A stretch of 64,000 nt of DNA from Squalus acanthias (Eukaryota). Positions within the stretch are counted from its first letter, which is position 1; each line of letters starts with the position of its first letter. Location: NCBI GenBank assembly GCA_030390025.1, contig CM059431.1, positions 147,622,001 to 147,686,000 of the forward strand. Direction: 5' to 3'. A model generated the notes under the pieces. That model was not told the DNA's origin, ran no database searches, and saw only the letters and a list, made by a program, of their open reading frames with translations. The position numbers and the translations under genes are program-made. This document shows, piece after piece, positions 1 through 64,000 of the stretch.

Positions 1-350
1 ACTGCTTTTTCTGGCCAATTTATATGTACTCTCCTTGGATCTTATGCTATCCCTAATTTCCCTTGTTAGCCACGGTTGAGTCACCTGTTTTGTTTTTTTC
101 TTATGCCAAACTGGGATGAACAAATTCTGTAATTCATCCATGCAGTTTTTTATTGTTTGCCATTGCCTATCCAACGTCAACCCTTTGAGTGCCATTCCCC
201 AATCAATCCTACCCAATTCGCGCCTCATACCATCGTAGTTTCCTTTATTTTAATTCAGGACCCTAGTCTCTGAGTCAACTACTTCACTCTCCATCTTAAT
301 GAAGAATTATATCATATTATGATCGCTCCGACCCAAGGGGCCTTGTCCAA
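1..350 (-). mobile_element. Degenerate CR1 LINE ORF2 fragment (endonuclease-RT linker), cut by window edge
   Basis: Reverse strand resembles the linker region of CR1 copies at 28700-29100 and 37300-37660. Confidence 0.7.
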
Positions 351-354
351 AACC

Positions 355-2135
355 TTAAAACTGTGTCCCCTAGTCCTTATATCGTCAGCTAATGAGAACA
401 GCCTTTCTCTGTCTACCTTATCCAGTCCCGTCATAATTTTGTCCACCTCTATCAAATCTTCCCTCTACCTCGTTTTCTCCAAGGAGAACAACCCCAGCTT
501 CTGCAACCAAAATTGTAGCTAAAAACCCTCATCCCTGGAACCATTCTGGTAAATCTCCTCTGAACCAGCTCAAGTACCTTCGCATCCTTCCTAAAGTGTG
601 GTGACCAGAACTGGACGCAATACTCTAGTTGTGGCCTAACCAGAGCTTTATAAAGGTTCAGCATAACATCCCTGCTTTTGTACTCTATACCTCTATTTAT
701 GAAGCCCAAGATCCCATATGCTTTGAAAACTACTCTCTCAATATCTCTTGCCACGTTCAAAGAGCTTTGCACATGATACTCCAGGTCTCTCTGTCCATGC
801 ACACTATTAGGATGTGTGCCATTAAGTCTATATTGCCACTCCCTATCGTTCTGCCAAAATGCATCATCTCATACTTCTCTGTATTAAATTCCATCTGGCA
901 CTAGTCTCCCCGTTATGCTAGCCTATATATGTTCTGTTGCTGTAGATTGGTATCCTCCTCACTGTTTGCCACACCTCCAAATTTGTTATCATCGGCAAAT
1001 GTTGAAATTTTACTCTGTATTCCAATATCAATCGTTTATATATATCAAAAATCAGTGGTTCCAGCACTAACACTTGGGGAACACCACTGTCTACCATGCT
1101 CCAGTTTGAAGAACAACCATTTACCACGACTCGCTGTTTTCTGTCCTTAAGCCAATTTCTTCTCCAAGCTGACACTGACCCTCCTATTCTATGAGGCCCA
1201 ATTTTAATAAGCAGCATTATATGTGGTACTTTGCAAAGGCGGTCTTCAATCCATATAGACAACATCCACTGCATTCCCTTCATCAACCTTTTCTGTTACT
1301 TCATCAAAACATTCAATTAGATTAATCAAATACGATCTGCATTTTACAAATCCGTGCTGGCTCTTCTGAGTTAACTTAAACCTCTAGAAGTTCCTGTTAA
1401 TTTTTTTCCTGATTATACTTTCTAAAACCCGACCCACCACTGATGTTAAACTGATCGGCTTGTAGTTACGAGGATTGTCCTTGCATCCTTTCTTGAACAA
1501 GGGTATCATATTTGCCACATTCCAATCCTCTGGCTCCTCACCCGTATCTAGGGAGGATTGGAAAATTATGGCAAACCCTTCCGCTATCTCAAACTCTAAT
1601 TGCCTTAGCAATCTGGGATGCAAGCCAACCGGATCAGGCGACTTACCCACTCGAAGCATATCCAGCTTTTCCAGTACATCCTGCCTATTTATTTCCACCC
1701 CAGCTAATAACTCTACCATGTAGGCTTCTACTGATATTTTGTCAGCATCCACTTCCTTAGCAAACACCGATGCAAAGTATTCATTAAGTAGTCTAGCCTT
1801 TCCCTGTGCCTCTAAGCATATAGCAACTGATTTGTTCCTAATAGGCCCCTTCCCGCCTCTTACTACCCGCTTACTCTTTACATGCCGGTAGAAGATTTTT
1901 GGGTCCCCTTTTATGTTAACCGCCATTCTACTCTCATATTCTCTCTTTGCCAATCTTACTTTCATCTTCACTTCCCCTCTCAAATTACTGTATTTAGTCT
2001 GATTCTCCCTTGGAAAATTCACCTGACATGCATCATACACGCTCTTTTTTGTTTCATCATCTGCTCTATCTCTCTCGTCATCCAAGGAGCCCTTACTTTG
2101 ATTCCCTTATCCTTCCCTCTTGTTGGAATGTACCT
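355..2135 (-). mobile_element. Degenerate CR1 LINE ORF2 (RT region, frameshifted)
   Basis: Minus ORFs 1384-2085 (PLFKKGCKDNPRNYKPISLTSVV), 918-1286 (SGVPQ) and 452-802 (LYKALVRPQLEYCVQFWSP) are successive CR1 ORF2 pieces. Confidence 0.9.
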
Positions 2136-2209
2136 TTCTTTCAAATAGAGATTGATTTGCTAGCACAGGGCGACTTTCCTTCACAACTGTGACCTCTCTG
2201 ATTCCATTC

Positions 2210-3650
2210 GGAACACAGGAATATACGAATAGAGGTGGCCATTGAGCCCCTGGAGTCTGTTCCGACACTGAATGAGATCATGTCTGATCTGCGACCCAAC
2301 TCCACATACCCGCCTTTGGCCCATATCCCCTTATACCATTGGTTAGTAAAAAGCTATCAATCTCCGATTTAAAATTAACAATTGATCTAGCATTAATTGC
2401 CGTTTGCGTAACTGAGTTCCAAACATCTACCACTCTTTGTGTACAGAAGTGTTTCCTAATTTCACTCCTGAAAGGTGAGGCTCTAATTTTTTGATTATGC
2501 CCCCCCCCCCCCGCTAGTCCCAGAAACCCCAACCAGTGGAGGTACTTTCTCTCTATCTACCCTATCTGTTCCCCTTAATATATTGAAAACTTCGATGAGA
2601 TGAGCCCTGAACCATCTACATTCTAGGGAATAAAAGCCCAATTTGTGTAAGCTCGCCTTGTAACTGAAATATTGAATTCCAGGTATAATTCTGGTAAACC
2701 TACGCTGCACTCCCTCCAAGGCCAATATATCCTTCCTAAGGTGTGGTGCCCAGAACTGCTCACAGTACTCCGGGAGTGGTCTAACCAGGGTTTTGTATAG
2801 CTGCAGCATAACTTCTACACCCTTGTATTTTAGTCATCTAGATATAAAGGTCAGCTTTCCATTAGCCTTTCTGATTAGTTTCTGTACCTGTTCATGACAT
2901 TTTAATGATCTATGTACCTGGACCCCAAGTCTCTTTGCACCTCCACTGTTTTTAGCTTTCACCATTTGGAAAGTACCCAGTTCTATCATTTTTAGGTCCA
3001 AAGTGGATGAACTCACATTTGCCTACATTGAAATCCATTTGCCAAGGTTTTGCCCATTCACTTCATCTATCGATATCCCTTGGTAATTGAAAATCTGGAT
3101 ATATGACTTTCTATGCCATCATCTAAATCGTTAATAATTAGTGTTAATAGTTGAGGCCTCAACACAGGTCCCTGCGGTACACCGCTTGTCACATCCTGCA
3201 AATTTGAGTGCCCACCCATTATCTTTACTGCCTGTCAACTGTCGCTCAGCCAATTTCATAACCAGGTCAATACTTTGTCCTAAATTCCGCGGGCTTCACC
3301 TTAGTTAACAGTCTCTTATGTCGGACTTTATCAAATGCCTTCTGGAAGTCCACATAAATAACATCCAAAGATATTCCCCTGTCCACTAGTTTAGACACCT
3401 CCTCAAAAAATGCAATCAGGTTTGTCAGGCATGACCTACCTTTCAAAAATCCATGCTGCTCTCTCACATCAACCGACAATTTTCAAGGAGTTCAGTCACT
3501 CTATCCTTATTTATAGACTCCAGCAATTTCCAGACAACAGATGTTAAGCTAACTGCTCTATTAATCCCTGGTTTCCCTTTCTCGCCATTCTTAAATAGCG
3601 GAGTGACATCCGCAATTTTTCAATCTAACGGAACGATTTCTGAATCGTAT
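2210..3650 (-). mobile_element. Degenerate 5'-truncated CR1 LINE with 3' tail
   Basis: QHGFLKGRSCLTNL...DFQKAFDKV (3267-3479), LYKTLVRP...FWAPHLRKD (2495-2809); tail motif near 2210-2290. Confidence 0.9.
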
Positions 3651-3682
3651 TCGATATTAACAGGTTAAATGATTCTCCTGCA

Positions 3683-5578
3683 AGATGGAGATGGCAAAAA
3701 CACTGAATGAATATTTTGTATCAGTCTTTACAGTAGAGGACACTAAGAATATCCCAACACTGGACAAACAGGGGGCTATAGGGGGAGAGGAGCTAAACAC
3801 GATCAAAATCACTAAGGAAGTGGTACACGGTAAAATAATGGGACTCAAGGCGGATAAATCACCTGGACCTGATAGCTTACATCCTAGAGTCTTGAAGGAA
3901 GTGGCGGTAGGGATTGTAGATGCATTGGTAATAATTTTTCAAAACTCCCTGGATTCCGCTAAGGTCCCGGCAGACTGGAAAACTGCTAATGTAACACCCT
4001 TATTTAAAAAGGGCAGTAGACAGAAGGCTGGTAACTATAGACCGGTTAGCCTAACATCTGTGGTAGGTAAAATTTTGGAGTCCATTATTAAGGAAACAGT
4101 AACAGGACATTTGGATAATCATAATTTAATAGGACAAAGTCAGCATGGTTTTACGAAGGGGAAGTCATGTTTGACAAATTTGCTGGAGTTCTTTGAGGAA
4201 GTAACATATAGAGTGGATAAAGGGGAACCAGTGGACGTAGTGTATTTAGACTTCCAAAAGGCATTTGACAAGGTGCCACACAAAAGATTATTGCTTAAGG
4301 TAAAAAATCACGGGATTGGGGGTAATATTCTGGCATGGATAGAGGATTGGCTATCTAACAGAAAGCAAAGAGTTGGGATAAATGGTTCATTCTCAGACTG
4401 GCAATCAGTAACTAGTGGTGTTCCACAGGGGTCAGTGCTGGGTCCCCAACTCTTCACAATCTATATTAACGGTTTGGAGGAAGGGACCAAGTGTAACATA
4501 TCAAAATTTGCAGATGATACAAAGATGGGAGGGAAAGTAGTGAGTGAGGAGGACATAAAAAACCTGCAAGGGGACATAGACAGGCTAACTAAGTGGGCAG
4601 AGATTTGGCAGATGGAATACAACACTGGAAAGTGTGAGGTGATGCACTTTGGCAGGAAAAATCCTAGAGCAATTTATTATCTTAATGGCAAGAAACTGGA
4701 GAGTACTGAAGTGCAAAGGGATCTGGGGGTCCTGGTGCACGAAACTCAAAAGGTTAGTATGCAGGTGCAGCAAGTGATTAAGAATGCAAATGGAATGTTG
4801 GCTTTCATTGCTAGGGGGATAGAATATAAAAATAGGGAGGTATTGCTTCAGTTGTACAAGGTATTGGTGAGGCCGCACCTGGAATACTGCATACAGTTTT
4901 GGTGTCCTTACTTAAGGAAAGACATCCTTGCTCTCGAGGCAGTGCAAAAAAGGTTCACTCGGTTAATCCCGGGGATGAGGGGGTGGTCATATGAGGAGAG
5001 GTTGGGTAGATTGGGACTCTACTCATTGGAGTTCAGAAGAATGAGAGGCGATCTTATTGAAACATATAAGATTGTGAAGGGGTTGGATCGGGTGGATGCG
5101 GGGAGGATGTTCCCGATGACGGGTGAGACGAGAACTAGGGGACATAGTCTTAGAATAAGGGGCTGCTCTTTCAAAACTGAGATGAGGAGGAACTACTTCA
5201 CTCAGAGGGTGGTAGGTCCATGGAATATGCTGCCACAAAAAGCTGTAGAAGCTACAACATTAATTAAATTTAAAACAGAAATAGACAGTTTCCTAGAAGT
5301 AAAGGGCATTAAGGGTTACGGGGAGCGGGCAGGAATTTGGACATGAGTCTAGGTTCGGATCGGTCATGGCCCTGTGGGTAGTGGAGCGGGCCCAGGGACT
5401 GTGTAGCCTGATTCTGCTCCTATTTCGTGTGTGCAATTCTGTTAGATGCAGGAGATGGTTCTGTGATAGATAGTAGATTGGCGGTTAGGATCAGATCAGC
5501 CATGATCTTATTGAATGGCGGAGCAGGCTCGAGGGGCCGATTGGCCTACTCCTGCTCCTATTTCTTATGTTCTTATGT
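3683..5578 (+). mobile_element. Young 5'-truncated CR1 (HER1-like) LINE with intact RT and 3' UTR ending in (TTCTTATG)n
   Basis: Uninterrupted 553-aa ORF, conserved tail GATCAGCCATGATCTTATTGAATGGCGGAGCAGGCTCGAGGGGCCG, 8-bp terminal repeats. Confidence 0.95.
3685..5346 (+). CDS. CR1 ORF2 C-terminal part: reverse transcriptase (no endonuclease domain)
   Basis: Motifs KSPGPD, NYRPVSLTS, QHGF, DFQKAFDKV, GVPQGSVLGP, FADDTK, RPHLEYC. Confidence 0.92.
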   Translation: MEMAKTLNEYFVSVFTVEDTKNIPTLDKQGAIGGEELNTIKITKEVVHGKIMGLKADKSPGPDSLHPRVLKEVAVGIVDALVIIFQNSLDSAKVPADWKTANVTPLFKKGSRQKAGNYRPVSLTSVVGKILESIIKETVTGHLDNHNLIGQSQHGFTKGKSCLTNLLEFFEEVTYRVDKGEPVDVVYLDFQKAFDKVPHKRLLLKVKNHGIGGNILAWIEDWLSNRKQRVGINGSFSDWQSVTSGVPQGSVLGPQLFTIYINGLEEGTKCNISKFADDTKMGGKVVSEEDIKNLQGDIDRLTKWAEIWQMEYNTGKCEVMHFGRKNPRAIYYLNGKKLESTEVQRDLGVLVHETQKVSMQVQQVIKNANGMLAFIARGIEYKNREVLLQLYKVLVRPHLEYCIQFWCPYLRKDILALEAVQKRFTRLIPGMRGWSYEERLGRLGLYSLEFRRMRGDLIETYKIVKGLDRVDAGRMFPMTGETRTRGHSLRIRGCSFKTEMRRNYFTQRVVGPWNMLPQKAVEATTLIKFKTEIDSFLEVKGIKGYGERAGIWT

Positions 5579-7191
5579 AAGATATGAGCCTTTCCTAAAT
5601 GCAGAGATAATCGTCGATAATGTGTTTAATCAGTTCATCCTCTATAATCAGGCACAGCCACAGGGGCTGAAGTAATCACAATTTAGGGATCTAACATGCT
5701 GGTTACCACGTTCCCATGTATGGCCAATTTTCGAGGAGTTACCATAGAGACGGACCACCTTTATAGAGATTTGTACTCTCACCAATAAAATACGTGGTCG
5801 CTGCCTCACTTACTGCTTGTCCTTGCTCCAACATCGTTCGTATAATATATTGTTTAATGTAAAGAGAATTAAGCCAGCATTGATCAAGGATCATGTTCCA
5901 GTGCAGTTCTCTTTGTTTCGAGTTCTAATATTTAATAATATCAATAATCTGGCTCCAGTTCCGTGAGAAAATGCAGTTTATGTTTATATTTTTGGTTAAA
6001 CAACTCTTTTGGTGCAGTTGTTGTTAGAAGCAGCTTATTTCTGGGCCCCCACCAGGGGCAGGTGCTTCTCAATGCAATGTGTCTGTGCTCTTCTTGATCA
6101 AAATCTCAAGACGTAGCAACGGAAAAATGAAGTAAACACGCATTAATGTTTTGATTTGTCTCTAGAGTCACGACGGAAGAGAAAACCACCCCCTTGTTAC
6201 TCTTTAAAAAATGACGACCAGCTGCCGGTAATTTCACCTTTGAAAACTAGTGTAAAGTGGCTATATCGAATTGGCTGCATATTCAATGTTCAATGTTACT
6301 GAAACAACGGTTTTTCAAATTGCCCCTTAATTTCGAAACCTCGGATAACTCCTCACCCCAACCCACACGGATTTAGTGAACCTTTCACTTTGCGCTATAT
6401 TAGTGTCGTTATTTGAGATGAAGTTAACATTTACGATGCATTCGACAAATCACGACTGGTGCATATAAAGCGTGATACTATTACACTCTCTACGACTGCA
6501 GTGAGGTTCCTCGCTATCTAGTTCCCTTTCAATCCTTTCTGTGTGTGTAACATTTCATTGGCCACTGCTTGACTAATTCTCAATTAGAAGGGCTGAGCCA
6601 CTCGTTTTTATAATGCCTCACATTCTGCTCTATTCCCACATCAATGCCCCCAGTCGCTCAATCATCAGCACTGTCCACTTTTACCCTTACAGCTCCTAGA
6701 ATCAGGCGCCCAGAGTGAAGACAGCTGCTGATTATTTTATTCTGATTTTGTTCAATCACTCCATCTTGATCTTTGATTGTGGCATTAAAATGTTGATTCT
6801 TTGATTCCTTCAGCTGAATTAATGTATTTCTGTGTCCTCCATGTATAATGGAGAGCTACTATCTGTTCCCATCGCAGGGCCGACCCTTCCACATTCTTTG
6901 TCGGCATTGGCTGCACTATCCCCGTTTGAGGTCAAATGGAGCGACCAAGTTATGACATTTGCTGAATCTGCACCAAAGCTCTGATTTTTCCATTTGTGCC
7001 AAGTACCGATTTTCCCTAAAAAAACTTCGGTCCCCATAGCCTTATTGTCAGACTCCTTCCATATTTCTGTAGTTCGTGTATCTGTCACAACCCTGAACAC
7101 GGAATTTTAAAAAACTGCACGTGATGCGATCTCCTCTACATTGCGGCGCCCAAACACACATTGGGGGACCAATTTGGGGAACACCTCCGTT

Positions 7192-10100
7192 CATAAGAAC
7201 ATAAGAACATAAGAATTAGGAGCAGGAGTAGGCCAATTGGTCCCTCGAGCCTGCTCCGCCATTCAATAAGATCATGGCTGATCTGATCCTAACCGCCAAT
7301 CTACTATCACAGAACCATCTCCTGAACCTAACAGAATTGGACACACGAAATAGGAGCAGGATCAGGCTACACGGCCCCTTGGCCCGCTACGCTACCCACA
7401 GGGCCATGACCGATCCGAACCTAGACTCTTGTCCAAATTCCTGCCCGCTCCCCGTAACCCTTAATTCCCTTTACTTCTAGGAAACTGTCTATTTCTGCTT
7501 TAAATTTATGTAATGATGTAGCTTCTACAGCTTTTTGGGGCAGCATATTCCATGGACCTACCACCCTCTGAGTGAAGTAGTTCCTTCTCATCTCAGTTTT
7601 GAAAGAGCAGCCCCTTATTCTAAGACTATGCCCCCTAGTTCTAGTTTCACCCATCATCGGGAACATCATCCCCGCATCCACCCGATCCAACCCCTTCACA
7701 ATCTTATATGTTTCAATAAGATCGCCTCTCATTTTTCTGAATTTCAATGAGTAGAGTCCCAATCTACCCAACCTCTCCTCATATGCCCATTCCCTCATCC
7801 CCGGGATTAACCGAGTGAACCTTCTTTGTACTGACTCGAGAGCAAGTATATCTTTTCTTAAGTATAGACACCAAAACTGTATGCAGTATTCCAGGTGCGG
7901 TCTCACCAATACCTTGTACAACTGAAGCAATACCTCCCTATTTTTATATTCTATCCCCCTAGCAATGAAAGCCAACATTCCATTGGCCTTCTTAATCACT
8001 TGCTGCACCTGCATACTAACCTTTTGAGTTTCGTGCACCAGGACCACCAGATCCCTTTGTACTTTAGTACTTTCCAGTTTCTTGCCATTTAGATATTGTC
8101 TTGCTCTACTATTTTTCCTGTCAAAGTGCATAACCTCACACTTTCCAGTATTGTATTCCATCTGCCAAATCTCTGCCCACTTACTTAGCCTGTCTATGTC
8201 CCCTTGCAGATTTTTTATGTCCTCCTCACTCACTACTTTCCCTCCCATCTTAGTATCATCTGCAAACTTTGATATGGTACACTCGGTCTCCTCCTCCAAA
8301 TCGTTAATATGGATTGTAAAGAGTTGGGGACCCAGCACTGACCCCTGCGGAACACCACTAATTACTGATTGCCAGTCTGAGAATGAACCATTTATCCCAA
8401 CTCTCTGCCTTCTGTTAGATAGCCAATCCTCTATCCATGCCAGAATATTACCCCCAATCCCGTGATTTTTTATCTTAAGCAATAATCTTTTGTGTGGCAC
8501 CTTGTCAAATGCCTTTTGGAAGTCTAAATACACCACATCCACTGGTTCCCCTTTATCTACCCTGTGTGTTACTTCCTCAAAGAACTCCAGCAAATTTGTC
8601 AAACATGACTTCCCCTTCATAAAACCATGCTGACTTTGTCCTATTAAATTATGATTATCCAAATGTCCCGTTACTGTCTACTTAATAATGGACTCCAAAA
8701 TGTTACCTACCACAGATGTTAGGCTAACCGGTCTATAGTTTCCAGCCTTCTGTCTACTGCCCTTTTTAAATAAGGGTGTTACATTAGCAGTTTTCCAGTC
8801 TGCCGGTATCTTTGCTGAGTCCAGGGAGTTTTGGAAAATTATTACCAATGCATCCACAATCCCTACCGCCACATCCCTCAAGATCCTAGGATGTAAGCCA
8901 TCAGGTCCAGGTGATTTATTCGCCTTGAGTCCCATTATTTTACCGAGTACCACTTCCTTAGTGATTTTGACTGTGTTAAGCTCCTCCCTCCCTATAGCCC
9001 CCTGTTTGTCAAGTGTTGGGATATTCAGAGTGTCCTCTACTGTAAAGACTGATACAAAATATTCATTCAGTGTATTTGCCATCTCCATATTTCCCACCAT
9101 TAATTTCCCGGTCTCATCCTCTAAGGGACCAACATTTACTTTAGCCACCCTTTTTCTTTTTATATATCTATAAAAACTTTTCCAATCTGTTTTTATATTT
9201 TTTGCTAATTTACTTTCATAATCTTTCTTCCCTTTCTTAATCAATATTTTGTTATTTTTTGCTGTATTTTAAAGCTTTCCTAATCCTCTATCCTCCCACT
9301 AGATTTGGCTACCTTATAGCCCCTTGTTTTTAGTCGAATACTATCCTTAATTTCTTTACTTAGCCACGATGACTGTATTTTCTTTTACACCCTTTTCTTC
9401 TCAGTGGAATATATATTTTTTGGAAGTTGTAAAATAACTCCTTAAATGTACACTACTGATCATGTATCGTCTTAACCTTTAATCTATTTTCTCAATCCAC
9501 TCTACTCAATTCCGCTCGCATACCTTCATAATCTCCTTTATTCAAAGTTTGAGATCCAACCTTCTCACCCTCCAATTGAATATGGAATTCAACCATGTTA
9601 TGGTCACTCCTTCCAAGACGTCCTTTACTAGGACATTTTTTATTAATCCTGTCTCGTTACACAGGACCAGATCTAAGGTTACTTGCCCCCTGGTCGGTTC
9701 AGTTACATACTGCTCAAGAAACCCATCCCTAATACACTCAATGAACTCATCCTCAAGGCAGCCCTGCCCAATTTGATTTGTCCAATTATTATGATAGTTA
9801 AAATCCCCCATAATTATAGATGTTCCCTTATTACAAGCCTCAACTATTTCTTGATTGATACTCCGTCCAACAGAGTTGCAACTGTTCGGAGGCCTATTGA
9901 CTACGCCCACTGGTGTTTTTTCCCCCTTATTATTCCTTATCTCCACCCAAACTGTTTCATTATCCTGATCTTTTGACCCAATATCATTTTTCTGTATTAC
10001 AGTGATTACTTCCTTTATTAACATAGCCACCCCACCACCCCTTTCTTCCTGCCTGTCCTTCCTGATCGTTAAATAACCTGGTATGTTTAATTCCCAGGCA

Positions 10101-11700
10101 TTGTCACCCTGCAGCCATGTTTCTCCAATGGCCACAAGATCATACCCTTATGTAGTTATTTATGCCATTAACTCGTCTATTTTGTTACGAATGCTACGTG
10201 CATTCAGATAGAGAACTTTCAAATATGTTTTGTGACACTTAGTTCCTGCTTTTGTCCTTTTTATTACTTCACCTTTTACTCCATACCTTCTGCCCCTTCC
10301 TGACACACTCTGGTTTTTAATTTCCCCACTGCTACCTAACTCTATGACCTTCTCGTTTGTCATTTTTTTATTTGCTCTCTAGGAACCTCCCCCCCCCCAC
10401 TAGTTAGTTTAAAGCCCTCTCTACAGCCCTAGTTATATGATCCATCAGGACTCCAGTCCCAGCACTGGCTAAGTGAAGCCCGTCCAAACGGAGCTGCTCC
10501 CTCCTGCCCCAGTACTGGTGCCAGTGTCCCAGGAAGCAAAACCCATTTCTCCCACACCAGTCTTTGGGCCACACATTTAACTCTCTAATTTTATTTGTGC
10601 TAGCCAAATTCGCTCGTGGCTCAGGTAATAATCCAGAGATTATTACCCTTGAGGTTCTGTTTTTTAATTTGACACCTAGCTGCTCATACTCCTTTAATAG
10701 AACCTGCTTCCTTGTCCTATCTAAGTGAATGGCCCCCCGTTCCACGGTGCTGTGGCCAGGTTGCTCATCCTCCCTGCAGTCCCTGCTCCTGTCCCCACAG
10801 GGAGTAAGAACCTCGAACCCGTTGGACAAGAGCAAGGTTTGCGGCTCCTCCAACACTACTTCCTGGATCCCCGTACCTGCCTCACTCGTAGTCACACCGT
10901 CCTGTCCCTGACCATTGGCTACATCTGAATTAATTAACTTCATAGGTGTGACCACCTCCTGAAACACAGTGTCCAGCTACTTCTCCCCCTCCCTGATGTG
11001 TCGCAGTGTCCGAAGCTCAGACTGCAGCTCATCAACACGGAGCTGGAGTTCCTGTAGCAGCAGACACTTGTCACAGGTGTAATCACCGTGAGCCTCAATG
11101 GCTCCACCGGCTCCCACATCTCGCAACAGTAACACATCACCTGCTCCATTCTATGTAATTATTATTTGTTTTATTGTTAGTTATGGACGCTCTCTCCCCG
11201 ATTATAGATGCTAGTATCCCCTCTAATTAATTTGATTTAAATTAAATCAATCCCTCTAAATTACACCAATTAAATGGTTTACCAACAGCCACTCTGCACC
11301 AGGAAGGCCTTATTAACTACAACCCACAGAGTTAAATTTTGAAAAGAGCACCCTGCACCTCACTCACCCGAACTCACACTTACCCAAACTCAGCACTCTC
11401 TGCTGACTCGCACTCAGTGCTTGCTCGTACTAGCACTGGTCTTTTTATACTGTTTGTTTGTTTACAGCCAAATAAGTCACCCCTGCTGATTGATTAGAAA
11501 ACTGGTTTCCACTATCTGCTGTGCCAATTTACTCCTACTGCAGTGTAACCTTGTTTTAATCTTCTTAAACCAACAGAATCCCAAATATTTAACTGTTCCA
11601 CTTCACTTAAACTGCTTAAGTACTCTTATCAAGAATGATTTAAAGAGAACTAACAATTAAAGAACTCTCATACTTACCCAAACTCAGCACTCTCTGCTGA
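7192..11700 (-). mobile_element. Near full-length CR1 LINE (5' UTR, ORF1, endonuclease, RT, tail), same subfamily as 3683-5578
   Basis: ORF1 pieces 10940-11149 (CYCCEMWE) and 10404-10967; endonuclease 9542-10363 (YLNARSIRNK, ETWL, GDFN); RT 7421-9244 split by one TAG at 8678-8680; (CATAAGAA)n at 7192-7215. Confidence 0.95.
7421..9244 (-). pseudogene. CR1 ORF2 RT region with one premature stop
   Basis: ORFs 8678-9244 and 7421-8662 are in frame and separated by a TAG where the plus-strand copy has Glu (ESIIKETV). Confidence 0.88.
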
Positions 11701-11704
11701 CTTG

Positions 11705-12890
11705 CACTTTACTTCTATTAAATACACTATGATCCTCCCCATGAGTTATTTTAGGTTCCTTCGTATAGCTGGTATTTTGCTGTCTTCATCCACTGTAAAT
11801 TGGATACTGAATACTCAGTTAACAAGTCTGCTTTTTCTCATTATGTGCTATAATCTCGCTTGCTTCTGTCTTTACCAGCCCACTTTCTCCTTTACCACTC
11901 TTTTCCTCTAAATATATTCATAGAAATATTTTGCTGTTAGATTTGATATTCCATTTTCCATTTTTTCACATCTTCTTACATTTTTACATCTCTTTGTTGC
12001 TTTTAATAGCTCTCACAGAATTCTGCCTTTTCACTCCTCGCTCCATTTTTGAAAGTGAATTTTTCAGCTTGATACTCTCTGTTGCCGCATTTTGTGGCCG
12101 TGGTTACTCAACCACATAAGTGGATATTTATCTTTTACGGGCATGAGCTGCTTTTGGATCTTAGAAAGTACTTATTTTAATAGTTGTATCTGTTTGTCTT
12201 CAAGTTTACCCATTAAGTGTGAAGTTAAGTTTGCTGTGGCCAGTTACATTTAAATTGATTAGAAGTTTGCCTTAATTAAATGTAGCCACTGATTAAAGAC
12301 ACAGCCTTCTAACTCTCAAACCTAATTTTGTTTGCAGTCACGTTATGGGTGCTATTTTCAAGAAGATCCCTTGCCGTCAAATTGACCTGTTCCCGCGTTG
12401 ATACAAAGATATCCTATTGTTGAAAACTGTCCTGAATGCATATGATTAAATTATTATTTTACTACTTGAGCTGTTCTGTTTCTCCCAGTCTGCGTGCAAA
12501 TTAAAATATACCTTTATCACCTCATTGCTTTGGCTACAAGCTTCCCTGATCTCCCCGCTTATACATCCCATGACATCACTATTATCAGGAGCTCTGCAGA
12601 CAACTCACACCAGGGTCTTGCATGCTTTGCTTTTCCTTAACTCTATGAATAGTGCTTCCACTTCTTGATCATCCTTTACTGAAACTGTTTCTTTCTGCTG
12701 CTGCAATTTTGTTTACGTTTCCTGTCCTTTCTAAAGATCCTGTAAGCTGGAATGTTAGGCTCTCAATCATGCCCAGTTTGTAACCAGGTCTCAGCAATGG
12801 CTAATACAGCATAGCTTTAAACTGAGTTTGTGCTTCTAAATTATATCTTAAGCTACGTGCATTCACGTACAGAATTAAACTGGCAAAAAC
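11705..12890 (-). mobile_element. Old, heavily degraded CR1 ORF2 remnant
   Basis: Residual similarity to CR1 endonuclease/linker on the reverse strand (e.g. 12740-12870, 11760-11960); no long ORF. Confidence 0.55.
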
Positions 12891-12914
12891 ATGAATCAGA
12901 TTGTAAACATTATA

Positions 12915-14730
12915 CAGGAATATAAATGGAAAAGATTAGCGAATGTACACGTGAGTCCCTGACAGGCAGAGACAGGATAAATTATCATGGGGAATAAGGA
13001 AATGGCAGAGAAATTAGACAAATACTTTCTATCTGTCTTCATGGAAGAAGACAAAAACAACATTCCGGAAATAATGGGAAACCAGGGGTCTCGTGAGAAT
13101 GAGGAATTCAAAGAAATTAGTGTTCGTAAATAAATATTAGTTGAGATATTGATGGGACTAAAAGCCGAAAAATCCCATGGACCTGATGGCCTGCATCCTG
13201 GAGTTTTCAAAGTGGAGTCTGCAGATATCGTGGATGCATTGGTTGTGATCTTCCAAAATTCGCTAGATTCTAAAATGGACCCCGCGGATTGGAAGGTATC
13301 ACAGGTAACCCGGCCATTCAAGAAAACGTGGAGAGAGAAAACAGTGAACTATAGGCCAGTTAGCCTGACATCAATAGTTGTGAAAATGCTAGAATCTATT
13401 ATTAGGGGCGTGGCAACTTATAAAATCATAATATGATTGGGCAGAGTCAACATGGATTAATTTGAAGGGAAAAACTTGTTTGACAATTCTAATAGAGTAT
13501 TTTTTAGGTTGCAACTAACAGGGTAGATAAAGGGGAACCAGTGGATGTATTTTATTTGGCTTTTAAGAAAGCATTCGCTAAGATGCCACATAAGACGTTA
13601 TTACAAAAGATTTGGTCTTATGGGTTGGGGATAATATGTTAGCATGGATTGAGGATTTGTAAAAGTACAGCAAACAGAGATTAGGAATAAATGGTTCATT
13701 ATCGGGATGGCTGGCTGTAACTAGTGTGGTACCGCAAGGATCAGTGCTTGGGCCTCAGATTTTTGCAATCTATATTAAGGACTTAGATGAGGGGAGGGAA
13801 TGTAATGTATCCAAGCTTGCTGACGTTACAACGTTAGGTTGGAAAGTAAGTTGTGAGGATGAGGCACAGAGGCTGCAAAGGGACATAGACATGTTAAGTG
13901 AGTGGTCAAGACCATGGCAGATGAAATATAACGTGGAGAAATGTGAAGTTAACCAGTTTGGTAGGAAAATATAAAAGCAGAATATTTTTAAATGGCGAGA
14001 GATTGGGAAATGTTGGTGTTCAGAGAGATTCGGGTGTAATATACACAAATCACTGAATGTTTACATGTAGTTACAGCAAGCAATTTTGAAAGCAAATGGT
14101 ATATCAGCCTTTATTACAAAAGGTTTGTAGTATTAGATTAGATAAGTCTTATTGCAATTATATCGGGCCCTGGTGAGACCACACCTGGAGTACTGTGCAC
14201 AGTTTTGGTCTCCTTATCTAAAGAATGATATACTTGCTTTAGAGGGAGTGCAACGAAGGTTTAATAGACTGAATCCTGGGATGTCCTAAGAGGAGATATT
14301 GAGTAGACCAGGCCTATATCCCCTAGAGTTTAGAAGAATGAGAGGTGATCTCATTGAAACGTATCTAATTCTTAAAGAGCTTGACAGGGTAAATGCTGGG
14401 AGGATGTTTCCCCTCTCTGGGTAGTCTAGAATTAGGCGTCACAGTCTCAGAATAAGTGATCGCCCATATCGAAATGAGAGCAGGAGACATTTGTTCACTC
14501 AAAGTCTGGCGAATCTTTGCAATTTTCCACCCCAAAGGGCTGTGGATGTTCAGTCGTTGAGCGTATTCAAGACAGCGATCGATAGATTTTTGGATACTAT
14601 TGAATCAAGGTATATGGGGATAGGGCAGGAAGCTGCAGCTGAGGTAGAAGATCAGTCATGATCTTGTAGAAGGGCGGAGCAGGCTCCAAGGGCCGATGGG
14701 CCTACACCTGCTACTATTGCTTATGTTCTT
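12915..14730 (+). mobile_element. Degenerate 5'-truncated CR1 LINE
   Basis: KSHGPDGLHP...NYRPVSLTS (13149-13436), VPQGSVLGP (13726-13974), tail ending TTATGTTCTTA near 14730. Confidence 0.92.
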
Positions 14731-15480
14731 ACTTGTGTCCCCCAGTGCATATACCAACAGTACTGCAAAACTGATCATTAATTGTGTCCAAGCAGTACCT
14801 ATACCACCATTGCTGCAAAACTGGTCAGTACTTGTGTCCCAGCAGTAGGTGTTCCACCAGTGCTGTAAAAGTAGAGTCATCGCCATAAGTGTTGGGTCAC
14901 CGTCAGTGCAACAAGAGTGGGGCCTCGAACAGGAATAGAATCAGCTATAGCAGTGGAAGAGCATTGTCACCTCTGGCACAACTGTAGGCACCCTATTACT
15001 GGAGGAGCAGGGTCACATCTCGTTCAGTGGAGGGGTACCACTAGTATATTACAAGCAAGATCACCACTGGTGTAAGTTTATGGAAGCACCAGTACCGGAC
15101 GACCAGGTTCACCACTAGTTTAAGTACAGGGCCACCACTAATGCTGGAGGAGGACGGTCACCTCTCCTGTAAATGTAGATTGCTACCTGGACCGAAGGTG
15201 CACTTTCTCCACTAGTGTAAGTGTAGTGGTTCCACTAGCACAGGAGCAGCACGCTCACGTCTAGTCTAAGTGTAGGTGTACTACATATACAGAAGGAACA
15301 CCGTTACTTTTAATGCTGCAGGATTGTGGTCATCACCAATATTGAACGATTTGGTTCACCGCATGTTCTGGATGAGTTGGAGCACTAGGATTGATTCAAG
15401 CGCAGGGCCAGGGTGTGAAGTGCAAGGGGAGCTGCCTTCACTGCTCCAGGGGAAGAGGGTCAGCACCAGTACTGGGAGAT
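14731..15480 (+). repeat. Degenerate ~48-bp minisatellite upstream of GPCR copy 1
   Basis: Recurring CCACTAGTGTAAGTGTAG / GGAGGAGCA motifs; reverse complement of the repeat at 39911-40355. Confidence 0.65.
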
Positions 15481-15559
15481 TACACTTTTTACTCGCAAAG
15501 AATGTTTTTGGAAAATTTCCAAGCACAATTTAAAACAATTATCTTAATCTGACGTATGA

Positions 15560-15744
15560 GACAAAAAAAACAACTTGCCTGAGCCTATTTGTTAAATGAC
15601 TGTAACTAATGTTAATTATGATTTAACCTGCTTGACTCGCTGGAGGATTGATGTGTGGATAAATATAGGTTCCCTTCCATTGCCTCAGCCGTGCGCCAGT
15701 CAGAGACTTTCAGCTCCTACAGAATTCATCAATTCTCACAGAAA
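15560..15744 (+). promoter_or_regulatory. Proximal promoter/5' UTR of GPCR copy 1
   Basis: Aligns with 35027-35210 (minus); TAAT-rich block and TATA-like GATAAATATAGG about 85 nt before ATG. Confidence 0.6.
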
Positions 15745-15814
15745 ATGGGGCGACCAACTATTCTGCTGATAAAAGAGATTTACTACCCGATTGTCACAGC
15801 TGTCGGTGTCCCCG
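15745..15814 (+). CDS. gpr139-like: GPR139-like GPCR copy 1, exon 1 (MGRPTILLIKEIYYPIVTAVGVP, phase-1 donor)
   Basis: ATG at 15745, 70 nt, then GTGAGC; same exon in copy 2; YY...GxP-A start of TM1 as in GPR139. Confidence 0.85.
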
Positions 15815-16254
15815 GTGAGCCATTTTAACCTGTTTATTGTCAATCGGCGTTAACTGTGTCCTTCTTCTTTCTGCCTGTTGGTTAAGGTAACGCGTTCTCC
15901 GATGTCAGCATTACACAGTCAACAGTGACTCGACCTACTAATGAACCGCCTGCCCACAGTTCCGTGTTCCCTTAATATGAACAAGTTAATGATGTTACAA
16001 TGTTCTTTGAAGCTCCAAACAATAATTTTAGTGCATTTCCGGACCGTCTTGTTCCTCCGTGCAGAGTGAGCGCTGCAGCAGCTCATTAAAATGTGTGGGT
16101 GGGTTTCCCAGGTAATGGCTCCAAAACTAATCTGTTCTCACACTGCTCCGTGTGGATAATCACACTGAATGGAATAAAATGCTCTCCCAGGTATCTCCAT
16201 ATATATGTCAATCAGACACTTGAACATTATTTCTCTCCTCTCTCTTTCTTTAAG

Positions 16255-17159
16255 CAAAGTTGCTGACAATTGTGATTCTCTCCCGAGGAAACTGCGGCCT
16301 TTCCAAGTGTATCTCTGTCTACATGGTGGCCATGGCAACAGCAGATCTACTGGTCATGATCTTCAATGTAATGGTGTATTATACTCTCAGTTATCACTTT
16401 CCACTTTCATTCCTGTCCCACACTCCCGTGTGTCGGGTCATTCTATACATGGGTATTATCACATTAGATTTGTCGGTTTGGTTCTCCTTCACATTTGATC
16501 GATTTGTAGCTCTCTGCTACCAGAAGTTTAAAGCAAGGTATTGGACTGCGCGATCTGCGGCCGCGGTTATAACAACGTTCTCTGTTTTGAGTTGTTTTAA
16601 GGATATTCCCGTTTTGTTTGTATATAAACCTCAGCAAATAATTAACAAGGTGCAGTGGGGCTGCGGGTCAAGTGTGCCATTTTTTTCATCACCTCCACGT
16701 GTAGCTTACGTCTGGTTTCACAGCGCCTGGGTTGTTTGGCGTCCTTTTACTTTAATCGCCTTGTTTAATACTTTAACGGTCCGACGTATTTTAGTGGCCA
16801 GCAGAGCCCGCAGGAGACTCCGGGGTCACAGGAGTGAGAATCACGGCGATCCAGAGACGGAGAACCGAAGGAAATCCTGTATTTTACTCTTCACTATTTC
16901 GGGCAGTTTTATACTATTGTGGCTGACAGCTGCCGTGAGTTTTGTATCTACCAGACTGACAAACCCTACTAATTACCGAGGCGACCGCACAAATCCTGGA
17001 TATATCGCCACTGAAACCGGAGCTCTGCTGAAGTTTTTGAGTTGCCTTCAAAACCCGTGCATTTATGCAGCGACCCAGAGGAAATTCAGGGAAGAGCTGA
17101 AGAATGTGGTGAAATATCCCTGGACCCTGATTCTGAGATTAGTTAGAAAATGCGGATAA
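16255..17159 (+). CDS. gpr139-like: GPR139-like class A GPCR copy 1, exon 2 (about 324 aa spliced; possibly decaying)
   Basis: Pyrimidine tract and AG at 16253-16254; 7TM pattern TIVILS, AMATADL, FTFDRF, RRKS..LLF, NPCIYAATQRKFR. Confidence 0.88.
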
Positions 17160-17339
17160 AATGAATCAAGTCAATCGAAAGCGTCTTTGTAACTGAAGCT
17201 CAATTTCAACTGTTCTTCTATCGCATAACGTCCATTTTCTGGTAAAGTAAAAATTGGGAGACTTCTTGTGTAAACATGTTTTCCATTTTGTAGCATACAT
17301 TTGATATTGGCATTGCTTTAGTTTTCACGCTCATGTCAG

Positions 17340-18385
17340 AAAGGAAGTGAATTTCTTGAGAGTGTTCGGGATAATTTTCTGCAACAATATGTTCTACAAC
17401 CAACAATGGGGAATGCCGAATTGGAATGAATGATGAGTAATGAGCCACATTTATTTAGCAGCCTAACGGTGCGTGAACATTTATCCAATAGCGATCGTAA
17501 CATGATCGCGAAACAGCTAAGATGCTAGAATTAGGTAAGGCCGACTTCAATGCTATGAGGCAGAGACTGTCCAGAGTAAACTGCGTAATTCTGTTAATGG
17601 GTAAAACGACAGAAGATCAGTGGGAGGTGTTCCAAAAATAATTTAATGTGATGCAGATCAGTTTATACCTCTAAGAGACAACTTGCCAATAAGTCTTGGG
17701 GGTCTGAGGAGGTAAGGGACAACCTAAATAAAAGCAAACACATATAAAATGCAAAAACTGGCTCAGATCCTGGCAACTGGGAGAGGTACAAAGAACAGCA
17801 AAATGTGACAGGGCGAGGGACGTTGAAGGCAAATTATCGATATGGTTAAGAAAGTGGCTGAGCGGCAGGAGACAGACAGTAAGGATAATGAAGAGATATT
17901 CTAACTGGCAGGATGTGAAAAGTGGTGTCGTGCAAGGATCTTTTTTGGGGCCTCAAATTTTCACCATATTTATTAACGACTGATATGACGGGACAGAAAG
18001 CAAAATACCCACGTTTGCCGATGTTACAAAGTTAGGTGGCATTGCAAGTAGTGTAGATGCAAGCATAAAATTACAAGGGCTATTAATAGATTTAGCGAAT
18101 GGGCAAAACTGTGGCTAATGTATTTCAATGTAGGCAATTGTGAGGTCTTCCACTTTGGACCTAAAAAGGATAGGACAGAGTAAGTTCTAAATGGTGAAAA
18201 GCTAGAAGCAGTGGAGATCGAAAGATACTTGTGGGTCCTGGTGCATAGCTCATTAAAATGCCATGGACAGGAACAGAAAATAATCAGAAAGGCGAACAGA
18301 ATGCTGTCCTTTATATCCAGAGGTCTACAATTAAAGGGGGTAGAACTTATGCGCAGATATACAAAGCCCTGGTTAGACCACTGAG
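17340..18385 (+). mobile_element. Old CR1 ORF2 remnant with internal deletions
   Basis: Degenerate SGVxQGS.LGP, FAD and AAAGCCCTGGTTAGACCAC segments. Confidence 0.75.
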
Positions 18386-18765
18386 CCCGGAATGCCATTG
18401 TTGTGTCTGAAGCCGGTGCCGAGGTCGATGCCGTGTGGTCCTTCTGGTTTTATTCTTATTATTGTTTCTTGTAGCGGTTTTTTACAACTGTGTTGATTGC
18501 TAGGCTATTTCAGAGGGCAGTTAAGAGTCAACTACATTGCCGTGGTGCTGGCGTCACATATAGACCAGACCAGGTAAGGACAGCAGGTTTCCTTCCCTAA
18601 ACCAGATTGCTTTTACGACAATCCGGCAGTTTCATGGTCAGAATTACTGATAGTAGCTTTTTAAATCCAGATTTATTGAACTAAATTAAATTAAATTCCC
18701 CAGCTGCCATGTTGGGGTTTGTACTCCCATCTCCAGATTATTAGCCCAGGCCTCTCGATTACTAG
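18386..18765 (-). mobile_element. Putative tRNA-headed SINE or LINE 5' fragment inserted into CR1
   Basis: Non-CR1 block interrupting the CR1; degenerate B-box-like GAGTACAAACCCC on minus near 18713-18725; family assignment from recollection only. Confidence 0.45.
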
Positions 18766-18769
18766 GTCA

Positions 18770-19050
18770 ACTGTAAAAAAATAGAGCCAGGCCTTTCAGG
18801 AACTAAATTAGGACACACCTCTGAACACAAAGGGTAGTAGAAGTTTGGAGCTCTCTTCCGCAAGCAGAAGTTGATGCTGGATCAAGTGTTAACTTTAAAC
18901 CTGAGATTGATAGATTTTTGTTAACCAAAGGTATTAAGGGATATGGGGCAAAGGCGGGTATATGGATTTAGATCGCAGATCAACCACGATCTCATTGAAA
19001 GGCAGATCATGCTTGAGGGGCTAAATGGCCTACTCCTGTTCATATGTTCC
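18770..19050 (+). mobile_element. CR1 3' end (continuation of the 17340-18385 copy)
   Basis: Tail GATCAACCACGATCTCATTGAA...GGCCTACTCCTGTTCATATGTTCC. Confidence 0.8.
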
Positions 19051-19744
19051 GATGATTTATTTGCTGAGTTTTCATAACCTATTCCTGCAAATTTAGCACA
19101 TTTCAAGTTCAGGGATCAAAGATAACAATGATGAGGTTCAGCAGAGGATTCGGACGTGTGGGCAACAGAGGATCCACCTTACACTGCAGGTACTGGGATC
19201 AGGCGCGCCACTTTCAAATCAATAAAATTTAATTCGGTGCCGAAACATTCAAAGGTCTTGCGATCGCCGATATTGGTAACTTTCCTGGAAGTTTGGTGTG
19301 TATATTGCAGGCGCGGGTCTCTCTGTCAGACTCCATTCCTCATTGACAAATAGAGCGGGCTTTTGTCACGTGATCAGTTGTTCGCATGGAGGAAACAGGC
19401 GGAACTCGGATCATCGATGTAACCTTTCACCTCTTTTGTCCCAGATACTGACAGAAAATCTCAATTGTGCGCTGACTGGTGTCTCTCACTCAGCACAAAG
19501 ATGGACTTGTTTTGCGCTGTCGATAAAAGTTTCCTGAGTAATATTATTGGTATTCTGTCTCAATCAGTCTAAATAGTAAAGAAATGTAAAATGAATGCTT
19601 ATTCATAAAGTTATTAATTATTACATTTGCTGCAAGTTATCTGTAAAAAAACACTTCCAGAGATTCAGATAAAACAAAACAGATATTATGTATTCTGTGG
19701 TTGGCTGAACATTTGCAGACGTTCAGAAATAATCTTTAGTAATT

Positions 19745-20830
19745 ATAGAAACAGAACATTGAAAAATAGGAGCAGGAGTAGGCCATTCGGCCCTTCTAGC
19801 CTGTTCCGCCAATCAATATGTTCATGGCTGATCCTCTATCTGAATTCCCTATTCCCGCTCTCTACCTGTACCCCTTGATGCCTTTTGTGTTTAGAAATCT
19901 ACCTACCCCCTTCTTAAATATATTCAGTGACTTGGCCTCACAGCTGTATGTGGTCGAGAATTCCACAGGTTCACCACCCTCTGAGTGAAGAAATTTCTCC
20001 TCATCTCAATCCTAAATGTCCTACCATTGAGACTGTGACTCCTGAGACTGTGACCCCTCGTTCCAGACTCCCCAGTGAGGGGAAACATCCTCCCTATATC
20101 CAGTTTGTCTTGCACTGTCAGAACTGTATACGTATCCACGAGTTAACCTCTCATTCTTATAAACTCTAGTGAATACAGGCCTAGTCGACCCAATCTCTCC
20201 ATCCTACCACAGTCCTGCAATCACAGGAATCAGCCTTCGCGGCACTCCCTCTATGGCAAGTATATCCTTTCTTAGGTAAGGAGACCAAAACTGCACACAG
20301 TACCTCAGGTGTGGTCTCACCAAGACCCTGTATAACTGCAGTAAGACATCCTTGCTCAAGTACTCAAATCCTCTTGCAATGAAGGCCAACATGCCATTTG
20401 CCTTCCTAACTGCTTGCTGCACCTGCATGATTGCTTTCAGTGACTGGTGTACAAGGACACCCAGGTCCCTTTCTGCATCAATATTTCCCAATCTATCACC
20501 AGTTAAATAATAATCTGCCTTTCTGTTTTTCCAACCGAAGTAGATAACTTCACAATTATCCACGTTATACTGCATCTGCCATGTATTTGCCCACTCACTC
20601 AACTTGTCTCAATCGCCTTGAAGCCTCTTTGCATCCTCCTCACAACTCACAATCTCACATAGTTTTGTGTCGTCAGCAAACTTGTACATATTATATTTGG
20701 TTCCCTCATTCAAATCATTGATATATATTGTGAATAGCTGGGGCTCAAGCACTGTTCCCTGCGGTACTCCACTAGTCACCGCCTGCCACCCCGAAAAAGA
20801 CCCTTTTATTCATACTTTCTGTTTCCTGTT
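19745..20830 (-). mobile_element. 5'-truncated CR1 LINE (RT C-terminus and tail)
   Basis: ORFs 20204-20602 and 19924-20139; tail AGGAGCAGGAGTAGGCCATTCGGCCC. Confidence 0.92.
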
Positions 20831-21029
20831 CCTACTCTCTTTTTACCGTTTTATTATGCGGTTGCGTATTGTTCCAAATAATAATTGAAAAATACCAGCA
20901 AATTTGAATCAGTTACAAATTGTTCATCGGTGATCTCGCCTGATTGTGCAAGAAACACCAAGGAATGGGAGCAGAGTCTCAATGTGAAGAAGCTGAAGGG
21001 TGCGGGTGAACAGCGAGCGTTGGGGATGC

Positions 21030-21690
21030 ACATAATCAATTCATAGAAAGTGTGTTTTCAGGTGGATAAGTCCATGAGAATCCAACAGAAATTGGAGTTT
21101 TATAGACGTAGGCATAGATCACAAGAGTAAACAAGTGATGATGAATCATTGCAAAACACTGATGAGGCCACCATTAGAACATCAGGTGCAGCTTCGGCCC
21201 CTCATTGTGGAAAGGCGATTAAATCCACTGAGAGCGGGCAGTGTAGATACATCAGAATAGTGCCATGGATCAGGACTCTACTGGTGATGAGGGGCATGAT
21301 ATTGGGACTGTTTGCACTGGAGTAGCGAAAGCTAAGAGGAGATTTAATGCAGGTTTTAAGAATTATGAACGGTTTTGGCATAGTAAAGAGGGAGAGATCA
21401 TTCCAACTAGTTGGAGAGCGAGCAATAAAGGGTGATCGACTTAAAATGGCCACAAAGGGAATGAGCAGAGAGATTAGCGGTAACATTTTTATGTAAGGGT
21501 TGCTGGAGCATGGAATGTGTTGCCTCAGATAATATTTAAGGGGAAATTAGGTGAATATTTGAAGCAGAGAAAATAAATGTCTGTGGAGAGAGAGGAGGAC
21601 AGTGCAGATAGTTTTTGCTTGCTGTATCAAATAACCCAGTACAGAGAGAATGGGTCAAATGACCTACTCCCACCCAATACATTTCTATGG
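21030..21690 (+). mobile_element. Old CR1 3' fragment
   Basis: Degenerate RPxLExxVQ and RGDL segments, tail-like ATGGGTCAAATGACCTACTCC. Confidence 0.6.
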
Positions 21691-22099
21691 TTTTAAAGTG
21701 TTTCGTACGTTGGTATGATTTTCATTTTTTTGGGGTTTCTAAGATACCCTCATCCCCTTTATGATTCTGTTAAACAAAATATTATAAATTAACCGGTAAC
21801 AAGGAAGAACCCAAAGGTTCAATAGTCACCCGTCCCTTACTGGTTCCCATTTGTCGATAACCTACTTTCATTTTGTAATGAGCTGTCTGTGCAGTGCCAG
21901 ATCTCCCACCCATCCCATAATTCCTCACCGTTTGTAGATGTGGAACCTTGTCCACTGATTGGTTAAAATCCTACTGTGTCATTCTAACTGCATTTCCCCT
22001 GCCCTACAGGCCAGTGATGTGTTTCAGAAACTCCAGCAGCTAAGTTAAAGATGACACATCGTCCCTCAAACCAATATAATTCCCTTTTACATTGCTCCT

Positions 22100-22700
22100 C
22101 TCCCAGGTGCTCACCCACGAGATCTCATGGGCCGCACCAACCAATAAAAGAACGGAATCCCCATTCATACTTATGGGAGTTCGAAACAACAGAATCCCCA
22201 TAAGTATGAATGGCGATCACTTAATAAATACACGAACACATGAAAAAAATGAAAATAAATTACATATTTAAAATTAATTAAAATACCATTTAATCAAATA
22301 TTTTAAACAAAAATTTAATTTTTTGAAAAATATTAACGGGGCTAAAAATAATTTTCCCTTATCGGACAGGGTTTTTATTGCATAAGTGAGTAAAAATATA
22401 TATTTTTCTATATTTGATAACTCTTATGCTGGTAAAAGCATTATGGCAGATGCTCCGAATTTACCTGGAGGTCCGGGAGGTACAGAAAGCATCATGCATG
22501 CTTTTACCAGGCAAAAGAATTTCACGGGCATTCAGTGGGCGGACGATGGGCAAATAGTGCTACTCTCGCCCGCGGAGGCCCTTTTCCCGGGGATGCAGAG
22601 GATCCGCAAAGAAAATTCTTCACAGATCCCAGGTCTTTCATTTGCTGTGGGCAAGGGCCCGCCCGAAACCTCACATCCGGGACACTCCAGTCGAACCCTG
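22100..22700. mobile_element. Hairpin-rich non-autonomous element fragment (MITE-like)
   Basis: Perfect inverted repeats 22161-22177/22197-22213 and 22429-22441/22498-22510 around an AT-rich core; architecture like 50020-50762; termini not identified. Confidence 0.5.
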
Positions 22701-24176
22701 ATCTCTTTCTTGCTCAGTTTAGAAGATTATTCTTTAATTTTCTTTCGTATAATTTACAAGTTAAGAATCAGCAAAGTACATTTTAAATATGTTGACAAAT
22801 TCCCCTTTATATAAGGATCCAATCTCTTCATTTAAAGATTTTATCGAATCGCTGTTGATATCATTTCACCGATCCGTATTTAAAAGCTGAAAACAAAATA
22901 CTTCTGACATTTTATAAATTCAAGTGGAGCCTTCTCCGTCTATTTTGTTTGACTCTTCCCGCTCTCTTTCTCTTCATAGCCCCACTCTCCTGCTTCAATT
23001 TCTTTCTGTCAGATCCCGCACTCTGCCAGATCCCAGTCCCACAGGTTCCCGCACTCTGCCAGTTCCCGATGTCCCCTTTGTTGGAGAATGGCCCCTCGTT
23101 TATCAGAGGGATAAAATTCAAATCAATCTATTATTGTTCTCACAAGGATTGTTGGGTTTACCTCATTTCGACTGTGTGGACAATTCTGGCAACCTAATCA
23201 TAAAAATGACATTTCTGCACTTTATAGGTCACACAGCTCAGTATCAGAGATGCCAGGGATTCACAATTCCAGCTTTGAAGAAATTATAGAAAATCCTGCT
23301 TTCTATCTTTAGAAAAGAGGAAACCTCCAGCTGATCTAATGTCAGTTTTAATGTTACAAGAGAATGCACAAATTACCCAAATTCCTCACTGTATCAACGA
23401 GTTCAATCATAAAGATCTACAGGTTTAAAATGTGAAATTAAAAGTTAGACGGGAAGCCGGGCCGAACATTTCAGCTCACTGGTTAACTGTATTCTGTATG
23501 TTATTTACTGAATTACCAGGGGGGTCATTCGGTACAAACCAATTTATCTGCTTCTTAAGTTGACAACTATGTTATGGAAAGTTTATCACATGACAAATAT
23601 CAGCTTCTGTAAACAAACTGCAACATCGATGTGCTGCGTAACACAGGCAAAGGTAAACTGATGAACTTCAATCTGAGGAGTTTAACAAACAAGATATACA
23701 ATGAAAAAAGCAAGAAAATTATCTTGAAAGAAGGGAAGATTATCAAAATGTATACCTTTAAGTGTAATACTCCTGCCATTATATTTACTGCAGTTTATGA
23801 GGCAATAATAGGAACTCTATTATTTAACGTTATTTTGTTAAGTTGTCGATTTATCCTAATCATCCTCACAGTTGTTAATGGGATAGTCAGTGGTGCCTGT
23901 CCCGACCGTAACAAATCCAAAGCTTGCGACCCAGTTATATGCACTCGATTGAAGTACAAACAGAGGAATTCGCTGTGTTATGTAGAAGGGGCCCCTACAC
24001 AGCATCAAATGCACGGAATCTCCTATGTTGCGAATCCAAATATTTTCCCACGTCGTGGAGATCCCATTGTCGAAAAGCTGGATTTTATTATCCTGAAAGA
24101 TATATACTGAGGAAGAAGATGAATCCTTCATTCACTCCTTTAGCTCCTCACTAAGGAATTGGACTAAAGAGAAGTA

Positions 24177-24304
24177 GGGTCGGGGTTATGCTGCATTCCA
24201 GAATTGAGAGTTAAACGGATTGGTTGCACTAATAAGCTACAGCATTCTGGGAATTGTAGTCCACCCGTGACAGAGACACTAACTGAACTGGTGCATTATG
24301 GGAG
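24177..24304. promoter_or_regulatory. ZNF143/Staf sites plus CCAAT box (orphan promoter-like site)
   Basis: Minus strand ACTACAATTCCCAGAATGC (24242-24260) and CTCCCATAATGCAC (24291-24304); ATTGG at 24219-24223. Confidence 0.6.
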
Positions 24305-24819
24305 ACCGGCTGAGATTTTTGATTCTGAAAGTTGAGCAAAGTATAAGGATCCGGCTTCAAAAAGAGATATGCCGTTGGGGTGAAACTACAGGATGCATTT
24401 CTCACAGATACTTGCGGATAAACTCAATATGTTTAGTTTCAATTCCAATTTTAAACGATTTTTTAATGAATTTATTACCTTTACTAATGATTGGATATGG
24501 TGCGTGATGCGCTTCAATTGAACTACTAGCAATAATAAAAAATAATTGCTAAAGTTTTCTGACTGATTCAAATTTCTCTTAAAGGAAATGACCCTTACTT
24601 AAATGTTAGTGCTAATTAATGAGAATGGTCTTGTGGAGGGTTCACGTGAATTTGTGCCTTTTTCTTCAGTCTGAGCTCTTCACTCTGAGCCCACGTCTCC
24701 CAAAGGTAGTTCAAGATTCCATATCCGCTCCCAAGAATCGGTATCTCCGCTTTCCTAGTGCAGAATTTGTTAAATTTTACACCCTACACTGCGACTGACT
24801 GCGAACAATGGCACGGGGA

Positions 24820-26090
24820 TCATAGAACCATAGAATCCTATAATTATACAGTGCAGAAGGAGGCCATTTGGCCCACGCTGCCTGTGCCGGCTCTTTGAAA
24901 CAGATAACCAATTAGTCCCATTCCTCTGCTACTTTAAAACAATATTTTACCTCATCTCCCCGCTGGTTTTTGTGTCAATTATCTTAAATCTGTGTCCTCT
25001 GGTTACCGAGCAAACTGCCGCTGAAAACAATTTCGTCGAATTTACTTTATCATAACCCTGCCTCATTTTATTCAGTTTGGTGCTCCACTGAATTATTTAC
25101 CTAACAATTACCTTAAGCATTCTTTTTTTTTGTTATCAATTTTGAATTCAATTGTGGCTTCAATTTCGCTAACAGGTCTATCATGTAGTACTTTGTAAAA
25201 CGCCTTTTGAAAGTCCATATACACAACATCAACTGCACTATCCTCATCAACCCTCCCAGTTATTTCATGAAAGGACTCGATCAATTTAGTAAAACATGAT
25301 TCCCCTTTAAAATATCCGTGCTGGCTTTCATTGATTAACCCACATTTTCCAAGTGCCAATTATGTTTCTGTCGGATTATTGTCTCTAAATGCTTCTGCAC
25401 GACGTTAGGCTGACTGGCCTGTAGTTGCTAGAGTATTCCTCTTTTTTGAACGGGGGTTAATATTTGTTATCCACTGTTACCCTGGCAGCACTCTGATATC
25501 TAGGGAGGACTGGATGATTTTGTGACGCCAGAGCCTCTGCAATTTCAATCCTTACTTCCCTCAGCTACCGCGGATACAGCCCCTTTGGAACAGGTGACTT
25601 TTGTACTTTGAGCGCTACCGACCTTTTCAGTACCTAATTTCTATTTATGTTTTTCCGATCCAATTTCTATGCTATCGCCTCCTTTACTGTAACATTGGCA
25701 GCATCCTTTTCTTTCGTGAAGACACATGCAAAGTATTCATTTAGTATCGAAGCCATGCCCCTGCCTGCAGAAGAAAATTTCCTTTTTCGTCTGTAATCGG
25801 CCCCATCCTTGAGATTGCCACGTTCCAGGACGATCCCTGCACCAGCTCCGTCTTCGCAACCTGCCGATGGCGACCAACATACTATCCTCCTGAACTCTCT
25901 GTGGCGGTGGGGTGACCACCTCCTGGAACATGTGATCGAGCAAATTATCAGCAACGCAGTGACTCCAGCCGCTCCTCAAGCTCAGAAACTCTGAGCTTAA
26001 GTTCGAGAAGATGGAGGCACTTCATGGACACGTGATTATCATGGAGAGGTGAAGCGCCCTGGAGTTCCAACATGTCACAGGAATATCCAC
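24820..26090 (-). mobile_element. Rearranged CR1 remnants (tail, RT pieces, ORF1 piece)
   Basis: 25108-25359 (VVYMDFQKAF), 25667-25790 (LNEYFACVFTKE), ORF1-like FQEVVTP near 25900-25940. Confidence 0.75.
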
Positions 26091-26193
26091 TGTTGTTGTC
26101 AATGTAAATTGCAGCATTTAAATTCAACAGTGACAGAAATCACGATGGACGCTAAAAGAGATTTTGAAAATAAAATCCCATTAAATTAAATTT

Positions 26194-29100
26194 AACATTT
26201 ACTGTTACTGTTTACTTTTTAAAATCTAAATTTCCAGCCTTAAGCAGGGTTTTAAAGTGATATACAAGGCCTACAATTCAGAGCAGCTGAAGGCAGTTAA
26301 TTAGGGAAACTATTTTCTTTGTTTCAGGGCCTATAAAAACAAGCTTTGCAGTGCGATTTGCACTGAGTGCGGTTTGAACAGAGTGCTGCGAGTTGGGTGA
26401 GTCAGAGAGTCTTAACTGTTTGCTAAAATCAAACATTTCTTTTTTCACATTTACAGTTACTGTTTACTGTTTAAAATCTAACATTTAGCCAGCCTTAAGC
26501 ATGGTTATCAAGGATTATACAAGGTCTACAATTCAGAGCAGCTGAAGGCTGCTAATTAGGGAAACTAGATAAAACTGGTTCTACTGTAGCAGGGCTCAGC
26601 AAGTCCTTTGTTTCAGGGCCTATAAAAACAAGCTTTGCATTGCGATTTCCACGAAGTGCGGTTTGAACAGAGTCCTGCGAGTTGGGTGAGTCAGGGAGTT
26701 AGCTGCAGAGTGGAAGGAGGTGATTCCTTGCTTCACCTTTGCTTTAACTAACTGTTCACCTGTAGGAATTGGTTATTACTTTACACCAAGGAAAGAGTCC
26801 GAAAGCAGGTGCAGTCAAACAACAACTGTGAAACCGCTAAAGTGACGTCACAACCAGGGAAGGAGCTGATTGGTAAGTAGGAACTGGTGAGCATTTGTAC
26901 AGTCCAGTCGTTAAAGTAAAATTAAGTTCTCTAGTTTAGAGTAAGTCGTTTTTAAAGTGAAGTAAGGATCGTCGAGTATTTAATATTCTTTAATTTAAAA
27001 AATGTAAAGGGAGTAAATATAGGGTAATAAATGGCAGGGCAGCTCAGCTGCGTGAAGTGCTCCTCCTGTGCTATGTGGGAAGTCAGGGACACGTTTGGTG
27101 TTCAGGGCGGACACGTTCGGTGTTCAGGGCGAACACGTGTGCAGGAAGTGTCTCCAGCTGCAGCTACTCGAAATCCGCGTTTCAGAGCTGGAGCTGCGGC
27201 TGGAGTCACGGTGGAGCATCTGCGAGGCTGAGATCTTCGTGGATAGCACGTTTAACGGGGTGGTCACACCGCAGGTAAAGAGTGCACAGGCAGACAGGGA
27301 ATGTGTGACCTCTAGACAGAGTAAAAGAACTAGGAAGGTAGTGCAGGAGTCCCCTGGGTCCAACTCCCTCTCCAACAGATTTTCCGTTTTGGATACTGCT
27401 GGGAGAGATGGTTTCTCAGTGGAATGCAGCAACAGTGAAGTCCATGTCACTACGAGTGTCTCAGCTGCCCAGGAGGGGAGGAAATAGAGTGGGAGAGCAA
27501 TTGTGTTAGGGGATACTATCGTAAGGGGAACAGGTAGACCGTTTCTGTGGCCGCAGACGTGACTCCAGATGGTATGTTGCCTCCCTGGTGCCAGGGTCAA
27601 GGATGTCACTGAGCGGCTGCAGGACATTCTCAAGGTGGAGGGTGAACAGCCAGAGGTCGTGGTACGTTTTGGTACCAACGAAATAGGTAGAAAGAGGGAC
27701 GAGTTCATGCAAGCAGAATATAGGGAGCTAGAAAATAAATTAAAAAGCAGGACCTCAAAGTTAGTAATCTCTTGATTACTCCCAGTGCCACGTGCTAGCG
27801 AGATCAGCAATAGTAAAATAGACCAGATGAATGTGTGGCTGGAGAGATGGTTAGGAGGGAGGGATTTATATTCCTAAGGCATTGGGACCATCTGGGGATG
27901 GTGTGACCTGTACAAGCTGGACGGGTTACACCTCGGCAGAAGCGGGACCAATATCCTCGCAGGGAGTGTTGCTGGTGCTGTTGGGAAGGATTTAAACCAG
28001 TTTGTCAGGGTGCTGGGAACCTAAGTGTGTGCACAGAACGGAGAGAAACACACCTGGAAGTGCAAGTTAGTAATTTAGTCAGCAAAACTAGCAGGGAGCA
28101 TAAACAAAGGCAACAGTAAAAAGGGTCAAAGTGCAGAAAAGTATTTAACAGGCAAAGTTCAAGGCACTTTTTCTAAATGCACGTAGCTGTAGCAACAGGA
28201 TGGTTGCATGAATGGAAATAATAGAAGTAAATGGGTATGGCATAATTGCCATTACAGATAATTGGTTGCAGGGTAACCAAAGCTGGGAACTGAATGTTCC
28301 AGGGTACTCAACAATTAGAAAGTACAGACAAAAAGGAAAAGGAGGTGGCATAGCGCTGTTAATAAGGGATGAGATCGGTACTGTAGAGATAAAAGATCTT
28401 GGCTTGGCAGATCGTGATGTAGAACTGGAATCAGTTTGGGTGGAGCTAAGAAACAGCAAAGGGCAGAAAACATTGCTGGGAGTTGCGTATAGGCCACCAA
28501 ACAGTAGTGCTAATGTAGGGCACAGTATCAATCAAAAAATTAGAAGTGCATGTAACAAGGGCAATAGGGTAATCATGGGGGCTTTAATCTAAATATTGAC
28601 TGGGCAAATCAAATTACCACTAATGGTGTGGAGGACGAATTATTGGAATGCATGCCAGATGGTTTCCTGTATCAGTATTTGGAGGAACCAATCAGGGTAC
28701 AGGCTATTCTGGATCTAGTGCTGTGTAATGAGAAAGGGCTAATCAATAATCTTGTGGTAAAGGGGCCTTTAGGGACATGTGACCAGAGTATGATTGAATT
28801 TTACATTAAGTTTGAGAGTGATGTAGTGCAATCTGAAACAAAGGTCTTCAATATAAACAGAGGAAACTACACGTGTATGAGGGACCAGTTGGCCATGGTA
28901 GATTGGGAGACTACACTAAAAGGTATGAAGGTGGACATACAATGTCTAACATTCAAGGAAATAATGCATAATTTGCAACAAACATATAATCCTCAACGGC
29001 ATAAAAATTCAAAATGAAAAGTGATCCAACCATGGCTAACAAAAGAAATTAAAGCTAGTATTAAGTCAAAGGAGGAAGCTTATGAAGTTGCCAGAAAAAA

Positions 29101-31062
29101 TGGCCAGCCTGAGGATTGGGATCTTTTGAGAAATCAGCAAATGGGAAACGAGAAATTGATAAAGAAATGGAAAATGGAATATGAGCACAAATTAGCGAAA
29201 AATATAAAAACAGATTGTAAAAGCTTCTATAGGTATGTGAAAAGGAAAAGACTGGCGAAGGTAAATGTAGGTCCTTTACAGTCAGAGACGGGAGAATTTA
29301 TAATGGTGAATGAGGAAGTGGCCAATAAATTAAATAAATACTTTGTTTATGTCTTCACGGAGGAAGACAAAAAAAAACTCCCAGAAATATGAGAAAACCA
29401 AGGGTGTGACGAGAATGAGGAATTAAAGAAATTATTATTAGTAAAAAAAAAGTACTAGCAAAATTATTGGGACTAAAAGTCGATAAATCCCAAGGACCGG
29501 TGACCTACATCCTAAGGTGTTGAAAGAGGTGGCCATTGGGATAGTGGACGCGTTGGTTGTCATCTTCCAAAATTCTATAGATTCTGCAACGGTTCCTGCA
29601 GATTGGAGGATAGCAAATGTAACCCCGCTATTTAAGAAAGGAGGGTGAGAGAAAACGGAGAACTACAGACCTGTTAGCCTCACATCAGAAGTTGGGAAAA
29701 TGCTGGAATCTATTATAAAGGATTCAATAACTGGACACTTAGAAACTAATAGTAAGATTGGGCAGCATAGATTTAATAATGAGAAGTCATGTTTGACAAA
29801 CCTATTGGAGTTCTTTGAGGATGTAACTAGTGTAGTAGAGAAAGGGGAACCGATAGATGTGGTGTACCTGGATTTTCAGAAGGCCATTGATAAGATCCCA
29901 CACAAGAGGTTGATGAACAAAATTAGGGCACATGGAATTGGGGGTAATATACTAGCATGGATTGAGAATTGGTTAACAGACAGAAAACAAAGTGTAGGGA
30001 TAAACGGGTCTTTTTCAGAATGGCAGGCTGTGATTAGTGGGGTACTGCAAGGATCAGTGCTTGGGCCCCAGCTATTCACAATCTATATCAATGATTTGGA
30101 TGAGGGGAATAAATGTAACATTTCCAAATTTGCTGATGACACAAAGCTAGGTGTAAGTGTCAGTTGCAAAGAGGATGTGAAGAGGCTTCCAGGGGATATC
30201 GGCAGGCTCAGTGAGTGGGCGAGAACATGGCAGATGGAATATAATGTGGTTAAATGTGAAGTTTTCCACTTTGTTAGAAAAAACAGAAAGGCAGTGTATT
30301 TCCTAAATGGTGAAAGATTGGGGAATGCAGAAGCTCAAAGGACCTGGGTGTCCTTGTACATGAGTCAGTGAAAGTGAATCTGCAGGTGCAGCAAGCCATT
30401 AGGAAGGCAAGTGGTATGCTGGCCTTCATTACAAGAGGATTTGAGTACAGGAGTAAAGAAGTCTTACTCCAATTATACAGGGCCTTCATGAGACTACACC
30501 TGGAGTACTGTGTACAATTGTGGTCTCCTTATCTGAGGAAGAATATAGCTGCCATAGAGGGAGTGCAACGAAGGTTTACGAGATTGATTCCTGGGATGGC
30601 GGGACTGTCGTATGAGAAGAGATTGAGTAAACTAACCTGTATTCTCTTGAATTCAGAAGTTTGAGAGGGGATCTTATTGAAGCATACAAAATTATTACAG
30701 GGCTTGATAGGATGGATGCTGGGAGAATGTTTCCCTTAACTGGGGAGTCTAGAAACAGGGGCCACAGCATCAGGACAAAGGGTAGGCCATTCAGGACTGA
30801 GAGGAGAAGAATTTTTTTCACAAAGAGGGAGGTGAATCTTTGGAATTTTCTGCCCCAGAGGGCTGTGGAGGCTCAATCATTGGGTATATTCAAAACAGAA
30901 GTCAATAAATTTCTGACTGGTAAAGGCATGAGGGGAATATGGAGATAGGGCCGGTGAATGGAGTTGAGGCAGAAGATCAGCCATGATCTTATTGAATGTT
31001 GGAGCATCCTCGAAGGGCCGAATTGCCTACTTCTGCTCCTATTTCATATGTTCTCATGTTCT
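26194..31062 (+). mobile_element. Near full-length degenerate CR1 LINE (5' UTR, ORF1 zinc finger plus esterase, endonuclease, RT, tail)
   Basis: MAGQLSCVKCSSCAMWE (27031), HVCRKC, CCLPGARVKDV (27569), endonuclease 28212-29017, RT 29700-30948 with FADDTK, tail ending ATGTTCTCATGTTCTT. Confidence 0.93.
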
Positions 31063-33620
31063 TAAATTAAACGAAAGTTCATAAAACTAAATTTAATTTG
31101 AAATAAATGAAATTAAATTTAATTTATTGCATTTAATTAAATCTAGTTTATTATATAGCACTTTAGGCATGACAGTTTTAATATCCGAGTTGCATTGCCC
31201 AGTGATATTTGTTGCAATTCTCGTGTTCTTTGCTTGTAGAGTTGTAGAATGAACTGATATCCCGAGGCTGACGGACTTGGTGTTGGGTTTTACTCCCCTA
31301 ACTTGGTGGTCCGGCGGAATTCCGGGACTGGGGAAAATGACATCTGGTCACTGAGAAAGCCGAAGCATTCTGACACAGACACTGATCGGCGGCAGCATTT
31401 CCTGTTCTAAGACAATCCGACTGTGACCTCATTTCCTGTGGCCATTCGTGAAGAGCGCCACAGTCTGGAGTCGGGGGCTCCTGATGACGTAGCGAGTGCT
31501 TCAAAAGTGGACCTGGTTCGTCACACTTCTGATACTAACAGGCAATGAGTGCAACGCTCAGCCGATTCTGTGACGTGTCACCAATTATATTCAGGAGCTC
31601 CTGCATCTTTCACTCCTCGCAGTTTGTATATTCAGTAGTTTTATTTGACATTTGCAGTTCAAGGATAATAAATAAATCACGAATATTTATGCCTACTGTT
31701 TTTTCGGGATAATTAGACTTGTGGACATCAACTCTGGGCATTGATTTTCTTCCCATTAATGTAACATAAGATGTATTTAATTCCGGTTGTGGTAAGGATC
31801 CTTTTACATTCTTCTAGCATTGAGTGGAACAAGAGACAGATTCCGATGTTAAGGGCGGCCGTCAGCCTCTGGACGGAGCTCTGTAATTATCCACTAACAT
31901 TCTACAACCACAAAACTCTCTGCACTGTTAAACAAACACATCCAACGCGATCATCGTGTTCCGACATGTCGATACGCGATGGAGAACTTCGCGTGTGTTA
32001 CACCCCAACTTTTTAAGCCTTTCTTTCGACACGATTATGCAATAATGTTTTAATAACATTTAAATCTGTTACTGAGTCTAAGTATTTAGGAGAGACTAGG
32101 TTTCATCTACAAGAAATAAAAACGGACCCACAATCCAAATACTGGCACTGGAAATTCGGCGAGGTGTATGACTGGCGGACAGTCCGCTCCAGCCAGATTT
32201 CCGCCCAGGCCGAAATTGAAAATGACCTTAGATACAGAATATTCAGATTCCACTAATCCCAAATGGACTGATAACTACAGGCATGCAGTAGATGGAAGAC
32301 ACCACGATAAAAATACAATCCGACTGGGCGAAAAAAATGCATGAAAGCCAATCAGTTTAACATTAATGTAAACCAACAGAGCAATTAATATCTGCGGCGC
32401 CCATCAATCGCCGAAGATGTGTAAAGATGGAGCTGACACAGCGCTGCCTTGTTTACATGTGTAACCCGGTACACTGAATAGAACAGCGGAAGCAGTCAGA
32501 GACATTCCTCTGACTTTCTTACACATCCTGCAGTGTGAACAGTGGATTTACCCAGTTGGAGGGTCAGCTTCGCTTCGAAATCTTCCAACCTGCAACACAT
32601 GTACTGCAGAATAAATTGGAAAACAGTTTCAACCGAGGCACTGAAATTAGCGGGCGGACAAAATGCTAGTTAATTGGCTCGAATCCTCATCTGAAGGATT
32701 TGCACCGAGAAACGCTCTCAAACTCAGGTCCCCAGTGGTGCTGGACGGTTCTATGAATACACCGCCTTGGACTGGCGATACCCGTTCAATGCCAGTTGGT
32801 AAAAGGGACGAGGTCATACACGGCACTGTCTGTGCACCAACACACATCGCGGATTATTCCATGTAAATATCTGAGAGTCCTGTTTACTGATCCTTGCCTG
32901 AAATGCCCCGATTATAAATTCGTATTTCTTACACTGTGTTAACAGCTTACAGGTTCGCTGATTCACATTAATAACACGCAGATTCACCATGATACATTTA
33001 GTAACAGCAAGTAACAACTTTATTTAATGTTGCTGAACAGACTTTCTATAATCGAGACGTCAGAAAAAAAAGTAAAACGAGGCAACTCCAGTAATCATTC
33101 AAAAAGTGGTGTAACATCGCAGCACTGTGAAGGGGCCAGCGGCACCGCTCCTTATTCCCAGCAGAAGGGGTGAAGCAGCCCTTGCAGCTGCAAACAGTCC
33201 AAGCAACATGTTCACCAAATCTGCGAGAAAAAGTAAGGGACAGGGAGTTGTAAACGACTAAATCTATCCCTAAATCTGGTGACTGATCCAGTCAATATAT
33301 GATAGAATTAAATTACAGTCCTCGCAGAATCAGATATTAAACCCGTTGATCAACTGTTATATTCCACTATTAAATTTCACTTAATCACTGACATTTTTCA
33401 TACTTAAGGGGGAATGACCTTGTTTGGGAGGAGTCACTCGGCCAAAGAACTGCAGAAACCCACAGTCCTTGTTGGCGTTAAATGCGACCAAGGGCCCCAA
33501 ATATAGTCGCGTACCTGTGAGTTTTTACAAGAACAATCCTTATGTAGCGGTTAGCAGAGAGAATCTCAGTCTAAGCTGGAACACGAGCTAGAACGGAATT
33601 CTAATGTCCCAATCGAATCT

Positions 33621-34540
33621 CTAGTTCGGCTTTCTTTCATGTTTAACCAATCTCAGCATCAGTGTCCAGGGAGATTTCACCACCTTCTTCAGCTCTTCTC
33701 TGAACTTCCTCTGGGTCGCTGCATAAATACACGTGTTCGTACAGGAACTCAAAAGCTTCAGCATGGCTCCGGTTTCAGTGGCGATATAGGCTGGGTTTGT
33801 GCGGTCGCCTCGGTAATAATTGACGTTTGTCATTCTGGTAATTAAAAAATTCACGGCAGTTGTCAGCCACAGCAATATAAAACTGCCCGATATAGCGAAG
33901 AGCAAAATGATGGATTTCCTTCGGCTCTCAATCGCTGGATCGCTCTGATTCTCACAGCTCTGACCCCGGAGACCCCTGCGGGCTCTGCTGGCCATTAATA
34001 AACGTCTGACTGTAAAACAATTACACAAGGCCATTAAGGTAAAGGGAAGCCAAACGAGCCATATGCTGTGAAACCAGAGATACGCTACACCTGGAGGGGA
34101 GGGAAAAAAAGCTACACTTGACCGACAGCCCCACTGCACGTGGTTAATTATTTGCTGAGATTCATATGCAAACAAAATGGCAATGCCCTTTAAAAAGACC
34201 AGGAACGTGAACGCTGTTATAACCGCGGCCGCAGTTCTCTCGGTGCAATATTTTACTTTATACTTCCGGCAGCAGATAACTATAAAACGGTCAAATGTGA
34301 AGGAGACGGTGAACCAAACAGACACATCGAAGGTGACAGCATTCATGTATAGAATGACCTTACACACGGGAGTGTGGGACAGGAATGAAAGTGGAAAGTG
34401 ATAATTGAAAATATAATACACCATTACATTGATGATCATGACCAGTAGATCTGCTGTTGCCATGGCCACCATGTAGACAGAGATACACTTGGAAAGGCCG
34501 CAGTTTCTTCGGGAGAGAATCACAATTGTCACCAAGTTCG
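33621..34540 (-). CDS. gpr139-like: GPR139-like class A GPCR copy 2, exon 2 (about 329 aa spliced, looks intact)
   Basis: TTTCTTACAG acceptor at 34541; (A)NLVTIVILS, AMATADL, SVWFTVSFTFDRF, KYCT, RRKSIILLF, NTCIYAATQRKFR. Confidence 0.92.
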
Positions 34541-34956
34541 CTGTAAGAAAGAGAGAGGAGAGAAATGATGTTCCAGTGTCTGATTGTAATATATATAGAT
34601 ATTGAGATTATTTTACTCCATTCAGTGTGATTATCAACACGGAGCAGTGTGAGAACAGGATTAGTATTGGAGCCATTACCTGGGAAACCCAGCCACACAT
34701 TTTAATGAGCTGCTGCAGCGCTCACTCTGCACGGGGGGACAAGACGGTCTAGAAATCCGCTAAAATCCTTGTGTTGGAGCTACAAAGAAGATTGTAACAT
34801 CAGTAATGTTATCATAACAAGGGCAACTGGGAAAGTGCGGACGCGCGGTTCACAATGTCATGCTGACACCTGTAAAACAGTTACCATATCCAACATGCGA
34901 CATGAACAGTGAGACGGTTAACACCGATTAACAACAAAGAGGTTACAATGGCTCAC

Positions 34957-35026
34957 CGGGGACACCGAAAGCTGCGAGAATGGGGTAGTAAATCTCTTTT
35001 ATCAGCAGTATATCTGGTCGCCCCAT
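34957..35026 (-). CDS. gpr139-like: GPR139-like GPCR copy 2, exon 1 (MGRPDILLIKEIYYPILAAFGVP)
   Basis: 70-nt exon followed by GTGAGC; phase 1 joins exon 2 to give GVPANLVTI. Confidence 0.88.
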
Positions 35027-35210
35027 TTCCAGTGAGAATGGATGAATTCTGTAGGAGATGAAAGACTCTGACTGGCGCACGGCTGAGACAATAGAGGGGA
35101 ACCTATATTTATCCACACATCTATCCGCCAGGGAGTTAATCAAATTAACTCATAATTGGCATTAGTTACAGTCATTTAACAAATAGACTGAGGTAAGTTG
35201 TTTTTTTTTG
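35027..35210 (-). promoter_or_regulatory. Proximal promoter/5' UTR of GPCR copy 2
   Basis: Homologous to 15560-15744, including GATAAATATAGG and GACTGTAACTAATG. Confidence 0.6.
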
Positions 35211-35289
35211 AATGATTCGTCGGATTAAGAGAAATATGTGAAATTGTTATTGTACAGTTTCAAAAACACGCACAGTACAAACATTCTTT

Positions 35290-35558
35290 ACGAATGGAAA
35301 CTGGAATCACCCAACACTGGCGCTGACCCTATTCCAGCAGGACTGGTGGAAGCAGCTACACTGGCAGCCATCGGCCTGACCCAGCCCTTCACTGACTCCT
35401 AGTACACCAACACCTCCAGAACAGGCGGTGAAACAAATCCTCCAATATATGAAACTGTTCTGCAGCATTAGAGATGACCATGTTCTTCTGGTAATAGTAG
35501 CTCGCGACACTTACACTAGACGTGACCCTGCTCCTCCACTACTAGTGATAACCTACAC
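35290..35558 (-). repeat. Gene-proximal part of the 48-bp minisatellite region upstream of GPCR copy 2
   Basis: CTTACACTAGACGTGACCCTGCTCCTCCACTACTAGTGATAACCTACAC unit; aligns with 15230-15490. Confidence 0.6.
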
Positions 35559-38500
35559 AGAAACATAGAAACAAAGAATAATAGAAGCAGGAGTAGGCCC
35601 TTTGGCCCTTCGAGTCTGCTCCGCCATTCAGTATGATCATGGCTGATCCTCCATCTCAATTCCATATTCCCGCTCTCGCCCCATATCCCTTGATGCCTTT
35701 TGTGTCTAGAAATCTAGCTCCTTCTTAAATATATTCAGTGACTTGGCCTCCAAAGTCATCTGTGATAGACAATTCCACAGGTTCACCACCCTCTAACTGA
35801 AGAAATTTCTCCTCATCTCAGTTCTAAATGTCCTACCCCGTATCCTGAGACTATGAACCGTCGTTCTAAACTTCCCAGCCAGGGAAACATCCACCTTGCA
35901 TCCAGTCTGTCTAGCCCGGTCAGAATTTTATACGTTTCAATGAGATCCCCCTCTCATTCTTCTAAACTCTAGTGAATGGAGGCCTAGTCGATCCAATCTC
36001 TCCTCATACGACAGTCCATCCGAGGAATCAATCCGGTGAACGTTCGCTGCATTCCATGCATGGCAAGTATATCCTTTCTTAGGTAAGGAGACCAAAACTG
36101 CACGCAGTACTCCAGGTGTGGTCTCACTGTGGTAAAACATCCTTGCTCCTGTCTCAAATCCTCTTGAATAAAGGCCAACATACCATTTGCCTTCCTAACT
36201 GTTTGCTGCACCTGTATGTTTGCTTTCAGTGACTGGTGTACAAGGACAACCAGATCTCTTTGTACATCAACATTTACCAATCTATCAACATTTAAATAAT
36301 ACCCTTCCTTTCTGTTTTTCCTACCGAAGTGGATAACTTCACATTTATCCACGTTATACTGCATCTGTCATGTATTTGCCACTCACTGATCCCTGCGGTA
36401 CCCCACTAGTCACCATCTGCTACTCTCTGTTTCCTGTCTGTTAAACAATTTCCAATCCATGCCAGTATATTAGCCCCAATCCCATGTGCTTTAATTTTGC
36501 ACACTAACCTCTTATGCGGGATTTTTTCAAAGGACTTCTGAAAATCCAAATACACCACATCCACTGGTTCTCCCTTATCTATTCTATCAGTTACATACTC
36601 AAAAAACTCCAGTTGGTTTTTCAAATACGATTTCCCTTTTCATAAATCCATGCTGACTTTGTCGACTCCCGTTGAAAATGTCTAAGTGTCCTGTTATCAA
36701 ATTCTTTATAATAGACTCTAGCATTTTCCCTAGTACTGACGTTAAGCTAACCGGTCTGCAGCTCCCTGTTTTCGCCCTCGCTCCTTTTTTAAATAGTGGG
36801 GTTACATTTGCCACTCTCCAATCTACAGGAACAGTTCCATAATCTATAGCATTTTGGAAGATGACAACCAATGCGTCCACTGTTTTCATGGCTATGTCTT
36901 TTAGTACTCTGTGATGCAGATTATCAGGCCCGGGGAATTTATCGGCTTTCAGTCCCATTAATTTCTCCAGCAATATTTTTTTACTAATACTAATTTCCTT
37001 TAATTCCTCCTTCTCACTCGACCCTTTGTCCCTTAGATTTAATTGGGAAGTTATTTGGGACCTCTACCGTGAAGACAGAGCCAAAGTATTTGTTTAATTG
37101 CTCTGCCATTTCCTTGTTCCCCATTATAAATTCTCCCATTTCTGACTGTAAGAGACCTACATTTGTCTTTACTAATCTTTTTCATTTTACATCCTTGCAG
37201 AAGCGTTTACTTTCCGCTTTTATGTGCCTCGTCAGTTTACTATAATACTCTTTTTCCCCTCTTAATCAATCTCTTGGCCTGTTTTTTCTGAACTCTAAAC
37301 TGCTCCCAATCCTCAGGCTTGCTACTTTTTCTGGCAACTTTATATGACTCCTCTTTGGATCTAATACAATCTTTAACTTTTTTGTTAGCAATGGTTGGGC
37401 CGCTTTCCCTTTAGTGTCTTTGCGCCAGAAAGAAATGTATAGTTGTTGCAATTCAAACATTCGTTCCTTAAATGTTAACCATTGTCTATCCACTATCATG
37501 CCTTTTAATGAAGCACCCCAATCTATAATAGCCAACTCCCTCCTCTTACCTTCGTGGTTTCCTTTGTTTTGATTTAGGACCCTAGTTTCGGATTGGACTA
37601 CTTCACTTTCCATCTTAATGAAGAATTCTTACATGTTATGGTCACTCTTCCCTAAAGGACACCGCAAAACAAGATCATTATTTAACCCCTTCCCATTGCA
37701 GAATGCCCAATCTTTGATAGTCTTTTCCCTGGTTGTCTCCTCAACGTACTGGTCTAAAAAAAACATCTCGTACACACTCCAGGAATTCATCCTCCACAGT
37801 ATTACTGCTAATTTGCTTTGGCCATTCTATATGTAGATTAAAGACACCCGTGATTACTGTAGTACACTTGTTGCATGCATTTCTAATTTCCTGTTTGATG
37901 CCGTCCACTACATTAAAGCTTCTGTTTGGAGGCCTATATACAACTCCCACCAATGTGTTCTGCCCCGTGGTGCTTCTTAGCTGCACACAGACTGATTCAA
38001 CATCTTGATTTTCTGAGCCAATATCCTTTCTCATTATTGCTCTGCTATCATCCTTTACGAACAACGCCACTGCACCTCCTTTACCTTTTTGCCTATCCTT
38101 CCTAAATATGGAATATCCTTGGATATTCAGCTCCGAGCCTTGGTCACTCAGCAGCCATGTCTCTGTAATTGCAATTAAATCGTATCCGTTTTCATCTATT
38201 TGTGCTGTTAATTCGTCTACCTTATTACGAATGCTTCGTGCATTCAGAAACAGTGCCTTTAGATTTGTATTTTTAACATTTTTAGACATCTTAACTATTT
38301 TTGAACTATGGCCCTATTTGTCTTACCATTTTTTCTTACCCGGATCCTATTTGTTAGTGCACTCTTTTGTTTATACGCTCTGTCCCTACCTGACACAATC
38401 TGGTTGTCCTTAGCCCAATCCATTTCCTGCACTACTTCCTTGTCTTTTCTCTTTAGCATTCTAGATTTCTCTCCACCGTGACCCCCCCCCCCTCACTTAC

Positions 38501-39910
38501 TTTGTTTAAAGCCCTAACTACCTCACTAGTTATTCGATTCACTAGAACTCTGGTCCCAGCATGGTTCTTGTGTAGTCCGTCCCAACGGAACAGCTCTCTC
38601 TTTCACCAGTACTGGTGCCAGTGCCCCACGAATCGAACCCCACTTCTCACACACCAATCTTTGAGCTACGCATTCATCTCCCTGATCCTATTGACCCTAT
38701 GCCAATTTGCTCGTGGCTCACGTAATAATCCAGAGATTATTACCTTTGTGGTTCTGCTTTTTAATTTCGTCCCAGCTGCTCAAACTCTCTCAGCAGAACC
38801 TTTATCTTAGTCCTACCTATGTCGTTGGTACCTACGTGGAACACGACAACTGGTTCTCGCCCTCCCATTCCAAGTTCTTGTACAGCCCGGAGGAGATGTT
38901 ATTTACCCTGGCACCAGGTAGGCAACCTAGCCTTCGGGTCTCACGCTCCTGGCTGCAGAGAACAGTATCTATCCCCCTAACTATAGTGTCGCCTACAACA
39001 ACCACCTTCATTTTTACTTTCCCTACTTGAACGGCTTCCTGTACCACGGTGCAGTTGTCAGTTTGCTCGTTCTCCTCACAGTCCCCGCACTTGTCCACAA
39101 GGGTTACAAGAAGCTCGAATCTATTGGACAAGTGCAGGGGCTGAGGCTCCTGCAATACTACCTCCTGGATCCCCGTACTTGCCTCACTCACAGTCACACC
39201 CTCCTGTCCATGACCTCGTTTCAATTCTAAAGTATTTAGTCTAAGGGGTGTAGCCTACTCCTGGAGAAAAAGGTTCAGGTAACTTTCTCCCTCCCTGATG
39301 TCTCGCGATGTCTGCAGCTTGGACTCCAGCTCCTCAAGTCGGAGCCGAAGTTCCTCGAGCCGCAGATACTTACCGCAGGTGTAGTCACCCTGGACATAAG
39401 TGACCACAAGCTCCCACATATTGCAGCAGCAACACATATTTCCTGTTCTCCCATTATTTTATTGAGTTATTAATTTATTAGTTTAGTGGTAATCAAAGTA
39501 TTTGCCTCGTTTAGTTTATTAAATTAATTAAAGTTAATTTATTTTTTAAAAATTAGTTATATGCTATATGTTGACTTAAACGTTAGCCCCCAGTGACTAC
39601 CAATCACTTACCTGATTTACCTGTGACGTCGCACTGCAGTTTTCTCTTGTAGTTGCAGGTGTGCTGCTGCTTTTACCCCCGCTCTCGGGCCTAGGTCTGC
39701 TCCCGCTCAGGTCAGCCGCCGCTCTGCGGGAGAGGTTAGGAAAAGCAATGCAAAGCAGCACCTCATTCCCCCACTTCACCGAACTCCCACACTTACCAAA
39801 CTCCAAATGTGTTCACTTTGTGTCAAGTTGCACTCCGTGACAAACTGCACACCAACCTCCCTTGTTTATATTACTCAGATTTATGAGTCAGCTCTCTGGC
39901 AGTTCTTAAA
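35559..39910 (-). mobile_element. Near full-length degenerate CR1 LINE inserted into the minisatellite
   Basis: ORF1 39255-39437 (CCCCNMWE, TCGK) and 38832-39224 (VVVGDTIVRG, CLPGARV); endonuclease 37741-38289; RT pieces 35937-36973 with a deletion near 36385. Confidence 0.93.
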
Positions 39911-40355
39911 CTTACACTAGACGAAACCGTGCTTCCCCACTGCTAGTGATAACCTACACTTACATTACAGTTGCCCGTGCTCCGCCTGCACTATTTTTAT
40001 CCTACACCTACAGTAGAGATGACTGTGCTCCTCCGGTTCTCGTGATAGCCTATATTTACACCAGAGGTGAGCACACCCCTGTGGTACTAGAGTTTCGCTA
40101 AACATACAAAAGTGTGGAACATGCTCCTCCACCACTAGTGGTACTTCTACACTTTATCTTGGGGTGTCAGTGCTTCTCCGGTACTAGTGTTACCCTACAC
40201 TTACAGTATAGGTGAACGTGCTACTCCAGTAATATTGGTATCCTACACTTACAATAGAACTGACCGTGCTCCTCCAATATTAGTGGCAACCTATACTTAC
40301 ACTAGAGTTAACCATCCTCCTCTGGTACTAGTAGTTCCACTGCACTTACACTGTG
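39911..40355 (-). repeat. 48-bp minisatellite, about 9 degenerate units
   Basis: CTA(C/T)ACTTACA recurs at 40195, 40243 and 40291 (period 48). Confidence 0.8.
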
Positions 40356-40369
40356 GTTCAGAGGCTAGG

Positions 40370-40910
40370 CTCTGATTTTCATATTATAAAAAGGAAATTG
40401 AGTCACTGAAAGAGGTGAAGAAGATGTTTAAAGGTTTTGTACCAGAAATGAGAGATTATACATATCAGGAAAGATTGAACAATCCGTGGCTCTTTTCTCT
40501 AGAAAAGAGAGTGCTGACGGGTGACCTGATAGAAGTCTTTAAAATTATGAATGGGTTTGATAGGGTAACCGAAGAGAAGACATTCCCACTTGTGAGGAGA
40601 ATAAAACTAGTGACCATGAGTATAAGATAGAGACTAATAAATCCAACAGGGAGTCCAGGAGAAACTTATTCAACAAGAGAGTGGTTAGAATGTGGAATTC
40701 GCTACTACAAAGATTAGTTGTGGCGAGTGACATCGATACATTTAAGGGGAAGCTCGGTAAGTACATAAGAAAGAAAGGAATAGAAGGATATGCTGATAGG
40801 TTTACTTGAGTGAGGTGGGAGGAGTCTCGTGTGGAGCATAAACACCGACATGGACCAGTTGGACCGTATGGTCTGTCCCTGTGCTGTACATTCGATATAA
40901 ATCTATATAA
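40370..40910 (+). mobile_element. CR1-type LINE 3' fragment
   Basis: LFSLEKRVLTGDLIEVFKIMNGFD (40415-40630). Confidence 0.8.
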
Positions 40911-41339
40911 ACAATATCATAAACAATCTTTGGAACAGGCTCCCTAGAAAGACCGTGGAATCAGTTAGAAATAACTAACTCAAATGAAAATTAGAGAGAT
41001 TTATTTCAGAAAGTAGCGTTTTGGGAAACGGAATCTGAATAATTTGAGACATGACCTAAGTGTGAAAGCTTAGGATAAATTGATGACTTTGAACCGGTGG
41101 TGGACACAGCGCTGTGTCACTGGAGATTTACTCTTGTCTTTACTGGGTCTGTTGTAGACTACTTGGTAGAGATCGATTGCGATGATTAGTAAACAACTGT
41201 ATTAATGTAACATGCAACTACCAGGATGGTAGTAGGTGAACTAAATGAACTGTGGTCATTTTTCCTCCAGCAGTTACTATGTTTCTTTGTTCTTTGTCCC
41301 CTCGTATTCCTCATCTCTATGCTGGCCTTCAGCCACATA

Positions 41340-42410
41340 AGCACCAGTGAATGGAGTAGATTTGGATTTTCGAAAAGCATTCGATAAGTTGCCACATTAA
41401 AGGTTATTACACAAAATTTGGGGTAATGGGATTGGTGGTAAGAAATTAGCATGGGCATGAGGATTGGTTAACGGGCAGAAAACAGTGAGTAGTAATACAC
41501 AGGTAATTTCGAGTTAGCAGGCTGTAACTCGTGGGGTACCGCAAGCATCAGTGCTTGGGCCTCAGCTACTTACAATCTATATTAATGACTTTGATGAAGG
41601 GACCGAGTGGAATGTATCCAAGTTTGTTGACGAAACAAAGCTTGGTGGAAAAATAAGTTGTGAGGAGGACACAAAGAGGCTGCAAAGGTATATAGACAGT
41701 TTTAATGACTGAGCAAGAATATGGCAGATGGAATCTAACGTGGTGAAATGCAAAGTTATCCACTTAGGTAGGAAACATAGAAAAGCAGAATATTTTTCAA
41801 TGGTGAGAGGTTGGGAAACATTGGTGCTCAGAGGGACACGGGTGCCTTGTACAGGAATCATAGAAAGTTAACATGCAGGTAAATAAATAAATTAGGAAAT
41901 CAAATGTTATGTTTGCCTTTATTACAAAATAATTAGAGGATAAGAGTAAAGATGTCTTACTGCAATAATATAGGGCCTTGGTGAGACCACACCTGGAGTA
42001 CTGAGTACAGTTTTGGTCTCCTTACGTAAGGGAGGATGCATTTGCCTCAGATGGAGTGTCACGGGGGCTCACTAGACTGGTTCCTGGTATAGGGGTATTG
42101 TCCTATGACAGAGATTGAGTAGACTAGGCCAAAATACCTAGAGTTTAGAAGAATGAGAAGTTTTCACAGAAACGTTGCAAATTCTTTCGGGTCTTGACAG
42201 GATAGATGTTGGGAGGATGTTCCCCTGGCTGTGGAGTCTGGAACTAGGGATCGCAGTCTCACAATAAGAGGTCGGCGATTTATGACTGAGATGAGGAGAT
42301 ATGTTTTCACTGAAACGGTTGTGAATCTTTGCAAGTCTCTACCCCAGAGGGCTGTCGATGCTCAGTCGTTGATTATATTCAAGACAGAGATCGATAGATT
42401 TTTGAATACT
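41340..42410 (+). mobile_element. Degenerate CR1 RT fragment lacking tail
   Basis: Degenerate DFxKAFDK, GVPQxSVLGP, RPHLEY segments; FKTEIDRFL at the end. Confidence 0.88.
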
Positions 42411-42699
42411 TTTAGAAAGGCGAGGAGATCCACTGAGAATCCCATCAGTAAATGATTTGTTCAAGGTGAGAGTCTAACAAGCTATTGGGTGCCGCTAAAA
42501 TTCTGGTAAAAAGCTAGGTATTTTTGAGTTAATTTGACTGGTGATTTACTGGTGTATAAAGCTCGCCCATACCTCACCTGCGTGTGTGTGATGTTTATAT
42601 GTGCAGATATTTCGGTCTTGTATTCATGCCATGCTGTCCGTGAGATGCTGTGCTTCACTCTGCGTGATGAACGAATATGCAGTGAGATTTACATTGTAT

Positions 42700-42992
42700 C
42701 TAAACCCCTATCTACCTGACCTGAGTGTATTTGATTGAACAGCTTCGAGGTTCCTTTACTATGTATCTGCCCGTGCTGTTCCTCACCTGAGTGCTTTTCT
42801 GAGACAATGTCGAGGGAGAATCATTCTATGTATAGCCCGTGCTGAAATTGCCCTGAGAGTGTATGATGGGATTTTTAGAGTGAACTTTATTCTGCGTCTT
42901 ACCCAGAATGTACCTAACCTGGGTATGTTTGATGGGAATGTACTGACTGAACTTTATTCTGTACCTAACTCGAGTTATACCTGACCTGGGAG
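42700..42992 (+). repeat. 67-bp minisatellite block
   Basis: Degenerate units of GGGAGCTTTACTCTGTATCTAACCCGTGCTGTACCTGCCCTGGGAGTGTTTGATGGGACAGTGTAGA. Confidence 0.75.
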
Positions 42993-43009
42993 CAACTACT
43001 ATGCAGCAC

Positions 43010-44242
43010 GACTTTTTTGATGAAGTGACAGGGAGGATTGATGAAGGGAATGCAATGGATGTTGTCTACATGGATTTTGAGAAGGCTTTTGACACCACAT
43101 AGAAGGCTGGTTAATAAAATGTAGGCTCATGGAATAGATGGGTCAGTGGCAGTTGGATAATGAATTGACTTAAGGACAGCAAACAGCGAGTTCTGGTAAA
43201 TGGCTATTGTTCAGACTGGTGGATGTTAGACATTGATGTTCCCCAAGGGTCAGTGCTGGGGCCAATGTTTGTTTGATATATATATATATATATATAGATA
43301 TATGACCTGGATATTGGAATACAGAGTAGAATTTCAAAATTTGCCAATTAAACCAAACTTGGGGGTGTGGCAAAAAGTGAGGATGATACCAATCGACTGC
43401 AACAGGACATAGAAAGGCTAGCAGAATGGGAAGACAAGTGAGGTGATGCATTTTGTCAGAAGGAACAGGGAGAGTCAATATACACTTAATGACACGGTTT
43501 CAAAGAGTGTGCACGTACAGAGGGACCTGAGAGTTAATGTGCATATGTCCCTAAAGGTGGCGGGACATATTGAGAGAGGGGTTAGCAAAGCATATGGGAT
43601 CTTGGGCTTCATAATTAGAGGTATTGAGTACAAAATTAGAAAAGTTATGTTGAACCTTTATAAAGTGCTGGTTAGGCCACAACTGTAGTATTGCGTCCAG
43701 TTCTGGTCACCACACATTAGGAAGGGTGTGAATTTACTTGAGAGGGTGCAGAGGAGATTTACAAGAATGGTTCCGAGGATGGAGGATCTTAGCTACAAGG
43801 ACAACTTGGAGAAGCTGGATTTGTTTTCATTAGAGCAAAGGAGGTTGAGGGGTGATTTGATAGAGGTGTACAAGATTATGATAGAGTTGTAAAAGATTCT
43901 GACGGGTTTGGATAGGCTAGACGGGGAAAGGCTCTTCCCACTAATTGATGGTACAAGGACTAGGGAACACAGATTTAGGTTCAGGGCAACAGATGCAGGG
44001 GTGATGTGAGGAAAAAAGTGTTTACACAGCGGATGGTGAGGATTGGAACTCGCTGCCGATGGAAGTGGTGGAAGCGGAGACTCTCAATGTTTTGAAGGGG
44101 AGACAGGATAGGCATTTGAGGGAAATGAACTTGCAGGGCTACGGGGATAGAGCGGGGGAATGGGACTGACTGGATTGCTCTACAGAGAGCCGACACGGAC
44201 TCGATGGGCCGAATGGCCTCCTTCGGTGCCGTTATGACTCTA
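43010..44242 (+). mobile_element. 5'-truncated CR1 LINE with tail; short (TA)n at 43277-43302
   Basis: LNLYKVLVRPQL (43443-43688); tail CGATGGGCCGAATGGCCTCCTTC. Confidence 0.9.
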
Positions 44243-44339
44243 TACGTGAGATGGTGTGCTACATTGGTCGTGTCAGGTAAGCTGTACATTGCTTTGGCCA
44301 CAAGCTGCACCTGAGTTGTCTGTACTTGCAAACGACTAT

Positions 44340-44945
44340 ACAGTGAGATTTATACTGTAACTAAGCCCGTCTACTTGCAATTCGACTTTTTAACGGGACA
44401 GTGTAGAGGGCGCTATTCTCCGTAACTAGCCCAAGCTGTATTGCCGGAGTGGTGTTGATGGGACAGTGACCAGGGAGCTTTACTTTTATCTAATCCGTAC
44501 TGTACCTTTCATGTGAGAGTTTTTTCGAACAGCGTCGAGGGAGATTTATTCTGTATCTGACTCGGGCTTTTCCTGACCTGGAGTGTTTTATGGGAATTTC
44601 TAAAAGGACCTTTACTCGGTATTTAATACATACTGTACTAAACCTGGATGTGTTTGATGGGACAGTTTAGACAGAGATTTGCTCTGTATCTAACCAGTGT
44701 TGTAGCTGACCTGGACGGGTGTGGGGCATGCAGAGGGAGCTTTACTCAGTATTACCCCGTGCTGGACCTGACGTGGGAGTGTTGGATGGGATATTTTAAA
44801 CTGTGCTCTACAGTGTATCTAACCCATGCTGTACATAATTTGGGAGTGTTTGATGGGACAGTGTAGATGTAGTTTTACTCTGCATGTATCTCGTGCCGTA
44901 CCTGAACTGCGAGTGTTTGATGGGACAGTGTAGACGGAGCTTTAT
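44340..44945 (+). repeat. 67-bp minisatellite block
   Basis: About 9 degenerate units. Confidence 0.85.
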
Positions 44946-45394
44946 CTATTATTGCCCATGATTTCGCCTCCAATTATTAGTCCAGTGGCCTAACACATTC
45001 ATAGCCCTGATGATCCCTACAATGTGCCTCAGACGCCTCTTCCTGTTACATGGAATAGACTGGTTTCAGTACACAGAGGTGCTTGTTATATCCTCATCCA
45101 AGCACCAATACTTCAGACTGCCTTTCAATGCCAAGACAGGAGCGAGACAAACTGTCTGATATTATGCGAGGGAGACTTTGTGGTGTATAATTCAAAAGAC
45201 GAACACACGGGACAGTGAATAGTATGTATTCATATTTGGAGGATGGGAGGAGAATACGTAAAGGGTAATCATACGCGTTTGTGCTGCCTGCCTGGGGTTT
45301 CAGTACATGGGAACGGGGTCAGAGACAGGACTGAATGTACAACAGGTGTCCATCCCCAGTGAGACTGTGCACCAGGAGTAGAGCCTGGTCATGT

Positions 45395-45605
45395 GACCCT
45401 GTGACACCTCGACGGGGCGGAGCTTCGGCTGCTTTGTGACATTGTTATTGGCTGCTGTGTGATTGGCTCCTGGCTCCTTTGCGATGTCACCTGGAGACAG
45501 GTTTCCGCCCCTGGTTACGCTCCATCAGTAGAGAGTTACTGCGGGCGACGCTGGTGTTGCCAGCAGATATTGTTACTGAGTTCAGTCCCTATAAATAGGG
45601 GCAAG
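45395..45605 (+). promoter_or_regulatory. Repeated promoter-like module, copy 1
   Basis: GGGGCGGAG, two ATTGG, TTTCCGCCCC, CATCAGT, CTATAAATAGGGG; repeated at 47305-47515 and 53725-53935. Confidence 0.5.
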
Positions 45606-45854
45606 GAAATAAAATAACAAGTTAAATATAAAGTGAGTAATTCAAACAAATGTAATTACATTTAAATATATTCAAATTAAATATATTGATAGTAACAAAA
45701 TTAGTCCCATTGTTTTCGAGCAACAGATTCGAGAATTAAAGGAAACATTTTTTGTTTAATTTTTTTTTTTGCAGTGAGTTTTGTCTCAGAAAGGTGAAGG
45801 GTGCAAAATGGAATCAGCCCCACTCGAACTAGGTGTAGATACAAGGTTGATAGT

Positions 45855-46533
45855 TGTAGTGAGATTTACATTGTATCTAAGCCCTGTCTTCTTGCCCTGG
45901 GAGCTTTTGATGGGACAGTGTTGAGGGCGCTTTACTCTGTATCTGACCTGTGCTGTTGCTTCTTGGTGTGTTTTAAGAAGAGTGTAAAGGGAGCTTTACT
46001 CTGTTTCTAACCCATATTGTACCTGCCCTGGTAATGTATTATGGAACAGTCTAGAGGGAGCTTTATTCTGTATCTGACCTGTGCTGTTCCTGACCTCTGA
46101 GTGTTTTAAGGTACAGTGCAAAGGAAGCTTTACTCTGTATCTAGCCCGTGTTGTACTTGCCCTGGGAGTGTAAGCTGGGAATTCGTAGAGGAAGCTTTAG
46201 TATTCATTTAAACTCTGCAGTGTCTAACCTGGGTGTGTTTAATGTAACAGTGCAGACAGAGCTTTACTCTATCGCTAATCCGTTCTGTACATGATCTGGG
46301 AATGTTTGATGGGACAGCCTAGCGGGAGCTTTACTCAGTATCTACTCAGTGCTGGACCAGACATCGAATTGTTTGATGTGGCTGTTTAGAATGTGCTTTG
46401 CACTGTAGATAACCCGTGCTGTACCTGACCTGCGAATGTTTGATGGGACGGTGTAGAGTTAGTTTTACTCTGCATGTATCTTGTGCAGTACCTGAACTGC
46501 GAGTGTTTGATAGGACCGTGTAGATGGAGCTTT
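45855..46533 (+). repeat. 67-bp minisatellite block
   Basis: About 10 degenerate units; last two units match those at 44810-44945. Confidence 0.85.
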
Positions 46534-46541
46534 AACTATTA

Positions 46542-46985
46542 TTGCCCATGATTTCCCCTCCAATTATTGCTCACATGGCCCCACCCATTGATAGCCCTGA
46601 TGATCCCTACAATGTGCCTCTGACGCCCCTTCATGTTACAGGTAATAGACTGGTTTTAGAACACAGAAGAGTTAGTTATATCTTCATCCAAGTACCATTA
46701 CCTCAAATTGTCTTTCACTGGCGAGGCAGGAGGGAGTCGCACTGCTTGATATTATGTGAGGGAGTCTTTGCAGTGTATAATCGAAAGGTGGACATTTGGG
46801 CCAAAGAAGAGTGGGAGCTCATATTTGGAGGATTGGAAGGAGAATTCATAAAGGGCAATTTGGGTGGTTTTGCTCCCTGCCTTGGGTCACAGTACATGGG
46901 AATGGGATGGGAGATAGGAGTGAATGTACAACATGTGTTCATGCCCATTGACACTGCACACCAGGAGAAGAGCATGGTCATGTGA
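46542..46985 (+). other. Open reading frame in a locally repeated segment; candidate exon of an unknown family
   Basis: 147 codons open; disrupted homologous copies at 44952-45396, 47052-47307 and 53660-53729. Confidence 0.3.
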
Positions 46986-47304
46986 CCCTTTTAATTATCG
47001 ACGGGGCGGTGCTCCGGCTGCTTTGTGACATTGTTCCTGGTTGCTGCCAAGGTAGGAGGGAACGCACTGCTTGATATTTTGTGAGGGAGACTTGGGGTGT
47101 ATGAATCAAAAGGTGAATCTTTGGGCTTTGGACTATTGGGGACTCTTACTGAGGATGGGAGGATAATGCATAAGGTGAAATTTTGTTAGTCTGTGCTCCC
47201 TGCCTGGATGCTCGTACATGTAAACGGAATCAGAGACAGGACTGAATGAACAACATGTGTTCATCCCCAGTGACACTGCACATCAGGAGCAGACCATGGA
47301 CATG

Positions 47305-47515
47305 TAACCCTGTGACGCCTCGACTGGGCGGAGCTCCGGCTGCTTTGTGACATTTTTAGTGGATGATGTATGATTGGCTCCTTGCTGCTTTGTTTTGTCA
47401 TCTGGAGACAGGTTTATGCCCCTGGTTGCGCTCCATCAGTGGTCAGTTACAGTGGGTGGAGCTCGAGTTGTCAGCAGATATTGTGAGTGAGAATGGCTCC
47501 TATAAATAGGGGTAA
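47305..47515 (+). promoter_or_regulatory. Repeated promoter-like module, copy 2
   Basis: GGGCGGAG, ATTGG, CATCAGT, donor-like ATT/GTGAGT, CTATAAATAGGGG. Confidence 0.45.
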
Positions 47516-47584
47516 GGAAATATAAGAACAATTTAATATTAATGTTAGTAATTCAACCAAATATAATTAATTGTAATTGTTTTA

Positions 47585-49652
47585 TTATTCATTCATGGGA
47601 TGTGAGCGTCACTGGCAGGACCAGGATTTATTGTCCATTCATAATCGCCCTTGAGAAGGTGGTGGTGGGCCGTCTTCTTGGACCACTGCAGGCCGTGTGG
47701 TGAAGGTGCTCTCACAGTGCTTTTATGTAGGGAGTGCCAGGATTTTCACCCAGCGACGATTAAGGATTGGCGATATACTTCTAAGTCAGGATGGTGTTTA
47801 ACTTGGAGGGAAACTTGGAGGTGGTGGTGTTCCCATGCACCTGCTGCCCTTGTCCTTCTAGGTGGAAGAGGTCGCGGGTTTGGGAGGTGCTGCCGAAGTA
47901 GTCTTGGCGAGTTGCTGCAGTGCATCTTGTAGATGGTACAAACTGCAGCCACAGTACGCCGGTGGTGGAGGTAGTTAATGTTTAAGGTGGTGGATGGGGT
48001 GCCAATCAAGCGGGCTGCTTTGTCCTTGATGTTCTCGAGCTTATTGAGTGTTGCTGGAGTTGCACTCATCCAGGCAAGTGGAGAGTATTCCATCACACTC
48101 CCGTCCATGTTTGGCCAAAGGATATAATGAGGTATGGATCCGAGTGGTCCTGGCGGAACCCAAACTGAACATCGGTGAGCGGGTAATTGTTGAGCAAGTG
48201 CCGCTTGATAGTATTGTCGACGAAACCTTCCATCACTTTGCTGATGATTGAGAATAGACTGCTGGGGCGGTATTTGGACGGATTGAATTTGTCCTGCTTT
48301 TTGTGGACATGACATACCTGGGCAGTTTTCCAAATTTTCGGGTAGAGCCAGTGTTGTAGCTGTCCTGCAACAGCCTGGCTAGAGGCGCGGCTAGTCCTGG
48401 TGCACACGTTCTCAGCACGACAGCCAGGATGTTGTCTGGGCTCATAGCCTTTGCTGTATCCAGTGCGCTCAGCTGTTTCTTGGTATCACGTGGAGTGATT
48501 CGAATTGGCTGAAGACTGGCTTCTGTGATGGTGGGGACCTCAGGATGAGGCCGATATGGATCATCCACTCGGCACTTCTGGCTGAAGATTGTTGCAAGTG
48601 CTTCAGCCTTGTCTTTTGCACTCGCATGCTGGGCTCCGCCATCAATGAGGATGCGGATATTCATGGAGCTTCCTCCTCCCGTTAGTTGTTTAATTGCCCA
48701 CCACCATTCACGACTGAATGTGGCAGGAATGCAGAGCTTTGATCTGAGCACTTGATTGTGGGTCCTGTGTTGCAGCTTCCCCAGGTTGGCACCTCATTTT
48801 TAGGTACGCCTGGTGCTGCTCCTCGTATGCTCTTCTGCACACCATATTGAACCAGGGTTGGTCCCCTGGCTTGATGTTAATTGTAGAATTAGGGATATGC
48901 CGGGCCATGAGGTTACAGATTGTGGTGGAATACAATTCTGCTGCTGCTGATGTCCCACAACGTCTCATGGATGCCCAGTTTTGAGCAGCTGGATCTGTTC
49001 TGAATCTATCCTATTTAGCACGTTGGTAGAGCCACACCACAGGATGGAGGGTGTCCTCAGTGTGAAGACCAGATTTCGTCTCCACAAGGAATGTGGTCTA
49101 TGCTGTTATGGAAAGATGCATCTGCGACAGATAGGTTGGTGAGGACGAGGTCAAGTAGATATATCCTTCGTGTTAGTTATCTCACCAACTATTGCATCCA
49201 TAGTCAGGCAGCTACATCCTCCAGGACTCGGTCAGCTCGCTCAGTAATGGTGCGACCGAGCGACTCTTGGTGATGTACATTCAAATTCCTCACATTCTGT
49301 GCCCTTGCAACCCTCAGTGCTTCTTCGAAGTGGTGTTCAACATGGTGGAGTACTGATTCATCAGCTGTGATAGGGCGGTAGGTGCTAATCAGCAGAAAAT
49401 GTCCTTGCCCATGCTTAACCAGAAGCCATGAGACTTCATGGGGTCCGGAGTCAATGTTGAGGTCTCCCAGGGCAACGCCTTCACGACTGTATACCACCTC
49501 TGGAGGGTCTGTTCTACCGGTGGGACAGGACATACCCAGGTGATAGTAAGGGAGGAATCTTGGACATTGGCTGAAAGGCACGACTCTGCCAGTATCACTA
49601 TGTCAGGCTGTTGCTTGACTAATCTCTGGGATAGCTCTCCCAATTCTGGCAC
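47585..49652 (-). mobile_element. Second non-LTR family (CR1-Zenon/L2-group-like), RT core deleted
   Basis: Endonuclease LGELSQRLVKQQPDIVILAES; KAMSPDNI, YRPSSL, QFGFRQ; C-terminal LHHRRTVAAVCTIYKMHC; (ATGA)n tail; clade label tentative. Confidence 0.85.
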
Positions 49653-50019
49653 CCATCAGTACAGGATTTCTTCAAGGTTATGGTGTAGCAAGCAATTAGG
49701 TGCCGTTTAATTACTGGTAAAAGGCTCAGCATTTGATGTGACAATTTGACTGCGGAATCACTGGTATTTAAAGCTAGCCCATACATCACCAGTGCATGCG
49801 TGATGCTTACAGGACGATTTTCCGGAAAATGTATTAATACCACGCTGTACGTGAGATGGCGTGCTTCATTGGGTAGTGTCAGAGGAACTGTACGCTGCAT
49901 TAACTACATGCTGTATGTGATAAAACAGGAAGATTCAGCAATGATTATAAAGACGAGGAGCTCCACTGAGAATCCCATCAGTACAGGATTCTTTCCAGGT
50001 GAGAGTCTAACAAGCTATT

Positions 50020-50762
50020 GGCCCAAAAATTAGACCTAATACGCGAGAGTACGCACTGTGTACTCTCGCGTTTTAGGTCTCCAATTGCCAGTTTCCTGCA
50101 TGCACTGTGCATGCGCGGGAAACCGGCACTTCGTGAATTCAAAAGGGGGCGGTTCCTAAGTGAACCGCGTGCGCGCTACAGGCTGCGCGCACGCAGTGCA
50201 CTTAGTGCTTTGAACGCGCAGGTAAGCATGGAAGATTTTACACATAAAGAAAGGAGGCGTAAGACCCTCTTTTAACAAGGTAAGTAGTTAATTAAGTATT
50301 ATTTCAATTTTTTTTCAACAGGTTTATCTTTTTTAGAGACTTTAAAGAAAGATAAGTTTATTTTTATAACTTTTTAAAAGATTTAAAATTTTTCAAAAAT
50401 TTAATTTTTTGTTTAAAGTGGTTAATTTATTTAACTATACTTATTTTATTAATGTTATGGCTTTTTAAAAAATATAATTGAGGTTTAGCTGTTCTTTTGT
50501 GGGTGTGTAGGATTCATAGCTTTGACAGCCCTTGCTGTTAAAACTATGAATGAAAGATGGTGTGCTGCCATTGGCTCTAACTGAATCACGTGATCCCAGA
50601 GCTCGCACGAACTAATTGCGTCTCTGGGTCACGCAAGCACTGCACAGCTGCAGCCTTGAAACTAAAGTTCGTGTGGGCCCGGAGGAAAAAGGTAGGTGCG
50701 GAGTGAGATATCGCGGGGAAGCCTTACCCCCGCGTGAACATTCAGTGTTTAATTTCTGGGCC
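50020..50762. mobile_element. 743-bp MITE-like element with terminal inverted repeats and 3-bp target duplication
   Basis: GGCCCAAAAATT...AATTTCTGGGCC termini, ATT on both sides (50017-50019, 50763-50765), several internal hairpins. Confidence 0.75.
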
Positions 50763-50924
50763 ATTGTGTGCCGTGGGCGGAGCCTGATTTGCAGCAGGAA
50801 TTGTGAGTGAGGGGCAAGGAAAGAAAACAAAAAAATAATATTAAAGTAAGTAATTCAACCAAATGTAATTAAGTGCAACTTAGATATAAAAAATAAAATC
50901 AAAAACGGACCCATTTTATTCTGA

Positions 50925-52422
50925 TCATAAGAACATAAGGATTAGGTACAGGAGTAGGCCATACGGCCCCTCGAGCCTGCTCCATCATTGAATAAGATAT
51001 TGGATGATCTTCGACCTCATCTCCACTTTCCCGCCCGATCCCCATATCCCTTGATTCCCTTAGAGTCAAAAGCTATCTATCACAGCCTTGAATATACTTA
51101 ATATTATTTTTTCCCATGTTCTATTTTGCTTTCCTAATTTCCTTCCTAATTTCACCCCTACACTTTCTATACTCTTCTAGGCTTTCTGCAGTATTGAGCT
51201 CACGATATCTGATATAGACGTCCCTTTTTTCCCTTTTCTTACCCTGTATGCACCTATTCATCCAGGGGCTCTAAATTTGGCAGTTCAACACTTTTTCATG
51301 TTTACCCTGGACTCCATGTATCTCCCTCTTGAATAAGTCCTACTGCTCTGACATTTCAAGAAAATGTTTCCAGTCCACTTTTGCTAAATCACTTCTTAAC
51401 CTACTAAAATTGGCCTTCCCCCAATTTAGAACCCATACTCATGTTTTTTCTTTGTCCTTATTCATTGTTGTGCTAAAACTAAATGAATAATGATCACTAA
51501 CACACAAATGCACTCCCACTGATACTCATTCTACTCCTTCCAACTGCACAGCTTCATTCCCTAAAACTAAATCAAGAGCTGCCCCCCCCCCGCCCTCCCC
51601 CACCCTCTTCTTGGGTTTGCTACGTATTGGCTAAAAATGTCCTCCAGAATGCAATTTAGGAATGCTGTGCCCTCTATATCTTTTACACTGGTAGTATCCT
51701 AGTTAATATTGGGATGATTGAAATCCCCCACTATCACTGCTCTATTGTTTTTGCACTTGTCAGAAATTTGCCTACAAATTTGCTCTTTTATCTCCCTCGG
51801 ACTGTTTGGGGGTCTACAGTACACTCCCAGCAGTGTCATTGTCCCATTTTTGTCCTTTAGTTCAATTCACATGGCCTCATTTGATGATCCTTTTAACATA
51901 TCATCCCTCATGACAGCTGTAGTTGTCTCAGTAGTGCGAACGCCCTATTTTTTTAAACACCTCGCTATCTCGCCTGAATATCCTGTAACCAGAAATGTTG
52001 AGCTGCCAGTCCTGCCCTGCTTTCAGTCATGTTTCAGTAATGACTATAATATAATACTCCCAGGTGTTTATCTGTGCCCTTAGCTCATCTCCCTTATTTC
52101 CTAGACTCCGTGCGTTAAAGTATACACCATTTAGCGTTGGCAACATGTCTTGTTGTCTATTTCCGTGCCCTTGTTTCCTCTGCCCTCCAAACTCGCTGAC
52201 TAATTTTCTGCCCTCCATTTCCAGCTTTGCTTCTCTCGCTTCTGAAAATATTCTCAGGTTCCCATTCCCCTGCCAAGCTAGTTTAAACCATCCCAACAGC
52301 ACCAGAGGATATTGTTCCTGGCTCTGTTGAGGTGCAACCCGTCTGGGTTGTACAGGGTCTACCTACCCCAGAAACGGTCCCAATGCCTCAGGAATCTAAA
52401 GCCCTCCCTCCTGCACCAGCTC
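50925..52422 (-). mobile_element. CR1 fragments (tail, endonuclease, ORF1 end)
   Basis: Tail CATAAGAACATAAG at 50926; YFNARSLGNKGDEL (52027-52302); REGFRFLRHWDRFWGR. Confidence 0.85.
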
Positions 52423-52959
52423 ACCGGCCAATAAAATAGATTTAAAAAAGGACCAGCCAACTGTGCAACTGCCACGGGATTCACCAGCTCAGCTTCTGAC
52501 CAGTGATGGAGAGTGTCATTGGGACAAGAATTCAACTCCCCATCCGCCATTGAACGGTTTGTACACGAACATTTAACAGAAACAATTCCATATAGTTTAG
52601 GGATTAATATGAATCATTCTTATATACTGACAGTTTCTTGGAGCCAGCAGTATCTCAGGAAGGTGGAGAGAGAGAGAAGTCGAATCCTCACCACATTAAC
52701 TGGGACCGGTGGTACCTGGACACTCAGTGTCAAAGACAGGATAAAACAGGAAGCTTCAGCAATGATTGGAAGGATAAGGAATTTTCCTGAGAATCCAATC
52801 AGTCCAGGATTTTGCCGAGGTGAGAGTCGAACCCGCTATCGGCAGCTGTTCAACATTTGCCATAAGGATCGGCCTTTGATGTGGAAATTTGACTGGGGAT
52901 TCACTCACATGCGAATCTTGTCCATACCTCACCTGGGAGAGTTTCAAAGTTTATGCACG

Positions 52960-53590
52960 TGGAATTTTATCCTGTATCCGTACCGTGCTGTACCAGAGTT
53001 AGTTTGCTTCATTAGAAAGTGTCAGAGGAGCTTTTAGCTGTATTGCCCACATGCTGTATCAGAGATGAAAGTTCTTGCTGAACCAAAATACAGCGGGATA
53101 TACTCTGTATTTAACCCCTGCCGCACCTGCCCTGGTAGTATTTGACGGGATCGTAGAAAGGAAGTTTAATACCGTATCTAACCCGTGCTTTACCTGGCCT
53201 GGGAATGTTTGATGGGACAGTGTAGAGGGAGCTTTAATCTGTATCTAAACCATGCTATACCTGCCCTGGGAGTGGTTGAGTGTAGAGGAAGCTTTACACT
53301 GTATCTGACCCGTGCTGTACCTGCCCTGGGAGTGTTTGATGGGACAATGTCGAGGGAGCTTTACACTGCATTTGGCCCGCCCTGTAACTGCCCTCGGACT
53401 TTTTGAGGGGACAGTGTAGATGGAGCTTTACTCTGTATCTAACCCGTGCTGTACCTGCTGTGGGAGTGTTTGATGAGACAATGTAGAGGGAGCTTTACTC
53501 TGTATCTAAACCGTGCTGTACCTGCCCTGGGAGTTTTCTTTGGTGCAGTGTTGAGTGAACATTACCCTATATCTTACACGTACTGTTTCT
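52960..53590 (+). repeat. 67-bp minisatellite block
   Basis: AGCTTTACTCTG at 53424 and 53491 gives period 67. Confidence 0.88.
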
Positions 53591-53724
53591 AATCCGATGA
53601 TTCAACCTCTGATGATCACTCCACTTTTTGTCTCTGATGCTCTGAGCGGGCTCGGACATCGGACTGAATGTACAACATGTGTTCATGCCCAGTAAGACTG
53701 CGCACCAGGAGCAGAGCCTGGTCA

Positions 53725-53935
53725 TGTGACCCTGGAACACATCGACTGGGCGGGGCTCCGGTTGCTTTGTGACATTGTTACTGGCTGCTATGTGATTGGC
53801 TCCAGGCTCCTTTGTGCTATCACAAGGAGACAGGTTTCCGCCACTGGTTACCCCCCATCAGTGGTGTGTTACTGTGGGTGGAGCTGGAGTTGGCAGCAGA
53901 TATTCTGAGTCATTTTAGTGCCTATAAATAGGGGC
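53725..53935 (+). promoter_or_regulatory. Repeated promoter-like module, copy 3
   Basis: GGGCGGGG, ATTGG, TTTCCGCC, CATCAGT, CTATAAATAGGGG. Confidence 0.45.
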
Positions 53936-54389
53936 AAAGAAAATAACTACTTAACTTTAAAGTATGTAATTCAAACATATTGTAAATATTTTTAATTAAA
54001 TATTTTATTATTCACAAAAATAGTCCCATTGTTTTCCTGTAACATATTCTATAATTAAGATAAATCATGGTTATATGAAAAGTTTCTTTGATTGAGCAGT
54101 ATGGTAGGAAAGTGGAAAGAGAGATCTCGAATCATCACTACACTAACTGGAGAAAGATCGCTAGGTTCATAGAGAAGATCTGTTGTGACCAAGACCCCCA
54201 GTGTCAAAGACTGGAAACGGGAAGATTCAACAATGATTGGAAATGTGAGGAGCTTTACTGAGAATCTCTTCAGTCGAAGATTTTGCCGAGGTGAGAGTAC
54301 AACACGCTATTGGGAGACGTTTAGCATCTGGCATAAAACTCGGCCTTTGATGCGGCAAATTGACTGGGGATTCACTGGTAGCCAATATC

Positions 54390-55205
54390 TCGAGTTCTTG
54401 ACCCACTCCCTAGAGGGAATAGTTTTTCTCTGTCTACTCTATCAAACCTCACATCATCCTGAAAACCTCTATTAGGCCTCCTCTTAACTTCTCTGTTCCA
54501 AGGAGAATAGTCCTCTCCTCATAACTGAAGTCACTCATCCCCGGTAACATCCTGGTAAACCTCTTCTGTTCCATTTCTAAGGCCTTTACATCTTTCCTGA
54601 AGTGTGGTGCTCAGAATTGTCAACAATACTCCAGCTGAAACTTTACCAGTGAGTTATAAAGTTCTAACTGATCACTTCTCTTTTATATTCTATTCCTCTA
54701 TTTAAAAACCAAGTAAACCAGATGATTTTTTAACCAACTTATCAACTTGCCCTGCCACCTGTAAGGATCTGTGTTATGGACATTTAGGTTCATCTGCTCA
54801 TCTAAACGTTTCAAAATTGTGCCATTTATAGCACACTGTCTTTCCATTTTTGTCCTCCCAAAGTGCATCACTTACACTTCTCCGCACTTCTCTGCCATGC
54901 TTCTTCCCATCGCACCATCCTTGCTATGTCATCCTGAAGCCTATAACTATCCTCATCATTATCTACTACTTTTCCAAGTATCGTGTTGTCTGCAAACTTT
55001 GTAATGCTGCTCCCTAGGTTGTTGATAAAAAAAAATGAGTAGAGTAATGGACCCAAAATGATCCTTGGGGAACATCACGGCAAACTACCACCCAGTCTGA
55101 AAAACATCCATCCACTATCACCATTTGCTTCCAATCACTGAACCAATTCCGTACCCATTCGACACTTTCCACTTCATTCCATGGGTTTCCATCTTCTTAA
55201 CAAGC
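54390..55205 (-). mobile_element. Old CR1 RT fragment
   Basis: KFADNT (54868-55056) and degenerate C-terminal ORF2 segments. Confidence 0.75.
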
Positions 55206-55214
55206 CGCATATCC

Positions 55215-56080
55215 AAACCAGATATCCAAGTTTGCCGATATAGGCGGCATTCTAAGCAATGTAGATGGAAACATCACATTTCAAAGAGATATTAATAGAT
55301 TAAGTGACTGGACAAAACTGTGGCATATGGATCTTAACGCAGGCACGTGTCAGATCATCGACTTTGGACCTAAAAAGGAAAGATCAGAGTACTTTCTAAA
55401 TCGTGAAAAGCTGGAAACAGTGGAGGTCCAAAGAAACTTATGGGTCCGTGTACATAGATCATTAAAATATCATGGACAGATACAGAAAATAATCAAAAAG
55501 GCTACGGAATGCTGGGATTTATATCTAGCCGACTAGATTATAAGAGGTAGAAGGCTTGCTACAGCTATTCCAAGCCCTGGTTAAACCATACTTGGAATAC
55601 TGTGTTCAGTCCTGGGCACCACACCTTAGGAAGGATATGTTGGCCTTGGAGGGAGTGCAGCGTAGGTTTACAAGAATTATACATAGACTCCAAGGGTTAT
55701 ATTACGAGGAGAGATTACACAAACTAGGGCTGGATGTCTGGAATTTCGAAGGTTATGAGGTGATTTCAACGAAGTTTTCAAGATATTAAAGTGAACTGGT
55801 AGAGTAGATAGAGAGAACCATTTCCGATGGTTGGGGAGTCTAGGTTTGGGGAACACTTCTATATACAAAGGTTGGTAGACATTTGAAACTCTCTTCCACA
55901 AACGGCAGTTGATGCTAGGACAATTGTTAATTTAAAATCTGAAGTTGATGAACTTTTATTAACTAAACGATTTCTGGGGACAAAGGCTGTTATATTGAGC
56001 TCGGTCATAGTTCAACCATGATCTACAATGAATGGCAGAACAGGCTCGAGGGGCTAAATGACCAACACCTGTTCCTATTT
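55215..56080 (+). mobile_element. CR1 3' fragment with tail
   Basis: LEYCVQSWAPHLRKD (55556-55789); tail CAGGCTCGAGGGGCTAAATGACC. Confidence 0.85.
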
Positions 56081-56126
56081 TATGTCACTGCACGAATCTG
56101 GAGATTAGAATCGTGATTTAAATGAA

Positions 56127-56200
56127 CACCTGACCAGGGACTTGAACCCTAGAACTTCAGATTATAAAGTCCGATGCTCTACTGACTGAGCAATCTACGC
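56127..56200 (-). pseudogene. tRNA-Lys(UUU) pseudogene
   Basis: Minus strand GCGTAGATTGCTCAGTCAGTAGAGCATCGGACTTTATAATCTGAAGTTCTAGGGTTCAAGTCCCTGGTCAGGTG aligns end to end with vertebrate tRNA-Lys-TTT; extra base in anticodon loop, broken acceptor stem. Confidence 0.85.
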
Positions 56201-56224
56201 TCTGGATCTCAGGCTCACAAAGCG

Positions 56225-57600
56225 ACCTTCACTGGCTGACATGTATCATTACACCCTCTATATTTTCCATTTGCTTCTCCATTGATCCACTCTGTACAGC
56301 GCATTTTTCTCACACACCCAGGCTGACTGCCTCACGCAGGCTTCACTTGAGGAATATTCACCCTCCCACAAACGACACGCTGTTTAGCAGCGGCGTCAGA
56401 TGTGAGAAGTGCTGATCCCCAGATATCTGTATTAGATCTTCAACTTTTCACCATGTTTATTATTGACTTGGACGGAGCAACAGAGTGTTACAGATCCATG
56501 TTTGAAGATCGCATTAAGTTAGGAAGCACGGTAGTAGTGCAAATGGGAGCGGGGCTTAACAAAAGGGACAGAGACAGATGAAGTGAGTGGTCAAAAACAA
56601 GACAACTTGAATTCATTGTGCGCAAGTGTGACCTCATCCTATTTGGAACCAATTAAGATAATCGGTTTATTTTCTAAATGTTTGAGGAGAAAAGACGTGT
56701 GTGAGTCCCAGTTCACAAATCATTCAACACTAGTAGACAAGTACAGACATCAGTCAAAAGTCTAATGTAATCCTGCCCTTTATCTCAAGGGGGCTGGACA
56801 TGGAGGAGGAGGTTATGCGTCAGTTGTATGGACTCTTGTTCACTGCCATCAGAATTACTGCATTCAGATACTGCCTGACCTGCTGAATATTCCCAGCATT
56901 TTCAGTTTTTATTTCAGATTTCCAGCATCCGCAGTATTTTGCTTTTGCAATCGAAATCTGGAACCCTGTTCTCAAAGAGACTGTGGATTTTCGGACAGCT
57001 GGAGGTTTTACGAAAAAAAACCGGCTTCCATACAAAGTTTCGAATTGTATCAATCTGTTTTGCTAAAGTTCACACAACAACCTTCACTGGCTGACCTGCA
57101 TCAATACAACCTCGACATTTTGCATTTCCTTCTCCAGTAATATCGCCTGTACAGCGCATTTCTCTCACACACCCAGAATGACTGCCTCCCACAGGCTTCA
57201 CTTCAGAAATATTCTCCCTCCCACAAACGACTCACTCTTTAGCAGCGGCGTCAGAAGTGAGAAGTGTGGTCCCCCAGATATCTGTAATGGATCGTCATCT
57301 TTTCACCATATTTATTAATAATTTGGACGGACCAACAGAGTGCGGCAGCTGCAAGTTCGCAGTATATTCTGAGGCACTGTAGTATTGCGAATGGGAGCGG
57401 GATGGAAACAAAGGGACAGCGACAGATGAAGTGAATGGGCAAAATTATGGCAAATCGAGTTCATTGTACAAAAAATCATCCGCTTTGGAATCAACTGAGA
57501 TAACTCGGAGTATTTTCTAAATGATGTGAAGCTATTAACTTGAGGAGCAAAGAGGTTTGTTAGTCCCAGTTCACAAATCATTAAAAACTAGTATACATGT
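56225..57600 (+). repeat. Local direct duplication of about 520 bp (56225-56745 and 57081-57600)
   Basis: Both start CCTTCACTGGCTGAC and share TGTACAGCGCATTT, TTTAGCAGCGGCGTCAGA, GTCCCAGTTCACAAATCATT; 3' halves are CR1-derived. Confidence 0.85.
56862..56950. mobile_element. Short interspersed repeat fragment, possibly a Penelope-like terminal repeat
   Basis: CTGACCTGCTGAATATTCCCAGCATTTTC...CCAGCATCCGCAGTATTTTGCTTT resembles a common shark repeat (recollection). Confidence 0.45.
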
Positions 57601-58345
57601 AGAAAAATGTGCTCGATAAAATCCCGCATAAGACGCTGTTAGCTAAAGTTGATGTTCGTGGAATTGAAGGCACATTATTGTCCTGGTTAGGAAATCGGTT
57701 GAGTGGTAGGATACAGAGTGTACAGGTAATGGGCAGGTACTTCAGTTGGCAGGAAATGACTCGTGGTGTCCCGAGGGTTCTGTGTTGGGGCCTCAACTAT
57801 TCAACGTATTTATTAACAACATAGATGATGAGATTGAGAATCGCATAACCAAGTTGGATGATGACACTGATAGGTGGCATTGTAAGCAGTGTAGATGGAA
57901 GCATAAAATTACATCGAGATATTAATAGATTTAGTGATGGGCAACATTGTGGCAATTGGATTTAAGTATTGGCAAGTGTGAGGTCATCCACTTAGGACCC
58001 ATAAACGATAGATCAGAACAAGTTCTAAATGGTGAAACACTAGAAAAAGTGGAGGTGCAAAGTGACTTAGGGCTCCATGCTGGCGGTGTCCACACGTCCA
58101 ATGAATAAAAGAATCATTAAAATATCATGGGCAGGTACGGTATAAAATGAAAAGGCTAATGGAAAGCTAGGGTTTATATCTAGAGGACTACAATATAGGG
58201 GTGTGCTACTGATGCTCCAGCGATACAAAGCCCTGGTTAGACCACAGCTGGAGGACTGGGTTCAGTTCTGGGCACCTGAGGAAGGTTGTATTAGCTTTGG
58301 AGATATTAAGGTGCACTAATAGGGGCGATATAAAGAAACTATTTC
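57601..58345 (+). mobile_element. Old CR1 RT fragment
   Basis: DKIPHKTLL...TRGVP (57609-57824). Confidence 0.75.
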
Positions 58346-59000
58346 CTGGGGGTCACAATTGACCAGAAACTAAACTGGACCAGCCACATAAATACTGTGG
58401 CTACAAGAGCCAGTCAGAGGCTGGGTATTCTGCGGAATGTCTCTCACCTCCTGACTCCCCAAAGCTTTCCACCATCTACAAGCCACAAGTAAGGAGTGTG
58501 ATGGAATACTCTCCGCTTGCCGGGACGGGTGACGCTCCAACAACACTCAAGAAGCTCGACACCTTCCAGGACATAGCAGCCCGCTTGATTGGCACCTCAT
58601 CCACACCTTAAACGTTCACTCCCTGCACCACCGGCGCTCCTGCAGTGTGTACCATCTACAAGATGCACTGCAGCAACTTGCCAAGTCTTCTTTGGCAGCA
58701 CCTCCCTATCCCACGAGCCCTACCACCTGGAAGGACAAGGGCAGCAGGCGCATGGGAACACCACCACCTCCAAGTTCCCTCCCAAGTCACATATGATACT
58801 GACTTGGAAATATGTCACCGTTCCTTCATCTTTGCTGGGACAAAATCCTGGAACTCCCTTCCTAACAGCAATATGGGAGTACCTTCACCACACGGATGCA
58901 GCGGTTCAAGAAGGTGGCTCATCACCACCTTCTCAAGGGGCATTAGGACTAGGAATTAAATTCTGGTCTTGCCAGCGACGCCCACATCATAAGAATGAAG
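58346..59000 (+). mobile_element. 3' end of the second non-LTR family
   Basis: CTIYKMHCSNLP (58645-58959); same 3' UTR as 47585-47750. Confidence 0.85.
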
Positions 59001-59009
59001 AAAAGATAA

Positions 59010-59407
59010 ATTATTGGTGAAGGTTAAAAAAATTAATGAAGTTATTTTTTTAACTTTTTCTTTTGTCTCTTGTATCTCTCACTCTCTCCTATTCACATCT
59101 TTGTTTTCTCTCTTTATTCCGCTTTATGTATATAATTTGTCACTGAATTTACTATTCTAATTTACACTTCCTGGTTCAGATGCTGAGAGCCTCATTAAGG
59201 ATTCTTTAATCTGATTGGTTGAATAGTTGCACACTTGTTTGTCCTGTTCACCCGGGTCCCAGATCCCCTGTAGAGGGCGCTGCGCTGTAATAGATTTCGA
59301 ATCACCGCAACTTCCAGAGCAAAAGCCCGGAGAAAATCTGTGGGCAAGAGGAGGGGTAATAAACGGCGAGCGTCGTTAGTTCACTTCTGACTGCAAAATC
59401 CAGGCCA
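59010..59407. mobile_element. Possible half of a MITE-like element
   Basis: AT/CT-rich core then GC-rich end terminating AAAATCCAGGCC, similar to the right terminus at 50751-50762. Confidence 0.35.
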
Positions 59408-59411
59408 CAAT

Positions 59412-60925
59412 TTAGGAGAGATGACTAAAACCGTGATCAAACCATTAGGTTTTAAGGAGCGTCTTAAAGGAGGAGAGAGATGGAGAGCTTTAGGAAGGTA
59501 ATGCCAGAATTTAAGTACCAGACAGCTGAAGGCACGGCCACCAATGGAAGGCCGAAGAATGTGAACAACACACAAGAGGCCGGTGTAGGAGCAACGCAGA
59601 TTTCTCGGAGACATTAAAAAGTGAACCTCGTCATCTCTACTCTTGCAAAGCAGTAACTGCACATTATAGGACTAGGAGAGCTGGGGGAGGTTAGAGAGAT
59701 CGGGAGGAGCGAGTCAATGATGGATAATTTTCAAATCGATACGTTTCTGGACCGGGAGCCAGTGTTGCCCGGAGCACAGAGTTGACCTGTGATTCCGAGT
59801 TAGTGCGAGTTAGGTTACAGGCAGCAGAGTTTTGGATGAGGTCATGTTTATGGAGAGTGGAAGATGTGAGGCAGTCCAGGAGAGTATTGGCTTAGACAAG
59901 TGTGGAGGCGAAAAAGATCTGGATGAAGATTTGATGCCAGATGGAGCGGAGCTGATCGATGTGACGCAGCCTTTGTGATGGACAGGATCTGGGGTCAGAA
60001 GCTCAGCTCAGGGTCAAACAGGACAACAGCCGGTTCAACCTGAGACAATGGCCAGGGAGGGGGATGCAATCAGTGGCTAGTGAATGGAGTTTGTGCGGAG
60101 ACCATAGACAATGGCTGCAGTCTGCCCAATGTTTAATTGGAGGATATTTTTGTTCACCCAGGACTGGATATCAGACACGTGATTTGACAACACAGAGGCA
60201 ATGGACTGGTTGAGAGAGGTGTTGTTGAGCTAGAGCTGTGTAGCATCAGCTTATATCTGGAATCAGACATTGTTTTTTCGAATGATGTCGCCGAGGGCAG
60301 CATGTAAATAAAAAATAGGAGGGGGGCGATGATAGTTCCCTGGGTGACTCCAGAGGTAACGGTGCGGGATCGGGAAGAGAAGGTATTGCAGCATATTCTC
60401 TGGTTCTGACTGCGGGGGTAACAATGGAAACAGGCGAGGGCACCCCACAGAGCTCAATAATGGAGGACTGGATTGGAGGAGGATGGTGTGGTCAACCGTG
60501 TCAAAAGGGGAAGAATGAGGAGGGATAGTGCGCCACGGTCACATCTAGGATATCATTTGTGACTTTGATAAGGGCCATTTCAGTGCTGTGGCAGAGGCGG
60601 GAACCAGATTGGAGAGGTTCACACATGGAGCTGCGGGAAACATATGCACGGATTTAAAAGAAGACAACGTGTTCAAGGACTTTGGAGAGTAATAGGAGGT
60701 TGGAGATGGGCAGCAGTTTGTAAAGATAGAGGGGTCAGTGTGGATTTGTTAGGAGGGTTGATGACGACAGATTTGGAAGGGTGTGGAATAGTACCGGAAC
60801 AGAGGGAACCGTTCACAATATCAGCCAACATGGGGGCCAGGGAGGGAAGGGGATGGTCAGCAATTTAGTGGGAAGAGGGTCGAGAGAGTCGGAGCTGGGT
60901 CTCATGGAGAAGATCAGCTCGGAGA
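59412..60925 (-). mobile_element. Degenerate L2-like LINE
   Basis: Minus strand IGGRAFSCL...W..LP and CTTTAAGACGCTCCTTAAAACC 3' end; purine-rich plus strand. Confidence 0.7.
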
Positions 60926-60934
60926 TGTCATTAC

Positions 60935-61235
60935 TGGAAATAGCAGTACATGGGAAATTGAGGAGAATACAGTAACTGTTCAATTAGAAATATAGTACAG
61001 AGGAATTTAGGGAACACGGTAACTGTTTAAATAGAAATAGAGAACGGGGGAAGAATGGCGAACATGGTAACTGTTTAGGTAGATATAGCAGACAGGACGA
61101 TTTAGGGGAACACAACAACTGTTTAAATACAAATAGCGGACTGGGGAATTTAGCGGAACACAGTAACTGTTTAATTGGGAACAGAGAACGGGGAACAAAG
61201 CTGAACACTGTAACGTTTTAATTAGAAATAGAAGA
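60935..61235 (+). repeat. 47-48-bp tandem repeat, about 6 copies
   Basis: (T)AACTGTT recurs near 60973, 61020, 61068, 61116, 61164. Confidence 0.85.
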
Positions 61236-61244
61236 CAGAAATAG

Positions 61245-63700
61245 GGGTCTTCAAATATCCTAATATAGACTGGGATAGTAATAGTGCAATGGACAGAGAG
61301 GGGGATGAATTTCTAAAGTGTGTTCAGGAGAACTTTCTTGATCAATATGTTTCCGGTCCAACAAGGAAGGAGACATTGCTTGATCTGGCTCTGGGAAATG
61401 AGGTGGGTCAAGTGGAGCAAGTGTCAGTCGGGGAACATTTAGGGAACAATGATCATAGAATCATAAGGTTTAGATTAGCTATGGAAAAGGACAAGGAGCA
61501 ATCTAGAGTAAAATAGTTAATTGTTGGAAGGCCAATTTCAGTGGGTTGAGAACGGAACTGGCCTGGGTGAATTCGAATCAGAGATTTGCAGGCAAAACTA
61601 CAATCGAACAATGGGCTGCCTTTAAAGAAGCAATGGTTTGGGTACAGTCGAGGTACATTCCCACAAGGGGAAAAGGTAGGACAACAAAAGCCAGAGCTCC
61701 CTGAATGACGAAAGAGATAGAAAGGAACATGAAGCAGAAAAAGGGGGTGTATGACAGATGTCAAGTTGAGTATACAAGTGAGAACCAGGTTGAATATAAA
61801 AAGTTCATAGGGGAAGTGAAAAAGGAAAGAAGAGGGGCAAAGAGAGAGTATGAGAATACACTGGCAGCTAACATAAAATGGAATCCAAAAGTCTTCTATA
61901 TGCATACCAATAATAAACGGGTAGTAAGAGGAGGGGTGGGGCCGATTAGGGACCAAAAAGGCCACATACACATGGAGGTAGAGGGCATGGCTGAGGTACT
62001 AAATGAATACTTTGTATCTGTCTTTACCAAGGAAGAAGATGCTGCCAAATTCATATTGAAAGAGGAGATGCTGGATGGGATAAAAATTTATAAAGAGGAT
62101 TTACTAGAAAGGCTGGCTGTTCTTAAAGTAGATAAATCACCAGGACCGATGGGAGGCATCCTAGAATGCTGAGGGAAGTAAAAGGTAGAAATGGCGGAGT
62201 TACTGGACAGAATCTTACAAACTTTTTTAAATAAGAGCGTTGTGCCAGAGGACTGGAGAATTGCAATTGTTACACCCTTGTTCAAAAAAGGGTGTAAGGA
62301 TAAACCGAGCAACTAAAGGCCAGTCAGATTAAGCTCAGTAGAGGGGAAGCTTTAAGCAATGATAATCTGGGACAAAATTAACAGTCACTTGGACAAGTGC
62401 GAATTAATTAAGGAAAGCCAGCAGGGATTTGTTAAGAGCAAATGGTGTTTAGCTAATTTGATCGAGTTTTTTGATGAGGTAACAGAGAGGGTTGATGAGG
62501 GCAATGCAGTTTATGTTGTGTACATGGACTTCAAAAAGGCATTTGATAAAGTGCCACAAAATAGGATTACCAGCAAAGTTAATGCCCATGGAATAAAAGG
62601 GACAGTGGCAGCATTGAAACGAAATTGGCTAAGTGATAGGAAACAGAGAGTAGTGATGAACGGTTGTTTTTTGGACTGAAAGAAGATATACAGTGGTGTT
62701 CCCCAGGGGTCAGCACCAGGACCACTGATTTACTTGATATATATTAGTGACCTGGACTTGGGCGTACAGGGCACAATTAAAAAATTTGCAGATGACACAA
62801 AACTTGGAAGCATAGTGAACAGTGAGGAGGAGAGTGATAGACTTCAGGAAGACATAGGCAGGCTGGTGAAATGGGCGGACACGTGGCAGATGAAATTTAA
62901 TGCAGAAAATTGAGAAGTGATACATTTTGGTAGGAAGAATGAGGAGAGGCAATATAAACTAAAGGGTACAATTCTAAAGGGGATGCAGGAACAGAGAGAC
63001 CTGGGGATATATGTGCACAAATCGTTGAAGGTGGCAGGGCAGGTTGAGAAATTGTTTAAAACAGCAAACGGGATCCTGGGCTTCATAAATAGAGGCATAG
63101 AGTACAAAAGCAAGGAAGTTATGATGAATCTTTATAAAACAGTGGTCCGACCTCAACTGGAGTATTGTGTCCAATTCCTGGTACCAAACTTTAGGAAGGA
63201 TGTGAAGGTCTTAGAAAGGGTGCAGACAATATTTAGAAGAATGGTTCCAGGGATGAGGGACTTCAGTTATGTGGATGGACTGGAGAAGCTGGGGCTCTTC
63301 TCCTTAGAGCAGAGAAGGTTGAGAGGAGATTTGATAGAGGTGTTCAAAATCATACGGGGTCTAGACAGAGCAGATCGAGAGAAACTGTTCCTATTGGCGG
63401 AAAGGTCGAGATCCAGAGGACACAGATTTAAGGTGATTGGCAGAAGAACCAAAGGCGCCATGAGGAAAAGCTTTTTTACGCAGCGAGTGGTTAGGATCTT
63501 GAATGCACTGCCTGAAATGGTGGTGGAGGCAGATTCAGTCATGGCTTTCAAAAGGGAATTGGATAACTACCTGAAGGGAAACAAATCAGGGCTACTGAGA
63601 AGGGCGGGGCAGTGGGACTAGCTGAAGTGCTCTTGCAGAGAGTCGACATGGGCTCGATGGGCCGAATGGCCTTCTTCTGTGCCGCAAATGTTTATGATTG
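61245..63700 (+). mobile_element. 5'-truncated CR1 LINE (endonuclease end, RT, tail), frameshifted
   Basis: ORFs 61289-61516, 61705-62172, 62359-62679, 62917-63621; FADDTK near 62785; tail CGATGGGCCGAATGGCCTTCTTCTG. Confidence 0.93.
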
Positions 63701-63707
63701 TATAATT

Positions 63708-63808
63708 GTCCTTTGAAATGGAATAGCACTTTGCAATGGAATAGACCTTGCAATATAATAGTACTTTGCAATGGCATATCACTTTTCAATGAACCGCCAC
63801 TTTAAATG
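63708..63808 (+). repeat. Short degenerate tandem repeat (17-19 bp, ACTTTGCAATGGAATAG)
   Basis: Five to six imperfect units. Confidence 0.65.
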
Positions 63809-64000
63809 AGCGCGCAGCCTGTGTTGCAGAGCGGGGTCTCGCCCGGCTTCTGTGAGTTGCCATTGTCTGGAGCAGCTGACAGGATGTGGTGCTGCTTACA
63901 GACACACCCAGGCAGGCAGCACATGGCGCAGGAAGGAAGGAAGGAATGGCGGCTGCAGCTCGCCCGCTCGGCTCCTGCGTGAGTGAGTGCGTGAGGAGCT
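63809..64000 (+). other. CpG-rich segment, possible promoter and first exon running off the window
   Basis: GGAATGGCGGCTGCAGCT... (MAAAARPLGSC) followed by donor-like GTGAGT near 63979. Confidence 0.35.

Follow-up and report, generated by a model that had tools for sequence, protein, structure and literature searches.

Human GPR139 is encoded by one gene per genome and has a conserved pocket. That gene has two exons, its zebrafish orthologue sets a benchmark of 70% identity, and the ligand site comprises E108, F109, H187, W241, R244 and N271 (PMC7318219). Protostome receptors for MIP, proctolin, FMRFamide and myosuppressin, reported as the sister group of GPR139/142, bind ligands with aromatic ends (PMC8557429). 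An orphan receptor, GPR210, has been described in coelacanth, gar and other fishes, the word 'shark' appearing nowhere in the main text of the report (PMC6504862). Cartilaginous fishes possess 20–62 olfactory genes (mean 43.8), and no other vertebrate group has so small a chemoreceptor repertoire (PMC10869828); GPCRs are reported to be relatively few in them (PMC8455134), and the keenness of the shark nose has been attributed to sensitivity, not discrimination (PMC10116579).

The locus described here holds two members of a receptor family that, like GPR139 and GPR142, belongs to class A but, unlike GPR139, comprises many paralogues with a variable pocket. On balance, we favour the reading that this family is a GPR139-related chemical-sensor repertoire of chondrichthyans, the sensory role being suggested by its pattern of sequence evolution.

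Structure of the gene pair and its flanking DNA

Analysis of the 64-kb window (the whole stretch of DNA) confirmed a convergent pair of class A GPCR genes with two exons each, A on the forward and B on the reverse strand:

14729..15480, forward: degenerate satellite-like array upstream of gene A, periods 23–26 and ~50 (TRF period 50)
15525..15744, forward: conserved block upstream of gene A, 86% identical to the gene B block, with a TATA-like site at 15660–15667
15745, forward: ATG start codon of gene A, product 324 aa
15745..15814, forward: gene A exon 1, 70 nt, encoding the N-terminus (the same in database gene models) and the greater part of TM1
15815..16254, forward: gene A intron, 440 nt, phase 1, GT-AG, acceptor AAG
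16033..16432, forward: tract of high A–B identity (88–96%), 3' half of the intron plus TM1–TM2
16255..17159, forward: gene A exon 2, running from the last part of TM1 through helix 8 to the stop, frame open
33621..34540, reverse: gene B exon 2, class A receptor, intact-looking by its motifs and AlphaFold2 model (mean pLDDT 92.9)
34541..34956, reverse: gene B intron, 416 nt, phase 1, GT...CAG, the 416-nt skip matched in one contig of run X4
34957..35026, reverse: gene B exon 1, 70 nt
35026, reverse: ATG start codon of gene B, product 329 aa
35027..35246, reverse: conserved block upstream of gene B, TATA-like site at 35111–35104, common to many paralogues in two related DNA runs
35300..35560, reverse: proximal part of the array upstream of gene B, same type as that of gene A
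39926..40350, reverse: distal part of the gene B array, period 48, with ~4.3 kb of LINE sequence lying between it and the proximal part

An earlier note on this DNA had described a 70-nt first exon, a phase-1 intron and one large exon, which holds for both genes; its intron length of 420–440 nt was slightly off, that of gene B being 416 nt. In X4, a possible RNA run from a related organism, a single contig (depth 3.4; a paralogue at ≥80% likeness) brings 34541 and 34962 together with four letters in between, so that 416 nt net are skipped, the length of the gene B intron. The N-termini are as short as had been claimed, with 24 residues before position 1.50, likewise in 85 of 120 database homologues. 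Within the window, tblastn found no third copy, giving weak matches near 56.9–57.2 kb (E 2–5), and no other protein-coding genes were recognised.

The two proteins matched Pfam 7tm_1 with 69.6 and 72.2 bits (cutoff 30.5). The gene B structure predicted by AlphaFold2 (mean pLDDT 92.9; 47.6 with single-sequence input) had a TM-score of ~0.7 against peptide receptors. All class A signalling motifs sought (N1.50, D2.50, C3.25 with its partner Cys in ECL2, D/E-R3.50, P5.50, W6.48 and NxxxY) are present in gene B, as is a DRF triplet, and this gene is likely functional. Across the family, R3.50 occurs in 174/174 members, N5.58, W6.48 and Y7.53 are almost fixed, and most members have Thr in place of P6.50 and P7.50. 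Gene A lacks N1.50, with Lys at that position, and also has an in-frame 2-codon deletion in TM3 and Arg at 5.49, each change being found in 0 of 109–120 homologues; it is likely a decaying copy and may be non-functional. An opsin-like Lys in TM7 was considered and rejected, lying one position off 7.43 and being present in only 81 of 120 sequences.

A promoter role may be proposed for the conserved upstream blocks; within 35093–35122, 29–33 contigs per DNA run differ at single listed sites. Periodicity of the arrays exceeded that of shuffled sequence, the lag-26 self-match being 0.368 for gene A (shuffle maximum 0.29) and 0.345 for the proximal part of gene B (0.323). A homeodomain 13-mer is found in olfactory enhancers; both introns match it with two mismatches, but this is no evidence, because 10 other places in the window match equally. 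Inspection by eye revealed no O/E (EBF) sites with fewer than two mismatches.

Proteins A and B are 72% identical (236 identities in 329 columns). The earlier note had claimed that their divergence is concentrated in TM3–TM5, and identity is indeed lower there (78/121) than elsewhere (158/199; Fisher p=0.004), with ICL3 equally divergent (16/26 identical). As an argument for selection on the pocket, the claim fails: synonymous divergence rises in the same region (dS 0.05 in aa 1–82 vs 0.42 in TM3–TM5), and pairwise positive selection in TM3–TM5 was rejected, dN/dS being 0.49 there and 0.6 overall. Because silent sites vary in step, the A–B comparison offers no evidence of pocket selection. It is a mosaic, in which the best 300-column identity reaches 0.937 against a null maximum of 0.917, and the tract at 16033..16432 likely reflects gene conversion or constraint.

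Placement relative to GPR139 and expansion in chondrichthyans

The proposal that the pair are copies of GPR139 did not survive comparison. Human GPR139 is 19% identical to the two proteins (phmmer E 3.4e-6), and, with positions mapped through the GPR139 alignment, genes A and B keep two of the six ligand-site residues (the H5.43 and W6.48 equivalents), while among 174 members of the family the number retained never exceeds three. On these sequence comparisons, genes A and B are not GPR139 orthologues and belong to a branch of the GPR139-related group that lies further off. Among receptors with solved structures, to which this comparison is limited, the family profile matched GPR139 best (PDB 7vug, 9m42; E 6e-40, followed by NTSR1 at 4e-29), as did both single-copy relatives introduced below. 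A fold search placed GPR139 only at rank 20, confirming the receptor class and giving no ranking among peptide receptors.

The nearest relative outside chondrichthyans is a gene of amphibians and sturgeon labelled 'probable GPR139' (e.g. Pleurodeles XP_069092602.1), which shares the short N-terminus, C3.25 and the ECL2 Cys and is 27–31% identical to gene B. It is apparently single-copy, the amphibian sequences forming 20 clusters, each from a different species. In a tree that lacked true GPR139 and GPR142, the family and this gene formed a clade with support 99/98, and the family was monophyletic without the amphibian gene in 27% of bootstrap trees. The amphibian gene differs in its invariant pocket, F3.33, W6.48 and N7.39 of GPR139 being kept in 20/20. 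A second single-copy paralogue of the wider GPR139-related group, of the Latimeria XP_005988539.1 type and also present in sharks, has a conserved pocket and forms a separate 100/100 clade; it is possibly one of the two orphans GPR210A and GPR210B of Rinne et al. 2019 (PMC6504862). The protostome group, composed of invertebrate neuropeptide receptors, supplied distant outgroup matches (~25% identity).

Separation from the OR, TAAR, V1R and V2R families, as anticipated in the earlier note, was borne out: 7tm_1 was the only Pfam match at E≤0.1, the olfactory, V1R, taste and class C models (7tm_4, V1R, TAS2R, 7tm_3) giving none at that threshold. To our knowledge, TAAR has no Pfam model of its own; TAARs were absent from the homologue matches listed.

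A protein database search returned 1906 proteins at E≤1e-3, a total in which the 1786 beyond the best 120 may include proteins from outside the family. The best 120 are all from sharks (11 species, 59–76% identity), and among them at least 33 distinct close paralogues belong to Pristiophorus, at least 29 to Heterodontus and at least 24 to Heptranchias. Clusters at 50% identity reaching E≤1e-30 numbered 101, and 17 of the 18 family-side representatives examined are chondrichthyan, including Callorhinchus, Mobula, Narcine, Hypanus and Leucoraja, so that members occur in sharks, rays and a chimaera. Paralogues tend to group by species (31 label changes vs 71 when shuffled). With at least 24–33 close paralogues per species in three sharks, from a single subclade alone, and with species-specific clades, the suggested birth-and-death expansion is upheld. 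Each DNA run has over 1500 contigs that align to gene B at ≥80% likeness, run depth not being taken as copy number. Two possible RNA runs (X4 and X5) contained 20 and 13 paralogue contigs, which say nothing about tissue because the source tissue is not on record.

This large family lies hidden beneath the automatic label 'probable GPR139' given to its members in databases; the ESM Atlas holds only clusters named in this way or as generic GPCRs. Our literature search found no description of a chondrichthyan receptor family of this kind, the term GPR139 being absent from three supplementary files of the skate paper and no match occurring in the 12 of 24 supplementary files searched for the whale-shark paper.

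Ligand-pocket variation and candidate roles

At the six GPR139-site positions, entropy among the shark paralogues was 2.10 bits compared with 1.19 at 65 other extracellular-half TM positions (p=0.002), and among 54 divergent members it was 2.78 compared with 2.10 bits (p=0.04); the excess shrinks with wider sets (11 positions, p=0.05 and 0.11; 30 positions, p=0.049 and 0.023), all p-values referring to sequences that are not independent and to position sets fixed after the column table had been seen. Controls went in the opposite direction, with 0.00 at the six positions vs 0.33 for the amphibian single-copy gene and 0.59 vs 0.92 for the second single-copy group, whose overall identity was matched (0.68 vs 0.65). 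The variable pocket claimed earlier is therefore found family-wide at the six core sites and is borderline in the wider sets. Hypervariability of the predicted pocket is the signature of a ligand-diversified repertoire, and the paralogues are likely chemical sensors because their predicted pockets vary far more than those of single-copy relatives.

In the scenario we propose, an ancestral gene, of which amphibians and sturgeon apparently still have one copy, would have given rise to the family by duplication of a cassette made up of satellite array, promoter, 70-nt exon, intron and large exon, after which selection would have diversified the pocket while G-protein coupling was preserved. The prediction is that every paralogue has its own small-molecule or peptide ligand. 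An aromatic ancestral ligand is probable, because the amphibian gene retains three of four residues critical in GPR139; through this sister gene, the ancestral ligand and cell type could be approached in the laboratory in Xenopus or axolotl. Ligands today would most likely be external cues, with chemosensory cells of the nose, taste organs, skin or gut as candidate sites. The family resembles OR, TAAR, V1R/ORA, V2R/OlfC, T1R and T2R in its many paralogues, species-specific bursts, dying copies, variable pocket, short N-terminus and shared upstream block; it differs in origin, the likeness being one of evolutionary pattern only.

A bolder version, which we put forward tentatively and with the odds somewhat against it, is that hundreds of GPR139-related receptors, descended from a single aromatic-ligand receptor and sparsely expressed in the chemosensory cells of sharks and rays, constitute a seventh vertebrate chemoreceptor family outnumbering their known smell and taste receptors. 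If true, this would upset the view that smell in cartilaginous fishes rests on 20–62 receptors. With its variable pocket, the family opens the long-standing puzzle of a keen nose served by few receptors to direct testing on existing RNA data. Counting against a sensory reading, V2Rs in TRPC2/Go microvillous neurons already provide an explanation for catshark olfactory neurons (PMC10116579), and pairwise dN/dS stays below 1 both overall and in TM3–TM5.

Immunity and nociception also use large families with variable pockets (MRGPRs, FPRs). An unlikely but serious alternative is internal surveillance, in which leukocytes, mast-like cells or nociceptive neurons would sense microbial, parasite or damage molecules in the manner of mammalian MRGPRs and formyl-peptide receptors. 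Pocket hypervariability and birth-and-death would be expected under it too, and cartilaginous fishes reportedly lack MAS1 and its relatives (PMC8455134), which leaves such a role open. The 50 most specific genes of a catshark brain-plus-olfactory library include no GPCR (PMC11979771), although sparse receptors would not be expected there anyway. Against surveillance, no direct evidence puts any member in immune cells, and aromatic amino acids and neuropeptides with aromatic ends are the ligands of the known relatives, which are neural or neuroendocrine receptors (PMC8557429, PMC7318219). Were the role immune or nociceptive instead, the family would still be a large unrecognised recognition system.

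We regard as improbable a role in which the receptors sense, and co-evolve with, variable endogenous or social peptides, for example signals of reproduction acting in testis, sperm, oviducal gland or brain. The peptide-receptor fold and the neuropeptides bound by protostome relatives agree with it, and V2R expression in catshark extends, for some of the genes, to testis and rectal gland, so that expansion alone does not settle the organ. Pockets of receptors for endogenous ligands are, on the other hand, usually fixed, as in both single-copy controls, and we know of no matching expanded ligand family.

Least probable of all is a largely non-adaptive origin, in which unequal recombination would amplify a satellite-flanked cassette in the repeat-rich genomes of sharks, with the majority of copies drifting or decaying. 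In its favour, 64% of the window is self-repeated sequence, LINEs are abundant, both genes have a satellite array upstream, gene A looks degraded though its frame is open and the A–B comparison is a mosaic, but drift would neither raise pocket variability above that of neighbouring helix positions nor hold R3.50, N5.58, W6.48 and Y7.53 almost fixed, dN/dS is 0.6 overall, and chimaera, rays and sharks all carry the family.

Two convergent receptor genes and their duplicated flanks

Genes A and B, the two GPR139-like class A receptor genes of the window, are convergent and separated by 16.5 kb. The window has a GC content of about 43%, is 64% self-repeated and is rich in LINE fragments.

15745-15814, forward strand: gene A exon 1, 70 nt
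Between exons 1 and 2, forward strand: gene A intron, 440 nt, phase 1
16255-17159, forward strand: gene A exon 2; protein of 324 aa
35026-34957, reverse strand: gene B exon 1, 70 nt
Between exons 1 and 2, reverse strand: gene B intron, 416 nt
34540-33621, reverse strand: gene B exon 2; protein of 329 aa

The two paralogues have the common architecture described in the earlier note, with a 70-nt exon 1, a short intron and a large exon 2, and their proteins share 236 identities over 329 columns. Both exceed the Pfam 7tm_1 cutoff, and an AlphaFold2 model of the gene B exon-2 product (133-sequence alignment; mean pLDDT 92.9) matches class A peptide receptors. The exon-1 reading is supported by database gene models carrying the same N-terminus; 24 residues precede position 1.50 in 85 of 120 database homologues. 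A single low-depth contig from a possible RNA run of a related organism shows a net 416-nt skip at the gene B intron. No third copy was found in the 64-kb window. Between the genes, 20831-25177 (4.3 kb) is free of self-repeats; no gene was recognised there, and one ORF in it has no Pfam match. Elsewhere, three arrays (44395-44944, 45865-46343 and 53101-53586) share one 67-bp satellite unit, an open reverse-transcriptase frame of 557 codons (3673-5346) belongs to a relatively young LINE copy, and a weak tRNA match (56135-56191; 31.5 bits, partial model) might represent the head end of a tRNA-derived SINE.

The duplicated unit reaches ~500 nt upstream of both genes, and 85 nt ahead of each ATG it holds a TATA-like site. 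Both genes are also preceded by a degenerate 23-26/48-50-nt array; in gene B it is interrupted by LINE sequence (35561-39900), with ~260 nt of array remaining beside the promoter. Across the intron end and TM1-TM2, a 400-nt tract is 88-96% identical between A and B, which fits either gene conversion or constraint. In the 3' half of the intron (16033-16254; 34541-34780), A-B conservation exceeds that of much of the coding sequence. This half, and not the 5' half, is common to many paralogues in two DNA runs from related organisms; possible readings are a regulatory element and a conversion tract.

A chondrichthyan receptor family and its single-copy relatives

A search with gene B exon 2 retrieved 1906 proteins at E<=1e-3 from 2924 candidates. 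The best 120 of these 1906 all belonged to sharks, with 11 species represented at 59-76% identity, and each stood for a 90%-identity cluster of its own, including at least 33 from Pristiophorus, at least 29 from Heterodontus and at least 24 from Heptranchias. Automatic naming had labelled 115 of them 'probable/putative GPR139', and RefSeq carries these genes under automatic names only. When 50%-identity representatives were searched exhaustively, 101 reached E<=1e-30; 17 of the 18 family-side representatives looked up were chondrichthyan, and the family extends to the chimaera Callorhinchus and the batoids Mobula, Narcine, Hypanus and Leucoraja. In the two related DNA runs, 1532 and 1644 contigs fell on gene B at >=80% likeness, with coverage of its intron and upstream block as well. 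When the 120 close homologues were placed in a tree, species clustered far beyond chance (31 species-label changes vs 71 when shuffled), with bursts of, for example, 17 genes in Heterodontus and 10 in Pristiophorus; A and B fell in different subclades. An expanded family, as proposed earlier, is borne out by the many paralogues per species and the species-specific bursts among the best 120 matches. One Chiloscyllium member appears inside longer gene models, one of them named as a RING-type domain-containing protein; these are probably fused models.

The label 'GPR139-like' stands insofar as human GPR139 ranked first among receptors with solved structures (profile E 6e-40, ahead of NTSR1 at 4e-29). 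Orthology was rejected: the shark receptor is 19% identical to human GPR139, and A and B retain only the His and Trp of six residues lining its ligand site, as listed in a review (PMC7318219) that also gives 70% identity for the zebrafish orthologue. None of 174 family members has more than three of the six.

The closest relatives from outside the chondrichthyans fall into two groups, both apparently single-copy. The first comprises 20 amphibian clusters, one species each, together with sturgeon; its search gave 25 hits from 1675 candidates, including 4 from elasmobranchs. For the second, the 120 matches listed include sharks, coelacanth, ray-finned fishes, amphibians, turtles and squamates, and none of the named rows is a mammal or bird. 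Two of its entries carry a TMEM183A-isoform annotation, a hint at a genomic neighbour. In an IQ-TREE analysis of 35 proteins, which left out true GPR139 and GPR142, the family and the amphibian/sturgeon gene joined at 99/98, and FastTree agreed. The family without that gene was monophyletic in only 27% of bootstrap trees, with one catshark protein outside. The amphibian/sturgeon gene has an invariant charged pocket (R2.61, D5.39, K6.51, K6.55, E6.58 and R7.35), with Ser1.50/Asn2.50 replacing the usual Asn/Asp.

The two-gene feature is real. We found no published description of the expansion in the open-access literature searched; supplements and preprints beyond that set may list the genes. 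The genome papers of catshark, whale shark and zebra shark gave no mention of the family in a term search of their accessible text. According to surveys, cartilaginous fishes have 20-62 olfactory receptor genes (PMC10869828). Rinne et al. 2019 gave the GPR139/142-like orphans of fishes the names GPR210A/B, without mention of sharks in the main text (PMC6504862). What this analysis adds is a sister gene in amphibians and sturgeon, a pocket test with controls, the finding that the pairwise argument fails, and the probable decay of gene A.

Pocket variation and candidate roles

The concentration of A-B divergence in TM3-TM5, from which a variable pocket had been argued, is real (78/121 identities vs 158/199 elsewhere, p=0.004). 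As a pocket argument it fails, because silent sites are likewise more divergent there (dS 0.42 vs 0.05 in aa 1-82; silent changes 3/66 in aa 1-82 vs 28/157, p=0.01) and dN/dS in TM3-TM5 is 0.49.

The variable pocket is instead supported family-wide. The six GPR139 site positions were mapped through the alignment and compared with the other 65 extracellular-half positions of TM2, 3, 5, 6 and 7 (TM4, without an anchor, was left out); sequences and columns in these statistics are not independent. Among 120 close paralogues, mean entropy was 2.10 bits at the site positions vs 1.19 elsewhere (permutation p=0.002), and non-conservative differences were 0.54 vs 0.21 (p=0.0005); 54 divergent members gave 2.78 vs 2.10 (p=0.04). 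Both single-copy controls ran the other way, at 0.00 vs 0.33 for the 20 amphibian orthologues and 0.59 vs 0.92 for the second group (72 of its 120 listed members), whose overall TM identity matched the close set (0.68 vs 0.65). The excess was weaker over 11 positions taken from the literature (p=0.05 and 0.11) and over a broader set of 30 pocket positions (p=0.049 and 0.023). A 14-position core gave distinct strings in 116/120 paralogues vs 1/20 amphibian and 38/72 second-group sequences, an excess persisting inside each of four species; it is descriptive only, because the set was written after the column table was inspected. Signalling residues are conserved, with R3.50 in 174/174 and N5.58, W6.48, N7.49 and Y7.53 nearly fixed.

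The family is rich in paralogues and shows species-specific bursts; its signalling core is fixed, its pocket variable and its upstream cassette shared. One ancestral receptor would have given rise to it by repeated duplication of the cassette, with selection for different ligands among the copies. We lean towards external chemicals as the ligands, with detection by cells of the nose, taste organs, skin or gut; in the catshark, V2Rs in microvillous cells already account in principle for the olfactory neurons (PMC10116579). An immune or nociceptive surveillance repertoire, which the reported lack of MAS1-type receptors in cartilaginous fishes would favour (PMC8455134), seems unlikely to us. Endogenous or reproductive peptide signalling is more doubtful still, and non-adaptive amplification we regard as the least probable.

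The amphibian gene retains F3.33, W6.48 and N7.39 in 20/20 sequences, three of the four GPR139 residues reported as critical by mutagenesis (PMC5430874). The wider GPR139-related group has been tied to aromatic ligands (PMC8557429), and the retained residues suggest an aromatic ancestral ligand. The amphibian gene lends itself to deorphanisation in Xenopus or axolotl.

Probable decay of gene A

Gene A keeps an open reading frame, but it carries a Lys at 1.50 (0/109 homologues), a two-residue deletion in TM3 (0/120), an Arg at 5.49 within TM5 (0/120), Gly174Arg (0/119), Ile234Cys (0/120) and an AAG intron acceptor. To judge from these changes, it is probably a dying copy that has lost function. 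Gene B also has rare residues, e.g. Pro144Ala (0/120), which are mostly conservative.
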